DNA of 64,000 bases from contig AP039696.1 in NCBI GenBank assembly GCA_051599415.1, forward strand, positions 248,001 to 312,000, in the 5' to 3' direction. Shown here one piece after another: positions 1 through 64,000 of the stretch (within the stretch, counting starts at the first letter, position 1; every line of letters starts with the position of its first letter). Origin of the DNA: Savitreella phatthalungensis. Lineage: Eukaryota. Below the pieces are notes generated by a model, which ran no database searches, was not told the DNA's origin, and saw only the letters and a program-made list of their open reading frames with translations. The translations under genes and the position numbers were made by a program.

Positions 1-2
1 AC

Positions 3-554
3 ACCCACGTCCTCCACCCGCGCACCGACACGCCACACACAGCAGCCGACGTCCACGCAGGCTTCGCAGTCACACTCAGACTCGCAATCACACCATCTTC
101 GAACCTACCACCACAAATCCACCACGTCATCGCCACCGTTCACCGACAGCACGATAACCCAGGCGGCGTGGGTCCAGCGACCGTCGTCCACATCCACGGG
201 TTTGGAACGTTTGTACGGCGGTCAGTGCTTGGATGGTTTGGTCGGCTTGATCGGGCTGGGTCGCTTGAGGAGCTGAGTGAGATGGTTGGTGGTGTGGATG
301 GGAGTGCTGGAGGTGTTGGTGGGAATGTTGTTGGTGGAGCGAAAGTGAAGGCACCGATGCCGGGCAAAGTCGTGCGGATCGAGGCTGCCGACGGTGTCTC
401 AGTCGATCGAGGAGCTGGCATCGTCGTCATAGAATCCATGAAGACCGAAGTCAGACTCGTCGCACCCATCAACGGACAAGTCCAGATCCTCGTGCGCGAA
501 GGCGAAGCTGTCGAGGAAGGTAAACTCCTAGCACTCGTGAGACCGGCATCATAA
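3..554 (+). CDS. C-terminal biotinyl domain of a biotin-dependent carboxylase (3-methylcrotonyl-CoA/acyl-CoA carboxylase alpha-like), 5'-truncated by the window edge
   Basis: The frame is open from position 3 to TAA at 552-554. It contains the biotin-carrier signature KAPMPGKVV...IESMKTE...AP..G.V.....G..V..G..L. Confidence 0.8.
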   Translation, partial: THVLHPRTDTPHTAADVHAGFAVTLRLAITPSSNLPPQIHHVIATVHRQHDNPGGVGPATVVHIHGFGTFVRRSVLGWFGRLDRAGSLEELSEMVGGVDGSAGGVGGNVVGGAKVKAPMPGKVVRIEAADGVSVDRGAGIVVIESMKTEVRLVAPINGQVQILVREGEAVEEGKLLALVRPAS

Positions 555-598
555 AGGAAGGGAGAAAGTAAACATATATTCATTTGATTGTTTAGTAG

Positions 599-1762
599 TT
601 ACATTCGCCGCTGGCGTGAGCTCAGGTTGTCGAGGCGGTATTGACGGAGGTCGCTGGTGTAGTCTAGCTTGTCGTACTCGAATTCCCATGCTGGAAGCCT
701 TACGACTGTGCAGGTAGCGTTGTCGTCTGTGCCGAGGGTTTCTGCCATTCTGACGACGTTTTCTGCGGCCATGGCTGGGGTTGCGTGGCCTGCTGCTGGC
801 GGACAGAATTTGACGAGGTCGCAGATCTCCTGGTCGGACAACACGCCCGTCACCCCGTCGCTCACCATGCACATGAACGAGTAGGAGTGGGCGTCGCAAT
901 CGACAACGGCAAGCTGTGGCTCAGCACTCACACCGACCTTCTTCATTGGCGCGTCACCAAACGCCCGCGTATTCGCAAAAGATCCAAACCGCTCACTCCC
1001 GAACGAGTCGACGGAGAAGGCTGTGGTGTAGCGTCGTAGACGCTCTGCCTCTGCCGGCGACGATGGGTGGTGGTTGGTGGTGAGGGCTTCGGCGAGACCG
1101 CCGCGGTCGGTTGAGCAGAGGATGATGCGGGTGTCGCCGACGTGTGCGGAGGTGATTGTGTAGTTTGTCGACTGCCAGAACGGCCTGCCGTCGTGTGACT
1201 GGACGAGGGCGATCGAGGCGACCGCGCCGGAAGGTTGGCCTGTGCGGACGTACGCTAGGTCTGTCTGGAGGAATGCTGAGGTGAGTCGTGCCTCGAGTGT
1301 CAGCTGGTTGGTGTTGTCCGGGTCGAGTCCGCCGATGTAGTCCTGCAGGACCGATGGCCTGAACCGCTGGAAGTACCCGCCCACCTCCTTCCGCCACGCG
1401 CTCACCATCTTTGCCACCTCCCGAGACCGCATACCCTCGATGTGGTCGTGCAGGTGGTCACGCACGTACTCCGCGCATCCCGCGCCCCCGTGCCCGTCGA
1501 TCATCGCAAAGTAGAAGATCGTCGAGCTAGCGTCGAGACGATTCGCCAGCTTGTTCAGCACACCGACCTGGTATCGGTCCTCGTTCGTCGGCCGATCGCC
1601 ACGCGATGAATAGATACCAAGGTGCGCTTTCGCCTTCGCAATCGGGATCCGGACCTCGGGCCGGTCGGCTGGGGTATAGTAGTCATGGAATCGTCGACGG
1701 ATTGATTGGCTTGGTGAATGCCGATAAGACCGCTGTGAGGCATTGATAGCGCGTGGCAGCAT
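599..1762 (-). CDS. PP2C-family protein phosphatase, probably mitochondrial (Ptc6 / S. pombe Ptc4-like)
   Basis: PP2C motifs RPTNEDR, DGHGG, AHVGDTR, TRAFGD, SDGV and DDNAT. The Arg/Ser-rich, acid-free N-terminus resembles a mitochondrial presequence. Confidence 0.88.
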   Translation of the reverse strand: MLPRAINASQRSYRHSPSQSIRRRFHDYYTPADRPEVRIPIAKAKAHLGIYSSRGDRPTNEDRYQVGVLNKLANRLDASSTIFYFAMIDGHGGAGCAEYVRDHLHDHIEGMRSREVAKMVSAWRKEVGGYFQRFRPSVLQDYIGGLDPDNTNQLTLEARLTSAFLQTDLAYVRTGQPSGAVASIALVQSHDGRPFWQSTNYTITSAHVGDTRIILCSTDRGGLAEALTTNHHPSSPAEAERLRRYTTAFSVDSFGSERFGSFANTRAFGDAPMKKVGVSAEPQLAVVDCDAHSYSFMCMVSDGVTGVLSDQEICDLVKFCPPAAGHATPAMAAENVVRMAETLGTDDNATCTVVRLPAWEFEYDKLDYTSDLRQYRLDNLSSRQRRM

Positions 1763-2224
1763 CGTTCTCCTCCACGGCAGTGACCGAATGGTGGCGGGCG
1801 ATCTTTTGAGGATGACCTCAGATTGTTGGCTCGTCTCAAATAGAAGTACGAATGGCCTTCAGGAGGCTACCAACCGGGCTTGAGTCATAGCGATGCTGGG
1901 GACGGTCATCAAATCGAGTCAGATGAGATGCGACTGAGTCAACGTTTGTTCAGAGGTGAAGATGATGACTGAGCAGTGTGTTGTCTACCCAAGCCTACTA
2001 CGAATCTAGTTGATGTGCTGCAGGAACCGTAAAGTCTGTGGGTGGGGTGGCTTTGCGTTGATACACGTGAAATTGATTTACTCTTCACGGAACAGCCGAA
2101 GTACAAGGACAAGAGTCCGCTACAGTACATACACAACAGATCCTTAGCCACGCCAAAGGGTTCTTATGTACATGCGATTGCTTGCTTGATATGCTTCTGG
2201 CTTAGTCTTATAGGGGCATTCCTC

Positions 2225-4768
2225 TTAAGCAGCCGTCAGATCGGCTGGGAATTTAGCTAGATCGACTTGTTCTGTGATTTGGTCTGCTCCCGCGGCTCTT
2301 GTGAATGAGATGCGAAGCCTTAGCTTGATGGGGGCGCCTGGTGAGCAGGTAACTTTCATGACTTGCGTTGCTGATGCTGAGGTAGTGAGGTTGGTCGTTG
2401 AAAGCGGCTGCATCTGTAGCTTCATGCTCTTTGGAACGGCAGCTTGGAGGTTCAAGTCTGCCAGTGTCTCACCTCGGTTCACAAATCTGGCAACAAGCCG
2501 AGCTGATCCACTGCCTTCGCGGATAGCCTCAAACGTCAATTTGACGTCGTGCTTGTCGAAGGCCTCGATTTCGACCGCTGGCGACGCCTTCTTCCCACCG
2601 ATGCCCAACAAATCGTCCGTGCCGCTGGAGAAGAGGTCTTGAGTCGTGCTAGTACGGGACTGATTAGTCGCGGGCACTGCTGCAGATTTCGAGGAGACTG
2701 ATGCGGCGGGGTTCGGTCCATTGTCGCTGCCAAATAGGTCGAGGATGTCCGCAGCCGCAGAACGCTTTTGCGCTTGTGCTGGCTCGGACGATGGTCCAGA
2801 ATCTGAAGAGAACAGATCCTGCAGCAGGTCTGCAGAGGCCATCGTTTGTCGAGGGGCACCGATGCTGGGTTGGCTCGATGGAGAAGCACTCTCTTCTCCT
2901 AGCAGGTCGAGCAGGTTCTCAGCCTCTGTACGCTTCTTCCGTGTCCGCGTCTGTTTTGCAGCAGCGCCAGGGCCAAGCACCCTATTCTCCTCCTTGATCT
3001 CCGGAGGTGGCATCCGCTCAAGCACACCTTTGATGATTGATGGGTGCTCAAATAAGTTGCCGTACTCGACCGCACGCTGCTGCAATTCGACGTGGTTGTT
3101 GGAGACGTGTTTCTGGATGATGGCTTTGATGCGTGAGATTTCTGCCGGCGAAGTTAACCGTGTCGACAGCTTGACAAGTGCATTGATGATGTACTCGCTC
3201 ACGGCGAGGGTGCCGTATGTGCTCCCAAGAATCGACTCAAACAAGTTCACAATATCTGCCGGCTTTACATCCTTGACGAGGTCTTCGTCCTCGTAGGACT
3301 GCGCAGATAGCAACGCGTCGCCGTACTCGCCGATCGTCCATGCACCAGCCAAAGTCATACTCTCCTGCGTGATGTCCTGTTGTAGGGCTGCATAAAGTCG
3401 CTGTGTAGCATACGCCTGAAGCTCGGGTGATGTGGCGACGAGACGAATAAAGCTCGACAGGATTTCCTCGCGCACAAAATTGCCTGCCAGCTTGAGGACG
3501 CGCAGGACTGTGTCGACATGCCAGCGCTTGTTGGGCGCGAACCGGTCGGCAGCAATGCAGATCTGCGTCGTCATATTGAGCTTGAATTCCGGATTGGCCA
3601 TTTCGAGGAACGTGAGGAGCTCACGCACGAGGACGCGCACATTCGACTCGTTGATCAGGGCGAAGGAAAGATCAAGAGCTCGCCGGCGGATCGAGATATC
3701 TGGGTCGCGAAGGCACTCGAGAATTGTCGATCGATGGCGCTGTACAGCATTCGGTTCGATGTCAATGACCTTTGAGAGGGTGTTGAGAGCGACGTAGCGG
3801 ATATTGTTGTCTTTGTTGCTCAGGAACTTGCCGAGAATATTGACGCCGAGCACGCGGAGGCCACTGTCTGCCTCAATCTCGAGTACCGTCAGGACTGTCT
3901 GGTACAGGACTGCGTTTCCGACGTTCTTCGTGGCCTCAGTGCTTGAAGCGACCTGCGTTAGGATGTCGTTGACCTGTTCGGACACATCTGGGTTGTCCTT
4001 GCCGAGGATGCTGAAGAACCGAATAATCTTGATCTGGAGAAAAGGGTCTGCGATGCCAGAGACGTCGTGCTCGGGTGCGTATCCAGACGTCAGAAGCGAC
4101 TTGAGCACCTTGACCAACGCTGGAACTTGTGGTACAAAATCTGGAATGATCTCAGGGTCTTCTGCACACATGTCGGACGCAAGAGTCAGACCGCAGAGCA
4201 GAACGCCGTGATGACGATCGCTGAGCAAGACCTTTGCTTGTTCCAGGAAGTTCTCCTGCAACTCGGGGACTTTGCGAATGATGCGCATGGCACACAAGGC
4301 TGCCTTTTTCCGAATGTATGAATTTGTAGATCCCAGGAGCTTGCCGACGTCTGAACACAGGTCTCGAGACATCTCCTGGCCGGCGATGTTTCCTAGTGTA
4401 GAGAGGGCGAGACCTACAATGAACTGATTGGAGTGCTGGAGGTCATTCTGCAGACTGTTTGTGACGAGTGTGATGACTTCCTGAGCTTCATCGAGCAGGA
4501 GCATGGTACCGAGGTAGCCGAGACGCTTGTCAGTGAATTTTGGACTTGCGAGCAGCTTGACACATTCGATTTGGCCGTAGTGTGTGGGCACACCGAGCGT
4601 GAAGAGGTAGAGTAGCTTTGCAACGTTGTTCCGCCGTGCATATTGATCACCTGGCCGTTCTCTAAATGATGTTCGAATGGCCGCAGATTCTTTTTGAATG
4701 ACTGCACGCTCATCGCTTGCCGTCTTTGTCGCTCTGACGCTCTTGATGAACGTCTTCAGAGACGACAT
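2225..4768 (-). CDS. APL4: AP-1 adaptor complex gamma subunit (gamma-adaptin)
   Basis: N-terminus MSSLKTFIKSVRATKTASDERAVIQKESAAIR, then KRLGYLG and HDVSGIADPFLQ. The hinge has LLDLL/DILDLF clathrin-box-like motifs, followed by a C-terminal ear (QAAVPKS). Confidence 0.96.
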   Translation of the reverse strand: MSSLKTFIKSVRATKTASDERAVIQKESAAIRTSFRERPGDQYARRNNVAKLLYLFTLGVPTHYGQIECVKLLASPKFTDKRLGYLGTMLLLDEAQEVITLVTNSLQNDLQHSNQFIVGLALSTLGNIAGQEMSRDLCSDVGKLLGSTNSYIRKKAALCAMRIIRKVPELQENFLEQAKVLLSDRHHGVLLCGLTLASDMCAEDPEIIPDFVPQVPALVKVLKSLLTSGYAPEHDVSGIADPFLQIKIIRFFSILGKDNPDVSEQVNDILTQVASSTEATKNVGNAVLYQTVLTVLEIEADSGLRVLGVNILGKFLSNKDNNIRYVALNTLSKVIDIEPNAVQRHRSTILECLRDPDISIRRRALDLSFALINESNVRVLVRELLTFLEMANPEFKLNMTTQICIAADRFAPNKRWHVDTVLRVLKLAGNFVREEILSSFIRLVATSPELQAYATQRLYAALQQDITQESMTLAGAWTIGEYGDALLSAQSYEDEDLVKDVKPADIVNLFESILGSTYGTLAVSEYIINALVKLSTRLTSPAEISRIKAIIQKHVSNNHVELQQRAVEYGNLFEHPSIIKGVLERMPPPEIKEENRVLGPGAAAKQTRTRKKRTEAENLLDLLGEESASPSSQPSIGAPRQTMASADLLQDLFSSDSGPSSEPAQAQKRSAAADILDLFGSDNGPNPAASVSSKSAAVPATNQSRTSTTQDLFSSGTDDLLGIGGKKASPAVEIEAFDKHDVKLTFEAIREGSGSARLVARFVNRGETLADLNLQAAVPKSMKLQMQPLSTTNLTTSASATQVMKVTCSPGAPIKLRLRISFTRAAGADQITEQVDLAKFPADLTAA

Positions 4769-5079
4769 GGCGTGCTGAGGATGTAAAGAGTCGAAACAGA
4801 CCTGTTGTACAAATCACCTGTGGGTTGGATTGGGTGGATTGATGAAGATTGTGACTCAGAGGCAGATGCTCTTCAGTTCTATCCTTTTTTTACGCGTGCA
4901 GACGTTTAGGAGATGTCGTAGAATGTTGGTTTATTGAGGATGACTCTGTAGCTGTGTGTTGTATGGATGTGTGTATGTACGTATACACGGTGGTGTTGGT
5001 GCATGTCTGTGTAGTGAGTGTAGTGTGTGATTCACAACGCAATGTGAGTCTATGCATTGAATCTATAAATTACTGTTCA

Positions 5080-5104
5080 GCATGCATGCATGCATGCATG
5101 CATG
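5080..5104. repeat. (GCAT)n self-complementary microsatellite, about 6 units
   Basis: Direct reading: gcatgcatgcatgcatgcatgcatg. A short (atca)n tract lies near 5132-5146. Confidence 0.85.
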
Positions 5105-5634
5105 TTCAGCTGCTGAGCGAGCAAGCGAACGATCAATCAATCAATCAGCCGAGTAGAAAATATTGACTTGATCCGTCTATTCAATATCAGTCGACGATCG
5201 TGATCATCTAGCTAGCAATATATTCTACTGACGTGCATTCATACGTTGCAAGGACATGCATGGAATTCATCAATCAAGTCCATATTTACACGTGTTCTTA
5301 GACGAGTGACTTCCTGTGACTATACAGTATACCCGTACACGCAGGCACCTTCACGATCGACTGTGTAGCAATAGCAGGATGGATACGATTGGGAGTCAGG
5401 CAGACACTGAAGACCCCATCCATGCAACCTCGTCACTGTTCGCAATTTCCGACTCCATAGACAGAAGAGCTTAGATCTATCATAATTCATATTCCTCTAA
5501 TCTGTCCTCTCTTCCCCTAATCGTCTTTGATCGTGTCCTCACATACCCCTCTCCGTCTCGCTCGTCGTGATGCCGATGTAGTATGTACAATGATGCGCTC
5601 GGATGGAGATTGATGCATGAGCTGTGATTTTCAA

Positions 5635-8600
5635 TCACTTCAAACTGGCAACGAATCCGTCCAAGTCCTCGTACTCTTGGTACTGTCCAGAGTCATGGAG
5701 TTCGTCTAGTTGATCAAACAGTGGTTTCTCACCGGGCTTCACCAGGTTGCCCTGTAGATCGAGACCGCTTGCATCTCCAGCCTTCTGCTGCTGTTGTTGC
5801 TGCTGCTTCTGGATATCGCTCTTCTCATTTCCAGCATCAAACAGGTCAAGCAACTGATCTGTGCCCATGGTGGCCAATCCTGAGTTCTGCTGATTGACAA
5901 TGGTCGATGCAATGTTCATCTTGAACTTCTGAAGACCCATGATCTTCTCCTCAAGCGTGTTTCGTGTGATGAGCCGGTATACGTTGACAACCCGCTTTTG
6001 ACCGATCCGATGGGCACGGTCCATCGCCTGCAGGTCCTTCATCGGATTCCAGTCATGCTCGACAAAGATGACTGTATCTGCGCCAGTCAAATTCAGCCCA
6101 AGGCCACCGACGTGCGTCGTTAGCAACAGCACATCGATCGAAGGATCCGCATTGAATTGCTGGACGATGCTCTGTCGATGCCGTGGATCGACAGCGCCGT
6201 CAAGACGCATGTACGTGACATCCGGCAAAAGCGCTTTCAATAGATCCTTCTCCACAATGTCCAGCATCTCTCGCAGTTGGAAGAATATCAGAGCACGGTG
6301 CTGACCAACTCCGCCGGCAACTTCTTTTTGCCCTTGCTGTCCGTGTGAACCGCTGCTGATACCGCAATCAACAAGCAGGTCGTGTAAGGCTTGCAGCTTA
6401 GGCGCGTGCTGAACATCCCGTAGCGAGCTTCCTTGCTTCTTGAGCTTCTCGTTCGTCTTCGCGAACTGTGGGTGGGCGGCATTGAGAACGAGAGCCGGAT
6501 GGTTGCAGAGTTTGCGCATGTACTGCAATGCTTGGAAAATGTGGTTCTGGCTGTCTTTCGCAGACGAACCCGCGGCGACCTCTGTTGAAGCTGATGCAGA
6601 GACCTCATCAGCAAGGGTCTCGCCCTGTGACTTCTTGAAGTCGTTGTAGAGTGATCGCTGAAGCTCACTCAACTCGCAATAGTAATCCTGGATGATCTTG
6701 GGCGGCAGGTCCGAGAGCACGTCCTCTTTCAACCGACGAAGCAGGAACGGAAGCACTTGCTTGTGTAGAGCCTCGAGTGCAAGAGCGCCAGCTTCCTGCT
6801 CTTTGCTCGAGCTCTTGCTGTCGCGGCTGTTGGCGATCGGTTTCGCGTATCGATCGTGGAAGCTCTTCTCCGTACCAAGGAATCCAGGCATGAGGAAATC
6901 GAAGAGCGACCAGAGCTCCAGCACGTTGTTCTGGATCGGCGTGCCAGACAAAATTAGGCGATGATTCGCTTTGAGTCGTTTGACGCATTGCGTGATTTTG
7001 GCTTTAGCGTTCTTGATGACATGACCTTCGTCGAGGATGCAATAGTTCCAGTCGAGATGGCCGAGGAAATCAATATCGTTGCGAACCACGTCGTACGATG
7101 TGATGACGATATCGGCAGCTCTTGCCGCCTTCTGTAGTTGATGTCGCTCAACCGGTGGACCGACGTACGCACAGCAGGTCAGGAACGGCGCGTACTGATT
7201 GATCTCGAATAGCCAGTGACCAGACAAGGACGGCGGGCATACCACAATCGATGGCAGACGGCGGTATTCGGCGGACTGTGTCTGCGAAAAGCGCTCGGCA
7301 CGGATGTGATGATCGCTCGCGAGGATGCAAATACTTTGTAGGGTCTTGCCGAGACCCATGTCATCACAAAGAATGCCATGCAATTGATACCGGTTGAGGA
7401 ATGCGAGCCAGTTGACGCCGTCCTGCTGATATGATCGTAGGTCTGCTTTGATTGCCACTGGAATCTCAAAGTTCTCCACCTTAGTACCATCGAGCATCTG
7501 CTGGATGAATTTGCGTTCCTCATCTCGTTCCCGCAAGAGCTCTTCACTGAATCCAGGCGGATCTGGCAGACCAGCCTCTAGAGGAACAAGCTTGACAAGA
7601 CTCGCGAATGTGGTCGTGGCAAGTGTGCGGATGTCGTCGTTGGGATCACTCATCCTACCGAGGGTGGGCACGATCAAAAACACAATGTAAGGCAGGACAT
7701 CGATGTCCAGTCGGCGGACAAGAAGGTGTATCAGCTCGATAGCTCCCTGGCGGCGAACGAGGCTTCCGGCGTCTGATAGCATTGGCAAGACCGATCGAAT
7801 GACGTGCGGCATGACCGGCGTCGCATCGGTCTTGCAAATTGAGCTGAATGCGGAAGCTGCGATGAATCGAACAGCCGAGTACTTCGACTGTAATGCCGCT
7901 TGGATCTTCGGAATTGCCTCGTCGAATTGTGGCGGCAAGCCAGCAGTGAAAGTGCAAGCAATTGTCGCTAATAAGCTGACGCTGTCAATAACGTTCTGAC
8001 CAAGGACCGCGTCGTCCAAGGCGAGTTCTTCGGCCGCGCTCCTGAATGACTGGTCCAATGCAGCAAATGCGCACTGCCTCAATCCTGGGAGCCGCTCAAA
8101 GAGGTTCAAGCCATGATGCTTAGTGAAGCATGCTAGAACAAGCTCAGCACCACGGCGTTTGATCGTGACAGGTGTGATCTCGGAAAGCGAGGGAGCTGTC
8201 TCTTCGAGGGCGAGCGTATAGACGCGATCGTGAATAGCAGCGTGCGCTTCGAACTCTGGTGTGAGCCGGGTGTCCACGCAACTGAAGGCACACACATTTT
8301 TGATGAGCTTGTCGGCTGCAGACGCTCGCCCTTGTGCTTGGCATTGCTGAACAAGGGAGACAAGGGCCTCGGCAACGCGAGATTGTAGAAGCACCTCGTG
8401 CTCTTCCTTGACAGCGTCCATGAGCGACTTGATTACCGGATTGAGCTTCTTGGGGAGCTCGCCGACAGCAACGTAGGCTGTTCCGAGTCCAGCGAGGACT
8501 CTCAGGTCCTCTTGCTGCTTCTGTTGCTCAGCCAGCTCGAGCACAGTCCGGAGAGAGTCACATGCGGATTCGCACTGCTGCTTGATCGCTCCGCGGAAGC

Positions 8601-11274
8601 TATCGCCACAAGCACGAGTCATCCTGTCAAAGCCCTCCTCCACAAGCGATCTCGCAAAAGCCAGATCAAAGACCTCGTCAATAGCTGAATTGGTCCTGTC
8701 GCCGACGCAAGCTTTCGGGAGGAGCTTGATCTTGGCAGCAGGCAGCCTGGCGACTTCGATGAACGTGTTCAATAAGGCCTGTGCCTGGCCTCTGACCGAG
8801 TATATGCTCGACGTAAGATTCGTGTAGTGGGTCGGCAGTGGCTGAGACAACATCGCATCGAGGTCAGCACGTAACTTGCCTTTCTGTTCTGGCGGGAAAT
8901 TTTGTTGCAGAGCGCTGGCCAGGATGAAGGCCGCTAGGTAACGAGTCGTAGACATTGTCGAAGTTAGCAAGCGGCACACGTGGTGTACCGCTTGCGCCCA
9001 CGGTTCAGTGCCAGCAAGAAGACTGAGAGCGCGACCAGCGGCATCACATGCCAGTAATCTGCCTCGTAGGAGGGTCGAGAAGCCCATCAACTCGAGATCA
9101 CCCTGCAACATCGAGGCGTCAATATTGAACTTGCCCGGATTGTCCTCGGCGGGCTTGCCATTAGCGGCTTTGCGTTTGCGCCCGCGAGGTACTCCCTGCG
9201 GAACGCCGAGTGTATCGCTATCAGGTTCCTCCTTCGGAAGCGCAGGTGGCGACATAATCGAGCCATTTGCATTAATCATCTGGCCGATTGCAAGCGGGTA
9301 GTTGTGCCGGCCAAGGCCGATGGGTGTGACTGCCAGATCAATGAGGCTCGTAGTAAAGCTACCAATGACTCCAGCCGCACGGTCACCCAAACAATTGCAA
9401 TAGAGCTCGAAGAGCTTCACGGATGCGTTCAACACCTCAGACTGCTGCTCTACCAGCAAATTCTGGTACACGAGTCGTACGCATCGCAGATCGATCCAGG
9501 AAGAGGCATTGTCGCGATCGGCTTCCACGAGGGTTGTCAGTGCGCGAACAACGGAACGACGCACGCCTGTGATTGTGTGTCGTAGGAATGGATACAGCAG
9601 GGGTACGAGGCTGCCGATTGTGCGATCTTCGTCCTGCTCTGACTTGACTCGCATGAGAGCCAAAACTTCCGGCTTCGAGCATAGGCGAGCAAGCAGGTCG
9701 ATCACACTGCCTGTGCTGGAGCTCAGGTCGTCTTGCAGATCCGCTAGGCAATCCCACAGCACATCCAGAAGCTGATCTGTTTCCGTGGGTCGCTTCGCGA
9801 CGATCTCATCCGCGATTGGAATGAGCGAGGAAGCTGCGACTGCTTTGACATCATCGTCGCAATTTTCGAGAGCCTTGAAAACACAGCGCATGACTTCATC
9901 CATCATCGCTGGCGAAGCCGTGACTGCATCGCGTCGGACAGCGATCAGATATCTCATGCCAAGCATGCCACCATGGGTGGCCTCCCAAGCACTGGTCGGA
10001 ATGCCGGGCTGCTTGACAAGACTGCTGAGCAAGCCAAACACATGACTGACCATGTCGTCATCGAGATGGATCAACAGAGCAGAGAGAGTTTGCGCGATGC
10101 TCTCGCGAATTGGGGCGACAACCTGGTCTGCCACATAGTCGCCGAATCGGTCGAGAGCAAAGACGCAGCACAGTCTGCAGGCGAGATCTGCAAGATGTTG
10201 ACGGTTGAGCCCGTTATTGTCCGCAACTGATCGGCCGGCGATCCGACCGACGTCTTTTGCATGAGTGCGAAGCAATTCACGAAGGGCAATGGCAGCCCCG
10301 TGGCGAGTCTCCCAGAAAACATCGAAGATGTCGATAATGAGAAGTTCCAGAAGGCTCATCAAGGGCCAATGGGCAGAGGTTGTGGCTGAGAAGAGATCAG
10401 CTGGCTGAGCCTTAAGTGGTCCAGATTCAACCACCACTTTATTGTCGTTCTGTGGCTGAGTGGTGACTGAGAAGTAGTCCCCATTCACATTCGCCTTGTC
10501 TTCCGTCGGTGTCGGTGTTTCTGGGGCACCATTATATTCAACGAGACGCACTTTCCCGGAAGCTTGCTTGCTGAGCTTTGCTTTGCGCTTCATCATGTTT
10601 CGTTGTCTTGCGGATAGTCCGGCAAGATCATTGTCCTCAGAGGACGTGGCGAGTGCTGCGGCCGGCGGATGCGGCGCGATGGGAGTTGTCGGCGTGCTGG
10701 CACCTGTACCAACATCGTGGTTGGAAAGAAAATCCTTGTCCAGGTACTCAGCTCCGAGACCGAGTCTCGCTGTGACGTTATGCTTTGCTCTGGCCAGGCG
10801 CTCTTCCACGGAGAGTGCACCGAGGTTGACGTCATATTCTTGACCGCCGCTGCCGACGAGCACTTTGCCGTTGCGAACGACAGACAGGATATCGAATGTG
10901 GAGAGATCAAGCAAGCCAGCCGTTGCATCATCAGTGGCTGCAGCGTCAAGCTCATCTGTGTGCATCGCCTCTGTCTTGATTTCATCCAAGTTATTTTTAG
11001 CATTCGTGTCTGCATCGGTTTCCTCCTTTTTTACTGATGCAGCTACCGGTGGCCAGGACTCAACGTGCTCAAGAATGCCGCCTATTGCTTTTGCCGCTGC
11101 GACACGTGATTCCCATTGCTTAGAGCGCAGGTAGGGTACAATTCTGCCTAGAAGATTGAAGAGCTCGTGTGGGTGGTTCTTCTGCACTTGAGCAAGCTGC
11201 TCTGCGGCGGTCGAGCGGACGACAACATTGCCGGTATCCAGGAGAAGGACAAGTCTATCGAGTCTTGTGGCCAT
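5635..11274 (-). CDS. MOT1: TATA-binding-protein-associated SWI2/SNF2 ATPase Mot1 (BTAF1)
   Basis: 1879 aa starting MATRLDRLVLLLDTG. HEAT region includes LDRFGDYVADQVVAPIRE. SNF2 motifs GILCDDMGLGKT, DEGH, LSGTPIQNN and QAMDRAHRIGQ. Confidence 0.97.
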   Translation of the reverse strand: MATRLDRLVLLLDTGNVVVRSTAAEQLAQVQKNHPHELFNLLGRIVPYLRSKQWESRVAAAKAIGGILEHVESWPPVAASVKKEETDADTNAKNNLDEIKTEAMHTDELDAAATDDATAGLLDLSTFDILSVVRNGKVLVGSGGQEYDVNLGALSVEERLARAKHNVTARLGLGAEYLDKDFLSNHDVGTGASTPTTPIAPHPPAAALATSSEDNDLAGLSARQRNMMKRKAKLSKQASGKVRLVEYNGAPETPTPTEDKANVNGDYFSVTTQPQNDNKVVVESGPLKAQPADLFSATTSAHWPLMSLLELLIIDIFDVFWETRHGAAIALRELLRTHAKDVGRIAGRSVADNNGLNRQHLADLACRLCCVFALDRFGDYVADQVVAPIRESIAQTLSALLIHLDDDMVSHVFGLLSSLVKQPGIPTSAWEATHGGMLGMRYLIAVRRDAVTASPAMMDEVMRCVFKALENCDDDVKAVAASSLIPIADEIVAKRPTETDQLLDVLWDCLADLQDDLSSSTGSVIDLLARLCSKPEVLALMRVKSEQDEDRTIGSLVPLLYPFLRHTITGVRRSVVRALTTLVEADRDNASSWIDLRCVRLVYQNLLVEQQSEVLNASVKLFELYCNCLGDRAAGVIGSFTTSLIDLAVTPIGLGRHNYPLAIGQMINANGSIMSPPALPKEEPDSDTLGVPQGVPRGRKRKAANGKPAEDNPGKFNIDASMLQGDLELMGFSTLLRGRLLACDAAGRALSLLAGTEPWAQAVHHVCRLLTSTMSTTRYLAAFILASALQQNFPPEQKGKLRADLDAMLSQPLPTHYTNLTSSIYSVRGQAQALLNTFIEVARLPAAKIKLLPKACVGDRTNSAIDEVFDLAFARSLVEEGFDRMTRACGDSFRGAIKQQCESACDSLRTVLELAEQQKQQEDLRVLAGLGTAYVAVGELPKKLNPVIKSLMDAVKEEHEVLLQSRVAEALVSLVQQCQAQGRASAADKLIKNVCAFSCVDTRLTPEFEAHAAIHDRVYTLALEETAPSLSEITPVTIKRRGAELVLACFTKHHGLNLFERLPGLRQCAFAALDQSFRSAAEELALDDAVLGQNVIDSVSLLATIACTFTAGLPPQFDEAIPKIQAALQSKYSAVRFIAASAFSSICKTDATPVMPHVIRSVLPMLSDAGSLVRRQGAIELIHLLVRRLDIDVLPYIVFLIVPTLGRMSDPNDDIRTLATTTFASLVKLVPLEAGLPDPPGFSEELLRERDEERKFIQQMLDGTKVENFEIPVAIKADLRSYQQDGVNWLAFLNRYQLHGILCDDMGLGKTLQSICILASDHHIRAERFSQTQSAEYRRLPSIVVCPPSLSGHWLFEINQYAPFLTCCAYVGPPVERHQLQKAARAADIVITSYDVVRNDIDFLGHLDWNYCILDEGHVIKNAKAKITQCVKRLKANHRLILSGTPIQNNVLELWSLFDFLMPGFLGTEKSFHDRYAKPIANSRDSKSSSKEQEAGALALEALHKQVLPFLLRRLKEDVLSDLPPKIIQDYYCELSELQRSLYNDFKKSQGETLADEVSASASTEVAAGSSAKDSQNHIFQALQYMRKLCNHPALVLNAAHPQFAKTNEKLKKQGSSLRDVQHAPKLQALHDLLVDCGISSGSHGQQGQKEVAGGVGQHRALIFFQLREMLDIVEKDLLKALLPDVTYMRLDGAVDPRHRQSIVQQFNADPSIDVLLLTTHVGGLGLNLTGADTVIFVEHDWNPMKDLQAMDRAHRIGQKRVVNVYRLITRNTLEEKIMGLQKFKMNIASTIVNQQNSGLATMGTDQLLDLFDAGNEKSDIQKQQQQQQQKAGDASGLDLQGNLVKPGEKPLFDQLDELHDSGQYQEYEDLDGFVASLK

Positions 11275-11891
11275 CGAGCGGTGGGTAAGAGTCTGACAGG
11301 AATCAGAAGGGAAACGTGGAGCTCAGAGAGTGTGGGTGGGTGGGTGGATGGCTGGGGTATTCGCGTCTAGCAAAGTGGCTTGTATCGAGCGTGGCTCCAG
11401 TAGAGGGAATGAGATGGGTAGACGCACAGGGACATGGAGTCTTGTCAGGGCTTTGATTCTTGAGAGTTGCAAGAACTTGAGACCAGATGCACTTGTAAGC
11501 TTTCGGTATCCTTGCTTTCAGGTGTGCTCGTTAGCGTTCTTGCTTTCCAGAGCTCAAAGGCAGAAGTCAGAAGATTGATCTTCGTTGTGATCACGCCAGG
11601 TCTTGAAGTTGATCTGCCGTGTGAGCCAAGGTTTGTATGGATTCAGATACCTATACCTTGTTCCGGTGTGGAGAGAGACGATTCTCAATTCTGATCTATC
11701 CTTTGACTCTCTCTATCTGCAGAAACCCCGGGGGCTGAAAGTTCTCCCGGGCTGTAATGAGATGGGACATTTCAGAGGCGGACGCAAGCCATCTTTTATA
11801 CGCGATCGAGTGCTCAAATCTGTCAGAGAGAAAAAGAAAACGAGTGGTGAAAAATTGATGCAAGATCTCAAGATTCATGAAGGCTGAGAGT

Positions 11892-11952
11892 TTGGATACA
11901 CGTTTGGATGCACACTTGGCTGCACGCTTCATGCACGCCTGGATGCACGCTT
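11892..11952. repeat. Degenerate 12-bp minisatellite (consensus TTGGATGCACGC), 5 copies
   Basis: Units read ttggatacacgt / ttggatgcacac / ttggctgcacgc / ttcatgcacgc / ctggatgcacgc. Confidence 0.75.
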
Positions 11953-12456
11953 GAGTCGAGACAAGACAATTCAATCGATGTACAGTACTTTGTTCGGCAG
12001 GATGATATCATATGGGGTTCTCGACATGCACAAGCAGACACATTGCGAACCCAATCGTGGACTGTTAATCTATTCCAGGAGGATGTTGTCTTGAAGCGCT
12101 TCGGAAAGATGTAATGTCAACAACAAATGCAACAATCAATCCAAAAGACATTGCCTTTTTGATTGATTTCTTCTGCTTGAGCCAGATGCCGGGACTGGGA
12201 GTGTCACGATTCATATCAGTTTTGGCATGTGGGTCATGCGACTCAGGTGTCTCTACTACGCATAATTCCGTGATCGAAGATTCAGTAGGGCAAATCCTCA
12301 TCAATTAAACTACGGTGTTCATGAATTATCCGACCAAGGATGACGCATGTGAAGTTCTTCTTGCGCTGAGCCACCTGTGCCCCTGGGCAGTGACATTTGG
12401 GAATGGCTGTGAACGCAGCAGACGCATTCGATCCGGAAATCAATAGACACGTCACT

Positions 12457-14262
12457 TCAAAACAGGTAGCGGCCGAGACGTCTCGCCCCTGCAATGTTCT
12501 TGGTGATCTCGTGCTCGTAAAATGACGGGGCAAACAGCGCCTGCCTGATGAGCTCCTCTGGTATGTTCTGAGCTGCCGAGAAGCGAACCTTCCGAGGGCT
12601 TTCAGAAGACATGACATCCACAGCAGCGCTTCCAAGCAGCGGTAGCACTTTACAATGCGAGGACTCGTGTCTTAATGATGGGCTTGCATCGATGGTCGCG
12701 ACTGAGCTAGACGAAGAAGGCCGGTCATCAGGATTTGCTGACAATGAAAATTGAGACAATGGCACTGCAAGGTCCATATCGTTTTCGACCTTTGCCTTTC
12801 TGCTCCGCCGCCTCTTCTGAGTCTTCTCTTTTGTCCTCTCCTCCGTCATGAGACTCTCCTGTGCGATTGTGCGGGATTCCACACCTGGAGAACCGTCCCA
12901 AACATCATCGTCGTTTTGGTCTTGTGCAGGATCTAAGGACGTTCTTGTGCCCAACTGAAAACGGTTGGAGCTGCCGTCGCTACTGTCGTCGCTACTGCCA
13001 TCGCTCGGATTGTAGTCCGAGTCGGAATTGCCAGAGTCTGTGCTATTGCTGTTTGAGTCCGCAACTGGTAGCAAATACCTTTGCAATTCCGGTGAGTCGA
13101 TAGAGCACACATCATCCGGTACCCAGTTGTCGATCGGCGGTAAGTGCCTCTCAAGATCATTGATGAGTCCACATCCAACGCTCGTTATAGCCGCTATACA
13201 TCTGATCAGCTGATCGTTGCCTGTGCTTGTGAGAAGGTCCATTGGTGGCGAGACGGTCACGACACCGCGAGCTTGGGTCGAGTCATGACTTTCGTTGCGA
13301 CCACCAATCTCCCCTGCCCTGACTGTGGGCTGAGCGCTCCAAGCAGCGTCCAAAGTATTCACATTGAGATTTGGTCGCCACTCGAGTACTCGAGCTGTAA
13401 ATCTGAACAAGGCAAGGCCGTAATACACCGGTTTCACCAAACCGGCTTGCAGATCACTTTGCCGCAAGGCCATTAGCTGGCCGATCAATTGACTTAGATG
13501 ATGATGTTCGAATGACACGCTCGTCTTGAGCTCCACCAGAAGCAGAACAGTGCGACAGCGAATGCCCTCCAGCGAAATGGGGTCGTTTGTGATCATGAAG
13601 TCTGTTTCGACATGTTTCTGAACGCCGTCATGCATGAAATCGATTTCTGGCCGCGAGTGTATACGTAGTCGAATGTTATCGCCCATTGCTGCAAAGAGCG
13701 GATCCTGCAAATGTTGTGCCAGCCATTCATGATAGTCTTGTTGATAATCGCGCTCCAAGAGAGATTCCTGGCTCGGGTCCATAGCAGCTCGCCGGAGGAA
13801 AAATCGCATTATCTCATTATCGAGCTGTGAAGCAGCCCTGTCAGTTTGAAATTGATAGGCTAACGGCCAGCCAGTCCGGTACCTGACTCGCTTCTTTGTC
13901 AACAAGTGGCTGTTGACGCGAGATGAGATGTCTATTTGGATATGCGGCGAGTTCCGATGTAAAGCATACCAGCCAACGTAGCGATCCAGTGCCTCAACGT
14001 CGACCTCTGTGTTCTCTACAGCAACGCGTGCCTTGTAGTGCAGCCGCCTATGATCAGCGCAACCATGGTTTGCATCGGTTGTTGACACAGCGGTAGACGA
14101 GCCGATTATCGCATAGCTAGGCGTGACATATCCCTCCCCAACCAATCTGGTATTGCGGGGTCTCAACGTCCTGCGCGCGGCATGCTGTTGCCTCGAGTTG
14201 TGAGTCACATTGTTTTGGTCTACGGGCGAGTCCAACGGTGAACAGCCTGAAGCGCTTGACAT
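12457..14262 (-). CDS. Hypothetical protein with a putative PD-(D/E)XK (restriction-endonuclease-fold) domain and a low-complexity D/S-rich C-terminus
   Basis: Uninterrupted 601-aa ATG-initiated ORF. Motif order LLERDYQ ... ETDFMI ... LLLVELKT ... HLSQLIGQLMA ... VYYGLAL. It also has a basic NLS-like patch KRRRSRKAK. Confidence 0.6.
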   Translation of the reverse strand: MSSASGCSPLDSPVDQNNVTHNSRQQHAARRTLRPRNTRLVGEGYVTPSYAIIGSSTAVSTTDANHGCADHRRLHYKARVAVENTEVDVEALDRYVGWYALHRNSPHIQIDISSRVNSHLLTKKRVRYRTGWPLAYQFQTDRAASQLDNEIMRFFLRRAAMDPSQESLLERDYQQDYHEWLAQHLQDPLFAAMGDNIRLRIHSRPEIDFMHDGVQKHVETDFMITNDPISLEGIRCRTVLLLVELKTSVSFEHHHLSQLIGQLMALRQSDLQAGLVKPVYYGLALFRFTARVLEWRPNLNVNTLDAAWSAQPTVRAGEIGGRNESHDSTQARGVVTVSPPMDLLTSTGNDQLIRCIAAITSVGCGLINDLERHLPPIDNWVPDDVCSIDSPELQRYLLPVADSNSNSTDSGNSDSDYNPSDGSSDDSSDGSSNRFQLGTRTSLDPAQDQNDDDVWDGSPGVESRTIAQESLMTEERTKEKTQKRRRSRKAKVENDMDLAVPLSQFSLSANPDDRPSSSSSVATIDASPSLRHESSHCKVLPLLGSAAVDVMSSESPRKVRFSAAQNIPEELIRQALFAPSFYEHEITKNIAGARRLGRYLF

Positions 14263-15380
14263 GATCGTTCTGTCTGCTCTTGCGAGCGTATGAGCGCAAA
14301 CAGGATAGAATGACGAAGACGTGAGAGCAGTGAGCTAGATTCAACAGCACAGAATGACTTGCCGACACGCTCCCGAAGTTGGCCTGACAGTACTCTGCGT
14401 GGCCAGCAGAGCCAATTTAGGCAGGTAATGTAACGCAGACTCGCTTCAACTGACGCCTTTACCGCCACGCTGCCAGCCCACAGAGAAATCAGCGCGATCT
14501 GTAGGCATGTTGGATGGGGCGCTTTGTAGCATATAAATCATGACGGAAATTTTTCGATCAGTCGTTGAAACGGGATTATGTTGCATCATTTGCATAAGTG
14601 CTGCAAAGGTTCTGGATCTCAGGGAATATGAAACAGCATGACATGAGCTTCTGCTCCAGCGACTGTATAATACTGGTCGAATGGAGGATGTCTGGGTTTG
14701 AGACCTCGAGGTCCACGACTTTGTTCCATTCAGGAATGCACATGCACACGGGACTTTCTTATGTGCATCATTCGACAACTGCCTACAATCTCACGAGCAT
14801 CAGGCTCGGTGGAGTGAGCGACTGTATGAGCGCTGATGTGTCTTACGAGGTCCAATGGGTTGATTCAAGGGCAGAAAATCAGAATAGATCGTCTCGTTGA
14901 GTACACGCTGAGGGAGAGACTTCATCTAGTTGAGTGAGAGCAATCCCGTGGCAATTCAACTGATCTCAGTCAACCATGCAGTCTTAGTCAACCAGATGCA
15001 GATCAGATCATAAAATTTGATCCATCGTCTAGGAGATGAGATTGATCATCCGTCATGCAATCACTTGTTGCGTGTTGCTGTTCGAAATCATATGCCATGG
15101 ATCATTGGTCGCCATAGCCAAATCTATCTATCTACGTACTCTATAGTTGCATAATTTATACGGATATATACATGGGTTGTTGCAATTAAAGAACTCCGAA
15201 GCTGTTGTTTAAATTGTGTATCATTTACTATATTGCTGTCTGACAATCTAGCAAATATTTCATCTTGCCAAATTACAGTGTGGAGTGAGTGATCTTGTCT
15301 GATTGGATGCAGTGCGAGATGCTCTGGTTCCAGTGTCACCACGGGTTTTGGTTGGCGAATTAGTGCATCCAGCTTCAGCG

Positions 15381-15445
15381 CGCACCTGACTCAAGTTGAC
15401 TGGCGATGAGCTGGTGAGCCACTGCGCGTGGGTGAGTCAGGTGCG
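15381..15445. promoter_or_regulatory. 13-bp perfect inverted repeat, each arm containing a TGASTCA (Gcn4/AP-1-type bZIP) site
   Basis: cgcacctgactca (15381-15393) and tgagtcaggtgcg (15433-15445) are exact reverse complements, about 470 bp upstream of the kinase ATG. Confidence 0.5.
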
Positions 15446-15913
15446 TGGACTAGTGTGCGAGTTGCTGGCAATACACTCCGGACTCTACACCTTAACGCTT
15501 CAGCCATCATCCGACATCATCTAGCCATCTAACACGTACACTCGAAGCATTGCCAACCTCCTGGCGAGTCCATCTGAATAGGTACTTTCATCAACTCTCG
15601 AGCGGTGCTCTCTCTAGAAGCGTGATCGATAGTGACGACTCCAGGAAGGTCTTTTGAGCTACACTGCATCAAACTCTTCAGCGGCACTGTCGACATTGCT
15701 GTGGTAAGCTGTTCGAGAGACGCGAGAGTTCATAAACAACAGGCAAGTCGTCGACGAAACTCTTGGTGGACTTAATACACCAGAGGACAGTGCCCTGCGA
15801 GAAGACACCACAGATCGTCCATAGCACCCACTGTTTCATTCAACCTTCCGATGACGGCATAATCAGCACAAGTTGCACAAACCGCAAATCACATAAACGC
15901 TACTATCACCATC

Positions 15914-18463
15914 ATGCCGCCTCCGGTACAGTCCCTTCTTGGACCATACCTGGCACCTGGAACGAGCATACAGGTCGGTCATTACAATACACAGATCGTG
16001 CGTTACCTCAGCGAAGGTGGCTTCTCCCATGTCTATATCGCCAAGCTCGATACGCCATTCAAAGGGCGCGATACGGCCGTGCTTAAGCGTATCGTCGCGC
16101 CTGATAAGCATCATCTGGCCTCGATCAGGACAGAGGTCGACACGATGAAGCGGCTCAAGGGACACCGCCATGTGGTCACTTACATCGACTCGCACGCCTC
16201 GCAGCTACGTCAGGGAGGCTTCGAGGTCTATGTGCTGATGGAATTCTGCCCAGGCGGTGGTCTCATCGACTTCATGAACACGCGACTGCAGACGCGCTTG
16301 GCAGAGTGGGAGGTGCTCAAGATTTTTAGCGATACGGTCGAAGCAGTCGCTTGCATGCACTATCTCAAGCCTGCGCCTTTGCTACATCGTGATCTCAAGA
16401 TTGAGAACGTGCTAATCTCTAGTCCAGACTGCTACAAGCTGTGCGACTTCGGTTCCTGTTGCGAGCCCAAACCTGCTGCAGGAACATCTGACGAACGCCG
16501 ACTACTCGAGGACGACATTCAGCGCAACACGACGATCCAGTATCGCTCACCTGAGATGATTGATCTCTCCAGGCGCCTCCCAATTGATGAGAAATCCGAC
16601 ATATGGGCTCTTGGTGTCATGCTGTACAAGCTTTGCTATTTTACCACACCGTTCGAGGCACAAGGACCCGTGGCTATCTTGAATGCCGCCTACACTTTCC
16701 CAGCATATCCCCCTTACACTGACAGAACAAAACGCTTGATTGCGGTCATGCTGCAGGAGCATCCGAAACAGCGACCGAACATTTATCAACTGCTCGCTGA
16801 GGTCTGCGATATGCGTAAAGTTCCAGTCCCTATTCCTGATATTTATAGTCGACGTGCGCGAGAGAGTGCTCCTTCTCAGCAGCCGTCTCAGCGAACTCGA
16901 TCGGAGGAGGAGAAACAATCGGACGCACCGCTCAGAGAGCCAGCACACGCAGCTGCGCTTCGTGACAGTGCACCCAAAGCTTTGCCGAAACCGCCGCTGC
17001 AAAGCGGCGCTCGAATCAGAACGTCCGGTCTTGTTGATAAACAGGACACAACACTCCCGCCATCGAAGCCAAACCGAAATGTTGATCGTGTTGGAAGCGG
17101 CTTCGATGACGTTCTCTCGAAACCATCCCTCAAGCCCAGTGGCGATGCCTTTGAGAGCAAATTCCCTAGTCTGGAAGAGCTCGGCTACGATTTGGTCGCG
17201 CCTGGAGAAGCAGCATCGGCACCAGTGGAGTCTATCGCACCCGCTGTCAAGACCGGATCATCAAGACATAGTGCTGCTGATGAACGTGCAGCCTTGCGGC
17301 GAAGTCTATCCCAAAGACGTCCATCTGCAGAGGCGGCGCAGAAGGAATCGGCGGCAGAAGAAGAGATTGAAGTTGCTGAGATTATACCGTTACGCCAGAC
17401 GACAGCCGAGGTCCAAGCTGGCAGATCACCAGAAATCGTTCAGCAGCCCGATTTGAGGCCGGTATTACCACAAGTCGCTCAAACGCTACCTTTCCGTTCT
17501 CAAAATCCGTATGACAAGAGCGAAAGCTTACCACGCCAAGCGCCCGAAATCAGGCAGAAACCTGTATTTGCCGGTCGACCCTCGGCCACCGATATCTCAA
17601 ACACGCCAATCATCCGGCCTCGTTCTGCAGCGCAAACGCGGCCAAAGAGCATGTTTGTGCCGTCCAGCTCATCTGGCAAGAGCGGACTAGACTCTCTGCA
17701 GCAGTCCGTTGCAATGGCTAAAGCGAGGTTTGAGGGTACCGATAGGGTCCTTCAAGCCAGTCAGGCGAATTTGCCACTCCAAAGAGATCCTCAACCGCTG
17801 CCAGGTATGTCAGGCGCCCCTGTCAAGCGATCTGTGTCGACCAGCATCCGGCCGGCGCATGGGCGCAAACCATCTTTGAGCAAGTTGACATCATTCACCG
17901 GCACGTCGAAGCTCGGTGGCAAGTTTAACGATGCCATTCGAAAGTTCGAGGGTGGTTCATCACACCGATCAGCTTCACGTGAGAACAATGCGGTCACCGT
18001 CCCTCTCCAAGTGTCAACACAGCCTATCTCAGACAATGTGGAAGAGCAGCTGCGCGCGTCAGCCGCACGGAGAAGTGCATCATTCGAAGGCCGCACCGCC
18101 CGACCGCAGGTACTCGCCCCATCGGCCGTGCACAAGGGACAGTCCGGCGGTGAAGGTGTTGAATCGTCGTCATTCAGTATGAAGGAAGCCATGCAAAGAC
18201 TGAATGCGAAGGCAAGTGCTCCTTACCAGGGTCCCAAAACGGCCTCTGGCTATGGAAAGTACACGGACTCTCCCGAACGTGCAGCGACCGTCATCCCGAC
18301 GACTTCCGCAAGTTCAGCTTCGACACGATCGACAATATCAAGGCAACAGCACCTGGACCTTGACCGTTCAAGCATCCGAGAGCTCGATGGTCAAAGTTCA
18401 GGCGACACTGACTCCTTCAGCAAACGATTTCCATCGTTACAAGATGTGGACTTCGCGGTATAA
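15914..18463 (+). CDS. NAK-family (Ark1/Prk1/Akl1-like) Ser/Thr kinase, endocytic actin regulator
   Basis: LSEGGFSHVY, LMEFCPGGGLIDFMNTRL, HRDLKIEN, LCDFGS, NTTIQYRSPEM and KSDIWALG, followed by a long Pro/Ser-rich tail. Confidence 0.93.
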   Translation: MPPPVQSLLGPYLAPGTSIQVGHYNTQIVRYLSEGGFSHVYIAKLDTPFKGRDTAVLKRIVAPDKHHLASIRTEVDTMKRLKGHRHVVTYIDSHASQLRQGGFEVYVLMEFCPGGGLIDFMNTRLQTRLAEWEVLKIFSDTVEAVACMHYLKPAPLLHRDLKIENVLISSPDCYKLCDFGSCCEPKPAAGTSDERRLLEDDIQRNTTIQYRSPEMIDLSRRLPIDEKSDIWALGVMLYKLCYFTTPFEAQGPVAILNAAYTFPAYPPYTDRTKRLIAVMLQEHPKQRPNIYQLLAEVCDMRKVPVPIPDIYSRRARESAPSQQPSQRTRSEEEKQSDAPLREPAHAAALRDSAPKALPKPPLQSGARIRTSGLVDKQDTTLPPSKPNRNVDRVGSGFDDVLSKPSLKPSGDAFESKFPSLEELGYDLVAPGEAASAPVESIAPAVKTGSSRHSAADERAALRRSLSQRRPSAEAAQKESAAEEEIEVAEIIPLRQTTAEVQAGRSPEIVQQPDLRPVLPQVAQTLPFRSQNPYDKSESLPRQAPEIRQKPVFAGRPSATDISNTPIIRPRSAAQTRPKSMFVPSSSSGKSGLDSLQQSVAMAKARFEGTDRVLQASQANLPLQRDPQPLPGMSGAPVKRSVSTSIRPAHGRKPSLSKLTSFTGTSKLGGKFNDAIRKFEGGSSHRSASRENNAVTVPLQVSTQPISDNVEEQLRASAARRSASFEGRTARPQVLAPSAVHKGQSGGEGVESSSFSMKEAMQRLNAKASAPYQGPKTASGYGKYTDSPERAATVIPTTSASSASTRSTISRQQHLDLDRSSIRELDGQSSGDTDSFSKRFPSLQDVDFAV

Positions 18464-18724
18464 ATGCAATGAACCCTTGTAGCTGTAGCAATTGGAGAAT
18501 CCCTCTCGTGATAGGCACCTGCCACGATCGACATTGGTGTGTAAAGCTAGCTCATTGGAATGTGAAGCTGCTGATTGAAAATATTCATGCCGCCGTTTTC
18601 GCTGTTTTGAACAATCCGTAAACTTGGCCGCGTTTGTTAGCTTGCCACTCAACAGGATAAAAGCCGAGATTCTGTTTACCGGCCGTCACCCTCAGACACA
18701 AGTCAGCAGAGACAATACATCAGT

Positions 18725-20623
18725 ATGACTATCGGAGTGCCATACGAATCATTGTCACGTAATGTCAGCCTTAATGCGCCGCAAAGGGCTAGCTCAGATA
18801 GCTACGACTGTCGTCAGAACAGATTCACCTCCCACGCTGCAGCAATGCCAGGCGAGATTCAAAGTCATGATGCCGATGAAGCCGAATTTCACTCTGGAGC
18901 TGAGGATGAGGAAGAAGATGATGATGATGATGTGGACAAGTACATTCCAGTCACCGACACCTTCGTTCGTCATGCTGCGCCGCACGAGCTGCTGGGCTCT
19001 ACCGACAAGCGCAGAGTCCAAGGTGTTCAATTGGAATTACAACTTCAGTCTGCCACTCATGTTGGCGGCGGACGCGTGCGCGGCACACTCGTCATACAAT
19101 ACAACGAGAAAGCCAAGAAACACAAGCTGACATCTGTGACTGGTATCAAGCTCGACTGCATTGGCTGTGAAGGTGAGTCCAGAAAGGTCCCATTCAACTA
19201 ACGTTCGGGACACTGATCATTGACAGCTGGCAAGTCAGTCCCACAACACTTGTTCTTCAATGTCGCTCAGGACATCATCACTGAAAGCGTGACGCTTGCC
19301 GAGCTTGAACAGCGCTTCAAAGGAGATCAGCCTGCGGCACGTGGATCGGTCAGCATTCCGTTTGCCCTACAACTGCCGCTCGACGTGAGCCTCCCTCGTT
19401 CTACTCATTGACATCATCCACTGACAGTCAGGTCGGTCCCGGGCATTTTGCTGAAGCAGACAATAAGATCACTTACACCCTCTACTGTACCGTTCTGCTC
19501 GCCCATCCAAAGCGGTTCCCGAAGGGCAAATATCTTCGCGCCGTGCGGAACGTGCGAATCTATCCTATGCTGGATGCGAGCAAGGTATTCGTGCCGTCGC
19601 ACGCACCGATGCAGGTAGTCGAGGATGAGAAGGTGCGTTTCGGTGGAGGCGATACGCTGAAGCTCGCAGCACGCCTCCATCGAGCGACCTGTATCGCCGG
19701 TCAGCGTGCTCAAGTCGAAGTATCTGTCAACAACGACACGCGACGCGACGTTAAGCGGATTGTCGCCAAGCTTGTCCGGCATATCGTCACGTACAAGTAC
19801 GCTGCCGCGTCTGCGGGACACCAGCAAGTCGATGGACGAGTTCCAGACAAAATTGACACGACGATCATCTGCACCAATCTACTCGAGAGGCACAGTGACA
19901 AGTCTGATGACGAGAAGTGGGCTGGTGTTTCTGCCAAGTCACATGCCACAGTGCTCCGATACATCGACATACCGGACAATCAGCTCTCCATTGGAGCTGG
20001 CAGGCATTGTAAGAGCGCTGTCCAGCGTGAGTGAGTTGCACAAACGACTGACATCTTTAGTTGAGGTTCGCTACGTGCTGTCAATTACTGCGCAGACGGG
20101 CGGTGGCAGTGCGACTGTCGAGATGCCGTTGACGATCATTAGCATGCATTCCGTCGATATCATGCCGAACGAGCTAGGCACGGTGATGCGCATGGTAGCA
20201 GCGTACCAGCTCGACGATGCGCCTTTGCGACCGTCAACATCAAGACGTGCTTCTCGCGCGTCAAGTGTGGCGTCCATTCCATCGGTCCGCTACTCATTTG
20301 ACGGGCGCAATGACGAGGCGGGAGGTGAATCGCAGCCACCACCGATTCCTCGCAAAGCGCCTTCCCGTCAGAGCTCTCGCCAGACGCTCCGCGATGGAGA
20401 GTCTCGAAGAACTGCATCTGCAGACTTACGCCGCGCCCTTTCGCTCGATTACCATCACCGCCTCAACATCCTGAGCATCTCGCCTGAGAATGTTCGAGTA
20501 TCCAGTCCGATCCAGCTCCAGCGCAAAGGCAGTGACCATCGATCCTACCATGGCTCTGAGAATCTCGCTCGTCGCCTGCATCGAGAGAATTCCGAATGCC
20601 CGAACTTCAGTGACCTGCTCTGA
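18725..20623 (+). CDS. Arrestin-domain protein (alpha-arrestin-like), 4 exons: 18725-19172, 19227-19384, 19432-20008, 20061-20623
   Basis: Three short GT-AG introns (19173-19226, 19385-19431, 20009-20060) with CTGAC/CTAAC-like branch sites join four ORF fragments in frame. Arrestin-like segments are VGGGRVRG, IPFALQLPLDVGPG, VSVNNDTRRDVKRI and FEVRYVLSI. Confidence 0.78.
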
Positions 20624-20715
20624 GCGACTGTTATGCCTGTCTTCAAGCCACCAACTCAAAAGGTGAGCCTCTCTTCGTAGTGCAAAGGTCTTTTGTTTTT
20701 GTCCTCCTGAGAGAG

Positions 20716-21177
20716 TTACGTTGTCGCTTTGGTCGCCTTGACGCGTGCGAGTGTGTCTGCGAGCTCAGGCATATCCTTGAGCATGGCCGCCTCGAGTTGT
20801 TGAGCGAAATCAGCGTGAGCCTGCATCTTACCTGCCATCGCCTGGTTGTCCCGCACGACTGCCTCCGAGAATTGGCGAGTGTAGACGTTCGGGTTACGGC
20901 CCTGTTCGATATACTCGAGCACGTCCTGGGGCACATCGACATCGGTCGTCTCAGTAGTTCTGGCAGAGTCGTCACCGGCAGCCAGCATCTGCCTCGACAT
21001 CAGGTCATCTAGGGCCGAGTAAGCCTCAGTCAAGTGAACTAGCCGGTCAGTCACCAGGTGAGCGCTCTCTGGCTCCACTGGCGGATCACTCGCAAGCAAT
21101 TCCACTTCGTCCAGCGTGTTCACAATGTCCATCAGACCAGCGTGCAATGTGTCTAGCATCGCTGTATCGTTCGCCAT
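20716..21177 (-). CDS. MED10: Mediator of RNA polymerase II transcription subunit 10 (Nut2)
   Basis: Signature VPQDVLEYIEQGRNPNVYTRQFSE...NQAMAGK. Confidence 0.92.
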   Translation of the reverse strand: MANDTAMLDTLHAGLMDIVNTLDEVELLASDPPVEPESAHLVTDRLVHLTEAYSALDDLMSRQMLAAGDDSARTTETTDVDVPQDVLEYIEQGRNPNVYTRQFSEAVVRDNQAMAGKMQAHADFAQQLEAAMLKDMPELADTLARVKATKATT

Positions 21178-22101
21178 GGGAAACGTGGCTGAGAGGCGAC
21201 CTCACGCGTGTGACTTAGAGAGAGATAGAGTGATTGACTTGGACAAAGACGTCAACACTCCTCTCTGAGAAGCAGGATGTCAGATGGTATGTGATATCCC
21301 CACAGTGTTCTGTACGTGCATGTGACCCACAAGCTGTTACACCAAGTATTGTGCATACTGTATTTCGTATGTGCTGGATATCCCGCGCGTGCGCGCTCAT
21401 GATTGATCAACCTGGATGGATGAATGGATTGCATATGCAACATTGTTCTCTCAAAGAAAGACTGAGTTAAATTATATTTCCACTGCATCCATTCTGTAAA
21501 ATCAATTCCATATGCAATTTGCGGTCGCCTAAAATTGTGTACTGAATCTAGCGGCAAAACTCCACATGCATCAATACAGTACATAGAGTACGTAAATACA
21601 GCTGTATACATATATGCATACAGTACGTAAAGACAGCTCGTACAAATGTGGGTTAATGGATGATAGAGCAGCAGAAGCCTGGGTGGAAATGACCTGAATT
21701 TAAAGGGCAACAGATATCAGCTACCTGGATCCATCCACACAGGAAGCAGTTCAGGCACATGTTACATTGGATGTAGATACACACACACAGCTATACTGTA
21801 TGTATGTACAGTATATACAGTTCACTAGAGAGACGTGATCTTCACAAGGCATTGCAATACCCAATCACAAACAAGCAGCAGCATGCTTCAGGACAAGATG
21901 GCTATCCATATATCTATCTATCCAGTACATCAACCATTGTAGGAGGCATCACTGTCTCATGAAGACCTGATACACTCGCTGGCCACTCGTCACACGACCA
22001 ACGACCAACGACGAGTATCACACCTCCACAATTCGCACAGACAGCTCATTGAACACCATCCACAAAAGTCGCCTGGACTACTCAAAGTCCTTTGATTCGT
22101 G

Positions 22102-23847
22102 ATGGCGGCTACACGACCAGGTGGAGGCAGATCACAGAATGCTCGAGAGGACGCCGATGAGAGGAGACCTTTACTTGCGCCTGCTTCTTCAACGGGACAG
22201 CTTCAAGAACAGGATGGAATGGTCTTGCCGCCAGCAGCTTCTGGACAATCATCTCCCCCAGTCACGCACGCACACCTTGCACTCGTCATGTCTGCCATCG
22301 TCTGCAGCGCATTCCTGAATGCATTCGACCTGACAGTCATCAGCAGCATCTACCCAACCATCGGGTCTGAGTTCAAGGCGCTCAACCAGATGCCGTACGT
22401 GACCACAGCATACCTGCTCGCCAACACTGCCTTCCAGCCCATGTACGGTCGATTGAGCGACATCTTCGGACGTAAGAACACACTGCTCATGGCTCAGACG
22501 ATCTTCCTCGTCGGAACGTTGGGCTGCGGCGTCTCTCGTAATTTGTGGTCGCTCGTGCTCGCTCGTGCGATTGCCGGTGTCGGTGGTGGAGGCATCAATG
22601 TGGTCTCGGTGATTCTGCTCACAGATCTCGTGCCGGCGCGCCAGCGTGGCATTTATCAGGGGCTCGTCAACGTCGTCTTTGCGAGCGGTAGCGCGACAGG
22701 TGCGCCTGTCGGCGGCATCCTGGCAGACTCCCTCGGTTGGCGGTACGCGTTCCTCTTCCAACTGCCAGTGTGCTGCATCAACATCGCCTACGTCTTCTTC
22801 TTCCTCAAAGTGCGCGAATCCTCGCCGGACGTCGAAGCAGGCAAAGTACAGTCGATGCGCGAGAAGTTCAGACGGATCGATTTCCTTGGCGCCTTCGTTC
22901 TTGTATCCGCGGTCGCCTGCGTCATTGTCGCCACCACCATCGGCGGCAACACGAGACCGTGGTCGGATCCCCTACCGATCACACTCCTGTGCGTCGGCGC
23001 AGGGCTGATTGTAATCTTCTACCAGGTAGAAGCACGGTACGCGCGCGAGCCGATCATGCCGATCCGGCTGGTGAAAGCCCGAACGCCGCTGCTCGTCAGC
23101 CTCTGCAACCTGCTCTCCACCGCGTCGTACTTTGCCCAGATGTTCACATTGCCGCTGTTCTATCGCGCAGCCAGGCACCTGTCTGCTGCTGAAGCCGGCA
23201 AGCGATTCATCCCGCTCGCCCTCGGCGGCTGTACGGGCTCGCTCGGATCAGGACTGCTGATGGCACGCGCGGGCAAATACTACACCATCCTTGTCGTCTT
23301 CGGCCTCATCTACATGCTCGGCTCGGTCTTCACCGCGGTGTCGCTCAACCTGAACACGCCGAGCTGGCAGGAGTATGCATTCATGTTACCGCTAGGACTT
23401 GGCTTCGGTGGTCAAAACACAGCGCTCCTGATAGCACTCCTGACATCACTCCTGCCGGGAGAGATGGCCTCAGCCACAGGATCCTCCTACCTCTTCAGAT
23501 CAACCGGCTCGATCCTCGGTATCTCAGCATCCAGCAGCATGTTGAACGTCTTGCTTCTTTCCAAGCTCAGCCACTTCCTCCCAGCCGACTCAGTCGACGC
23601 AATCCGAAGAGACGTCGGAGCTATAGGTCGCGTACTCAAGGACTCGCCGGCGTTGGCTGAGCGCGTGCTGGAGAGCTACAACGAGGCAGTCCACTCGGTC
23701 CTCATGTGGTCACTCATCATTGGCCTTGCGGGCTACCTGTGCTCGCTCGGGGTAGAGGCTAAAGCACTCGGCTCAAATGCTCAGAAAGCAGTCGACGAGA
23801 ACGACCCGCGCGTGGAAGGCCCCGGAGCGAGCGCGGGTGAGCCATAG
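22102..23847 (+). CDS. 14-TM MFS transporter, DHA2 / vacuolar basic amino acid (Vba/Fnx)-like
   Basis: MFS motif YGRLSDIFGRK, plus ARAIAGVGGGG and GWRYAF, with many hydrophobic helices. The N-terminus has an acidic dileucine ERRPLL. ATG is at 22102. Confidence 0.88.
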   Translation: MAATRPGGGRSQNAREDADERRPLLAPASSTGQLQEQDGMVLPPAASGQSSPPVTHAHLALVMSAIVCSAFLNAFDLTVISSIYPTIGSEFKALNQMPYVTTAYLLANTAFQPMYGRLSDIFGRKNTLLMAQTIFLVGTLGCGVSRNLWSLVLARAIAGVGGGGINVVSVILLTDLVPARQRGIYQGLVNVVFASGSATGAPVGGILADSLGWRYAFLFQLPVCCINIAYVFFFLKVRESSPDVEAGKVQSMREKFRRIDFLGAFVLVSAVACVIVATTIGGNTRPWSDPLPITLLCVGAGLIVIFYQVEARYAREPIMPIRLVKARTPLLVSLCNLLSTASYFAQMFTLPLFYRAARHLSAAEAGKRFIPLALGGCTGSLGSGLLMARAGKYYTILVVFGLIYMLGSVFTAVSLNLNTPSWQEYAFMLPLGLGFGGQNTALLIALLTSLLPGEMASATGSSYLFRSTGSILGISASSSMLNVLLLSKLSHFLPADSVDAIRRDVGAIGRVLKDSPALAERVLESYNEAVHSVLMWSLIIGLAGYLCSLGVEAKALGSNAQKAVDENDPRVEGPGASAGEP

Positions 23848-24684
23848 AGACCATAGACACCAGGTTGGACGACATCACGATACAAACGAAACATAGACGA
23901 ACATGAGACGATCTCGAATACAAGTGGATGAATCAATCACTCTTCTCAAAAGCATTGGCCGATCATTTGTTCCTGCTGACATGACTATGGCTACGGCTGC
24001 TATCTTTGCCACGGAATCTTACGAAAGTGGCCGTATGTATTGATTGAATGATTGATCACTTCAGGCGTCGTCTCTGATGCACGTGCTCAACAGGGGTGAT
24101 CGAAGTCAGCTTATATTTTCGCACGTGTAACTCATTATCGTTCTTGTATCCGTCCAGCTACAATTGTGCTCAGATTCGAAGCTTGCTTTGCTTTTACGGT
24201 TTCTGCGATGACTACCCTTCTGACATAAATCATAATTAAGGCTCTATCCCAAATCATTTGATCTTAAAAGTCAATTTCAATCAGCCTGATATACTTCGCA
24301 TCACATATCCTTTATTCAGTTCTCCCTCCACTTTTTCTTCTGCTTTTTTCTTTCGCTTTCGCAGAATTTGAATCGTGCATTCGTAAGTCAGCCGACAGGA
24401 AGATGCACGAATCTGAGTCAAGCTAAAATTTAGCGCACAATGCAGCATCCAGTAGTCACCCCCGTCTATCCATCCATACCTCCATCCATATCGACGCTCC
24501 ATCACCACCTAACTGATCCCCTCCAAGCGCTCACTCGAAAGGCTCAGCCAATATTGACACAGTGCTTCCTCGTACTAGTCAGCCTGGTCATCGGTTGTTC
24601 TCTCACTGTATATTTCTACTACTCCCTTCAGAGAGTTTGGAGAACTAGACGACTTTGGAGCGCGTGACGCGTTGATCCATACCA

Positions 24685-27600
24685 ATGTCGCAGGACATCA
24701 AGCCAGATTCGGCTCAACAAGCCGAGCAGACTGCCACAGACGACTCACTCGCAGTTCCACTTCCAGTTCCACTTGACTCGGACGATGTTCACATCGACGA
24801 CGAGTCTGCTGGAATGAAGCAGATCAAACCTGAAGATGCAGCCCCAGGTTTCACTTCCGCATCCACGGATGCACAAACTTCCGTCGATGTTGGTATCCCC
24901 GTCCCGAACGAGGACACAATGTATGAAGAAGAAGTAGAGGACGACGATGCTGATATGGCCGATGAGTCTGCGAATCTCAACGGTGCACCTGCCGAGGGTT
25001 CCGCCCCGCTTCCCACCAATGGGACCGGCAGGAAGCCAGGACCCGGCCGTAAGCCGAAGGCTAAGGGATCAGCACCCGGCCGCAGGAACGCACCGCGAGC
25101 TCGACCTGAGCCAGCTACACCAACACAAAATCCAGCGCAATCCCGGGCGACGAGAACACCAAAAGGTGAAGCTGTCCCACAGCAGCCAATCATTCTCGGC
25201 AACCTCCGTTTCATCGAGAACCTTGTCACGACCGGCGGCGAGCCTGGCCTTGCCGTTCCGGCCACCATCGACCCAGTCCGGTACAAGCAGGAGTGCGAGG
25301 AGGCAGCGATCGCTTCGCGCCTCTCGCCTACACAACTTTCCTCGGCAGAACTCGACTTGTTCGGCCGTGCACTCGGTCCCAACAACCACAAGCTCTACCT
25401 TGAGATGCGAAATGCCATCCTCCGGTTGTGGGTCAAGAACACCAAGATCTGGGTGGGCGAGCGAGAGGCGAAGGGCGTTGCCGCCGAAGAACACCACATG
25501 CGCCTTTGCAGCGCAATCTGGGAATTCTTGACGCGTCACGGATACATCAACTTCGGTTGCGTGACACTTCCGTCGCCTGGTCCACCGAGTCGTGCGCCTT
25601 CGCGCGAACGCGTCGTCGTCGTCATCGGTGCCGGTATCGCCGGTCTTTCAGCCGCACGCCATCTCGAGGGTCTGTTCCGTCAATTCGAGTTCAAGCTTCC
25701 GTCGCGCTACCGCGTGCGAATCGTCGAAGCCAATGAGCGCATCGGTGGTCGCGTCCACTCCTACCAATTCCAGACCGTCGAAGAGGGTCGCGTCGACCTC
25801 GGCGCCCAAATTGTCACGGGCTTCTCTCGTGGCAACCCGCTCAACGCCATAATTCGTGAACAGCTCGAGCTTCCGTTCCACTCGCTGACACGTGCGCGCA
25901 ACGATGCGATCTACCTCTCAACGGGTCAGCGCGCCTCGACTGCTGACGATGACCGCGCTCAAGGTCTGTTCAACCTTCTGCTGGAGATTGCGGCCAAGTT
26001 CCGAGTAACACAGGAGCAGCAGGTCCTTGCAGACCTTGCAGCTGTTGACGGTAGTGCTGTCGGTCAGGACGAGCACAAGGCCGCGCCCTACGCAGACAAG
26101 CTGCTCGGCGTAACGAAGACATCAGGCACGAAGGCAGCCGATCTCATCGCTGCCGACCCGCTCGCAACTTTACGCAATCTCGGCTTCGACATCCCCGCGG
26201 ATGCGGTGATGCCGGAGATCACTGAGGCACCCACACTCGGCGCAACCATGGCCAAAGCTCTTCAGCAGCTCGAGACCCTCATTCAGCTCACTGCCGCACA
26301 GCGTGAGCTCCTTGACTGGCAATGGGCCAACATGGAGTACGCTTGCGGCACAAACCTCGACTCGCTCTCGCTCGCTCACTGGGATCAAGACGATGGCAAT
26401 GAGTTCGAAGGTCACCACGCCATGATCATCGGTGGCTACTCCCAGCTTGCGCGCAACCTCGCGCTTGCACCGACTAAAATCGAACTCAAGACTGGTGCTC
26501 AAGTGTCCCGTATTACCGAAGGCGGCGTGCTATTGAGTGACGGCGAGGCTATCGCAGCTGACCGTGTCGTCGTAACAAGCTCCCTCGGCGTGCTCAAGGC
26601 TGGCGATATTGAGTTCGACCCACCGCTTCCTGAATGGAAGCTCAATGCCATTCGAAAGCTCGGATTCGGCCTTCTCAACAAGGTCGTCCTCGTTTACGAC
26701 GAGCAGTTCTGGGACAATGACAGCGACATGATCGGCCACTGTCCGCAGAACGGTGCCCCGGGCTCCACTCGTGGACGCTTCTACGTCTTCTGGAACTGTA
26801 CGGAGGCTGCACAGCGACCCACGCTCGTTGCCCTCATGGCTGGTGACGCGGCATTTGAATGTGAGACCGCTACGGAGACAGAGCTCGCCGCTGAGGCCAC
26901 AGACATCCTTAGCAGCATCTACCCAGGCAAAGCACCTCTGCCGACACCACGAGAGACCATCGTCACTCAATGGGCTGCAGACCCTTTCGCCAAGGGTTCA
27001 TACTCTTTCGTCGGCCCAGAGGCCACAGGAGCCGACTACGATGCCATGGCAAAGCCTGTGGGCGAGCGTGTCTTCTTCGCCGGCGAAGCCTGCTGCCGGA
27101 CACATCCCTCGACGGTCCATGGAGCCTATCTGTCTGGCCTGAACGCGGCGCGCATGGTCTTCGACACCGTGGCCGGTGCCCAGCGTGTCACCGCCGGCGG
27201 CAAAGATCCGCTTCTACCGGGAGGCAACAAGTACGTCGGTGACAGCTTCCTGGCGACGCCCGTCGCCGGTCGCCAGATCACAGCAGCAGACCTATCTGCT
27301 GATGACAGTGCCAGCGTCGACGGTCAGGACGACGACGACGATGACGCAGAAGACGACGACGATGACGATGACAGCAGCGTCGTCGGTGGCAAGCGGAAGC
27401 GCGGAAGGCCCAGCCGCGGAGGACGGAAGAACGGCACGTCTGGCAAATCGAAGCGTGCGCGCAAGTCGATGGGCGGCCTCGATGCTTCAGGTGCACCTCT
27501 TCAGCCTCCTCCGCCGTCACCGCAATTCCCCAAGTTTCAGGGCGACCCCGACAGTGTCGAAGGCATCAAGCTACAGCTGTCTGATATCGACAAGCTGCGC

Positions 27601-28494
27601 GAGCACGAACGTGAGCTCAAGGTCACCACACTTGCCGAGGCAGAAATGGGAGGACCTCGTCCGCCACCGCCGAAGAAGCCTCGTCTCAATCCTTACCTGA
27701 CCTACCTGCGAGACTCCTGGGACCAGTGTCGAGCAGTTAGTGACGAAGAGCAACGCGACGCTCTGCGCAGGCAAGGTGCTTCGGCGGCCGCCATCGACGC
27801 GTGCAAGGCCACGAAGAACCAGATCCGTGCAACGGTCGGTCGCATGTGGCGAGAGCTGCCACTCGAGGGAAAGAAGCCATGGCTGGACCTCATGGACAAG
27901 ATGAAGTCAGACTACGATGTAGCGAAAGTCGAGTATGACGCGTCTTGCTCCGGCTGGGAGGAAGCCGCGAAGAAAGCCCGCAAGCAATTTGACGACGCTG
28001 TCGCAGACGAGCTTGCCGGCAGAGTGCAACCGCACGAGCGCATCCACGTCAGTGACGACGAGCTAGAGCTTCGAGCGAAGCTTGGCCGCATGCGTCAGGA
28101 GAATCGGAAGAAGCGCCGGTCTGACGTCCACGTAGGCGCCTCCACAGGCTCTAACCCGAGCGGCATGGATGATTCCCTTACGTCCGTCTCTGGTCTTCAC
28201 CACGACGCCGCACCGTCCCACGACCCCATGGAACCCTATCGACCTGCGTCCTCTCTCGACGACCAACGCGGTGTCGAAGCTGCCGCTGCCGCTCTGACAG
28301 CCTTTGAGCCCACGCTCACGCCCCACCACGACCACCTCGCACCTCACCATCACCACCCACACGCCTACCCCCACCCGCACCACATGCTCCCACACGACCC
28401 GTCCTTGGCCATGCAGCAGCACAACCACCATCAAGCCGCCCAACCGCACGAGCCAGAACCACCACAGCTCGACCCACGACTTAGCGCTGATTGA
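24685..28494 (+). CDS. LSD1: LSD1/KDM1-type lysine-specific histone demethylase (SWIRM + FAD amine oxidase + HMG-box-like domain)
   Basis: SWIRM region (YLEMRNAILRLW...FLTRHGYINFG), then VIGAGIAGL, RIGGRV, DLGAQIVTG, WQWANMEYAC and GFGLLNKV (catalytic Lys present). FFAGEA..HPSTVHGAYLSG closes the oxidase domain. An HMG-like segment follows (PKKPRLNPYLTY...GRMWREL). Confidence 0.92.
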   Translation: MSQDIKPDSAQQAEQTATDDSLAVPLPVPLDSDDVHIDDESAGMKQIKPEDAAPGFTSASTDAQTSVDVGIPVPNEDTMYEEEVEDDDADMADESANLNGAPAEGSAPLPTNGTGRKPGPGRKPKAKGSAPGRRNAPRARPEPATPTQNPAQSRATRTPKGEAVPQQPIILGNLRFIENLVTTGGEPGLAVPATIDPVRYKQECEEAAIASRLSPTQLSSAELDLFGRALGPNNHKLYLEMRNAILRLWVKNTKIWVGEREAKGVAAEEHHMRLCSAIWEFLTRHGYINFGCVTLPSPGPPSRAPSRERVVVVIGAGIAGLSAARHLEGLFRQFEFKLPSRYRVRIVEANERIGGRVHSYQFQTVEEGRVDLGAQIVTGFSRGNPLNAIIREQLELPFHSLTRARNDAIYLSTGQRASTADDDRAQGLFNLLLEIAAKFRVTQEQQVLADLAAVDGSAVGQDEHKAAPYADKLLGVTKTSGTKAADLIAADPLATLRNLGFDIPADAVMPEITEAPTLGATMAKALQQLETLIQLTAAQRELLDWQWANMEYACGTNLDSLSLAHWDQDDGNEFEGHHAMIIGGYSQLARNLALAPTKIELKTGAQVSRITEGGVLLSDGEAIAADRVVVTSSLGVLKAGDIEFDPPLPEWKLNAIRKLGFGLLNKVVLVYDEQFWDNDSDMIGHCPQNGAPGSTRGRFYVFWNCTEAAQRPTLVALMAGDAAFECETATETELAAEATDILSSIYPGKAPLPTPRETIVTQWAADPFAKGSYSFVGPEATGADYDAMAKPVGERVFFAGEACCRTHPSTVHGAYLSGLNAARMVFDTVAGAQRVTAGGKDPLLPGGNKYVGDSFLATPVAGRQITAADLSADDSASVDGQDDDDDDAEDDDDDDDSSVVGGKRKRGRPSRGGRKNGTSGKSKRARKSMGGLDASGAPLQPPPPSPQFPKFQGDPDSVEGIKLQLSDIDKLREHERELKVTTLAEAEMGGPRPPPPKKPRLNPYLTYLRDSWDQCRAVSDEEQRDALRRQGASAAAIDACKATKNQIRATVGRMWRELPLEGKKPWLDLMDKMKSDYDVAKVEYDASCSGWEEAAKKARKQFDDAVADELAGRVQPHERIHVSDDELELRAKLGRMRQENRKKRRSDVHVGASTGSNPSGMDDSLTSVSGLHHDAAPSHDPMEPYRPASSLDDQRGVEAAAAALTAFEPTLTPHHDHLAPHHHHPHAYPHPHHMLPHDPSLAMQQHNHHQAAQPHEPEPPQLDPRLSAD

Positions 28495-28701
28495 GTGGTC
28501 AACCAACCTCCCCCCGGGCAATCGAACATCAGAATCATATCACCATCACATCCTATTCCATACGCTAGCGTCTGTACACGTTTTCTTCATTCCACAATTC
28601 TTCAGCTAACTCATGATGCACACTACATTGACTTTTAGCATGACATCACATCGCAGATTCGAGCGAGGGAGGATGGTGATTGTGCATGAAGTTCATTATA
28701 T

Positions 28702-30645
28702 CTACATCATCATATCATCGTCATCGTCGTCTTCATCACTCTCCTCCTCGTCATCGTCGTCGTCGTCGAGACCAGTCCATTCGACGTAGTAGGGCTCTAT
28801 GTAAGGGCTCGAGAGGTTGAGCCTGAAAGGGTCGAATGGGAAGTATCCATCGATTTCGAGGTGGTTTTGAGTTTTTGTGCGATTGTTGTGAGCGATGAGG
28901 GGCGCGCAGTAGACGAGTCCGTGGGTGTAAGCGAATTTGGAGAACTCTGCGACGACGGCGGCATTGCAGTGTCTAAGCGGGTTGAGACGCCGGTGGTAGA
29001 CCGCACGCTCCACAGTCGCCTGAAGTCCAGAGCACCACGGAGACCGCATCGGATCCTCAGGCTCGACCTCATCGTCCAATCCACGCAGCGTCCTGTGTCG
29101 GAAGCAGAAGATGTAGAACAGGGCCTGGCACATGGAGTAGAAGACGCCGTGGCGCGCGGTCGCGTTCGCATCACGACCGCCTAGCGAGGTGGCATGGTGG
29201 GAAGCTGATGAGGACGTGACAGACGAGCCTTCTGGAAGGAGTGAATTCCTCAGTGCCTCGTTCTGGTCGACGGTGTCGATGTAGTCGTTCAGCCAATTGG
29301 CGAGCACACTGACGAGCATGCGAATCGTCTGGCGCGTCAGCGTCTTTGCGCGGGCGGTGAACGATCCAATGTACGCAGCGGCAATCATGCGCTGTGTCGC
29401 TGGACGACTCGTGTCCATTGCGTTCGACATGATGCAGCCGAGAAAATCATCGATGAAGACCGGTTGCTTTTGAGCCGCCCAGAAGAGGATGAATTGCGTG
29501 TAGCGACTCTGGTAAGTCCGCAGGATTGTCTGGTCGAGACCAATGAGCAGGGCGCCAAAGGTATCCTGCATGCGTGTCATGCCAAATACGAGCTTGCTGT
29601 CATCAAAGATGCCAGACAGATGACGAAGGATGACTGCGAGGACATGGTCGAGCTTCCGGACATTGTCGCGAATAGCGTCAAGGGTCATATTCGTCAGTGT
29701 CATTTCGACTTCCACATCTGAATCATCGTCATCAGCAATCGCAACAGTGTCGATGCTTGTAGTTTGAGGATTGAATGCTGCATCGTCTTCGTCATCATTA
29801 AGTTTGTCATCGTCCTCATCATCGTCAGAGAGCTCCTCTCTTTTAGCAGGCCTGTTGTCAGACGTGAAAGCCTGATCAACGTCCTCCATGTCTTCAAGTT
29901 CGACCTGTATTTCCACATCGATAGAGATGATTTTGTCGATGATGACAGCAATGACTGCGGCCTCGATATCTGGGATGTACAGCGTCAACTTCAGCAAGTT
30001 CTCGATGAAAGTTGTCTGGGCTAGCGTCTTCTCCGATTTGTGCGGAAACTCGGCTAGAAGCACAGGAACCAGGCTTTCCTTCGCTACTGGCACTAGCGAC
30101 AGGATATGTGAAAGGCATGAGTGGACGCGGGCATGCATAGTCTCCCGCGATACGATCTTGTGGCTGGGCAATTGACCTACTGACGAATGTATGAGCGTCA
30201 AGTTGCGGGCGAGCATCTGTATGACAAGGGTAGCGAAGTCCGCGTGTGCAGTGACGAGACTCCCGAGGAAATGGGCGTAGACGGCGACGAACCGGTCAGA
30301 ACGACCAAGCCAATTCATGTCGATGATGCTGCGCACCAGTGAGATGGCTGATCTGTCGAGGTAACTGATTTGCTGCGTAAGTGCATAGAGGAGGAGCTGG
30401 AGCTGGTCTGATGTCGGTGCTTGAGCATCATTCACCTTAAGAACAAAGCTTCGCTGGAGCTCATCGAAACGAACATCGTTTCCCTGGGCACGCTGTCGGA
30501 AGGCTTCTTGTACCACCTCCTGAGTAATGCGCCGGCGGAATTTGAGATCGGACATGGCGTCGCCGGCAGGCAAGTCTGGTTTCACTTGCAGCGGTTGCAA
30601 CTGCGCCGGATCTTGAGGAGGAGGGCGTGCAGTTGCGGCGACCAT
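28702..30645 (-). CDS. RRN3: RNA polymerase I transcription initiation factor Rrn3
   Basis: FPHKSE, IISIDVEIQ, KLDHVL, SRYTQFILFW, AAAYIGSFTARAK, FYSMCQALFYIFCFR, LNPLRHC and YFPFDP. Confidence 0.95.
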   Translation of the reverse strand: MVAATARPPPQDPAQLQPLQVKPDLPAGDAMSDLKFRRRITQEVVQEAFRQRAQGNDVRFDELQRSFVLKVNDAQAPTSDQLQLLLYALTQQISYLDRSAISLVRSIIDMNWLGRSDRFVAVYAHFLGSLVTAHADFATLVIQMLARNLTLIHSSVGQLPSHKIVSRETMHARVHSCLSHILSLVPVAKESLVPVLLAEFPHKSEKTLAQTTFIENLLKLTLYIPDIEAAVIAVIIDKIISIDVEIQVELEDMEDVDQAFTSDNRPAKREELSDDDEDDDKLNDDEDDAAFNPQTTSIDTVAIADDDDSDVEVEMTLTNMTLDAIRDNVRKLDHVLAVILRHLSGIFDDSKLVFGMTRMQDTFGALLIGLDQTILRTYQSRYTQFILFWAAQKQPVFIDDFLGCIMSNAMDTSRPATQRMIAAAYIGSFTARAKTLTRQTIRMLVSVLANWLNDYIDTVDQNEALRNSLLPEGSSVTSSSASHHATSLGGRDANATARHGVFYSMCQALFYIFCFRHRTLRGLDDEVEPEDPMRSPWCSGLQATVERAVYHRRLNPLRHCNAAVVAEFSKFAYTHGLVYCAPLIAHNNRTKTQNHLEIDGYFPFDPFRLNLSSPYIEPYYVEWTGLDDDDDDEEESDEDDDDDDMMM

Positions 30646-31278
30646 GAGGTGAAGATTCGCTGCTTTGGGTCCAGTTTTCTCAACAGGGCTGAATGTATGA
30701 GTGCTCGCGTGGAAGTTGCGGAAAGGTCAGGGACGAATCATTGGATTGCGTAGATGAGTGGTAACAAAGACTGTCGACCAAGAGCAGTCAAGGGAGGACT
30801 TGACGAAGCTCTTGCGTTCAAGCGTAAGCTCACCCTTTCTTCACCCAAAGCGCTTCAAGAGCAGAAAAGGACTATCAGGCAGAACAGAGCTTTTGATCCT
30901 GGTGATGTGCCTAGCTCCAGGTTGTGGATGATGTGATCCTACTGGTATCGTCCGGTGCGTGCATACAGTTTTTTTTTTCTGTCTTCTTTTGATCACTCCG
31001 CATAAACAGTTGGATGCATGGTCAAAAAATTCAGATTGAGCTCATGAGTCTACGAGCCTTTTAAAAAGTACTGGGGACTTTTATATTAATAATTAAATTT
31101 TGTCAGATTAGGCTGGATCTTCAATTAATTCAATGAGGTGGATACTTGGTGGTATGAGAAATTGATTGATATTCGACCTCGAGCTATACCAATGCAACGA
31201 CCACTTCTGCATCTACGTACAGCCTTGCACTTAGTGAATGTTTGCCTCCCTTGTCTCCTCCAGATCTGTCCTAGTGGG

Positions 31279-31355
31279 TCAAGTCCTCAGTGTATCAAGT
31301 CCTCAGTGTATCAAGTCGTCAGTGTATCAAGTCGTCAGTGTATCAAGTCGTCAGT
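31279..31355. repeat. 16-bp tandem minisatellite TCAAGTC(C/G)TCAGTGTA, about 4.8 copies
   Basis: Units start at 31279, 31295, 31311, 31327 and 31343. The first two have C and the last three have G at the variable site. Confidence 0.92.
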
Positions 31356-33239
31356 TGTCCAACATAGAGCATAGGCTGATATGCATGCACACTGCTCAGC
31401 ATGGTCTGTCCGTGTTGCAGTCCAGAGAGATGAGCATGCGAGCTGTGCCATGGGGTATAGAGTGCATACACAAGCTAGTGTACACGGACTAGCTATGATT
31501 CAGATGTATGAGCAAGCTTCAATGCAGGATACCAGCCAGAAAGACATTATACAAATCGTGAGCTCGACGGTGCTTGAGTTCGCACCACTATAGGGTCTCC
31601 TGCCAACTGCGAGTCACTTGCAGTGAAGTCACCACTCAAACCATCACGGCAAGCGCTCCTTGTCAATCTGTAGTATCACATTAATTTGCCCGAGGCTGCC
31701 ATTCGGAATAGCCAGGTTCTGCATAGCAAGCTGTCCGCTACCTTTTCGATAGAGCATGATCCTTCAAGAATGGCCATGCATCAGGAGGTCTCATGCATCA
31801 GAGGCAGCAGCAGCGCGGCGTGCACGGCTCTCTAGCAAAGCCTCCTTCTTCTCTTGCAAAAGGACCTTCTGTCGCTGCTCAGCGCTGCAAAAAGAGTCAG
31901 TCATGCAAACTTGATCACCATCAGGACCGCTTACTTGTAGAGGTAATAACCTACACCGCCAAAGACCGCTGCATATACGCCAGTGACGTGGAGAGCTTGG
32001 GCAGCCTGTCAGTATCTGTTCTTCGTATGGCGCTTCGTCCTGTCAATAGTCCTTACTCTCAGTCTGAGACTTGCGCTGAAGTGCGAGCTGGAAAGAGCGC
32101 GTCAGCATTCCAAAAGCCGACCAGCCGGCAAGATTTGCGAGGAGAGACTGGAAAGCAGGAGTCAGTCATGGGCTGTTATTTAGAAAGGACGAAAGGCAGT
32201 TCATGCCACAACATACCATGTCTCTGCCGGTATTGGAGGTGTTTTGCGTGAGCTGACGATCGAGCTCTTTTTGATGAGGACGAAGTTGATCAGACCTGTC
32301 GCTTATACTACCTTGAATACAATGGGCCTGCTAATAGTAGGACAGCCTATTGAGTGCGCTCACTGCACTCACTCACTTGAACGGTGCTCGTTAATCCAGC
32401 AGCCTTGCTCGAGCGTGATCGATGTTCGTCGGGCTCTGCATGTTGTTGCAAAGGAAAATGTGCAAAGCACGTGTCCTGGATCGCAAATATGCTTTCCAAA
32501 CCTGGAACACGTGCTTTACAGGACTCTCGTCGCGATCACATTATCTGCGAGGAAGTATACATCCACCATAATACCCTTGCAGTACGTATGCGCAGTCAAC
32601 GGCATATACTTACCGTGCGTCCAACGAACAGTGGTCTAGCAATCGAGCAAACCTGTCATCCAGGTAAGGCAGTAAATGGACCGATATAGTAGACATGGTA
32701 TAACATTTGAGCACACGCATCCTACGTAGCTATATAACAGATCTATTCTCTGGAAACATATTCCTAAAGACTGGTCGCGAGCATATATCTACTAGTACTA
32801 AATCTAAGTCATGCATCCATAAGGGCAACCTTTGCACGCACGTGCATTGTTCCCCATTCCATCTCCTTGATCAGAGGATAGCTTTCCAGATCGAAGCTTA
32901 AATGGTACCAAGCACCATACACGCGTAATATTGGCACCAGCTAGCGTCTGACTGAACACAACCCACGCTGGCACGCATCCATTCACCTTCACCTTGGCAG
33001 ACAAGTACACGCATTGCGTTATCGGTTCGGCCGACAATCTTGAAGCTAGGCTGTCGATATATATAGATCGATCACGCTTGCTGGCAGTTGTCATATCGAG
33101 GACATTTCTGCCGTCCGTGCGCAAGCTCGGGTCGCTCGATAGAGCACGTAAGCCTTCAGGCATGCATGCGTAACTGCATTTTCATTCTATATCCTGCACG
33201 CTCCAGCATTCTTTCATTTGTGCTGCGACGACTTACAAA

Positions 33240-35573
33240 ATGCCCAGCGATGTCTGTGGACCTTATCAGAGGTCCGAGGTGATCGGACGTGGCTCATATG
33301 GCGTCGTCTATCGCGGCATCAATCGCGAAACCAATAGGCTTGTGGCCATCAAAGTGCTCAACCTTGATACGGTTGAAGACGAGGTGGCTGACATACAGAA
33401 GGAGATCATTCTCCTACAATCCTTGAGAGCTGGTGATGCTCAGAACGTCGTCAATTACCACGGCTGCTTCCTGAACGGTACCCGGCTGTGGATTGTCATG
33501 GATTGCTGCGAGGGGGGCTCGATCAGGACCCTCATGAAGGCTGGTAGCATCGAGGAACGCTTCATAGGCGTCATCGTGCGTGAGGTTCTGACAGCCCTAG
33601 CGTTTATCCATAAGTCAAACATCATCCATCGCGATGTCAAGGCCGCCAACATTCTTGTGCGCAACGATGGACGGATCCAGCTCTGCGACTTTGGAGTGGC
33701 CGCTCAACTTGCAGCACAGCATCTCAAGCGCAACACTTTTGTCGGTACGCCGTACTGGATGGCGCCCGAGGTAATCTCCGACGGACTCAGCTATAACTTC
33801 AAGGCCGACATCTGGTCTCTGGGCATCACGATTTACGAGATCGCATACGGAAACCCACCCTACGCAGATCAGGAGCCTATGCGCGCTGTCTTCCTCATTC
33901 CCCGGAGTAAACCTCCGCGTATCGAGAGCGGAGCATTCAGCCCGGCGATGCGCGAGTTTGCTGCCTTTTGCCTGTGCGAGAAACCTGAGGAACGCGCGAG
34001 TGCGACTGACCTACAGAAGTTGAAGTTCATCAAAGCAAGCAGTAAGCTGTCGACCTCAATCCTTGTCGAACTCATTGAACGGTACGAGGCGTGGCGGCGC
34101 AGCGGTGGTGTCAGGAAGTCGCTCGCCAGGCCTGATGAGTCCAGTGATGATGAGGAGGGAGATGGAGATCGCTTCGGCTGGGAAGACGTTCCGCAGGGCA
34201 ACGGTGACTGGGATTTCGGGGACGGTCGAGATTCGACTCTTGTTGCAAAGAACGGCGACCGCTTTTCGGAGCATGCAGATTCGTTGGCATCTGCTGAGAC
34301 GATTCTCAATGGCTCAGTTTTCAATACAGTCAAGCCAATAGCCACATCCTTGAAGACAGATGCAGCAACACAAAAGGATAACCACCCTCTGATGAAGCTA
34401 TTTCAAAGTCCGATTGAGCCATCCGATGGTCAGCTCAAGGCCAAGGATTCACCGGGCCTTCCGCCACCTTCGCTTGCTCGAGGTTTACTCGGGCCGGGCA
34501 GTGAGAGTGGCCCTGGTACCCCGCAATCAGAAGCTGCCTCGATTGAGCTGCCCGATTTGAATGCTGTGTCACTCGGCCAAGCGGCGGCCGTCGCATCTAG
34601 CTCGCCACCGAATGAGCCACTTCCGAAGCCGCCGACTTCTGGGGCTGACACTTACGCTGTGGATCAGACTCGCGGCACAGGCAGACCACCGATGACGAAT
34701 GGCTCTGCCTCATCATCGGGCACTCCCGTGCGGCTGAACCCTCCAATGGCTCCCGCCAGCAGCAGACTCGCCGATCTGGCAGACCTCCCGCCCCCCATTC
34801 CTCCGCAATTTCAATCCCGCGGCTCTTCGCCAACAAGACAAATTTTGCCCCCATCCCAGCCAAATTCGCCTTCAAGGACGATCAGGCCAACTGTAACTTT
34901 GAACACGCTCGTGGCAGCGCAACCGGGCTTCTTGTCGTCTGGAGACTCGCCAAGCGATAATCTGCTGCCAGATATTCCGCTATCGGCTATTTCGAACTTT
35001 ACGGCAAACTCGTCACAATCCTCCTTGTCTAGACAAGATAGCGTGATCAGCGAGACCGGCACCATCCTCGGGTCAGTCTTGCACGCATCGCAGAGCGAGT
35101 CCACTTTGAGCGCTGCCGGCGATAGTGTTGCCTCACTGCCATTGTCCGCCAGCACACGCAGCATCTTGACGAGCAATGGTGAGCAGATGAACGGCGACAA
35201 CGTCCACTCCGTCAATCTTCTCCAGTTCCCGCCACAACCGCATGAGCTCCAACATGACGACGAGGATGGTGCAGACCAGCTCGCCGAGCTCGGACACGGA
35301 CCATTGACGCATTCCTTTGGTCCTTATGATGGGCCAGATAAGCTTTCACTACCGAGGAGCGGTAGCGGTGGCGGCGCTGGTGTCAACGGGCAAGCGAGAC
35401 TCGTCCCATCGAGCGTGCCAGAACTTGACCCGCTCGTCGCGCTCGATCTTGACGTTCTGACAGCTCAAGACCCCGCGCGGATTCACGCCGAGTTGGAACG
35501 CGTCGTAGCCCAAATGATGGGATACCTCGAGGTGATAGAAGATGGTCTTGGACACATGTCCTTCGTTCGCTAG
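33240..35573 (+). CDS. KIC1: GCK/Ste20-family kinase Kic1/Nak1-like (RAM/MOR network)
   Basis: IGRGSYGVVY, VAIKVLNLDTVEDEVADIQKEI, HRDVKAANIL, LCDFGVAAQL, TFVGTPYWMAPEVI, and a C-terminal helix ELERVVAQM...LEVIEDGL. Confidence 0.87.
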   Translation: MPSDVCGPYQRSEVIGRGSYGVVYRGINRETNRLVAIKVLNLDTVEDEVADIQKEIILLQSLRAGDAQNVVNYHGCFLNGTRLWIVMDCCEGGSIRTLMKAGSIEERFIGVIVREVLTALAFIHKSNIIHRDVKAANILVRNDGRIQLCDFGVAAQLAAQHLKRNTFVGTPYWMAPEVISDGLSYNFKADIWSLGITIYEIAYGNPPYADQEPMRAVFLIPRSKPPRIESGAFSPAMREFAAFCLCEKPEERASATDLQKLKFIKASSKLSTSILVELIERYEAWRRSGGVRKSLARPDESSDDEEGDGDRFGWEDVPQGNGDWDFGDGRDSTLVAKNGDRFSEHADSLASAETILNGSVFNTVKPIATSLKTDAATQKDNHPLMKLFQSPIEPSDGQLKAKDSPGLPPPSLARGLLGPGSESGPGTPQSEAASIELPDLNAVSLGQAAAVASSSPPNEPLPKPPTSGADTYAVDQTRGTGRPPMTNGSASSSGTPVRLNPPMAPASSRLADLADLPPPIPPQFQSRGSSPTRQILPPSQPNSPSRTIRPTVTLNTLVAAQPGFLSSGDSPSDNLLPDIPLSAISNFTANSSQSSLSRQDSVISETGTILGSVLHASQSESTLSAAGDSVASLPLSASTRSILTSNGEQMNGDNVHSVNLLQFPPQPHELQHDDEDGADQLAELGHGPLTHSFGPYDGPDKLSLPRSGSGGGAGVNGQARLVPSSVPELDPLVALDLDVLTAQDPARIHAELERVVAQMMGYLEVIEDGLGHMSFVR

Positions 35574-35740
35574 CTCGCTAGCAAGCTTGGCGGCCTGTCG
35601 GGACGACCGTCGCAGACACATGCATTCACCGTACTTTTACTTATGATATGACATGATTCTACGTGCACAATGCTGAAAGTCGGCCCTCTGAGTGCTGTGA
35701 TCTCATGTTCTCGGTGTCTTTCATATCAGCTCGCACCTGT

Positions 35741-38692
35741 TCATACAGTTGTCTTCAGCTCGACGACAATGTGGTCGTTCGCACGACCGCGCGTCGCAGG
35801 GCTTTGCTGCTCGTCGACCTCCACAGATTCAGAGTCAATCTCCACGGCCTCGAGACCCTTGATGAGTGAGACAATACTGGCAGATTCGCTGCGAATGAGC
35901 TCGGTGTCCTGCGAAGCGTCGATGTGCAAACTCACTTGAGCATCCGCCTTGATTTTGTTGGCGACCATGAGAGAACGAATCGTCTTGACCACTTCGATGA
36001 TGCCCTCATAGCGTGTAGCCTCGGCTGGAAAATGCGCCATCTCCAAGAAGACTGGATAGGTTGCGACCACGATTGATGGCGTCTCGTCGCCCTGCCTGCG
36101 TGGTAAGCGCTGCCAGAGTTCCTCGCTGACGTACGGCATGAATGGGTGAATCAAGGTCAGGCCACCCTCGAGCGCCGTATAGAGTGTTCCCTTGCACGAT
36201 GCCTGCTGTTCCGCCGTACCCGTTGCGAAAAGATGCTTCGAATTCTCGATAAAGACATCGCACAAATCATAAAGCCAGAAGCTGTGAATGGCGGTCGTTG
36301 ATGCTAGGAAGTCCTTGCGTTCGAGTGCTTCATTCGTAATTCGCGATGCCTCGTTCAGGCGGTGAAGTATCCACTGTTCCACAAGCGTTTCCCTTCCTGT
36401 GGGCTGAGAGCTTGCGGCAGGTGTGAAGCTGTCGTCGAGCCTTGTCAGAGCGAACTTGGTCGCATTATAGATTTTGTTGCAGAACTTGCGGTATCCGTCG
36501 ATTCTTAGAATGTCCAGGTTGATGTCTCGACCGCCTACAGTATAAGCACACAGGGCGAATCGTAGCGCATCAGTGCCACACTCCGGAATGCCCTTCGGGA
36601 AGCTCGCCTTCTGGTTCGCTTTCGCCCTATTGATCTCTGCCGGGTCGAGATTGCCTTGTAGAAGCTGGTCGTGAAGCTTATCCAATTCGATGCCCTGAAT
36701 GACATCGATAGGATCAATCACGTTGCCAAGCGTCTTGCTCATCTTCCTGCCCTGAGCGTCGCGAATCAGCGAGTGGCAGTACACCTGCTTGAATGGTGAC
36801 CGGCCGGTGAGCTTGATGCCAAGCATCACCATGCGGGCGACCCAGAAAAATAGAATGTCCCAGCCAGTCTCAAGCAGAGAGGTCGGGTAGAATCGAGAGT
36901 AGTCAGGGGTGTCCTTTGGCCAGCCGAGAGTTGAGAATGGCCAAAGACCGGAAGAAAACCAAGTGTCCAAGACATCCTCGTCACGCTTCAGCGAGTATTG
37001 TTTACCAGCAAATTTCTGCGCGGCCTTAGCACGAGCTTCGTCCTCAGTCCGTCCAGACACCCAATATGCATCCTCAGCGCGACAGGCGCCGTGATTGTTC
37101 CCTTCAATCTCGACATAGTAGACAGGAGCCTGGTGGCCCCACCAGAGCTGTCGAGAGATGCACCAATCCTGGACATTCGTCATCCATCGTAAGAAATCCG
37201 CCTCACTGACCTTTGGAACAATTTCAATGTCTCCGTTTTCCACAGCCTGTTTGGCAGCATCGGCCATGGCTGATTGCTTCACCCACCACTGAGGCTTCAT
37301 GAGAGGCTCAATCACATCGCCGGACTTCGAGCAAACGGGAATCGACATTGCGTTGTCCTCTACGCCGATGAAGAGACCAAGCTCCTGCAGCTTAGCCACG
37401 ACCGTCTTGCGAGCATCGAAGCGCTTGACGCCCTGCCAGTCGCCGCAATTCTCGTTGAACGTGCCATCGTCATTCAAGATATTGATGAACTCCAACTTGT
37501 GGCGCATTCCACATTCATAGTCGTTCGCATCGTGCGCGGGGGTCACCTTTACGGCTCCTGTGCCGAATGCCATATCGACCAGGATGTCGTCGCAAATGAT
37601 TGGGATGCGCCGATCGAGTAGTGGATGGCGCACAAATTTGCCATGCAGATGCTTGTAGCGTTCGTCCTGAGGATGTACGGCAATTCCCGTATCACCAAGC
37701 ATCGTCTCAGGGCGGGTCGTTGCCACAACGATTCGCTCGTCGGAGTCTTCAACCACATAAGCGAACGATGTGATCGCACCAAATTCGACCATGTCATCGT
37801 AGCCTGGCACTTTGAGTAGTGTGCGACCTGGAACTTCCTTCTGGTCGACCTCCAAATTTGATAAGGTGGTCGTGAGCTTCGTGCACCAATTCACGAGTCT
37901 ATTCGCTCTATAGATGATGCCTTCCTCGTGTAGTCGGACAAAGGTTTCCGCGACGGCTGCGCTCAAGTTCTCATCCATGGTGAATGCTTCGCGGGACCAA
38001 TCATACGAAGCGCCTAAGCGCTTGAGCTGCGATTTGATGCGCACGTGGTACTCTTCCTTCCAGGCCCATACCAGATCGATGAAGTCTTTACGACCGAAGT
38101 CGTGGCGAGTCTTTTGCTCTCGCTGCCACAGCTTCTTCTCCACTGCAGATTGCGTCGACAGACCTGCATGGTCAAAGCCTGGCAGAAACAGAACAGTCTT
38201 GCCACGCATCCTATGCCAGCGAGCGAGAGCGTCCTGGATGGCGATTGTCAGTGCATGACCAATGTGCAAAGCACCTGTCACATTCGGTGGCGGCGCCGGT
38301 ATTACGAAGATCTCTTCGCCATCGTGCTGCGCTTTCGGCTCGAAAAAGCCAGCGGCTACCCACCAATCGTACCACGCGGATTCTACTGCAGCAGGATTAT
38401 AAGCGCGTAATGCATCGCTGTCGAAAGGCTGTAACCGCTTCTTCTCCCCCTGAGGCGTTGTCTCAGTATAAGTAGCATCGACTACGGGTGCTGCGGTCTT
38501 CTTTTCCTTCTTGGGTGCTGCAGCCTGCTTCGCCGCTTGCTCAGCCTTTGCCTTCTGCTTTGCATCGAATTTTGCTTGCTTGGCCTTTTTCTCTGCTGCC
38601 TTGCGCAGCTCCTTCTCATTCATCGGACGAGACTCTCCGCTCGTCGCATCCTTCACCCATCCTTCGGGCAGAGCTCCGCCTGGCGTCGTCAT
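35741..38692 (-). CDS. VAS1: Valyl-tRNA synthetase (probably cytosolic)
   Basis: PPPNVTGALHIGHA (HIGH), ATTRPET, DWCISRQLWWGH, DVLDTWFSS and KMSKT (KMSKS). A Lys-rich N-terminal extension is typical of eukaryotic cytosolic forms. Confidence 0.97.
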   Translation of the reverse strand: MTTPGGALPEGWVKDATSGESRPMNEKELRKAAEKKAKQAKFDAKQKAKAEQAAKQAAAPKKEKKTAAPVVDATYTETTPQGEKKRLQPFDSDALRAYNPAAVESAWYDWWVAAGFFEPKAQHDGEEIFVIPAPPPNVTGALHIGHALTIAIQDALARWHRMRGKTVLFLPGFDHAGLSTQSAVEKKLWQREQKTRHDFGRKDFIDLVWAWKEEYHVRIKSQLKRLGASYDWSREAFTMDENLSAAVAETFVRLHEEGIIYRANRLVNWCTKLTTTLSNLEVDQKEVPGRTLLKVPGYDDMVEFGAITSFAYVVEDSDERIVVATTRPETMLGDTGIAVHPQDERYKHLHGKFVRHPLLDRRIPIICDDILVDMAFGTGAVKVTPAHDANDYECGMRHKLEFINILNDDGTFNENCGDWQGVKRFDARKTVVAKLQELGLFIGVEDNAMSIPVCSKSGDVIEPLMKPQWWVKQSAMADAAKQAVENGDIEIVPKVSEADFLRWMTNVQDWCISRQLWWGHQAPVYYVEIEGNNHGACRAEDAYWVSGRTEDEARAKAAQKFAGKQYSLKRDEDVLDTWFSSGLWPFSTLGWPKDTPDYSRFYPTSLLETGWDILFFWVARMVMLGIKLTGRSPFKQVYCHSLIRDAQGRKMSKTLGNVIDPIDVIQGIELDKLHDQLLQGNLDPAEINRAKANQKASFPKGIPECGTDALRFALCAYTVGGRDINLDILRIDGYRKFCNKIYNATKFALTRLDDSFTPAASSQPTGRETLVEQWILHRLNEASRITNEALERKDFLASTTAIHSFWLYDLCDVFIENSKHLFATGTAEQQASCKGTLYTALEGGLTLIHPFMPYVSEELWQRLPRRQGDETPSIVVATYPVFLEMAHFPAEATRYEGIIEVVKTIRSLMVANKIKADAQVSLHIDASQDTELIRSESASIVSLIKGLEAVEIDSESVEVDEQQSPATRGRANDHIVVELKTTV

Positions 38693-39047
38693 GCTTCAGC
38701 AAAAGGGTATCGGGGTTGCAGATGACTTTATTGTCAACTTTTTTTCCTGCATCCCCGACGCTCACCGGCACACACATACACGCATTAAAGAAATCCATGC
38801 ATGCAGATATATACGCAGCTGTAGTTGTATGGTGGAGACCTTCAGCTATTTTTGTGCATCGTTTTACAGGACTCGCCTGATAGAATCGAAATGAACTTTA
38901 TGTCAAAGTTGCTATGGGTCCATTAGCCCGACACAAACATGGAGCTTCAAAGATACATAGCAACGCTGCTGATTAGCAAACTTCGAAGATTTGATTACAT
39001 TGACGAGTCTCCGGCACTACAGCTTGCTTGACTCACGCGCGAGTCGA

Positions 39048-40910
39048 CTAAACCGCCAGAGCGCGCTGCGCAAAGTAGACTACATCGGGGTCAGAGTCAT
39101 TGCCCAGTCGCTCCAATGATTGGCGCACGTCGTCTAGAACACTGTGACCTTCGTGATGCTCTCGGAGTACAGGCGAGATTGCGCCGTAAGACTTCGCTAC
39201 ATTGAAGCGTATATTGGGAATTCGGTCATCCGCGAGCGTGTCCAAAACCGGCAGTATCATGTCCTTGATGACTGTCACATTGACAACCGGAGCGAGAGTC
39301 GTGATGGCGAAGATTGTTGTCATGCGGTATAGATAATTCGAATGTTGTCCCATGGCGAGGACCTTCGGTATGATAGACTGTTGTGCCCATTGAATATCGA
39401 ATACCTCGATGAGCTTGCGCAGGTTGACCGTTGCTGCCTCCCGAATAGAAAACACCGAATCGCCAAGCCACGACATGCAAAGATCTGCGAGTTGTTCGTC
39501 GAAGAATTCGACACCAAGCTGACCGGCGAGTAGGGGAATATACTCAATGATCGCAAGTCTAACTCGCCACTGCTTGTCCTCGGCGAGCTTGACGATGGCA
39601 GGCAGAAGCGATTGGGAAAGCAGCTCTATGCCGATCACGTTGTTGACCTGTTCGAGCTTGGAAATGATGTTGAGACGAACGTCCGGATATTCATCCTTGA
39701 GCATTTGTAAGAACATCGGCAACAAGTTGTCGATCGTGTCCTGCTTGCCAAGTATGGGTGCCAGCGCGCTGATTTGCTTGCCCCAGGCTGCCCTTACGTA
39801 TTGAGAGGAATCAGTTATCAAGTCTTTAACGACAAGCAATATAGGGTCGAGGATGCGCTCTTTTGGAACGAGCTTACATATTCCGGCAATCTGCGAGGCG
39901 ACCGCTGTGCGGACTTCAGCTTCCGAATCGCGCAGAAGCTGAATGAATGCTGGCACGAGCTCGGTATCCACAGTCTGCTGGTTGGCGGCTTCTGCAAGGC
40001 TCACAAGATGGTCCGCAACCATATATCGAACGCGCCAACTCTTGTCGTTTGTGAGGGCATTGAAGATGCGCAGGACTTGTTCTGCAGATGCAGTTGCCGA
40101 AGATTCCCCAGCTCGTCGTGTCACCGCGATAAGGGCCTCAACCGTCAGCAACCGTACAGAGTCTTGATCATCGGTGGACAGCAGGCGTAGCTCCGGCACC
40201 GCCTCATCAAAAACGATGTCACCCTCGAGTTTCGGAATGAGCTTGGCGAGATTGGCGGCAGCAGCTCGACGGACCATGGGCGTCTCGTCGTGACACAGCT
40301 GGATGAAGAGAGTCCGGAGTCGCTCGCGGCTCGAAGAGCCGGCTTTCTCGTATCCTGCAGCGAAAAGACCAGCGCTGGAGCTGCGCGACGTGAACCAATC
40401 ACCCGTCGCTAGACGTTCGATCAAGGCAACATAGTGTTGTTCGACCTGGTCTTGCGAAAGAATTTCGCAGATCGCATTCAAGGATTCAACGGCCTGCGGG
40501 TTAGCACTTTGCTTCCAGCCTAATCGATTATGGTTGCCCAGCTTACCTTCTCTCGAACCAGTGTCTCTTCTACAGCTGCAAGATGTGCAAGCGGTGTGAG
40601 CAGAACATGTGCGTGCTCGGGACCGCCAACATAATCGACGAATTGTCCGAGTTCAGCAGCGAGGGCCTGAAGAACTTCGTCCTCGTCGTCTAGTGATTCA
40701 TCGAGAAATGGAATCAGTTCGTCTCTCGTTCGCTGAGGCCCAAGAGCAAGAGCAATAGTCGCAAGTCTCCGAATAGCATTCAAACGCAGCTGAACATCCT
40801 CATGTTCTTGATCGGTCAGTCAATCTGTCGTGCTGAGAATTTCTGGAATACTTACTTAGCTCGTCGATGAGGATCGCAATGGGATACAGCGTATCCTGCT
40901 GTCCGCTCAT
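39048..40910 (-). CDS. TPD3: Protein phosphatase 2A scaffold (A) subunit; exons 40910-40856, 40806-40547, 40493-39048
   Basis: The spliced N-terminus reads [33 protein letters not shown]. Introns are 40807-40855 (GTAAGT..CTGAC..AAG) and 40494-40546 (GTAAGC..GCTAAC..CAG). HEAT repeats include [23 protein letters not shown] and [10 protein letters not shown]. Confidence 0.96.
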
Positions 40911-41613
40911 TGTGAAAGCGATTCACAGACCCTGCAATCTTGTGTACTGAGTTTCTAGACCGGCACTAGCGTTGAAGGGCGGGAGAAATGCGATGCAAGC
41001 TCAAATACAATTGTCGATGCCAGTCGTCAAATGATATCGTTAGAATTGCCGGAGCAGCTCTTCGCGGTTCGGACCACTGAATAGACTTGTGGTCGCCTTG
41101 GTCTTTCAACAGAACAGTGGTTGTTGCTGCCGTGCTGATCTTGCGCTGTTGCAATCACCGTCACTCGCGCGAATGAGCGCGATCGTCGAGAGAATGCACG
41201 TAAAATGCTTCGACATAGATCTGACAGCAGTGAATTCAAAATATCTTGAATGAAGATAGATTTGATTGCTCTTCACGTCCCTAGCCAGCCGGCGCTCCAG
41301 CTTTCTCTGATCTAATCAAAATCGATCTCTCTCGATGCAGTACAAATTCACATTCGTAAGATACCGCTGAGGGGGCAACATGCGACCACGGAACCTGAAG
41401 GAGTAATGAGAATACGCAAATGGACTCGGTCACGAACAAGTTCAGCGATCGAGACCCGACACGATGAAACCGGGAAAATTGTCCTACACAGTATCATGGA
41501 GAGCATTCTCAAGCGGTCGTACGTGTGCATTGTAAATAAAGATTGCTTTTACTGAGTCGAGCATCTAAGGTCTGCTTGCGACGCCAATCGGAATAATCTC
41601 ACAGACGCACAGC

Positions 41614-42600
41614 TCAGGAGAGAGCTGGGAATGCAGATTCATCTAGGGCAATGGCACTACCCTTCGAGCTGCCGCCACGTGCGGGTGCATTGCTACGCGG
41701 GCCATCATTACGCCCACCGCGGGCACCGCCACGACCACCGCGCTGACCACCGCGACTGCTGGCATTTGCTCCACGAGCACCGCCACGACCGCGCGAGTCT
41801 CCGCCGCGACCACCGCGACCACCGCTGGAGCTGGGCTCGTAGAAACGCTGCTCAATCTCGAGGAATTCCTTCTGCTTGCGGTCTTTGTTGGTGCCAGTCT
41901 TCGCCCTCTGCGTACCCGCGAAGTATGCGTCCTGCGAATCATCGCGAGTAAAAGCGACGCTGTCGGCCCACTTAGATTCATCTGCACCCTCGTTCGCTCG
42001 GCGAGTCTGGAGCTCGCCGCCAAGTGACAGGGATGACGCCTTCGACTTGAGGTAGTCTTCGTAGGACTGAGTCTTGTCTTCTTCCTCCACCGCGACAGCG
42101 GCAGCTGGAGAAGTCTCGCCTTCGGGAGCATTCGGATCATGCGAATCGATGGCTTCAGCTGTGCTAGCCTGCTGAGCCTCAGCCTCATTGCCCCAGGGCT
42201 GTTCCGTTGCTTTGGGCGTATCGGTTCGTCCAGAAGCGTTGCGACGATCGAAGTCACGACGGCGTCCAGAAGCACCACCACGAGCGCCTCCACGACCTCC
42301 ACGACCGCCGCGGGCTGGAGCCTCGCCGCCTGCAGGCTCTACAGGACGGCTGTCGTTGTCGTTTGGCGCAAGCTTGTTGTTAGCCGAGCTGCGAGGACGT
42401 CCGTTGCCTTCGCCTCGAGAAGGAGGCACTCCTTCACGTCTCGTCTCTGCAGCAGTCTTCTGAGTCGTGTCGCGCTTACGAGACGTCGTCTGCTTTGCAA
42501 CGATCTCCTTGGGCTCCGTCTTTGGTGCGGAGGCCGCAGCAGGAGACTGCTCAGCGTCATTGCCTAGCAGGTCGAAGGGGTTTCTTGTCGTGACCGACAT
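41614..42600 (-). CDS. STM1: Stm1/Oga1 (HABP4/SERBP1-family) ribosome-preservation, RGG-rich nucleic-acid-binding protein
   Basis: N-terminal NPFDLLGND, then RRDFDRRNASGR, KTQSYEDYL, RRANEG and KEFLEIEQRF. RGG repeats and a terminal DESAFPAL. Confidence 0.88.
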   Translation of the reverse strand: MSVTTRNPFDLLGNDAEQSPAAASAPKTEPKEIVAKQTTSRKRDTTQKTAAETRREGVPPSRGEGNGRPRSSANNKLAPNDNDSRPVEPAGGEAPARGGRGGRGGARGGASGRRRDFDRRNASGRTDTPKATEQPWGNEAEAQQASTAEAIDSHDPNAPEGETSPAAAVAVEEEDKTQSYEDYLKSKASSLSLGGELQTRRANEGADESKWADSVAFTRDDSQDAYFAGTQRAKTGTNKDRKQKEFLEIEQRFYEPSSSGGRGGRGGDSRGRGGARGANASSRGGQRGGRGGARGGRNDGPRSNAPARGGSSKGSAIALDESAFPALS

Positions 42601-44281
42601 GGCTGTCTTGAAACGATCGATGCAAGGCGAACTTTTATTGTGGGAGAGCCTTGTGGGTCTGCAGCAACGTCACTGTGGGAGGCTGACAGTCGTTTACGCC
42701 AGGACGTTGCGTAGCTGCTGTATGCGCTGTGCTGTTGCTGTCTGTCTACGGGCTCGACCGCTCACTGGTTGACTTGCTGGATATACTCGTGCTACCTAAT
42801 TCGCCTGGCCTCTTGGTTGGGCTAGTGGACTCACTTATGCATACTATTCGCACATGCAGGGTTCAACGTCAGCCTAGAACGTAGCGAGCGAAATTAGTCC
42901 ATTCGGAATTGCATAGCCCACCGTGGATAGATTCGAATTAAAGAAGGAAAGCTGTTTCGCAAAACTTCTGAAGAAGCCCTATCAATCGCAGTCGTATTAT
43001 GGGGTGGTTCAGGTTCGTGCTTCCTGACGGTCGTGTGAACCGTGGGCATTTGATCAGTTCAAACGACGGGATGCATAATCACCCGTATTTGTTTACTGAC
43101 AAGCACACATTATATCGCTCGGAAATGCTCTCTCCTGTATCACAATACGATCGAGGTCAGAGGACCCTGGGTCTTATCAATGTATAGTCAAGCTCCCGGG
43201 ATCGTATGGTTTTGAACCTTGTCATAAGCATGGTCTCGCCTCATGAGAGTCTGCCCGCAAAAGCTGTTCAGCAGTCATGAAACTCTATACTGCAGTCAAG
43301 AGTGCCAGGTTATTGCTGCAGTTGTAATATGAACGCCACGAATGCCTTCATCTCCTCCTGAAATTCATGCGCTCATGTGACCTGAGACAGCTTCGATAGC
43401 TTCGTCGCATCGGTCTTGGTGTTCCGATGGTACGAACGAAAACAAGATGACTGCATCGACCCGTTCAGGTTACGCAAGCATAAACGCGGAATCATGAGTA
43501 ATAACGGCCAAGTTAGTGAGCTTCTGTTGTGTCCCGCGCTGGTCTCTTATCCCTGGCCGGCTATGCCATAGTACTGCGAGTCACGACAAATCCAAGATGT
43601 CTTTAAGACCACGGCTAAAGGTTTAGTCTGTGAGCGTAATCTATTTCGGTGAGCACCGGCGCCTAGAGACGGCAGCTTCTCCAAAGCATGATGCACGGGC
43701 GATCTTCTCAAAGACGGCCGTGAACGAACCACAGTGGCGGATCGGTCGAGTACAAGCACTTAGATCGAGCACTCTAGGGCCATTGTCGCGGCGCGAAGCC
43801 CACAGGATTCACATAGCAGGAGGCGCTGAAAGCACCGTGTTGATTTTAATTTGTCAGTTGTGAAATTCTGCGACGCTTTCCAGTAAGCCGCGTCTATCCG
43901 CGGAGCTTTTTCGCGAGCAGAATCCATGCACTGTTGAGCGCGTGCATCGGCTAGGTGCTTCCAAGACACATTGCTTTGCCTGGTTGCTACATCACCTTTG
44001 ACAAATTGTGTGACCGGCGCAACAAGCCCTGTCGCTCAAGCCGCGCAAGACGACGATATTGCGCAACGAGTGTCTGTGAGCGCAAAATACCATTGAGACC
44101 GCCTCAACCAGAAACGCGCGCGCACAACGGGCCAAGACGCATATCGTTTGAGTTAGAGCAGACGTGCGCAAGCAAATCGATCAACTGAGCTTCGAGGTTT
44201 GCAGCGACGCAGCACGTCTAGTACAATCATCTATACAACACAGAAGCAGCAGCACACCTGACAACAGAAACGCCTGTGCCC

Positions 44282-45448
44282 ATGCTATCTGCGAACAATC
44301 CTTTCAGAGATCGCACTGAGAAACCTGCGGGCCGCTCAGACACATGCGAGAAGCGGGATTCAAAAGATATCGGCTGGTCGCGCAACCCTTTTCTAGACCC
44401 GAAAGCGCGCACTGGCGCGAGCACGAGCATAAATCTGCCTACAGTAGCGACAAGATCCAGCATGAATCGTGAGCGAGTCAGCAGTGAGCGTCAAGCGCGA
44501 TCTTCTCGAGAGGCGAAGCCAGACAAAAAGTCTTCAGCGGGCAGTTCACGCTCTACAAATCAAAATACAACCGCTTCTGGATCTGGTCCAGGAAAAAAGG
44601 AGAACGAAACTGAGGACCGGGTTCTTTCCCTGAAGGAGGACAAGTCGACAGGAAAGTCCAAGAGCTCATCTGGTCGACGCAAACATCTCGACAAGATCGA
44701 TTTGCTTGATGTCAGCGGATTCTCGACCGGTGGATTTCATCATGACGGGCCTTTCGATGCTTGTAATCCGAGTCGCAATAAAAATACAAAGCGAGCTCCC
44801 GTCTTAGCGTTCGCCAAGGACTCGACAGCTATGTCGCTAACAGGAGGTGCGCCCAATCAGCCTGTGTATTTCGGCGATCATGTCAACAATGCTGAATCCT
44901 TCTCTGACTATGCGGCCGCCGCATCGCCATCAAAACTGCGTCCATCTGCCGGCACGCGGTCAACGTCATTCGATCCCAGTGTGCCTGTCGATCCAATACA
45001 CGGAAACGTGAGTATCGGACTGGGCGCAACGACATTCCTTGAAGGGACTCCGGCGAGCTATAGCGCTATGATGGCCCGTACAGTGTCTGACACAGGCAGT
45101 GTAGATGCTGCGGTTGAGCGCATGCGGCCTAGGGCAACAAGCGAAAACGTTGGTTCTGGTCAACTGGCGCGGAAGAAATCCGTCATACAACGCATTAGGG
45201 GTGCTTATCGGGAACGCGCTACGGACGCACGCACGGTAGGTGAAGGGGCTTCCCCTCAGCAGCCCCTCGCTCAAACTTTCGACAACATCGCCAACGCAAA
45301 GACAGCAAATTTGTCCAGCACGCGCGAAGAAAGCATCGATCGAGGGGGAGAGATACGTCGAGCCGATAGCTCGAGTCCATCGGTCGATTCGAGTGGACCC
45401 AGCGGCCTGATTCGACGAGTCAAATCCCTGAGAGTCGGAAGGAAGTAG
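44282..45448 (+). CDS. PAL1: Pal1 cell-morphology / endocytic-site protein
   Basis: Signature DKIDLLDVSG..GGFHHDGPFDACNPSRNKN..RAPVLAF, plus GLGATTFLEGTPAS, two N-terminal NPF motifs and a terminal GLIRRVKSL. ATG is at 44282. Confidence 0.88.
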   Translation: MLSANNPFRDRTEKPAGRSDTCEKRDSKDIGWSRNPFLDPKARTGASTSINLPTVATRSSMNRERVSSERQARSSREAKPDKKSSAGSSRSTNQNTTASGSGPGKKENETEDRVLSLKEDKSTGKSKSSSGRRKHLDKIDLLDVSGFSTGGFHHDGPFDACNPSRNKNTKRAPVLAFAKDSTAMSLTGGAPNQPVYFGDHVNNAESFSDYAAAASPSKLRPSAGTRSTSFDPSVPVDPIHGNVSIGLGATTFLEGTPASYSAMMARTVSDTGSVDAAVERMRPRATSENVGSGQLARKKSVIQRIRGAYRERATDARTVGEGASPQQPLAQTFDNIANAKTANLSSTREESIDRGGEIRRADSSSPSVDSSGPSGLIRRVKSLRVGRK

Positions 45449-45757
45449 GGAAACAGTTTTCTTGCTCGATTCTCGAGACAATTGGTGGGATTTCTTTTCG
45501 TATCTCGGAGCTTCAAACTTGTTTCATACTATCGCTTGGCGGTGTGTTGAGATGTCATGCGCCGGCGTCGATGCTAGGCTATTGTCAGTGTTTCTCGCCT
45601 CCGTATTTGCGTGAGCGCTTCACCGCGTGTGCATCATCTAGCTGTGAATAGTCCATCTTTGTCCATGCGCCTATATGCACAATCAATATTTCATATCGAA
45701 GACTGGAAAGACATCGGTGACAATATCATGAGAGATTGAAAGACAGGGCATGAAGCT

Positions 45758-47269
45758 ATGATTGGTCACTTGAGGCACGTCTCGATGCTAGTCTTTGGCA
45801 CCTTGGCGATGTTATCACTTCTCGTGGAAGCCGGGGAGCATCTGCAAATCGAGCGGCTACCACGAAATCATCTGCGCTTCCTCGCAACATTTGAGACTGC
45901 TGTCGAACAGACTGATTCTGCCGTATTTCCGTACCAGGTGAGACAGCTTCTTGCGCGGACCATCGCTGATGAAGTCGATGTCAGGCTGACCAGGGGTCGC
46001 TGGCGCGATGCCTGGGGTCCCCTTCCACGGACCGGCTCCGCAGTGGGTGGCACTGGCGCTGAAGTGCAAGCACGCTTTCCACCCGGGTCTTCTCGCGAAG
46101 CTTGGATCAGCCTTGTCAACGACCTTTCCAGCTTGCTATGCGCTTCGATGAATTACATCGATTCTACACGCAGCTACAATACTACGCAGTCTGACGGAAG
46201 GGTGGCTTTCTTTGGCGCTCTACCCACGGAATCAGTGTGTACGGAAAACTTGACTCCTTTTTTAAAGCTTACGCCGTGCAGAGATCAGGCTGGTGTAGGC
46301 GAGCTCATCAAAGGGCACGATCTAGCAGGTATGGATTGGATCAACTTGAGGCTCGTCGTCCACCGCAAAGGAGCTGAGAAGCTTTCGCTTCTGCAGACGA
46401 TCGACTTTGTCGTCGACGTTGAAAGGCAAATGCTAACACAGCGCGGTGGCCTCCCAGGTTCTCAAAGGGCGGAGGATGTGCAGTGCGCCCCGGACAAATT
46501 TTACACGACTGACGTGACTTGCTTGCCGCTGGACCAGCCGCACGAGCGACGTATCGTTTTGACAGAGCTCTTTCCGGACGGCAAATTCTTGCGTTGTCCG
46601 ATGAGCTCAAAATCCGACTTTGAGGTTCTGTTGCCGTCTGGAGACTGGGTGCCATTGCAAGATGCCCGAAACGCCACCATCACACTCAATCCGGAGCTTT
46701 CATGCGATGCGAATGACCTTTTCGTAAATCGTGACCTCGTTATCGCCAGAAGTGCTTTGCATGGTCATCTGTCGACGACTTTCACTAACGCATCACCAAG
46801 CTCTCGCCAAGTCCGCTACGTCACGATGCTTCCCTGGTTCATGCGGCCACAATTGCAGACGTTCGCAGTCTCGGGGAACGGGACCATCGAAAGCACTCGT
46901 CTTATTCAAGGCAAACAGCGCAATCGGCCGTTCGTGCTCGATACATCACTGACGGTCGCACCTGGCGGCGAGGCGAGGTTGACGTTTGATTTTGAGCGCA
47001 CCTTGCTCAGATTCGCTGAGTACCCGCCCGACGCCAATCGCGGGTTCGACATTCCCGCAGCAGTTGTGCGTTATACGGACCGGAACGGCGACATCAAAGA
47101 GCTCAGAACGACGGGCGCATTACTCCCACTGCCAACACCAGACTTCAGCATGCCATACAATGTCATCATTCTGACGTGTACATGCATAGCATTAATCTTC
47201 GGCAGCATTTTCAATCTGCTCATCCGATTCCCCGCGAGGCATGTGGCGCTTCCAGGCAGGGATTCTTGA
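45758..47269 (+). CDS. GPI16: GPI transamidase subunit Gpi16 / PIG-T
   Basis: Signal peptide, then LTRGRW, LLCASMNYID, LPTESVCTENLTPFLKLTPC, EYPPDANRGF and LPTPDFSMPYNVIILTCT, with a C-terminal TM helix. Confidence 0.95.
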   Translation: MIGHLRHVSMLVFGTLAMLSLLVEAGEHLQIERLPRNHLRFLATFETAVEQTDSAVFPYQVRQLLARTIADEVDVRLTRGRWRDAWGPLPRTGSAVGGTGAEVQARFPPGSSREAWISLVNDLSSLLCASMNYIDSTRSYNTTQSDGRVAFFGALPTESVCTENLTPFLKLTPCRDQAGVGELIKGHDLAGMDWINLRLVVHRKGAEKLSLLQTIDFVVDVERQMLTQRGGLPGSQRAEDVQCAPDKFYTTDVTCLPLDQPHERRIVLTELFPDGKFLRCPMSSKSDFEVLLPSGDWVPLQDARNATITLNPELSCDANDLFVNRDLVIARSALHGHLSTTFTNASPSSRQVRYVTMLPWFMRPQLQTFAVSGNGTIESTRLIQGKQRNRPFVLDTSLTVAPGGEARLTFDFERTLLRFAEYPPDANRGFDIPAAVVRYTDRNGDIKELRTTGALLPLPTPDFSMPYNVIILTCTCIALIFGSIFNLLIRFPARHVALPGRDS

Positions 47270-47299
47270 GGAGATGGAAATATCATCAAGTCAACTTAT

Positions 47300-50200
47300 C
47301 TACGCTACTGTGATGCGTATCGTCTTGACCTCAAAAGGCGCCATGTCGAGATCGAAGCTATGTGGATCAATTGCGATGCACTTGACATCTGTCAATCTAT
47401 CCTCCAGAATATTGACGATATAAGCTGTCGAGATCGGCGCCGCCGTACAGTGCACGCGAACCTTGCCCCGTGCACCTGCGGACTCGAACACTCGGACAAT
47501 CAGGCCATCACCATCCTCGGCCTGCTTGACAGCGCTAATGTGGACTGTGTCGAGACCTCTCAGATAGATGTGACGTACGTCAAGGTCTTCCGGACGACGC
47601 CCGATGCGAACAGCCGTCGCGAATTCTTCTGCCTTTGCCTGCATCCGCACAACCGCCAATGGAGCACGATGGAAGGCCATAGCGAATCGGAATGTATGCT
47701 TTCCCATATCGCAATTTGCATCAGGCGCTTTTGGAGCGCGCAGGAGAGCCAGCGACATATCCGCATTGTGGACAGCACAACCATATTTGTCCTGAGTTAA
47801 TATTGAAAGACCCGAGTTCGCCTCGCTCAAATCGAACCAGCCATGGTGGCACACCTCGAACTTCGCCTCCTCCCATGTTGTATTCGTATTTGTTGGGTGC
47901 GATTGTCGACCAAATTGGGTACCGACGTGGTAAACAGGAGCATGCAAAGTGGTCGGGACCAGGAAGCGAAGCATACGCTTGTTCTCGTGCCACTCAGCTG
48001 TGCATGCAATAGATACTTGTGACCACACATTGGCCGGCTCGTCGGCATCCGTGTCTGCGCGTAAGCTGAATTCGACTTCGAGGTGGGTATCCTTCGAAAT
48101 CTCGTATCGGCAAAGGACAGCCGCATGTTTCCCAGATTCGTCCGATTTGATGGACAAAGTTGCGTCAGCTTTCAATCTTCGCGGAGCTTTCAGGAGATAA
48201 GTGAGCTCGACATCCCATGCTTGCCAGTTCAGCGGTTCATCTTCAAACAGCGCAAAGCCTGCGGGTTCAGAGAGCAGCTCGCGTCCTCGCTTCAGGTCGA
48301 CCATGCTCTCAATCTCGCCATGACGAATGCGGACTTTCAGCGAAGTGTTCTGCAGTTCGATTGCCCCGTCGTTCTCGATCGCATAGACGGCTCCGCGCAA
48401 AGACGGTTCGACGAGCTGTCCGTTACGGGACACGAACAATGTCGCTCTGCCAGAGGGTTCGCGGTGCACGAGAATGGCATCGTTGTGGGTAGCACCGAGG
48501 AGGCAAGGCTTTCCTTCCGCTGTACTGTTGCTTGTCATGCCGAGCGCGCTACAGGCTTTGGCGAGTAATTTCGAGGCCCTGTCCCGCACGCTTGCGTAGA
48601 TTGTGTCAGCATCGCGATATACCATTTCAATGGCACTGCCGGGCAGCACATCGTGGAACTGACAAAGCAAGACATCGCGCCACATTGCCTTCAAGTGGGA
48701 GTGCGGATAGCTATAGCCTTTTACTTTCTTCAGCGCAGCGAGAGAGGCGAACCATTCGAGATCGTGCAGCAATCTCTCGCAGGAGGCATTGTTTGCCTTC
48801 GTCTGGCCATGGCTGGTATATGTGCCTCGGTGAAACTCGAGGTACAGTTCTCCATGCCATGCTTTCAGGCTCTGACCACTGTTTGTGGCAACCTCGACTC
48901 GCTCAAAAAACTTCTGAACGGTCGAGTGACCAATGCGAGGCAAGCAATGAGCGGCACCGTGATTCGATGCCCCACGAAGCCGCCTCAGGCGCTCCAACAT
49001 ATCGACTGTAGGTCCACCACCGCCGTCACCAAAACCGTACGCCAGAATTGCGTCAGAACATTGGCGCAGGCTCTTATGGTCAGTTTCGCTTTTGCGGACC
49101 TCTTCGACTCGACATTCGGCGTTGTACGTGTTGGTCGGTGCCATGTGACAAATGACCTGGGAGCCATCGAGACCTACCCATCGGAACGTCGAGTGAGGGA
49201 AATCATTGATGTTGTTCCAACTAAGCTTCTGAGTGAAAAAGAAGCGCATCCCAGCAAGACGCGCCAATTGAGGCAGAGCTGCGCTGTAGCCAAAAGTGTC
49301 AGGCAGCCAAAATATTTGCGATGTTCGCCCAAAGTGCTCCCTGAAGAACAATTGTCCTTGAAGAAACTGGCGACAAAGTGATTCGCCACTAGGCAGATTG
49401 GTGTCCATCTCAACCCAGCAGCCTCCGACGGGCTCAAAGCGCTGCTTCTGGACGGCGTCCTTTACTCTCGCAAACAGCTCAGGATGGTCCTCAAGCAGCC
49501 ATTGAAATTGTTGAGCCTGTGACGCTGTAAAGATCATTTCAGGATATCGAGAAAGGAGGTCAAGCTGAGCTGACCAGCTCCGCGCGATCTTCCGACGTGT
49601 CTCTGCAAAAGGCCACAGCCAAGCCGTATCAATGTGTGTATTACCAATGGCGGCGATCTGGTCAGCTGCATGCGCCTCATGAGACGATCTGTTAATATCG
49701 CCGATGTACTCTCGCGCAATCTTGCGACATACTTCGATAGACTCAGCCTTATCCCGGTCAAAGGCGTCCATGATACGAGTGCAAACATCGAGGGCTAGCC
49801 AGCTATCACGAGAATCTGGCGGTAGCTTGTCCGAACAATCTCGGATGATCTCGAAATCATACCAAAGAGCCACGGCGGCCAGATTCGGGACAGCTACAGC
49901 ACATTGACGAAGCTCGAAATATCGACCGTCCGTAGGTGGTTGTATCGTGCCATTCTGACCATTACCGAACAGCCCGTTACAACTCTGTTCGATAAAGAGT
50001 GTCACTGGCTTGAATTCGGCAGGTTTATCCGCGAGGACAAATTCGATGCGCTGAGCGGACCCATCTGCTGCAGTACCCGTCAGTCCTTGAAGCACTTGTC
50101 CATCGGCCGAATACACCAGGCCTTCGGCCAAATCGAATTTCAGGACGAGAGAGTCTTCGTAGTCCTCCCACTCTGCCGGGTAGCCGTTGATCTTGACCTC

Positions 50201-50512
50201 GAACCAGTGTGTCGACCATGAAGGACCGAAGCTGTGCCCTTTCGATGTCGGCAAAAAACTCACCCCCTTGGCGCCAACAACATCCTTGAAAGCAGGTCTG
50301 TCAAGTCCTGGAACACTATAGACCTTGATGGAGATGTGCTCAGCTTCGTCCGAGTGACCCCGCCACATGAACTTGCGCAGATTGACGTCGCCATAATCGG
50401 TGTCGTTCAGAAAGTTGTTCAGCCGGTCCCTCAAGATGTGCCGGATGTCTGGGCCCTGAACACCAGAAGGCGCGTAACGAGATAGCGGAGGTACGTTTGT
50501 CATCCTCTGCAT
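47300..50512 (-). CDS. AMS1: Alpha-mannosidase, GH38 (Ams1 / MAN2C1-like)
   Basis: FGPSWSTHWF, IGNTHIDTAWLWP, WLPDTFGYS, GDGGGGP, ELYLEFHRGTYT, QFHDVLPGS and LLRAPKAPD. Confidence 0.95.
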   Translation of the reverse strand: MQRMTNVPPLSRYAPSGVQGPDIRHILRDRLNNFLNDTDYGDVNLRKFMWRGHSDEAEHISIKVYSVPGLDRPAFKDVVGAKGVSFLPTSKGHSFGPSWSTHWFEVKINGYPAEWEDYEDSLVLKFDLAEGLVYSADGQVLQGLTGTAADGSAQRIEFVLADKPAEFKPVTLFIEQSCNGLFGNGQNGTIQPPTDGRYFELRQCAVAVPNLAAVALWYDFEIIRDCSDKLPPDSRDSWLALDVCTRIMDAFDRDKAESIEVCRKIAREYIGDINRSSHEAHAADQIAAIGNTHIDTAWLWPFAETRRKIARSWSAQLDLLSRYPEMIFTASQAQQFQWLLEDHPELFARVKDAVQKQRFEPVGGCWVEMDTNLPSGESLCRQFLQGQLFFREHFGRTSQIFWLPDTFGYSAALPQLARLAGMRFFFTQKLSWNNINDFPHSTFRWVGLDGSQVICHMAPTNTYNAECRVEEVRKSETDHKSLRQCSDAILAYGFGDGGGGPTVDMLERLRRLRGASNHGAAHCLPRIGHSTVQKFFERVEVATNSGQSLKAWHGELYLEFHRGTYTSHGQTKANNASCERLLHDLEWFASLAALKKVKGYSYPHSHLKAMWRDVLLCQFHDVLPGSAIEMVYRDADTIYASVRDRASKLLAKACSALGMTSNSTAEGKPCLLGATHNDAILVHREPSGRATLFVSRNGQLVEPSLRGAVYAIENDGAIELQNTSLKVRIRHGEIESMVDLKRGRELLSEPAGFALFEDEPLNWQAWDVELTYLLKAPRRLKADATLSIKSDESGKHAAVLCRYEISKDTHLEVEFSLRADTDADEPANVWSQVSIACTAEWHENKRMLRFLVPTTLHAPVYHVGTQFGRQSHPTNTNTTWEEAKFEVCHHGWFDLSEANSGLSILTQDKYGCAVHNADMSLALLRAPKAPDANCDMGKHTFRFAMAFHRAPLAVVRMQAKAEEFATAVRIGRRPEDLDVRHIYLRGLDTVHISAVKQAEDGDGLIVRVFESAGARGKVRVHCTAAPISTAYIVNILEDRLTDVKCIAIDPHSFDLDMAPFEVKTIRITVA

Positions 50513-51683
50513 GCAATGCGACGCAGTTTGGGGACGGCGCTATCTCTTGTACTTGGAAGCACCTTTGTACTTCTGAACCCTGAAAAAAGCTTTATGCGAC
50601 ACGAGCATCGGTCAGCCTGAGCGTTTCACGCATTCCAATGCTGCACCTGAGAGAGCGTGCTACGTCACGGGAATGCTTGAGTGCGTGCGTCTCCGAGCGC
50701 GTGGCCAAACGTAACGTCCGTCTCCGGTGATGCGCTGATCACAACTTCCCGAGCAAATATCTGACTTGCGTCAGTCACGAAACCACCCGGATGGAGAGAC
50801 TAATCTGACCTGCGATCAAACTGTAATAGATCAACATGGTTAGCTTTTTCGCCAGGTTTTGAGAGACATCAAGCTATCTGCCGCCAGAGTCTTAATGAGA
50901 ATTCAGATCAGTGGGATTGGTCAAAGACGCAGAGCTAAATCCAGCTATGGCATCCAATCATCTTCGACTGTTTCTGACGGACGAAATGGCTATTGATGTC
51001 GCTGTCGGCACAGATATACAACTTGTGGGGCCTCCAGTGAATTCTGATCATGAGCATGACCATCTTTCCCCGTGTGGTCTGTTGATATCTGACACTCGCC
51101 AGGCACGAGATGAATCTCGTCGGGGTAGCATGACCAGGCGATCCCGCGATGCATTCTGATTCGGGAGGACTTCGCTTCTGTTGTAGCGGGGGATTCAGCT
51201 GGAGATTTTGGCTTCGGATGTTGAGCTTTGCATTGATCGCCATCCCGCACGAAGCTGTGCATGTTAGCACTATAGAACTCTGCAGTTCCAGTATGCACGC
51301 TCAATCGATCTGAATTACCTTGGCATACACAAGCTTCGATCCGCGAGTGCGGAATCAAGGATCATGTTCAATTCCTGCGGGCCAGAAGCAGCCCTTTAAG
51401 GGGCAGTGCTGACAGCTAGCTTGATGTGTGACAAGTGAAGCACAAAAACCACGTATTTAGCGCTTTTAGAACCTTCGACTGGATTTTCACGTTTCCCCCA
51501 GGTGGGATACAGATTTTCACATTTTCCTGACTGTATATGCCCTCAACTGGAGAGGTGGCACACAAAGCAGAATGTACTTGCTCTGGAAGCCCCGACGGGC
51601 GCCCGGCCCCGGCCCCGGTTTTTTGTGTCCGGCTCCGCGCACGAAGCGAGGCCGGATGTCTGCGAGGGCTCAGTCCGACATTC

Positions 51684-51690
51684 TATATAA
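51684..51690 (+). promoter_or_regulatory. Putative TATA box of the acyl-CoA synthetase gene
   Basis: TATATAA lies about 85 nt upstream of ATG 51775. A CCGG-rich tract near 51597-51618 precedes it. Confidence 0.45.
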
Positions 51691-51774
51691 CGTATCCATG
51701 GTCGAGATCCGGTGCTCGTCGACTCAACAGCACTGTCAATCACACGGCGATTCTTCGAAGACTGAGTTGCTATC

Positions 51775-53475
51775 ATGGCGGAGAGGTTGGAGCAGCTACA
51801 AAAGCATCTGCGACCAGCGCCAGGATGGAGAAGGAATTTTCATGACCTCAATCCTACGGCTTTCCTGCCTCGGGCTGCAGAAATCATGCCCGATGGTCTT
51901 GCTATTGTGCATCGTTCGGCTTCTGAGAAGGATATCCAGTACACGTACAGGCAGTTTGCAGAGCGTGCGTCTGATTTGGCATACTATGTGAAATCCCATG
52001 CTTTTGCGAACGTCAAGCGACGCTCGAATACAATAGCAGTGCTCGCAAGCAACACTCCAATGGTTCTAGAAGCCTACTATGGGATTGTTGCGGCAGGTGG
52101 CATAGTAGCAGCCATCAATTACCGGCTCAAGGCGGAAGAAGTGGCTTACATCGTTCGTCAGTCGCGTGCCGACATTGTCTTGGTCGATCGCGAGTACGTT
52201 CACTTGCTTGATCATGTCAAGCAGGAGGTAAGAGTCGTTGTCGATGACGATGATGATGGCCTGACGGGCGATTACGCGCGATGTCTTTTCGAAGGTCGTC
52301 GTTACGACGAATCGAATGGCTCTCGAGGCTGGACAGGCCACACCTTCGAACATGTCGACGAGAACTCCGTTATGGCGCTGATGTATACTTCCGGCACAAC
52401 GGGCCACCCGAAAGCCGTTGAGTACACGCATCGCGGTGTCTACCTCGGCGCACTCGGTAACGTTGTCGACTCATCGCTCAATTGTATCGATGCGTTTGGA
52501 AGGGGCGGCTGCAAGTATCTTGCAACGCTGCCGTACTTCCACGCCATAGGGTGGACTATGCCTTACGCATGTGTCTCGGTCTTTGCTACAGCCTATCTGT
52601 TGCGCAAGATGGATTATGGTCTGATTTGGCGCTACCTCAAACTAGGCATCACAAATCTCTGCTGTGCTCCGACAGTTGCCACATTCATACTGGAGCATCC
52701 AGACTGCGTTAAGCTTGAGAAACCAGTACGCGTCACTGTTGCCGCAGCTCCTCCTTCACCAGCGCTCTTCAGTGCCATGATCGCTAAGAACCTGGCCCCT
52801 GTTCACGTTTACGGCTTGACGGAGACGTACGGCCCACTGATGAAGGGCTACCTTCGACCAGAGTGGCTAGAGCTTGAGGACCGAGAACGATTCCGTCTGA
52901 TGGCTCGTCAAGGATACGGCTTCACCACTTCTAGAGCCGCACGGGTCCGTGTACAGGCCGAAGACGGGGTCACCTGGCTGGACGTCCGCAAGGATGGATC
53001 TCATGCAGGCGAGATTCATGTCCAAGGAAATATTGTGATGCAGGGCTATTTTGACAATTCTGAAGCTACAGAAAAGGCTTTTACGGCGGATGGATATTTC
53101 CGCACAGGTGATATTGCTGTTATGCATGATGACGGCGCAGTGGAAATCCGTGACAGAGCAAAGGATGAGATCAATACAGGGGGCGAAAAGGTGTCATCGA
53201 TAGAGATTGAGGCTGTACTGCTCCGCATGCCGGCATTGGTCGAGTGCGCAGTCGTGGGCAAGAAACACGCTGTCTGGGGCGAGACTCCGGTAGCTTTTGT
53301 GACCACTCGGGCTCATACGACGGCTGAAGAGGTTAGAAAGTTTGTGAAAGATCATCTCGCGGGTTACAAGGTTCCGAGCCAGGTCATCTTCGTTTCCGAG
53401 CTGCCGAAGACGAGCACGGGAAAAGTGCAGAAGAACGTGCTCAGAGAGCAGCTGAACCAGACTAATGGGAACTGA
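51775..53475 (+). CDS. AMP-dependent acyl-CoA synthetase with N-terminal PTS2 (probably peroxisomal)
   Basis: AMP-binding motifs YTSGTTGHPKAV, YGLTETYGP, YFRTGD, DRAKD and LPKTSTGKVQK. The N-terminal RLEQLQKHL matches R-L-x5-H-L. Confidence 0.9.
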   Translation: MAERLEQLQKHLRPAPGWRRNFHDLNPTAFLPRAAEIMPDGLAIVHRSASEKDIQYTYRQFAERASDLAYYVKSHAFANVKRRSNTIAVLASNTPMVLEAYYGIVAAGGIVAAINYRLKAEEVAYIVRQSRADIVLVDREYVHLLDHVKQEVRVVVDDDDDGLTGDYARCLFEGRRYDESNGSRGWTGHTFEHVDENSVMALMYTSGTTGHPKAVEYTHRGVYLGALGNVVDSSLNCIDAFGRGGCKYLATLPYFHAIGWTMPYACVSVFATAYLLRKMDYGLIWRYLKLGITNLCCAPTVATFILEHPDCVKLEKPVRVTVAAAPPSPALFSAMIAKNLAPVHVYGLTETYGPLMKGYLRPEWLELEDRERFRLMARQGYGFTTSRAARVRVQAEDGVTWLDVRKDGSHAGEIHVQGNIVMQGYFDNSEATEKAFTADGYFRTGDIAVMHDDGAVEIRDRAKDEINTGGEKVSSIEIEAVLLRMPALVECAVVGKKHAVWGETPVAFVTTRAHTTAEEVRKFVKDHLAGYKVPSQVIFVSELPKTSTGKVQKNVLREQLNQTNGN

Positions 53476-53478
53476 AAG

Positions 53479-55755
53479 TCATTCGACGTCGCCGTCATCG
53501 TCATCAGAATCCTCCACAGAGGCGGCCAAAGCGCTGCGCATGGACCGCGTGCTCTTGCGCGAGAAATCGGTGGCGTGTGCCTGAGAGACTGTCGGTTGCT
53601 GTGTCTGGGAGTGTTCGATCCCTTGGTGTGCCTCGACGGGAGCCATGTCTGTTCCAGTGCCAGCGACAAAGTGACTAGCACCGATGGCGAATGGCAGTGG
53701 CAGCTCTCGCGTTGCTCGGTAGTTAATAACATTGGAAACGTGTTCGTTCTCGACTCGAAAAGAAGACCACATGCTGCGTCGCAGGATCTCCACGAGAGCA
53801 ATAAAAAACGACACAGTGGCTGCATGTTGCATGTCGTTCTGAAAGATAACATAAAAAATCCAAGAGCAGCGCAGAACTGGATCGCTGAAGAGGAAGAAGT
53901 AATATGGCCATGTCTCCCGAAATGCCAGTTGATCCCGGAGTAGCCAGTGCTTTGAACCTCGTTGCAGCAATGATGTATCCATGATCAAGTCCCTGAACAC
54001 TGTCAGTCAAGCCGTATTCGATTGCAAGGCTGCACCTTACCAGCCAGATGTAAAACAACTGTTGATACATGCAAACAGGATGAAAAGCGCCCGGTGCGTC
54101 GAGGTACGCTCGATGCGCCATACCGAAAGAAAAGTGTAGGTGAGAATGGTAAAGCTGTATTTTGCGGCATTCAGGGCATGCGGGAACCAGTGGCGAGTAT
54201 CTGGGAAGGTCAGTAGCAGCTTGCGTGCGCGCGATCAACTCTGACCCTTGTATCGCCTCAGAGAATGCAGCAGACGTATAATGCCCGGCAGCGTTGTGAA
54301 GAAGCCAAATAGCCGAGATCGTGACGAGCCGCATTGCAGGAGACCATTCCAGTGCTGTGTATACGTACAGAAGAAGAGAGAGATATTCCCGGCACTGTAA
54401 GTCAAACTGTTGAGGAGATCGCCGAGGAACACGTCCTGAAAGCGGACAGTCACGAGGCCTGATAGCAGCAATCGCAAAATTGCAAAACCTAGCCATTTGC
54501 GCGAAGATCTATGACCGACTTTGAGCGGCAAGAGCAAGAGGGATGCTGTAGCGACAGTGAAGACAACTGGGTACCAAGTTGCGAAGGTCGGGAAAAAGTC
54601 GCTACAGTTCATCCAGAAAAGCAGGGCATAGATGAGCAACAGAATACTGGGCAGTTCGAGGTATTGATACCAAGTCAGGTTATGATTGATGTCGAACTCA
54701 AAGATGAACACGTAGTTGATCTTGGACCTGTCCCACAGGAAGCAATTGACCCCAAATAGCAGACTCGCTAGGAGCAGAAAGAAAAAACCAGCCCAAATCT
54801 GCAGCAGAAACGACCGTGTAAGCCCTGAGCCAAGACTTGCCGAGGCCTCGGACTTGACAATTCCTTCGAGGAGCAGGGGAAGGCTGGCGCCCAAGCACAA
54901 GCCAATGCGCAGAAGGGTGAAGCGCGAGTCCTCCGTTCGCTCGTGCATTCGGAGCGATGTCAATGCGTGCTTTCGGCTCGAGAAGAAGTTGTCCGTGTAG
55001 AGCGTCTCTGTCTCGCGTATGAGATGCTCCGTCTCTTCCGACTGTCCTACGCTGGTTTTGCTGTGGAAATAGTCCAGGTAGGCCGTCTTCAGGGGTATTC
55101 TTGCCGCCTTTTCGAACTTTTTGAGGACTTTCGTTATGGCTGTTTGATTGAGAGCTTGATAGGAAGCCAAGAGCTCAAGCGAGTGATAGAATTCCTTCAT
55201 AGCGAGTCTGATGCGACGACGAACAATTCGATAATTGATAGAAAGCTGCGTTGACGTCGCATTCGGGCTATTATCTCGCAAAGGATAGCGATCAATCAGG
55301 TCACTATCAGCGTATTCGAGTGCTGACCGTATGTCCGCCTTCAAGCGGTCCCAAATCGCAACAATGTGCGCTGATTGCGGCCTCTCCACGACTTCGACGC
55401 TCGTGCGAGCTTGCTTGAATACATCACGCAAATCGCGCATTTCCCTCAGTTGGACACGAATCTCACCGAGCCTTCGGGCCGCGTCTGCTTCTTTCCGACA
55501 GTAGAATTCATCGATGCGCGCCATCTCGCTCTTCAGAAATCCCTCAAAGACTGCCACAGTATTGTGCTCGTCGCCGAACAAAGCTGAGCTCTCATGATTA
55601 TCCAATAGGGTCGACGTCTCCAAAGTGACAGTGTCCCTCGTGTTTGATCTGGACAGTTCGACTCGTTTGATGAGCTTTTTGCCTTTCTTGTAATCGAAAT
55701 AGGCAGATCGCCATTCATTGACAGCTCCGGCATCGAGTTGCTTTGCGAACTTCAT
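53479..55755 (-). CDS. SYG1: SPX-EXS domain protein Syg1 / XPR1 (phosphate exporter family); exons 55755-54246, 54200-54041, 53992-53479
   Basis: SPX start MKFAKQL..EW...YFDYKKGKK and KVLKKFEK. EXS motifs INYVFIFEF, spliced RRYKDTRHWFPHALNAAKY, GWDLIMD and EILRRSMWSSFRVENEH. Introns are 54201-54245 and 53993-54040. Confidence 0.92.
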
Positions 55756-55976
55756 CCCTCAGCGAAGCATGTCCCAATATATACAGTTGCCGGTTTACAG
55801 GACGCGAGCTAGTCGGGCAAGTCGGCTCGCTATAACGCTGAAGGTCTGACGTCTTTTTTCGATCAAAACATTTTGGAAACGAAAACACTCTTGCAGAAAA
55901 GCGGGACAGCATACGTGGTGCACGAGTAGACAATCTTCAGAACGTGAGCCGAGTATGACAGAATGGTGAGGCGGTG

Positions 55977-57635
55977 ATGACGCCGGCTGATGGAACCGCC
56001 TCGTCAAGCTCGTCGGATTGCGACGATGGAGTAGTCGCGACGCCAAGACTGGTCAAAGATGTCACCTTGACCCTCGAACGTACGCGTTTAGAGATTCAGT
56101 CTCGTGCTCGTGAGCATCGGCAAAGCGCCATCGGCATGACATTACCTGCAGAGGTGCTCTTGGAATGTTTCGGAAAATTGGACAACCCAAGCGACTTGTT
56201 CGCGGCTGCACTAACGTGTCGGGCCTGGGCATCATGCTGCGTCGAACTCTTATGGGCACGTCCCGCTCTTTCGTCTATGCTGTCAGTCGCACGGCTGACC
56301 AAGGCACTTGCGACATCGGATGTATCATATGACTACTCAACTTTCGTGCGCCGGGTCAACGTTGCTCATCTTCATGGGGCGTTCGGTGATGCTGCTTTGA
56401 CTGGATTTTTGCCATGCTCACGCTTAGAACGCCTGGTGCTTGCTGGATGTTCACAGGTATCGGAATCGACTTTGTGTCAGCTTATAGAGAACAATCGCGA
56501 TTTGGTCAGCCTAGACGTTTCTGATCTTCTACAGATTACAGATCGCCTCTTGATCTGCCTTTCACAGTCCTCGGCCAACTTACAGGGCCTGAATTTGTCG
56601 GGATGCCCCAGCATAACGGATGACGCAGTCATACTCGTTGCTAATCACTGTCCAGAACTGCGAAGAATCAAGCTGAGTCGATGTGTCGCAATCGCTGATC
56701 GTGCAATTGATGCATTAGCACAAAGCTCCCGCAATCTACTCGAACTCGACATTGAGGCATGCTTAGCGGTAACGCCTGGTGCTGTCTGCAGATTGCTCTC
56801 ATGCTGCAAGCAGCTTCGAGATCTTAAGCTGAGTCAGTGTACTCAGGTCACGGATCTATGCTTCACTTCATTCCCTCGAGAATCACTGGCCTCGCTGCGA
56901 ATGATTGATGTCACGGGCTGTTCACGCTTAACAGACATGGCTGTCTACCATATCGTCACTGCCGCGCCAAAGCTTCGCTCCCTGGCGTTCACTCGCTGTG
57001 TCAACTTGACTGACCGTGGAGTCGTGCAGATCTCACGGCTAGGGAAGTATCTGCATCATCTCCATCTCGGACACTGCAGCAATTTGACCGACAGAAGCAT
57101 CACATTTCTTGTGCGTTATTGTTCGAGACTGAGATATATCGACCTGGCTTGTTGCTACAATCTTTCTGATGTGACGGTGACAAGTCTCGGCTCCCTGGCT
57201 CGCGTCAAGCGCATCGGGCTCGTCAAATGTGCGCATGTCACGAACGAAAGCATCATTTCACTTGCGAGTAAGCCCTTAATTCAAGCCTCGCTGGAACGCA
57301 TACACCTTTCATATTGCACAAATTTGACTCTGGAGTCGATTGCAATTCTGCTCAATGCTTGTCCGCAGTTGACCCATATCTCATTGACCGGCGTCCTCGA
57401 CTTCCTCCGTCACGACCTGATACAATTCTGCCGACCCGCTCCGCGCGATTTCAATGTAAATCAAGCCGCTGTCTTTTGCGTCTTTTCCGGGCCTGGTGTT
57501 GGCCGCCTCCGAGCCTATCTCAATGCGGGTGGCGCTATAGCCGACGATTCCGGGCGCAGAAGACCAGCTGAAGCGGGAGCGCGGATCGTTCTCCGCGATA
57601 TGCTCGAAGCGGACGATGATGATGTTGATGATTAG
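55977..57635 (+). CDS. GRR1: F-box / leucine-rich-repeat SCF substrate adaptor Grr1 (Pof2-like)
   Basis: F-box LPAEVLLECF...CRAWASCCVELLW, then LRRs (LHLGHCSNLTD, RLRYIDLACC, RIGLVKC, LERIHLSYC) and FCVFSG. ATG is at 55977. Confidence 0.93.
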   Translation: MTPADGTASSSSSDCDDGVVATPRLVKDVTLTLERTRLEIQSRAREHRQSAIGMTLPAEVLLECFGKLDNPSDLFAAALTCRAWASCCVELLWARPALSSMLSVARLTKALATSDVSYDYSTFVRRVNVAHLHGAFGDAALTGFLPCSRLERLVLAGCSQVSESTLCQLIENNRDLVSLDVSDLLQITDRLLICLSQSSANLQGLNLSGCPSITDDAVILVANHCPELRRIKLSRCVAIADRAIDALAQSSRNLLELDIEACLAVTPGAVCRLLSCCKQLRDLKLSQCTQVTDLCFTSFPRESLASLRMIDVTGCSRLTDMAVYHIVTAAPKLRSLAFTRCVNLTDRGVVQISRLGKYLHHLHLGHCSNLTDRSITFLVRYCSRLRYIDLACCYNLSDVTVTSLGSLARVKRIGLVKCAHVTNESIISLASKPLIQASLERIHLSYCTNLTLESIAILLNACPQLTHISLTGVLDFLRHDLIQFCRPAPRDFNVNQAAVFCVFSGPGVGRLRAYLNAGGAIADDSGRRRPAEAGARIVLRDMLEADDDDVDD

Positions 57636-57902
57636 GAGGTCATCAGACAGCGAATCGAAAATTCAGTAGATTCCACCCTCACGAGCCAATATACGAATGA
57701 GATGTAGAAGAAGCGTAATGATATGGGGTAGCATCGACTGCAGAGCAATAAAGAATGGAGTTTGGGTCACGCAGAGCATTTGAGTGCCGGGCTCGTAGGC
57801 TCGTGCATATGGATTTCCAAATTTACCCATACACACATGTGATCTCAAGATGGCGTCGTGACAAGCGCGTGCAACTCAGCCCAAGCGATTAAAGCGCGCG
57901 CC

Positions 57903-59717
57903 ATGCCCTGCCTGCCGGCGAAGAAACACGAGCGGCTCGTTCTGGCCGTCTATCCGCGAGGCAAGGCAGCGGTTCCCAGGCCAAATAACTCAGAGCTTCA
58001 ATACTTGACTTACTACGCTTCCAGCCGACCCAAGAAACTGGTAAAGGTTGGGCATTATCTCGCCAATAAGAACAGCAAAGACATCTATTGGCAGCGTCAA
58101 GCGGATGTACTCGTCACCAACGAAATATGCGCAGCGCTCATCGAGAAATGCCATGCGAACCTCAATCTATTTGCTCACCAAGTGCTACAGATCATCCACG
58201 AAACACTTGCGACCCGAGAAGGTATGCAGATTGAGCGCGCCTGCTTCGCATTCTCAACGCTCTGCCACTTTCACGATGGCTCCGGCTTCGAGTCTGAACA
58301 GCTTTTCAGTGTCTATCTCGATACTCTTCGGCAGCTTGCAGATCTCTCGAAATCCTCCGAAGGCACAACGCTCATTAATGTATTGCAGGCTATCAATGTC
58401 TCTTCCACGGGAAGTGCGCTTTATATTGCGCGTCTGCGCGATCAACTTGAGATCGTCATCGGCTCGTGCCTTGTGCAGCTCACAAACGTCTCGCCTGCTG
58501 CTGTCGCAGGTCGACTACGAGCCGAGCCTCATCGGCGTGGTGAGTCTATTGCAGATATACGGCTAGGGCGACCTTCGGTCGACACAGTTCCACAGAACAG
58601 CTCAGAGCGCGTCGCTCTCGCGACTCTGCGTCAAATTTTCGACTCAAATTCGCCCTACCAGGTGAGCGTGGCTACGGAAACCCTCTTGGAACTTCAGCCG
58701 GACGATGATGCTTGGTTAAGCTCCCTGTTGCAGACGCTGCTCGAGTGTACGCCGATCAATCTGCGCTTTCACGTCGTTGGCGCGTGTCTCTCCTCGGCCA
58801 CAAACGTCTCGCGCTCATTCGCTCTCGCACAAGCCCTGCTCGGTGCACGGGTCAGCCTTGTTGGACTCTCTGTGATCGACGTTCTGGAGAGCCTCACCCT
58901 GCTTTTAATTGATGACGATGGATCGCATACTAGCGACTTTGTCGAGACCGTCAAGCTGCTGGCAAGCCATGCTTACTACAAAAATCAGATCAGCGACGTG
59001 TGTGGTGCGCTCCTCGCTCGCGTAGGGCCCAATCTTGACGGGCCGCATGCCCTCGCCCTGGACGTCGTCCTGTCGACAGCGAAAGGGAAAGTGCCTTTAT
59101 CGGCTTTCTCTGCGAGCTTGTCTGGTCTTGCTTACAAGGACGAATCCACGCAAAGGACGTCTGCTACACTGCTCGACAGGCATCGGAGCAGAATTACTGC
59201 CGATAGCGTTGCTCTTCGAGGATTTATCGATTCGATCTACCGGCTCGGTGTCACAGGCAGCAGTATGACTGAGATGTTGGGGATCATTGCGCTGCCGTGG
59301 CTCGATGGTCCGAGTGCAGTCCTAATGCTACAAATGTTATGTGGATTGGAGAAAGAGCAACCGAATATTGCGCGAGCACTGATGCGAGAATTCGCTCGCC
59401 AACAGAAATTGGAGTTGGAGAATGACGGCGTTGGTTCGGACATGAGCGCAGCGTTTGCCGCCAAGCTTGGAATATCTCTTGAAGAAGGCGCGGATTTGGC
59501 CTGGGAACGAGGACTCGATTCAAGCAATCGGAGCATTTCATCGAGTGTGCTACGTCCGGATCTCGAAGACCCCAGCAGTTCGCGGCGCGCAGCCATGCCA
59601 GTATCGCAGGTGGCGAACCTACGGAATGCATTTACCGGCGGGCACCGAAAAGTCGAGACTGCGGCTCAGCCCGTATCGATCGAACGTCTATTTGGCGATG
59701 TCTCGGCGAATGCTTGA
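57903..59717 (+). CDS. EFR3: Efr3 (PI4-kinase plasma-membrane scaffold)
   Basis: N-terminal MPC..KHERLVLAVYP...PNNSELQYLTYYASSRPKKLVKVG, then LVGLSVIDVL and HAYYKNQISD. ATG is at 57903. Confidence 0.88.
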   Translation: MPCLPAKKHERLVLAVYPRGKAAVPRPNNSELQYLTYYASSRPKKLVKVGHYLANKNSKDIYWQRQADVLVTNEICAALIEKCHANLNLFAHQVLQIIHETLATREGMQIERACFAFSTLCHFHDGSGFESEQLFSVYLDTLRQLADLSKSSEGTTLINVLQAINVSSTGSALYIARLRDQLEIVIGSCLVQLTNVSPAAVAGRLRAEPHRRGESIADIRLGRPSVDTVPQNSSERVALATLRQIFDSNSPYQVSVATETLLELQPDDDAWLSSLLQTLLECTPINLRFHVVGACLSSATNVSRSFALAQALLGARVSLVGLSVIDVLESLTLLLIDDDGSHTSDFVETVKLLASHAYYKNQISDVCGALLARVGPNLDGPHALALDVVLSTAKGKVPLSAFSASLSGLAYKDESTQRTSATLLDRHRSRITADSVALRGFIDSIYRLGVTGSSMTEMLGIIALPWLDGPSAVLMLQMLCGLEKEQPNIARALMREFARQQKLELENDGVGSDMSAAFAAKLGISLEEGADLAWERGLDSSNRSISSSVLRPDLEDPSSSRRAAMPVSQVANLRNAFTGGHRKVETAAQPVSIERLFGDVSANA

Positions 59718-59721
59718 GCGT

Positions 59722-60201
59722 TCAAATCATGAGCTTCCATTTATGTTCATCCGCCGAGGGCGGACTGTCTAGCTGCGTGGGGTCATGGGTCTTCCGGCAA
59801 ATCCATTGATGTCCATCGTGTTGAACGACATCGTTTCGAGCGTAGTGTCGATCAGCAGTCCAGGCGCTGGCAGGTCGTCCGACATGCTTAGGTTTGTGCG
59901 CCGATTTGAGTGTGTACGGACATGACCACATGCCACCATAGCGATATCCGGAGCTGACTCCATCCACTTTGCCCCCACTAATCTTCTGCCAGCAGCCCGT
60001 GGTACACAGCATCCGCCAGGGCTCACACTCGCCCGTCCGGCAACGCACCAGGACTTCTCGCGGCTGGTCGCATGCTTCGCAATGTTTCAAATGTCTACCG
60101 ATCTCAGCATCATCAAGCTGTCTCAAAGCTCGCTTCTGCGCTTTCACAGCCTTTTTGTGAGCCTTTCGCAAGCCCTTCGACTCTTCTTCTTCACCGCGCA
60201 T
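59722..60201 (-). CDS. Small hypothetical protein: Cys-rich putative Zn-binding module plus C-terminal CBM5/12-like module
   Basis: CEAC...VLVRC....W..LC...CW..ISGG..DG....YRYGGMW, followed by AW....HY...DVVQHDGHQWICRKTH...PP....W. First ATG is at 60201; the frame is open to 60261. Confidence 0.65.
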   Translation of the reverse strand: MRGEEEESKGLRKAHKKAVKAQKRALRQLDDAEIGRHLKHCEACDQPREVLVRCRTGECEPWRMLCTTGCWQKISGGKVDGVSSGYRYGGMWSCPYTLKSAHKPKHVGRPASAWTADRHYARNDVVQHDGHQWICRKTHDPTQLDSPPSADEHKWKLMI

Positions 60202-60694
60202 TCTTTTTGCTTGTATCGGTGATGTCACGCTCGACCTTAAATTAATGTGGCCCAACATCAACTGTACTCGGAAAGTAAGACGGATTCAAAATGCAGATCT
60301 GTTCGCATGCACGACAAATAATACCAAATCTTAGCTGCTTGAGGGCTCCAAGGAATAGCATCACCAGGCGATTGCCTCCCGAGCTCAGTCTTGAGCGCAA
60401 TGAGAGCGCCACAGAGGCGCTAGTAGGGCTAACGAGCCGTCCTGTGAGGGGCCCTAGGAGCTGGGCGCTTGTTGGAACGCTTCGACCGGCAGTTAGGAAA
60501 GTAGGGCTGCCTCCGGTGGACCAGCTTGTATGACTTACTCTGGACCACCACGCTAACCAGATAGCCATCAATCCAGATTCTTGAAGACAGTGAGTGTACA
60601 CTGGGCCGACATAGCCATTACGTCTGGAGGAGACCATAGCATTTGTGGCCCCTCTCAAGAGGTATTGTTCCTATTTGAAACGGCTGTCACCTAC

Positions 60695-60975
60695 CATCCT
60701 GTCATTCGGCAACCTTGTATACAATTGTACACGCCATCGATCCCATAGTCATTTAGCCCTATGACATGACAATATTGTATTCCTGCACTGGACTTGTCAA
60801 CCAGGTATAGCTCTGTGCCAGATGCTGTTGATATCTGGCACACTGTTCTTGAGCAGTGCGCTATGTCCTCTCATGTCTGTCTCTAGTGCCGTGTCAGCCA
60901 AATTGAGGCACGTATCAGCCATAGTACTTGTAAAGATTGGGTCAAGTCAGTGACCACAAACTCTTGTAGTCTCCT
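60695..60975 (-). repeat. Degenerate dispersed repeat, copy A (approximate ends)
   Basis: 60915-60937 matches the reverse complement of 61242-61264 at 22/23 nt. gatatctggcacactgtt (60830-60847) matches copy D at 62560-62577. Confidence 0.7.
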
Positions 60976-61094
60976 ACGACTGATCTCCGCTATCTCCTAG
61001 GAGCCCAACGTCTCAGAAGTAGTATTGAGTGATTGTAGAGGCGACAACAACGTGTGAAAGTTTTATACGAGCAGCCAGGGCAACTAGACCAGAC

Positions 61095-61430
61095 TTATGT
61101 CGCGTAGAACAGTCGCAGAAACTGAGAGCAAAAAACAACGCGATATGACAACACAAGTCGAAGTTCACAAAAGGCACATATGACGCATACAGCACAAACA
61201 GGCACAAAGAACTTCAGAGCATGGGACTTCTACCTTGACTGATCTTTACAAGTGCTATGGCTGACAGATGGTCTTCTCGGCTGACATGGCAGTCTGTATG
61301 ACTATAGACAGGCACGAGAGGATGCAGGAGACTATTCATGGACAGCGTGCAAGATATCGATAAAACCTGGCACAGTACAATACTGATTCGACAGCCTCGG
61401 TACAGGATCACGGTCTTGTCATACTGGCAC
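61095..61430 (+). repeat. Degenerate dispersed repeat, copy B (approximate ends)
   Basis: Core gacagcgtgcaagatatc at 61341-61358. It is inverted relative to copy A and colinear with copy C (agtcgcagaaactgagagc vs aatcgcaggacccaagagc). Confidence 0.7.
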
Positions 61431-61849
61431 GCACTCCTGAAATCGATCAATCGCGCCCAACATCTGCCGCTTTTGCAGTACTATTCACCGAGTGGCGCCG
61501 TAAATTGTTTTGGACGGGAAATTGTCCTTATTTGACAGATTTTGAGGAAATTTACAATGTTAATTGATTTGTAGAACACCTCAGCTCAGAAGCTATTTGC
61601 TTATGCAGTACTGTGAACTAAACGTACAGCTACTGTTGTAGCGCCTGAACATGTCATTGGTGAGATCCAATTTTTGCCTCGATTGGCACAAAACACGCCT
61701 GATCTGTACGTGTAAATGAGGCTTTGGGTAGGCGGCGCAAGATCCAGGACCCAAAAAGGATGCAAGTGTCACGCCTGGCCTGTTCTGCAGATGACGGTCG
61801 CTGTACCCGAGAACAACAGACGAAGCGGCACGGAGTCGATTTAGACGAT

Positions 61850-62270
61850 ACAGTAAGACACACTTTGTGGCGGAGGATAATCGCAGGACCCAAGAGCGAC
61901 GGACGGAGCGACACATACACGAAATAACACAAGAGGATCAAAACGGAGTCCACCGAAGGACACGGACAGACACACACAATTACACACAGACATGGAGGGA
62001 CTACAGGAAGCGATCTAGGCGGTGGTCCTAATTGTGCTATGACTGCTGAGATGGCGGGTTGGCTTAAGTACAAGAAAATGCGGCACGCCAGATAGAGAAG
62101 GTGTGCAAGGTATCACTAACACCAGGCTCTAGAACAGAACAATACTATTTGACAACTCCATATGGGACTACTCTCTTGTCATACATAGAGCGAGTGATTG
62201 CGGAAGTGATAGCGTTGAGTACGGAGTGCATACGATCGATCCGGAAGACCTAGCGGAAGTGACACACTCG
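61850..62270 (+). repeat. Degenerate dispersed repeat, copy C (left arm of the C/D inverted repeat; weak similarity extends to ~61700)
   Basis: Two 16/16 inverted matches: 61941-61956 vs 62738-62753 and 62139-62154 vs 62520-62535, with colinear similarity between them. Confidence 0.85.
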
Positions 62271-62409
62271 AAAGCTCACAGAGGCTCAAGCGCTACAAAT
62301 AGTCACGATAGACTACAAGATATTGAGGCTACTGACTGAACTCAATCTATGCAAATGCTACCGATTTGGTGTGATTAGACTGATACTTTAGGAAACAATC
62401 AAATGACAT

Positions 62410-62885
62410 TGTTGCGACCACTCTGTGAACCGGTCAGATCGTATATGGTTTGTACACAACGCCGTCACTTCTGCAACCACTCTGTCTATGTATGACACAA
62501 TAGTAACCCCGTATGGAGCTGTCAAATAGTATTGTCCTGTGCTAGGTCCTGGTATTGGTGATATCTGGCACGCTGTCTCCATATGGCGTGTTGCATCCTC
62601 TTGTACCCCCCTACCAACCTGCCAGGTCAGCAGAGTTGTGGTATGTATCAGTTATAGCATGGTCAGTGTCACCGCTTAAACCGTCTCTTGTAGTCCCTCT
62701 GTGTCTGTTTGTGCTCGTTCGTGTCTCTCCGTGTTCCTCGGTGGACTCCGTTTGGATCCTCCTGTGTCGTCTTTCTTGTGTCCGTGTCGCTTCGTCCATC
62801 GCTCTCGGGTCCTGCGGCCGTCCTCCGCGACACTCTCAGGTCCTGCGATCGTCCTCCGCGCGATGTGTCTTGAGCATCACTTGTA
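62410..62885 (-). repeat. Degenerate dispersed repeat, copy D (right arm of the C/D inverted repeat; weak similarity extends to ~63000)
   Basis: Reverse complement of copy C over more than 400 bp. It carries an internal ~22-bp duplication (62809-62830 / 62840-62861). Confidence 0.85.

Positions 62886-64000: not shown

Follow-up and report, generated by a model that had tools for sequence, protein, structure and literature searches.

The stretch of DNA analysed here (64,000 nucleotides of Savitreella phatthalungensis, in the following "the window") carries, flanked by genes for Mot1 and for a kinase of the NAK family, an uninterrupted open reading frame (ORF) on the minus strand (12457..14262), which extends from ATG to stop, comprises 601 codons plus the stop codon and is contained in a single exon. 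This agrees with the intact, intronless 601-aa ORF reported in a preliminary description of the locus, which had also regarded the gene as unlike its housekeeping neighbours; indeed, the remaining ORFs of the window are housekeeping genes, while the encoded protein, P0001, belongs to no Pfam family. The adjoining kinase was considered as a possible Spok-like partner and rejected, as it is of the AAK1/BIKE/GAK type (NAK family, E 2e-64), which is an ordinary endocytic kinase type. Another neighbouring gene, RRN3, has its nearest relatives in Protomyces and Saitoella. Codon use and composition of P0001 are native, with a GC3 of 0.558 and a codon score of −1.214, both lying within the ranges of 19 neighbouring ORFs (0.506–0.732 and −1.048 to −1.269, respectively). 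P0001 is a real gene, and its features, in the order of the protein, are the following:

12457..14262, minus strand: complete single-exon ORF encoding P0001, with one homologue, P0002, at E 1.9e-47
14062..14262, minus strand: N-terminal region, aa 1–67, polar and poorly conserved (27–29% identity, few aligned positions), without a hydrophobic, signal-like stretch
13843..14061, minus strand: conserved block A, aa 68–140 (C-x-DH-x-R-x-HYKARV ... GWYA-x-HR-x-SP ... RVRY-x-TGWP-x-AY), 58% identity, the highest of all
13681..13842, minus strand: weakly conserved, helix-like linker, aa 141–194, containing LLERDY, 20% identity, the least conserved block
13363..13680, minus strand: conserved block B, aa 195–300, candidate PD-(D/E)XK core, 38% identity, site of weak Cas4 and PDC-M47B matches
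13600..13602, minus strand: D221, candidate metal-binding Asp, invariant in 2/2 sequences
13525..13533, minus strand: E244-L-K246, candidate (D/E)xK, E and K invariant in 2/2 sequences
13477..13491, minus strand: Q258-x3-Q262, starting 12 residues past K246, both Q invariant in 2/2 sequences
13276..13362, minus strand: variable insertion, aa 301–329, mostly missing in P0002 according to the P0001/P0002 alignment
13138..13275, minus strand: conserved block C, aa 330–375 (GVVT-x-SPP ... L-x-RC-x-AAI), 48% identity
12460..13137, minus strand: C-terminal tail, aa 376–601, polar, net charge −12, beyond the end of the partial homologue, without a Pfam family
12943..13077, minus strand: D/S/N/G-rich tract, aa 396–440, with a 12-nt coding tandem repeat at 12971–13005
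12790..12816, minus strand: basic patch KRRRSRKAK, aa 483–491, NLS-like, read from the sequence
12580..12594, minus strand: RKVRF, aa 557–561, read from the sequence and short enough to occur by chance

The sole relative of P0001 retrieved by an exhaustive phmmer search of 1.84 billion representatives is P0002, a partial protein of 316 aa that carries the same species name as the source of the stretch, Savitreella phatthalungensis, and is 40% identical over aa 61–375. The earlier designation of the gene as an orphan was, hence, nearly right, save for exactly this one detectable relative. A word-indexed homologue search with P0001 returned the query alone, P0002 being outside the length band of that search; when the family profile A2 was used instead, P0002 alone was returned. 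The 90% cluster of P0001 comprises one member on one contig, and a paralogue was not found within the window. A scan of bacterial and archaeal genomes with profile A2 yielded 136 stretches matching the pattern, none of which was confirmed, and when 50,697 phage records were searched with the core by tblastn, nothing was obtained at E values of up to 10. For comparison, RRN3 is represented in the same protein collection by 13 non-self clusters at an identity of at least 42%. P0001 is probably a gene of restricted taxonomic distribution that is resident in a Taphrinomycotina yeast, and its product is probably a nuclear protein.

Conservation between P0001 and P0002 is blockwise, with the stretches between the conserved blocks dropping to 20–22% identity, which suggests purifying selection. 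The conserved region of ~310 aa (aa 68–375) can be read as three blocks, the best conserved of which (block A) is not the putative nuclease core (block B). Conserved cysteines are restricted to C68 and C355. The first 60 residues are polar (hydrophobic fraction, 0.22). In the C-terminal part, the D/S-rich tail (aa ~396–440) and the basic patch at aa 483–491 are present as the preliminary description had it; based on its consensus, we take the latter to resemble a nuclear localization signal. The RKVRF stretch fits the protein phosphatase 1 docking motif RVxF, a likeness that at such length may be due to chance.

Block B contains, in the order of the sequence, the putative strands NIRLRIHS, HVETDFMIT and TVLLLVELK, the putative helix HLSQLIGQLMALRQ and the putative strands PVYYGLALF and ARVLEW. 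Hydrophobic-moment periodicity is strand-like for aa 196–203, 217–226 and 238–247 and helix-like for aa 253–269. The Asp and the (D/E)-x-K signature expected of a PD-(D/E)XK catalytic site are present at the level of the sequence, with their placement on successive strands deduced from this periodicity. The coordinates given previously for the motifs were right within a few bases (TDF, 13597–13605; VELK, 13525–13536; QLIGQ, 13477–13491; YYG, near 13420). D221, E244, K246, Q258 and Q262 are all invariant in both sequences, at a block identity of 38%. The Q258-x3-Q262 element is similar to QxxxY of the RecB, HsdR and Spok nucleases, a motif whose role is described in PMC6660238, but has Q in place of Y. 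An acidic residue of the first core helix is found in many, albeit not all, PD-(D/E)XK families; P0002 does not share the residue proposed for this role (E170 of LLERDY), which is located in the 20%-identity block of aa 141–194, so that this part of the proposed motif was not upheld.

The loose pattern D-x(8,30)-[DE]-x-K on its own means nothing, because it is matched by 72 of 104 background proteins and by 879 of 2000 shuffled versions of the core. When a hydrophobic strand is required ahead of ExK, the matches decrease to 5/104 background proteins and 32/2000 shuffles, and upon further addition of Qxxx[QY] to none in either set (0/104 and 0/2000); this last count is, however, biased because the pattern was written after the sequence had been seen and because RRN3 homologues make up 86 of the 104 background proteins.

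Profile searches of Pfam, PADLOC, NCBIfam and PHROGs returned no significant match, and no curated cut-off was reached. With Pfam, NCBIfam and PHROGs, this applies to the whole protein, the pieces of the core and P0002 (NCBIfam, 0 matches; PHROGs, nothing for P0001); the only whole-protein Pfam return was a chance match to Ribosomal_S17_N (E 0.26). Below threshold, the core matched Pfam Cas_Cas4 with E values of 0.3 and 0.16 (24,736 models) and a best score of 12.5 bits, compared to a gathering score of 22.7. In PADLOC (5,027 models), it matched Cas4 (E 0.047) and PDC-M47B (E 0.002–0.007), the latter being a PADLOC family without a description. All of these matches fall on aa ~211–272 and on matching profile positions, and they are the only Pfam and PADLOC returns for the core. 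P0002, the only other family member, gave no such weak nuclease match (0/1). No publication on PDDEXK_12/PF20516/DUF6826/PF20713 or on PDC-M47 was found in our searches of the literature.

Among the best named neighbours in the ESM Atlas, 9 of 10 share a family or clan with the top one, which carries HSDR_N, and the neighbours, thus, lean towards the restriction-endonuclease clan, with all scores below 0.9. Fungal PDDEXK_12 clusters score 0.80–0.83, values that are often attained by shuffled sequences as well. With a recognition value of 2036, P0001 falls short of the 2300 reached by most known families. In the PDB, sequence and profile searches that started from the whole protein, its core, A2 or A4 retrieved nothing but unrelated chains (MatP, a ribosomal protein, ornithine carbamoyltransferase and a zeta subunit; E 0.25–1). 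AlphaFold2 models built on the two-sequence alignment have a mean pLDDT of 32.9 (aa 61–380) and 40.8 (aa 140–300); both of these unconfident models draw the core as helices, which is uninformative rather than contrary. In an hhalign comparison of the A2 family profile with 300-aa windows of 13 Escherichia coli K-12 proteins, the established PD-(D/E)XK members HsdR, Mrr and McrC did not outscore the controls, with the top score being a chance match to LgoT. Alignment of A2 and A4 with HsdR_N (59 sequences, from 62 loci), a family picked on the ESM lead, gave a probability of 0.1%.

The likeness of P0001 to the RecB-family nucleases (Cas4, the HsdR N-terminal domain and RecB) comprises an Asp, a hydrophobic strand ending in E-x-K and a helix starting with Q ~12 residues further on; in addition, Cas4 models are the sole sub-threshold profile matches and HSDR_N is among the ESM neighbours. 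In contrast to these nucleases, P0001 possesses QxxxQ instead of QxxxY, is of eukaryotic origin and carries sizeable additional conserved blocks as well as a disordered tail, and none of the scores is significant. Cas4 proteins possess a four-cysteine Fe-S cluster flanking the core, which is not seen in P0001. Fungal PDDEXK_12 proteins (PF20516; 263–389 aa), which are annotated as PD-(D/E)XK nuclease-like, share with P0001 the fungal origin and the above ESM proximity; however, neither the whole P0001 nor the pieces of its core nor P0002 matched PF20516 at E values of up to 10. The nuclease-fold claim of the preliminary description is plausible in view of the conserved D, ExK and QxxxQ and the sub-threshold Cas4-type matches, whereas no match is significant and the proposed helix Glu is not conserved.

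Taken by itself, a PD-(D/E)XK fold of the P0001 core is plausible, and on the sequence evidence we consider it about evenly balanced. The reading we favour, with a confidence just short of even, is that of an ordinary resident chromosomal gene whose product is probably nuclear and whose block B is most likely a PD-(D/E)XK nuclease core. We infer for P0001 this fold and, together with it, a catalytic activity, a localization in the nucleus and the functions of the remaining blocks. The middle block would most likely constitute a small, metal-dependent nuclease core of the PD-(D/E)XK type (RecB/HsdR/Cas4-like), with D221 and E244-x-K246 placed, in this order, on consecutive strands that are followed by the Q258xxxQ262 helix. 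Provided that this fold is correct, D221 and E244 would serve as Mg2+ ligands, and K246 would orient the water molecule whose attack cuts a phosphodiester bond of DNA (or RNA). Block A may supply specificity for the substrate or a partner, and nuclear import and regulation may be the task of the acidic Ser/Asp tail with its expanded repeat, together with the basic patch and the RKVRF-containing C-terminal segment. Upon confirmation of the fold, P0001 would add a small new family to the PD-(D/E)XK superfamily, which is very large; this family would be confined to a poorly sampled, early-diverging branch of the ascomycetes and distinguished by an unusual conserved N-terminal block; such a family would be useful for the annotation of Taphrinales genomes, while not being surprising in itself.

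A serious competitor, whose probability we place somewhat below even, is that P0001 is a lineage-specific nuclear protein with a non-nuclease fold, such as a scaffold or regulatory protein, in which the D...ExK...Q arrangement is a coincidence of a hydrophobic strand and an amphipathic helix. Such a protein would account for the lack of a significant family or structure match, the ease with which the loose motif arises by chance, the location of peak conservation (aa 68–140) outside the motif block, the non-conserved E170, the hhalign result for HsdR_N and the absence of nuclease-like matches in P0002. It does not readily explain, however, that the five motif residues are all invariant in a block of otherwise modest identity, that the sub-threshold matches from two independent libraries are to Cas4-type models and to the same segment only, and that the named ESM neighbours lean as described above.

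For the proposal of the preliminary description that the gene is a candidate selfish element, effector toxin or meiotic-drive gene, no positive evidence was obtained: neither flanking repeats nor a paralogue were found in the window, and the codon use is native. This explanation, be it in the form of a killer nuclease of the Spok type that lacks the kinase antidote, of an effector toxin that is translocated or of a nuclease linked to a transposon, is highly improbable. It would fit the sparse distribution, i.e., one relative versus the RRN3 clusters mentioned above, and the possible nuclear targeting patch. It is opposed by the search of the window, in which direct or inverted repeats flanking the gene were not found beyond short chance matches and transposon and tRNA genes were not found at all, by an N-terminus that reads as neither hydrophobic nor signal-peptide-like, by the single-member 90% cluster and by the purifying selection suggested by the blockwise conservation with P0002. 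The description had been correct in that a kinase domain or ubiquitin-like header is lacking, with no kinase or Crinkler family matched in Pfam at E values of up to 10; together with the missing Cys cluster, this, too, speaks against a selfish gene. P0001 is read as an ordinary chromosomal gene and not as a demonstrated selfish element.

The known conflict systems differ from P0001 in several respects. Crinkler-associated REase effectors are eukaryotic proteins with a restriction-endonuclease-like motif and a nuclear-targeting patch, as is the case for P0001; P0001, however, possesses neither a Crinkler or ubiquitin-like header nor a signal-like N-terminus, its candidate core is central instead of C-terminal, and it is single-copy in the window. 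Spok spore killers unite nuclease and kinase domains with a Cys cluster in a single polypeptide (PMC6660238), and the residues corresponding to the nuclease motif of Podospora SPOK3 are D221 to K246 in P0001. The kinase domain and the Cys cluster are not found in P0001, in which aa 376–601 form the polar tail, and the window shows neither a gene family nor a Spok block nor a transposon setting around the gene. Despite 282 Spok3 homologues reported in Ascomycota (PMC6660238), the exhaustive phmmer scan retrieved P0002 alone and no Spok-family protein. A broader form of the conflict idea, according to which P0001 would found an undescribed, patchy Taphrinales family of nuclear PD-(D/E)XK nucleases acting in genetic conflict, receives very little credence from us. 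Such a family might act as a killer or toxin, comparable to the nuclease half of Spok, with the antidote encoded elsewhere or provided by regulation via the tail, and this would account for a detectable copy in only one of the many sampled relatives. The D...ExK pattern by itself occurs frequently by chance, and orphan status should not be mistaken for evidence of genetic conflict; greater interest would arise only from presence/absence polymorphism or toxic expression.

That P0001 is non-functional, either as a chance ORF or as a decaying pseudogene, is a possibility we practically discount, since the missing family assignment, the low ESM recognition value and the low-complexity tail with its tandem repeat are outweighed by 601 open codons at ~52% GC, which are very unlikely by chance (an estimate, not a computed value), by a blockwise conserved homologue and by GC3 and codon use like those of the neighbouring genes.

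The open reading frame at 12457..14262 on the minus strand is unbroken over 601 codons, from ATG to stop, as the preliminary description had it (an intact, intronless 601-aa ORF), and represents a real, taxonomically restricted gene. It is flanked by the following genes.

Immediate neighbours of the 601-aa ORF
5635..11274 (-), left neighbour: Mot1-type protein with DUF3535, SNF2-related domain, Helicase_C and HEAT repeats
15914..18463 (+), right neighbour, divergently transcribed from the ORF: NAK-family kinase, so assigned on the strength of catalytic-domain matches to human AAK1, BIKE and GAK (E 2e-64 to 2e-51)

The housekeeping character ascribed to the surroundings was confirmed, with ordinary housekeeping families in 17 of the 19 other long ORFs scanned in the window (PP2C, adaptin, MFS, LSD1-like amine oxidase with SWIRM, RRN3, class I tRNA synthetase, HEAT repeats, Stm1, Pal1, Gpi16, alpha-mannosidase, AMP-binding enzyme, SPX-EXS, F-box/LRR, EFR3, and two kinases); the other two have no family.

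For the ORF protein, no significant match was obtained in Pfam, PDB, NCBIfam or PHROGs. The sole Pfam match, Ribosomal_S17_N (E 0.26), is chance-level, the PDB search returned MatP (E 0.25), and NCBIfam and PHROGs gave nothing. Run exhaustively against 1.84 billion cluster representatives (inclusion at E 0.001 or better), phmmer retrieved two proteins, namely the query itself and P0002, a partial, "hypothetical" protein of 316 aa from Savitreella phatthalungensis (Taphrinales, Taphrinomycotina), which is 40% identical to query aa 61-375 (E 1.9e-47). A profile of these two sequences found no further relatives in a word-indexed collection and, among 185,579 bacterial and archaeal genomes, gave 136 pattern matches and 0 confirmed relatives; phage records contained no tblastn match. 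RRN3 (28702-30645, -) has as its nearest named relatives Protomyces lactucae-debilis (46%) and Saitoella coloradoensis (38%), while the closest matches in a 5.8-billion-protein collection, records without a species name, reach only 51% identity. These matches place the host in Taphrinomycotina and, being so distant, show that the window comes from a sparsely sampled lineage thereof. Since RRN3 has 13 non-self clusters at at least 42% identity versus one relative in total for the 601-aa ORF, the family of the latter either is confined to a narrow clade or has a patchy distribution.

Blocks of the ORF protein, with conservation as identity to P0002 alone
aa 68-140: 58%, the highest of all blocks
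aa 141-194: 20%, contains LLERDY
aa 195-300: 38%, candidate nuclease core
aa 301-329: mostly unaligned, variable insertion
aa 330-375: 48%, third conserved block
aa 376-601: no counterpart, P0002 being partial

The middle conserved block is plausibly a RecB/HsdR/Cas4-like PD-(D/E)XK nuclease core, with both fold and activity putative. D221, E244, K246, Q258 and Q262 are invariant between query and P0002, and the motif coordinates initially proposed are off by a few bases at most. By hydrophobic-moment periodicity, NIRLRIHS, HVETDFMITN and TVLLLVELKT are strand-like and HHHLSQLIGQLMALRQS is helix-like, which fits, as weak evidence, the strand(D)-strand(ExK)-helix(Q) part of such a core. The loose pattern D-x(8,30)-[DE]-x-K alone is meaningless, being present in 72 of 104 background proteins and 879 of 2000 core shuffles. 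Requiring three hydrophobics ahead of [DE]-h-K lowers these counts to 5 and 32, and a further Qxxx[QY] 8-16 residues downstream to 0 in both sets, a significance that is overstated, since the composite pattern was composed after the sequence had been seen and 86 RRN3 homologues dominate the background.

Profile scans of the core gave sub-threshold matches only, all on aa ~211-272: Pfam Cas_Cas4 (E 0.3 and 0.16; 12.5 bits versus a cut-off of 22.7), PADLOC Cas4 (E 0.047) and PADLOC PDC-M47B (E 0.002-0.007), the last a family without description and without mention in the literature searched. Two independent Cas4 models falling on one stretch at agreeing profile positions (38-98 of 160 and 52-96 of 158) are suggestive; P0002, however, yields none of these weak matches. 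ESM Atlas neighbours of the ORF protein score 0.80-0.87 and are, below 0.9, leads only; for aa 61-375, nine of the ten best named neighbours share family or clan with the top one, which carries HSDR_N. By hhalign, the two-sequence profile aligned to single E. coli HsdR, Mrr and McrC sequences no better than to unrelated controls, and to an HsdR_N alignment (59 sequences from 62 loci) with a probability of 0.1%. AlphaFold2 models of aa 61-380 and aa 140-300, each from a two-sequence alignment, drew the core all-helical and are unusable (mean pLDDT 32.9 and 40.8). Altogether, the odds for a PD-(D/E)XK fold are roughly even. Of the orphan nuclease gene originally proposed, the D, ExK and Gln residues stand, being invariant, and "orphan" is nearly correct, with one relative; against the nuclease fold, no match is significant, and the helix Glu of LLERDY (E170) is not conserved in P0002, lying in the 20% block.

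SPOK3, a member of the Podospora spore-killer family Spok, carries an N-terminal coiled coil and a domain of unknown function, after which come a PD-(D/E)XK domain (catalytic motif at 219-240, together with QxxxY), a Cys cluster and a kinase domain; killing is lost in the K240A mutant, and Ascomycota are reported to contain 282 Spok3 homologues (PMC6660238). The ORF protein resembles the first half of this architecture only and has neither the Cys cluster nor the kinase domain; the Pfam search likewise gave no kinase domain, in agreement with the earlier reading, and the phmmer scan retrieved no Spok homologue. The adjacent kinase gene was also considered as a Spok-type kinase and rejected, as it encodes an ordinary NAK-family (AAK1/BIKE/GAK-like) kinase.

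The suggestion of a selfish element, effector or drive gene found no positive evidence of mobility or conflict at the ORF. The direct and inverted repeats around the ORF are short and at chance level; neither a tRNA gene nor an Rfam family occurs in the window, which by tblastn also contains no paralogue; and GC3 (0.558) and synonymous-codon score (-1.214) lie inside the ranges of 19 neighbouring ORFs. The 90% cluster of the ORF has one member on one contig. What speaks for such a reading is solely the orphan status and sparse distribution.

The ORF product is predicted to be, probably, a nuclear protein. Its C-terminal tail is polar (net charge -12) and includes the D/S-rich stretch and the basic KRRRSRKAK patch described before. 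A coding 12-nt tandem repeat (12971-13005, -; 2.9 copies, 86% matches) encodes DGSS/DDSS units of the acidic tract, and the tail thus seems to grow by repeat slippage. RKVRF (aa 557-561; 12580-12594, -), 45 residues before the C-terminus, opens the only non-polar stretch of the tail (aa 557-601) and fits the RVxF docking consensus of protein phosphatase 1; a motif so short can arise by chance.

Elsewhere in the window, the 263-aa ORF at 19832-20623 (+) matches no Pfam family at an E-value of 0.1 or below. In the SPX-EXS gene (53723-55755, -), the EXS domain of ORF 54235..55755 breaks off at profile position 187 of 330 and an other-frame ORF without Pfam match (53723..54496) overlaps, which suggests an intron or frameshift. 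The 409-aa HEAT-repeat ORF at 39048-40277 (-) matches the PPP2R1A-like HEAT family and seems to fall short of a complete PP2A scaffold subunit in length; hence, introns or additional exons are probable in this gene. Two stretches of the otherwise gene-dense window, 30646-33239 (2.6 kb) and 59718-64000 (4.3 kb), contain no ORF of at least 200 aa and may harbour intron-rich or short genes. A tandem array of TTGGATGCACGC (11892-11953; period 12, 5.2 copies, with period 23 as an alternative reading) lies within the 1.2 kb that separate the Mot1 start from the 3' end of the ORF and could be a repeated protein-binding site.
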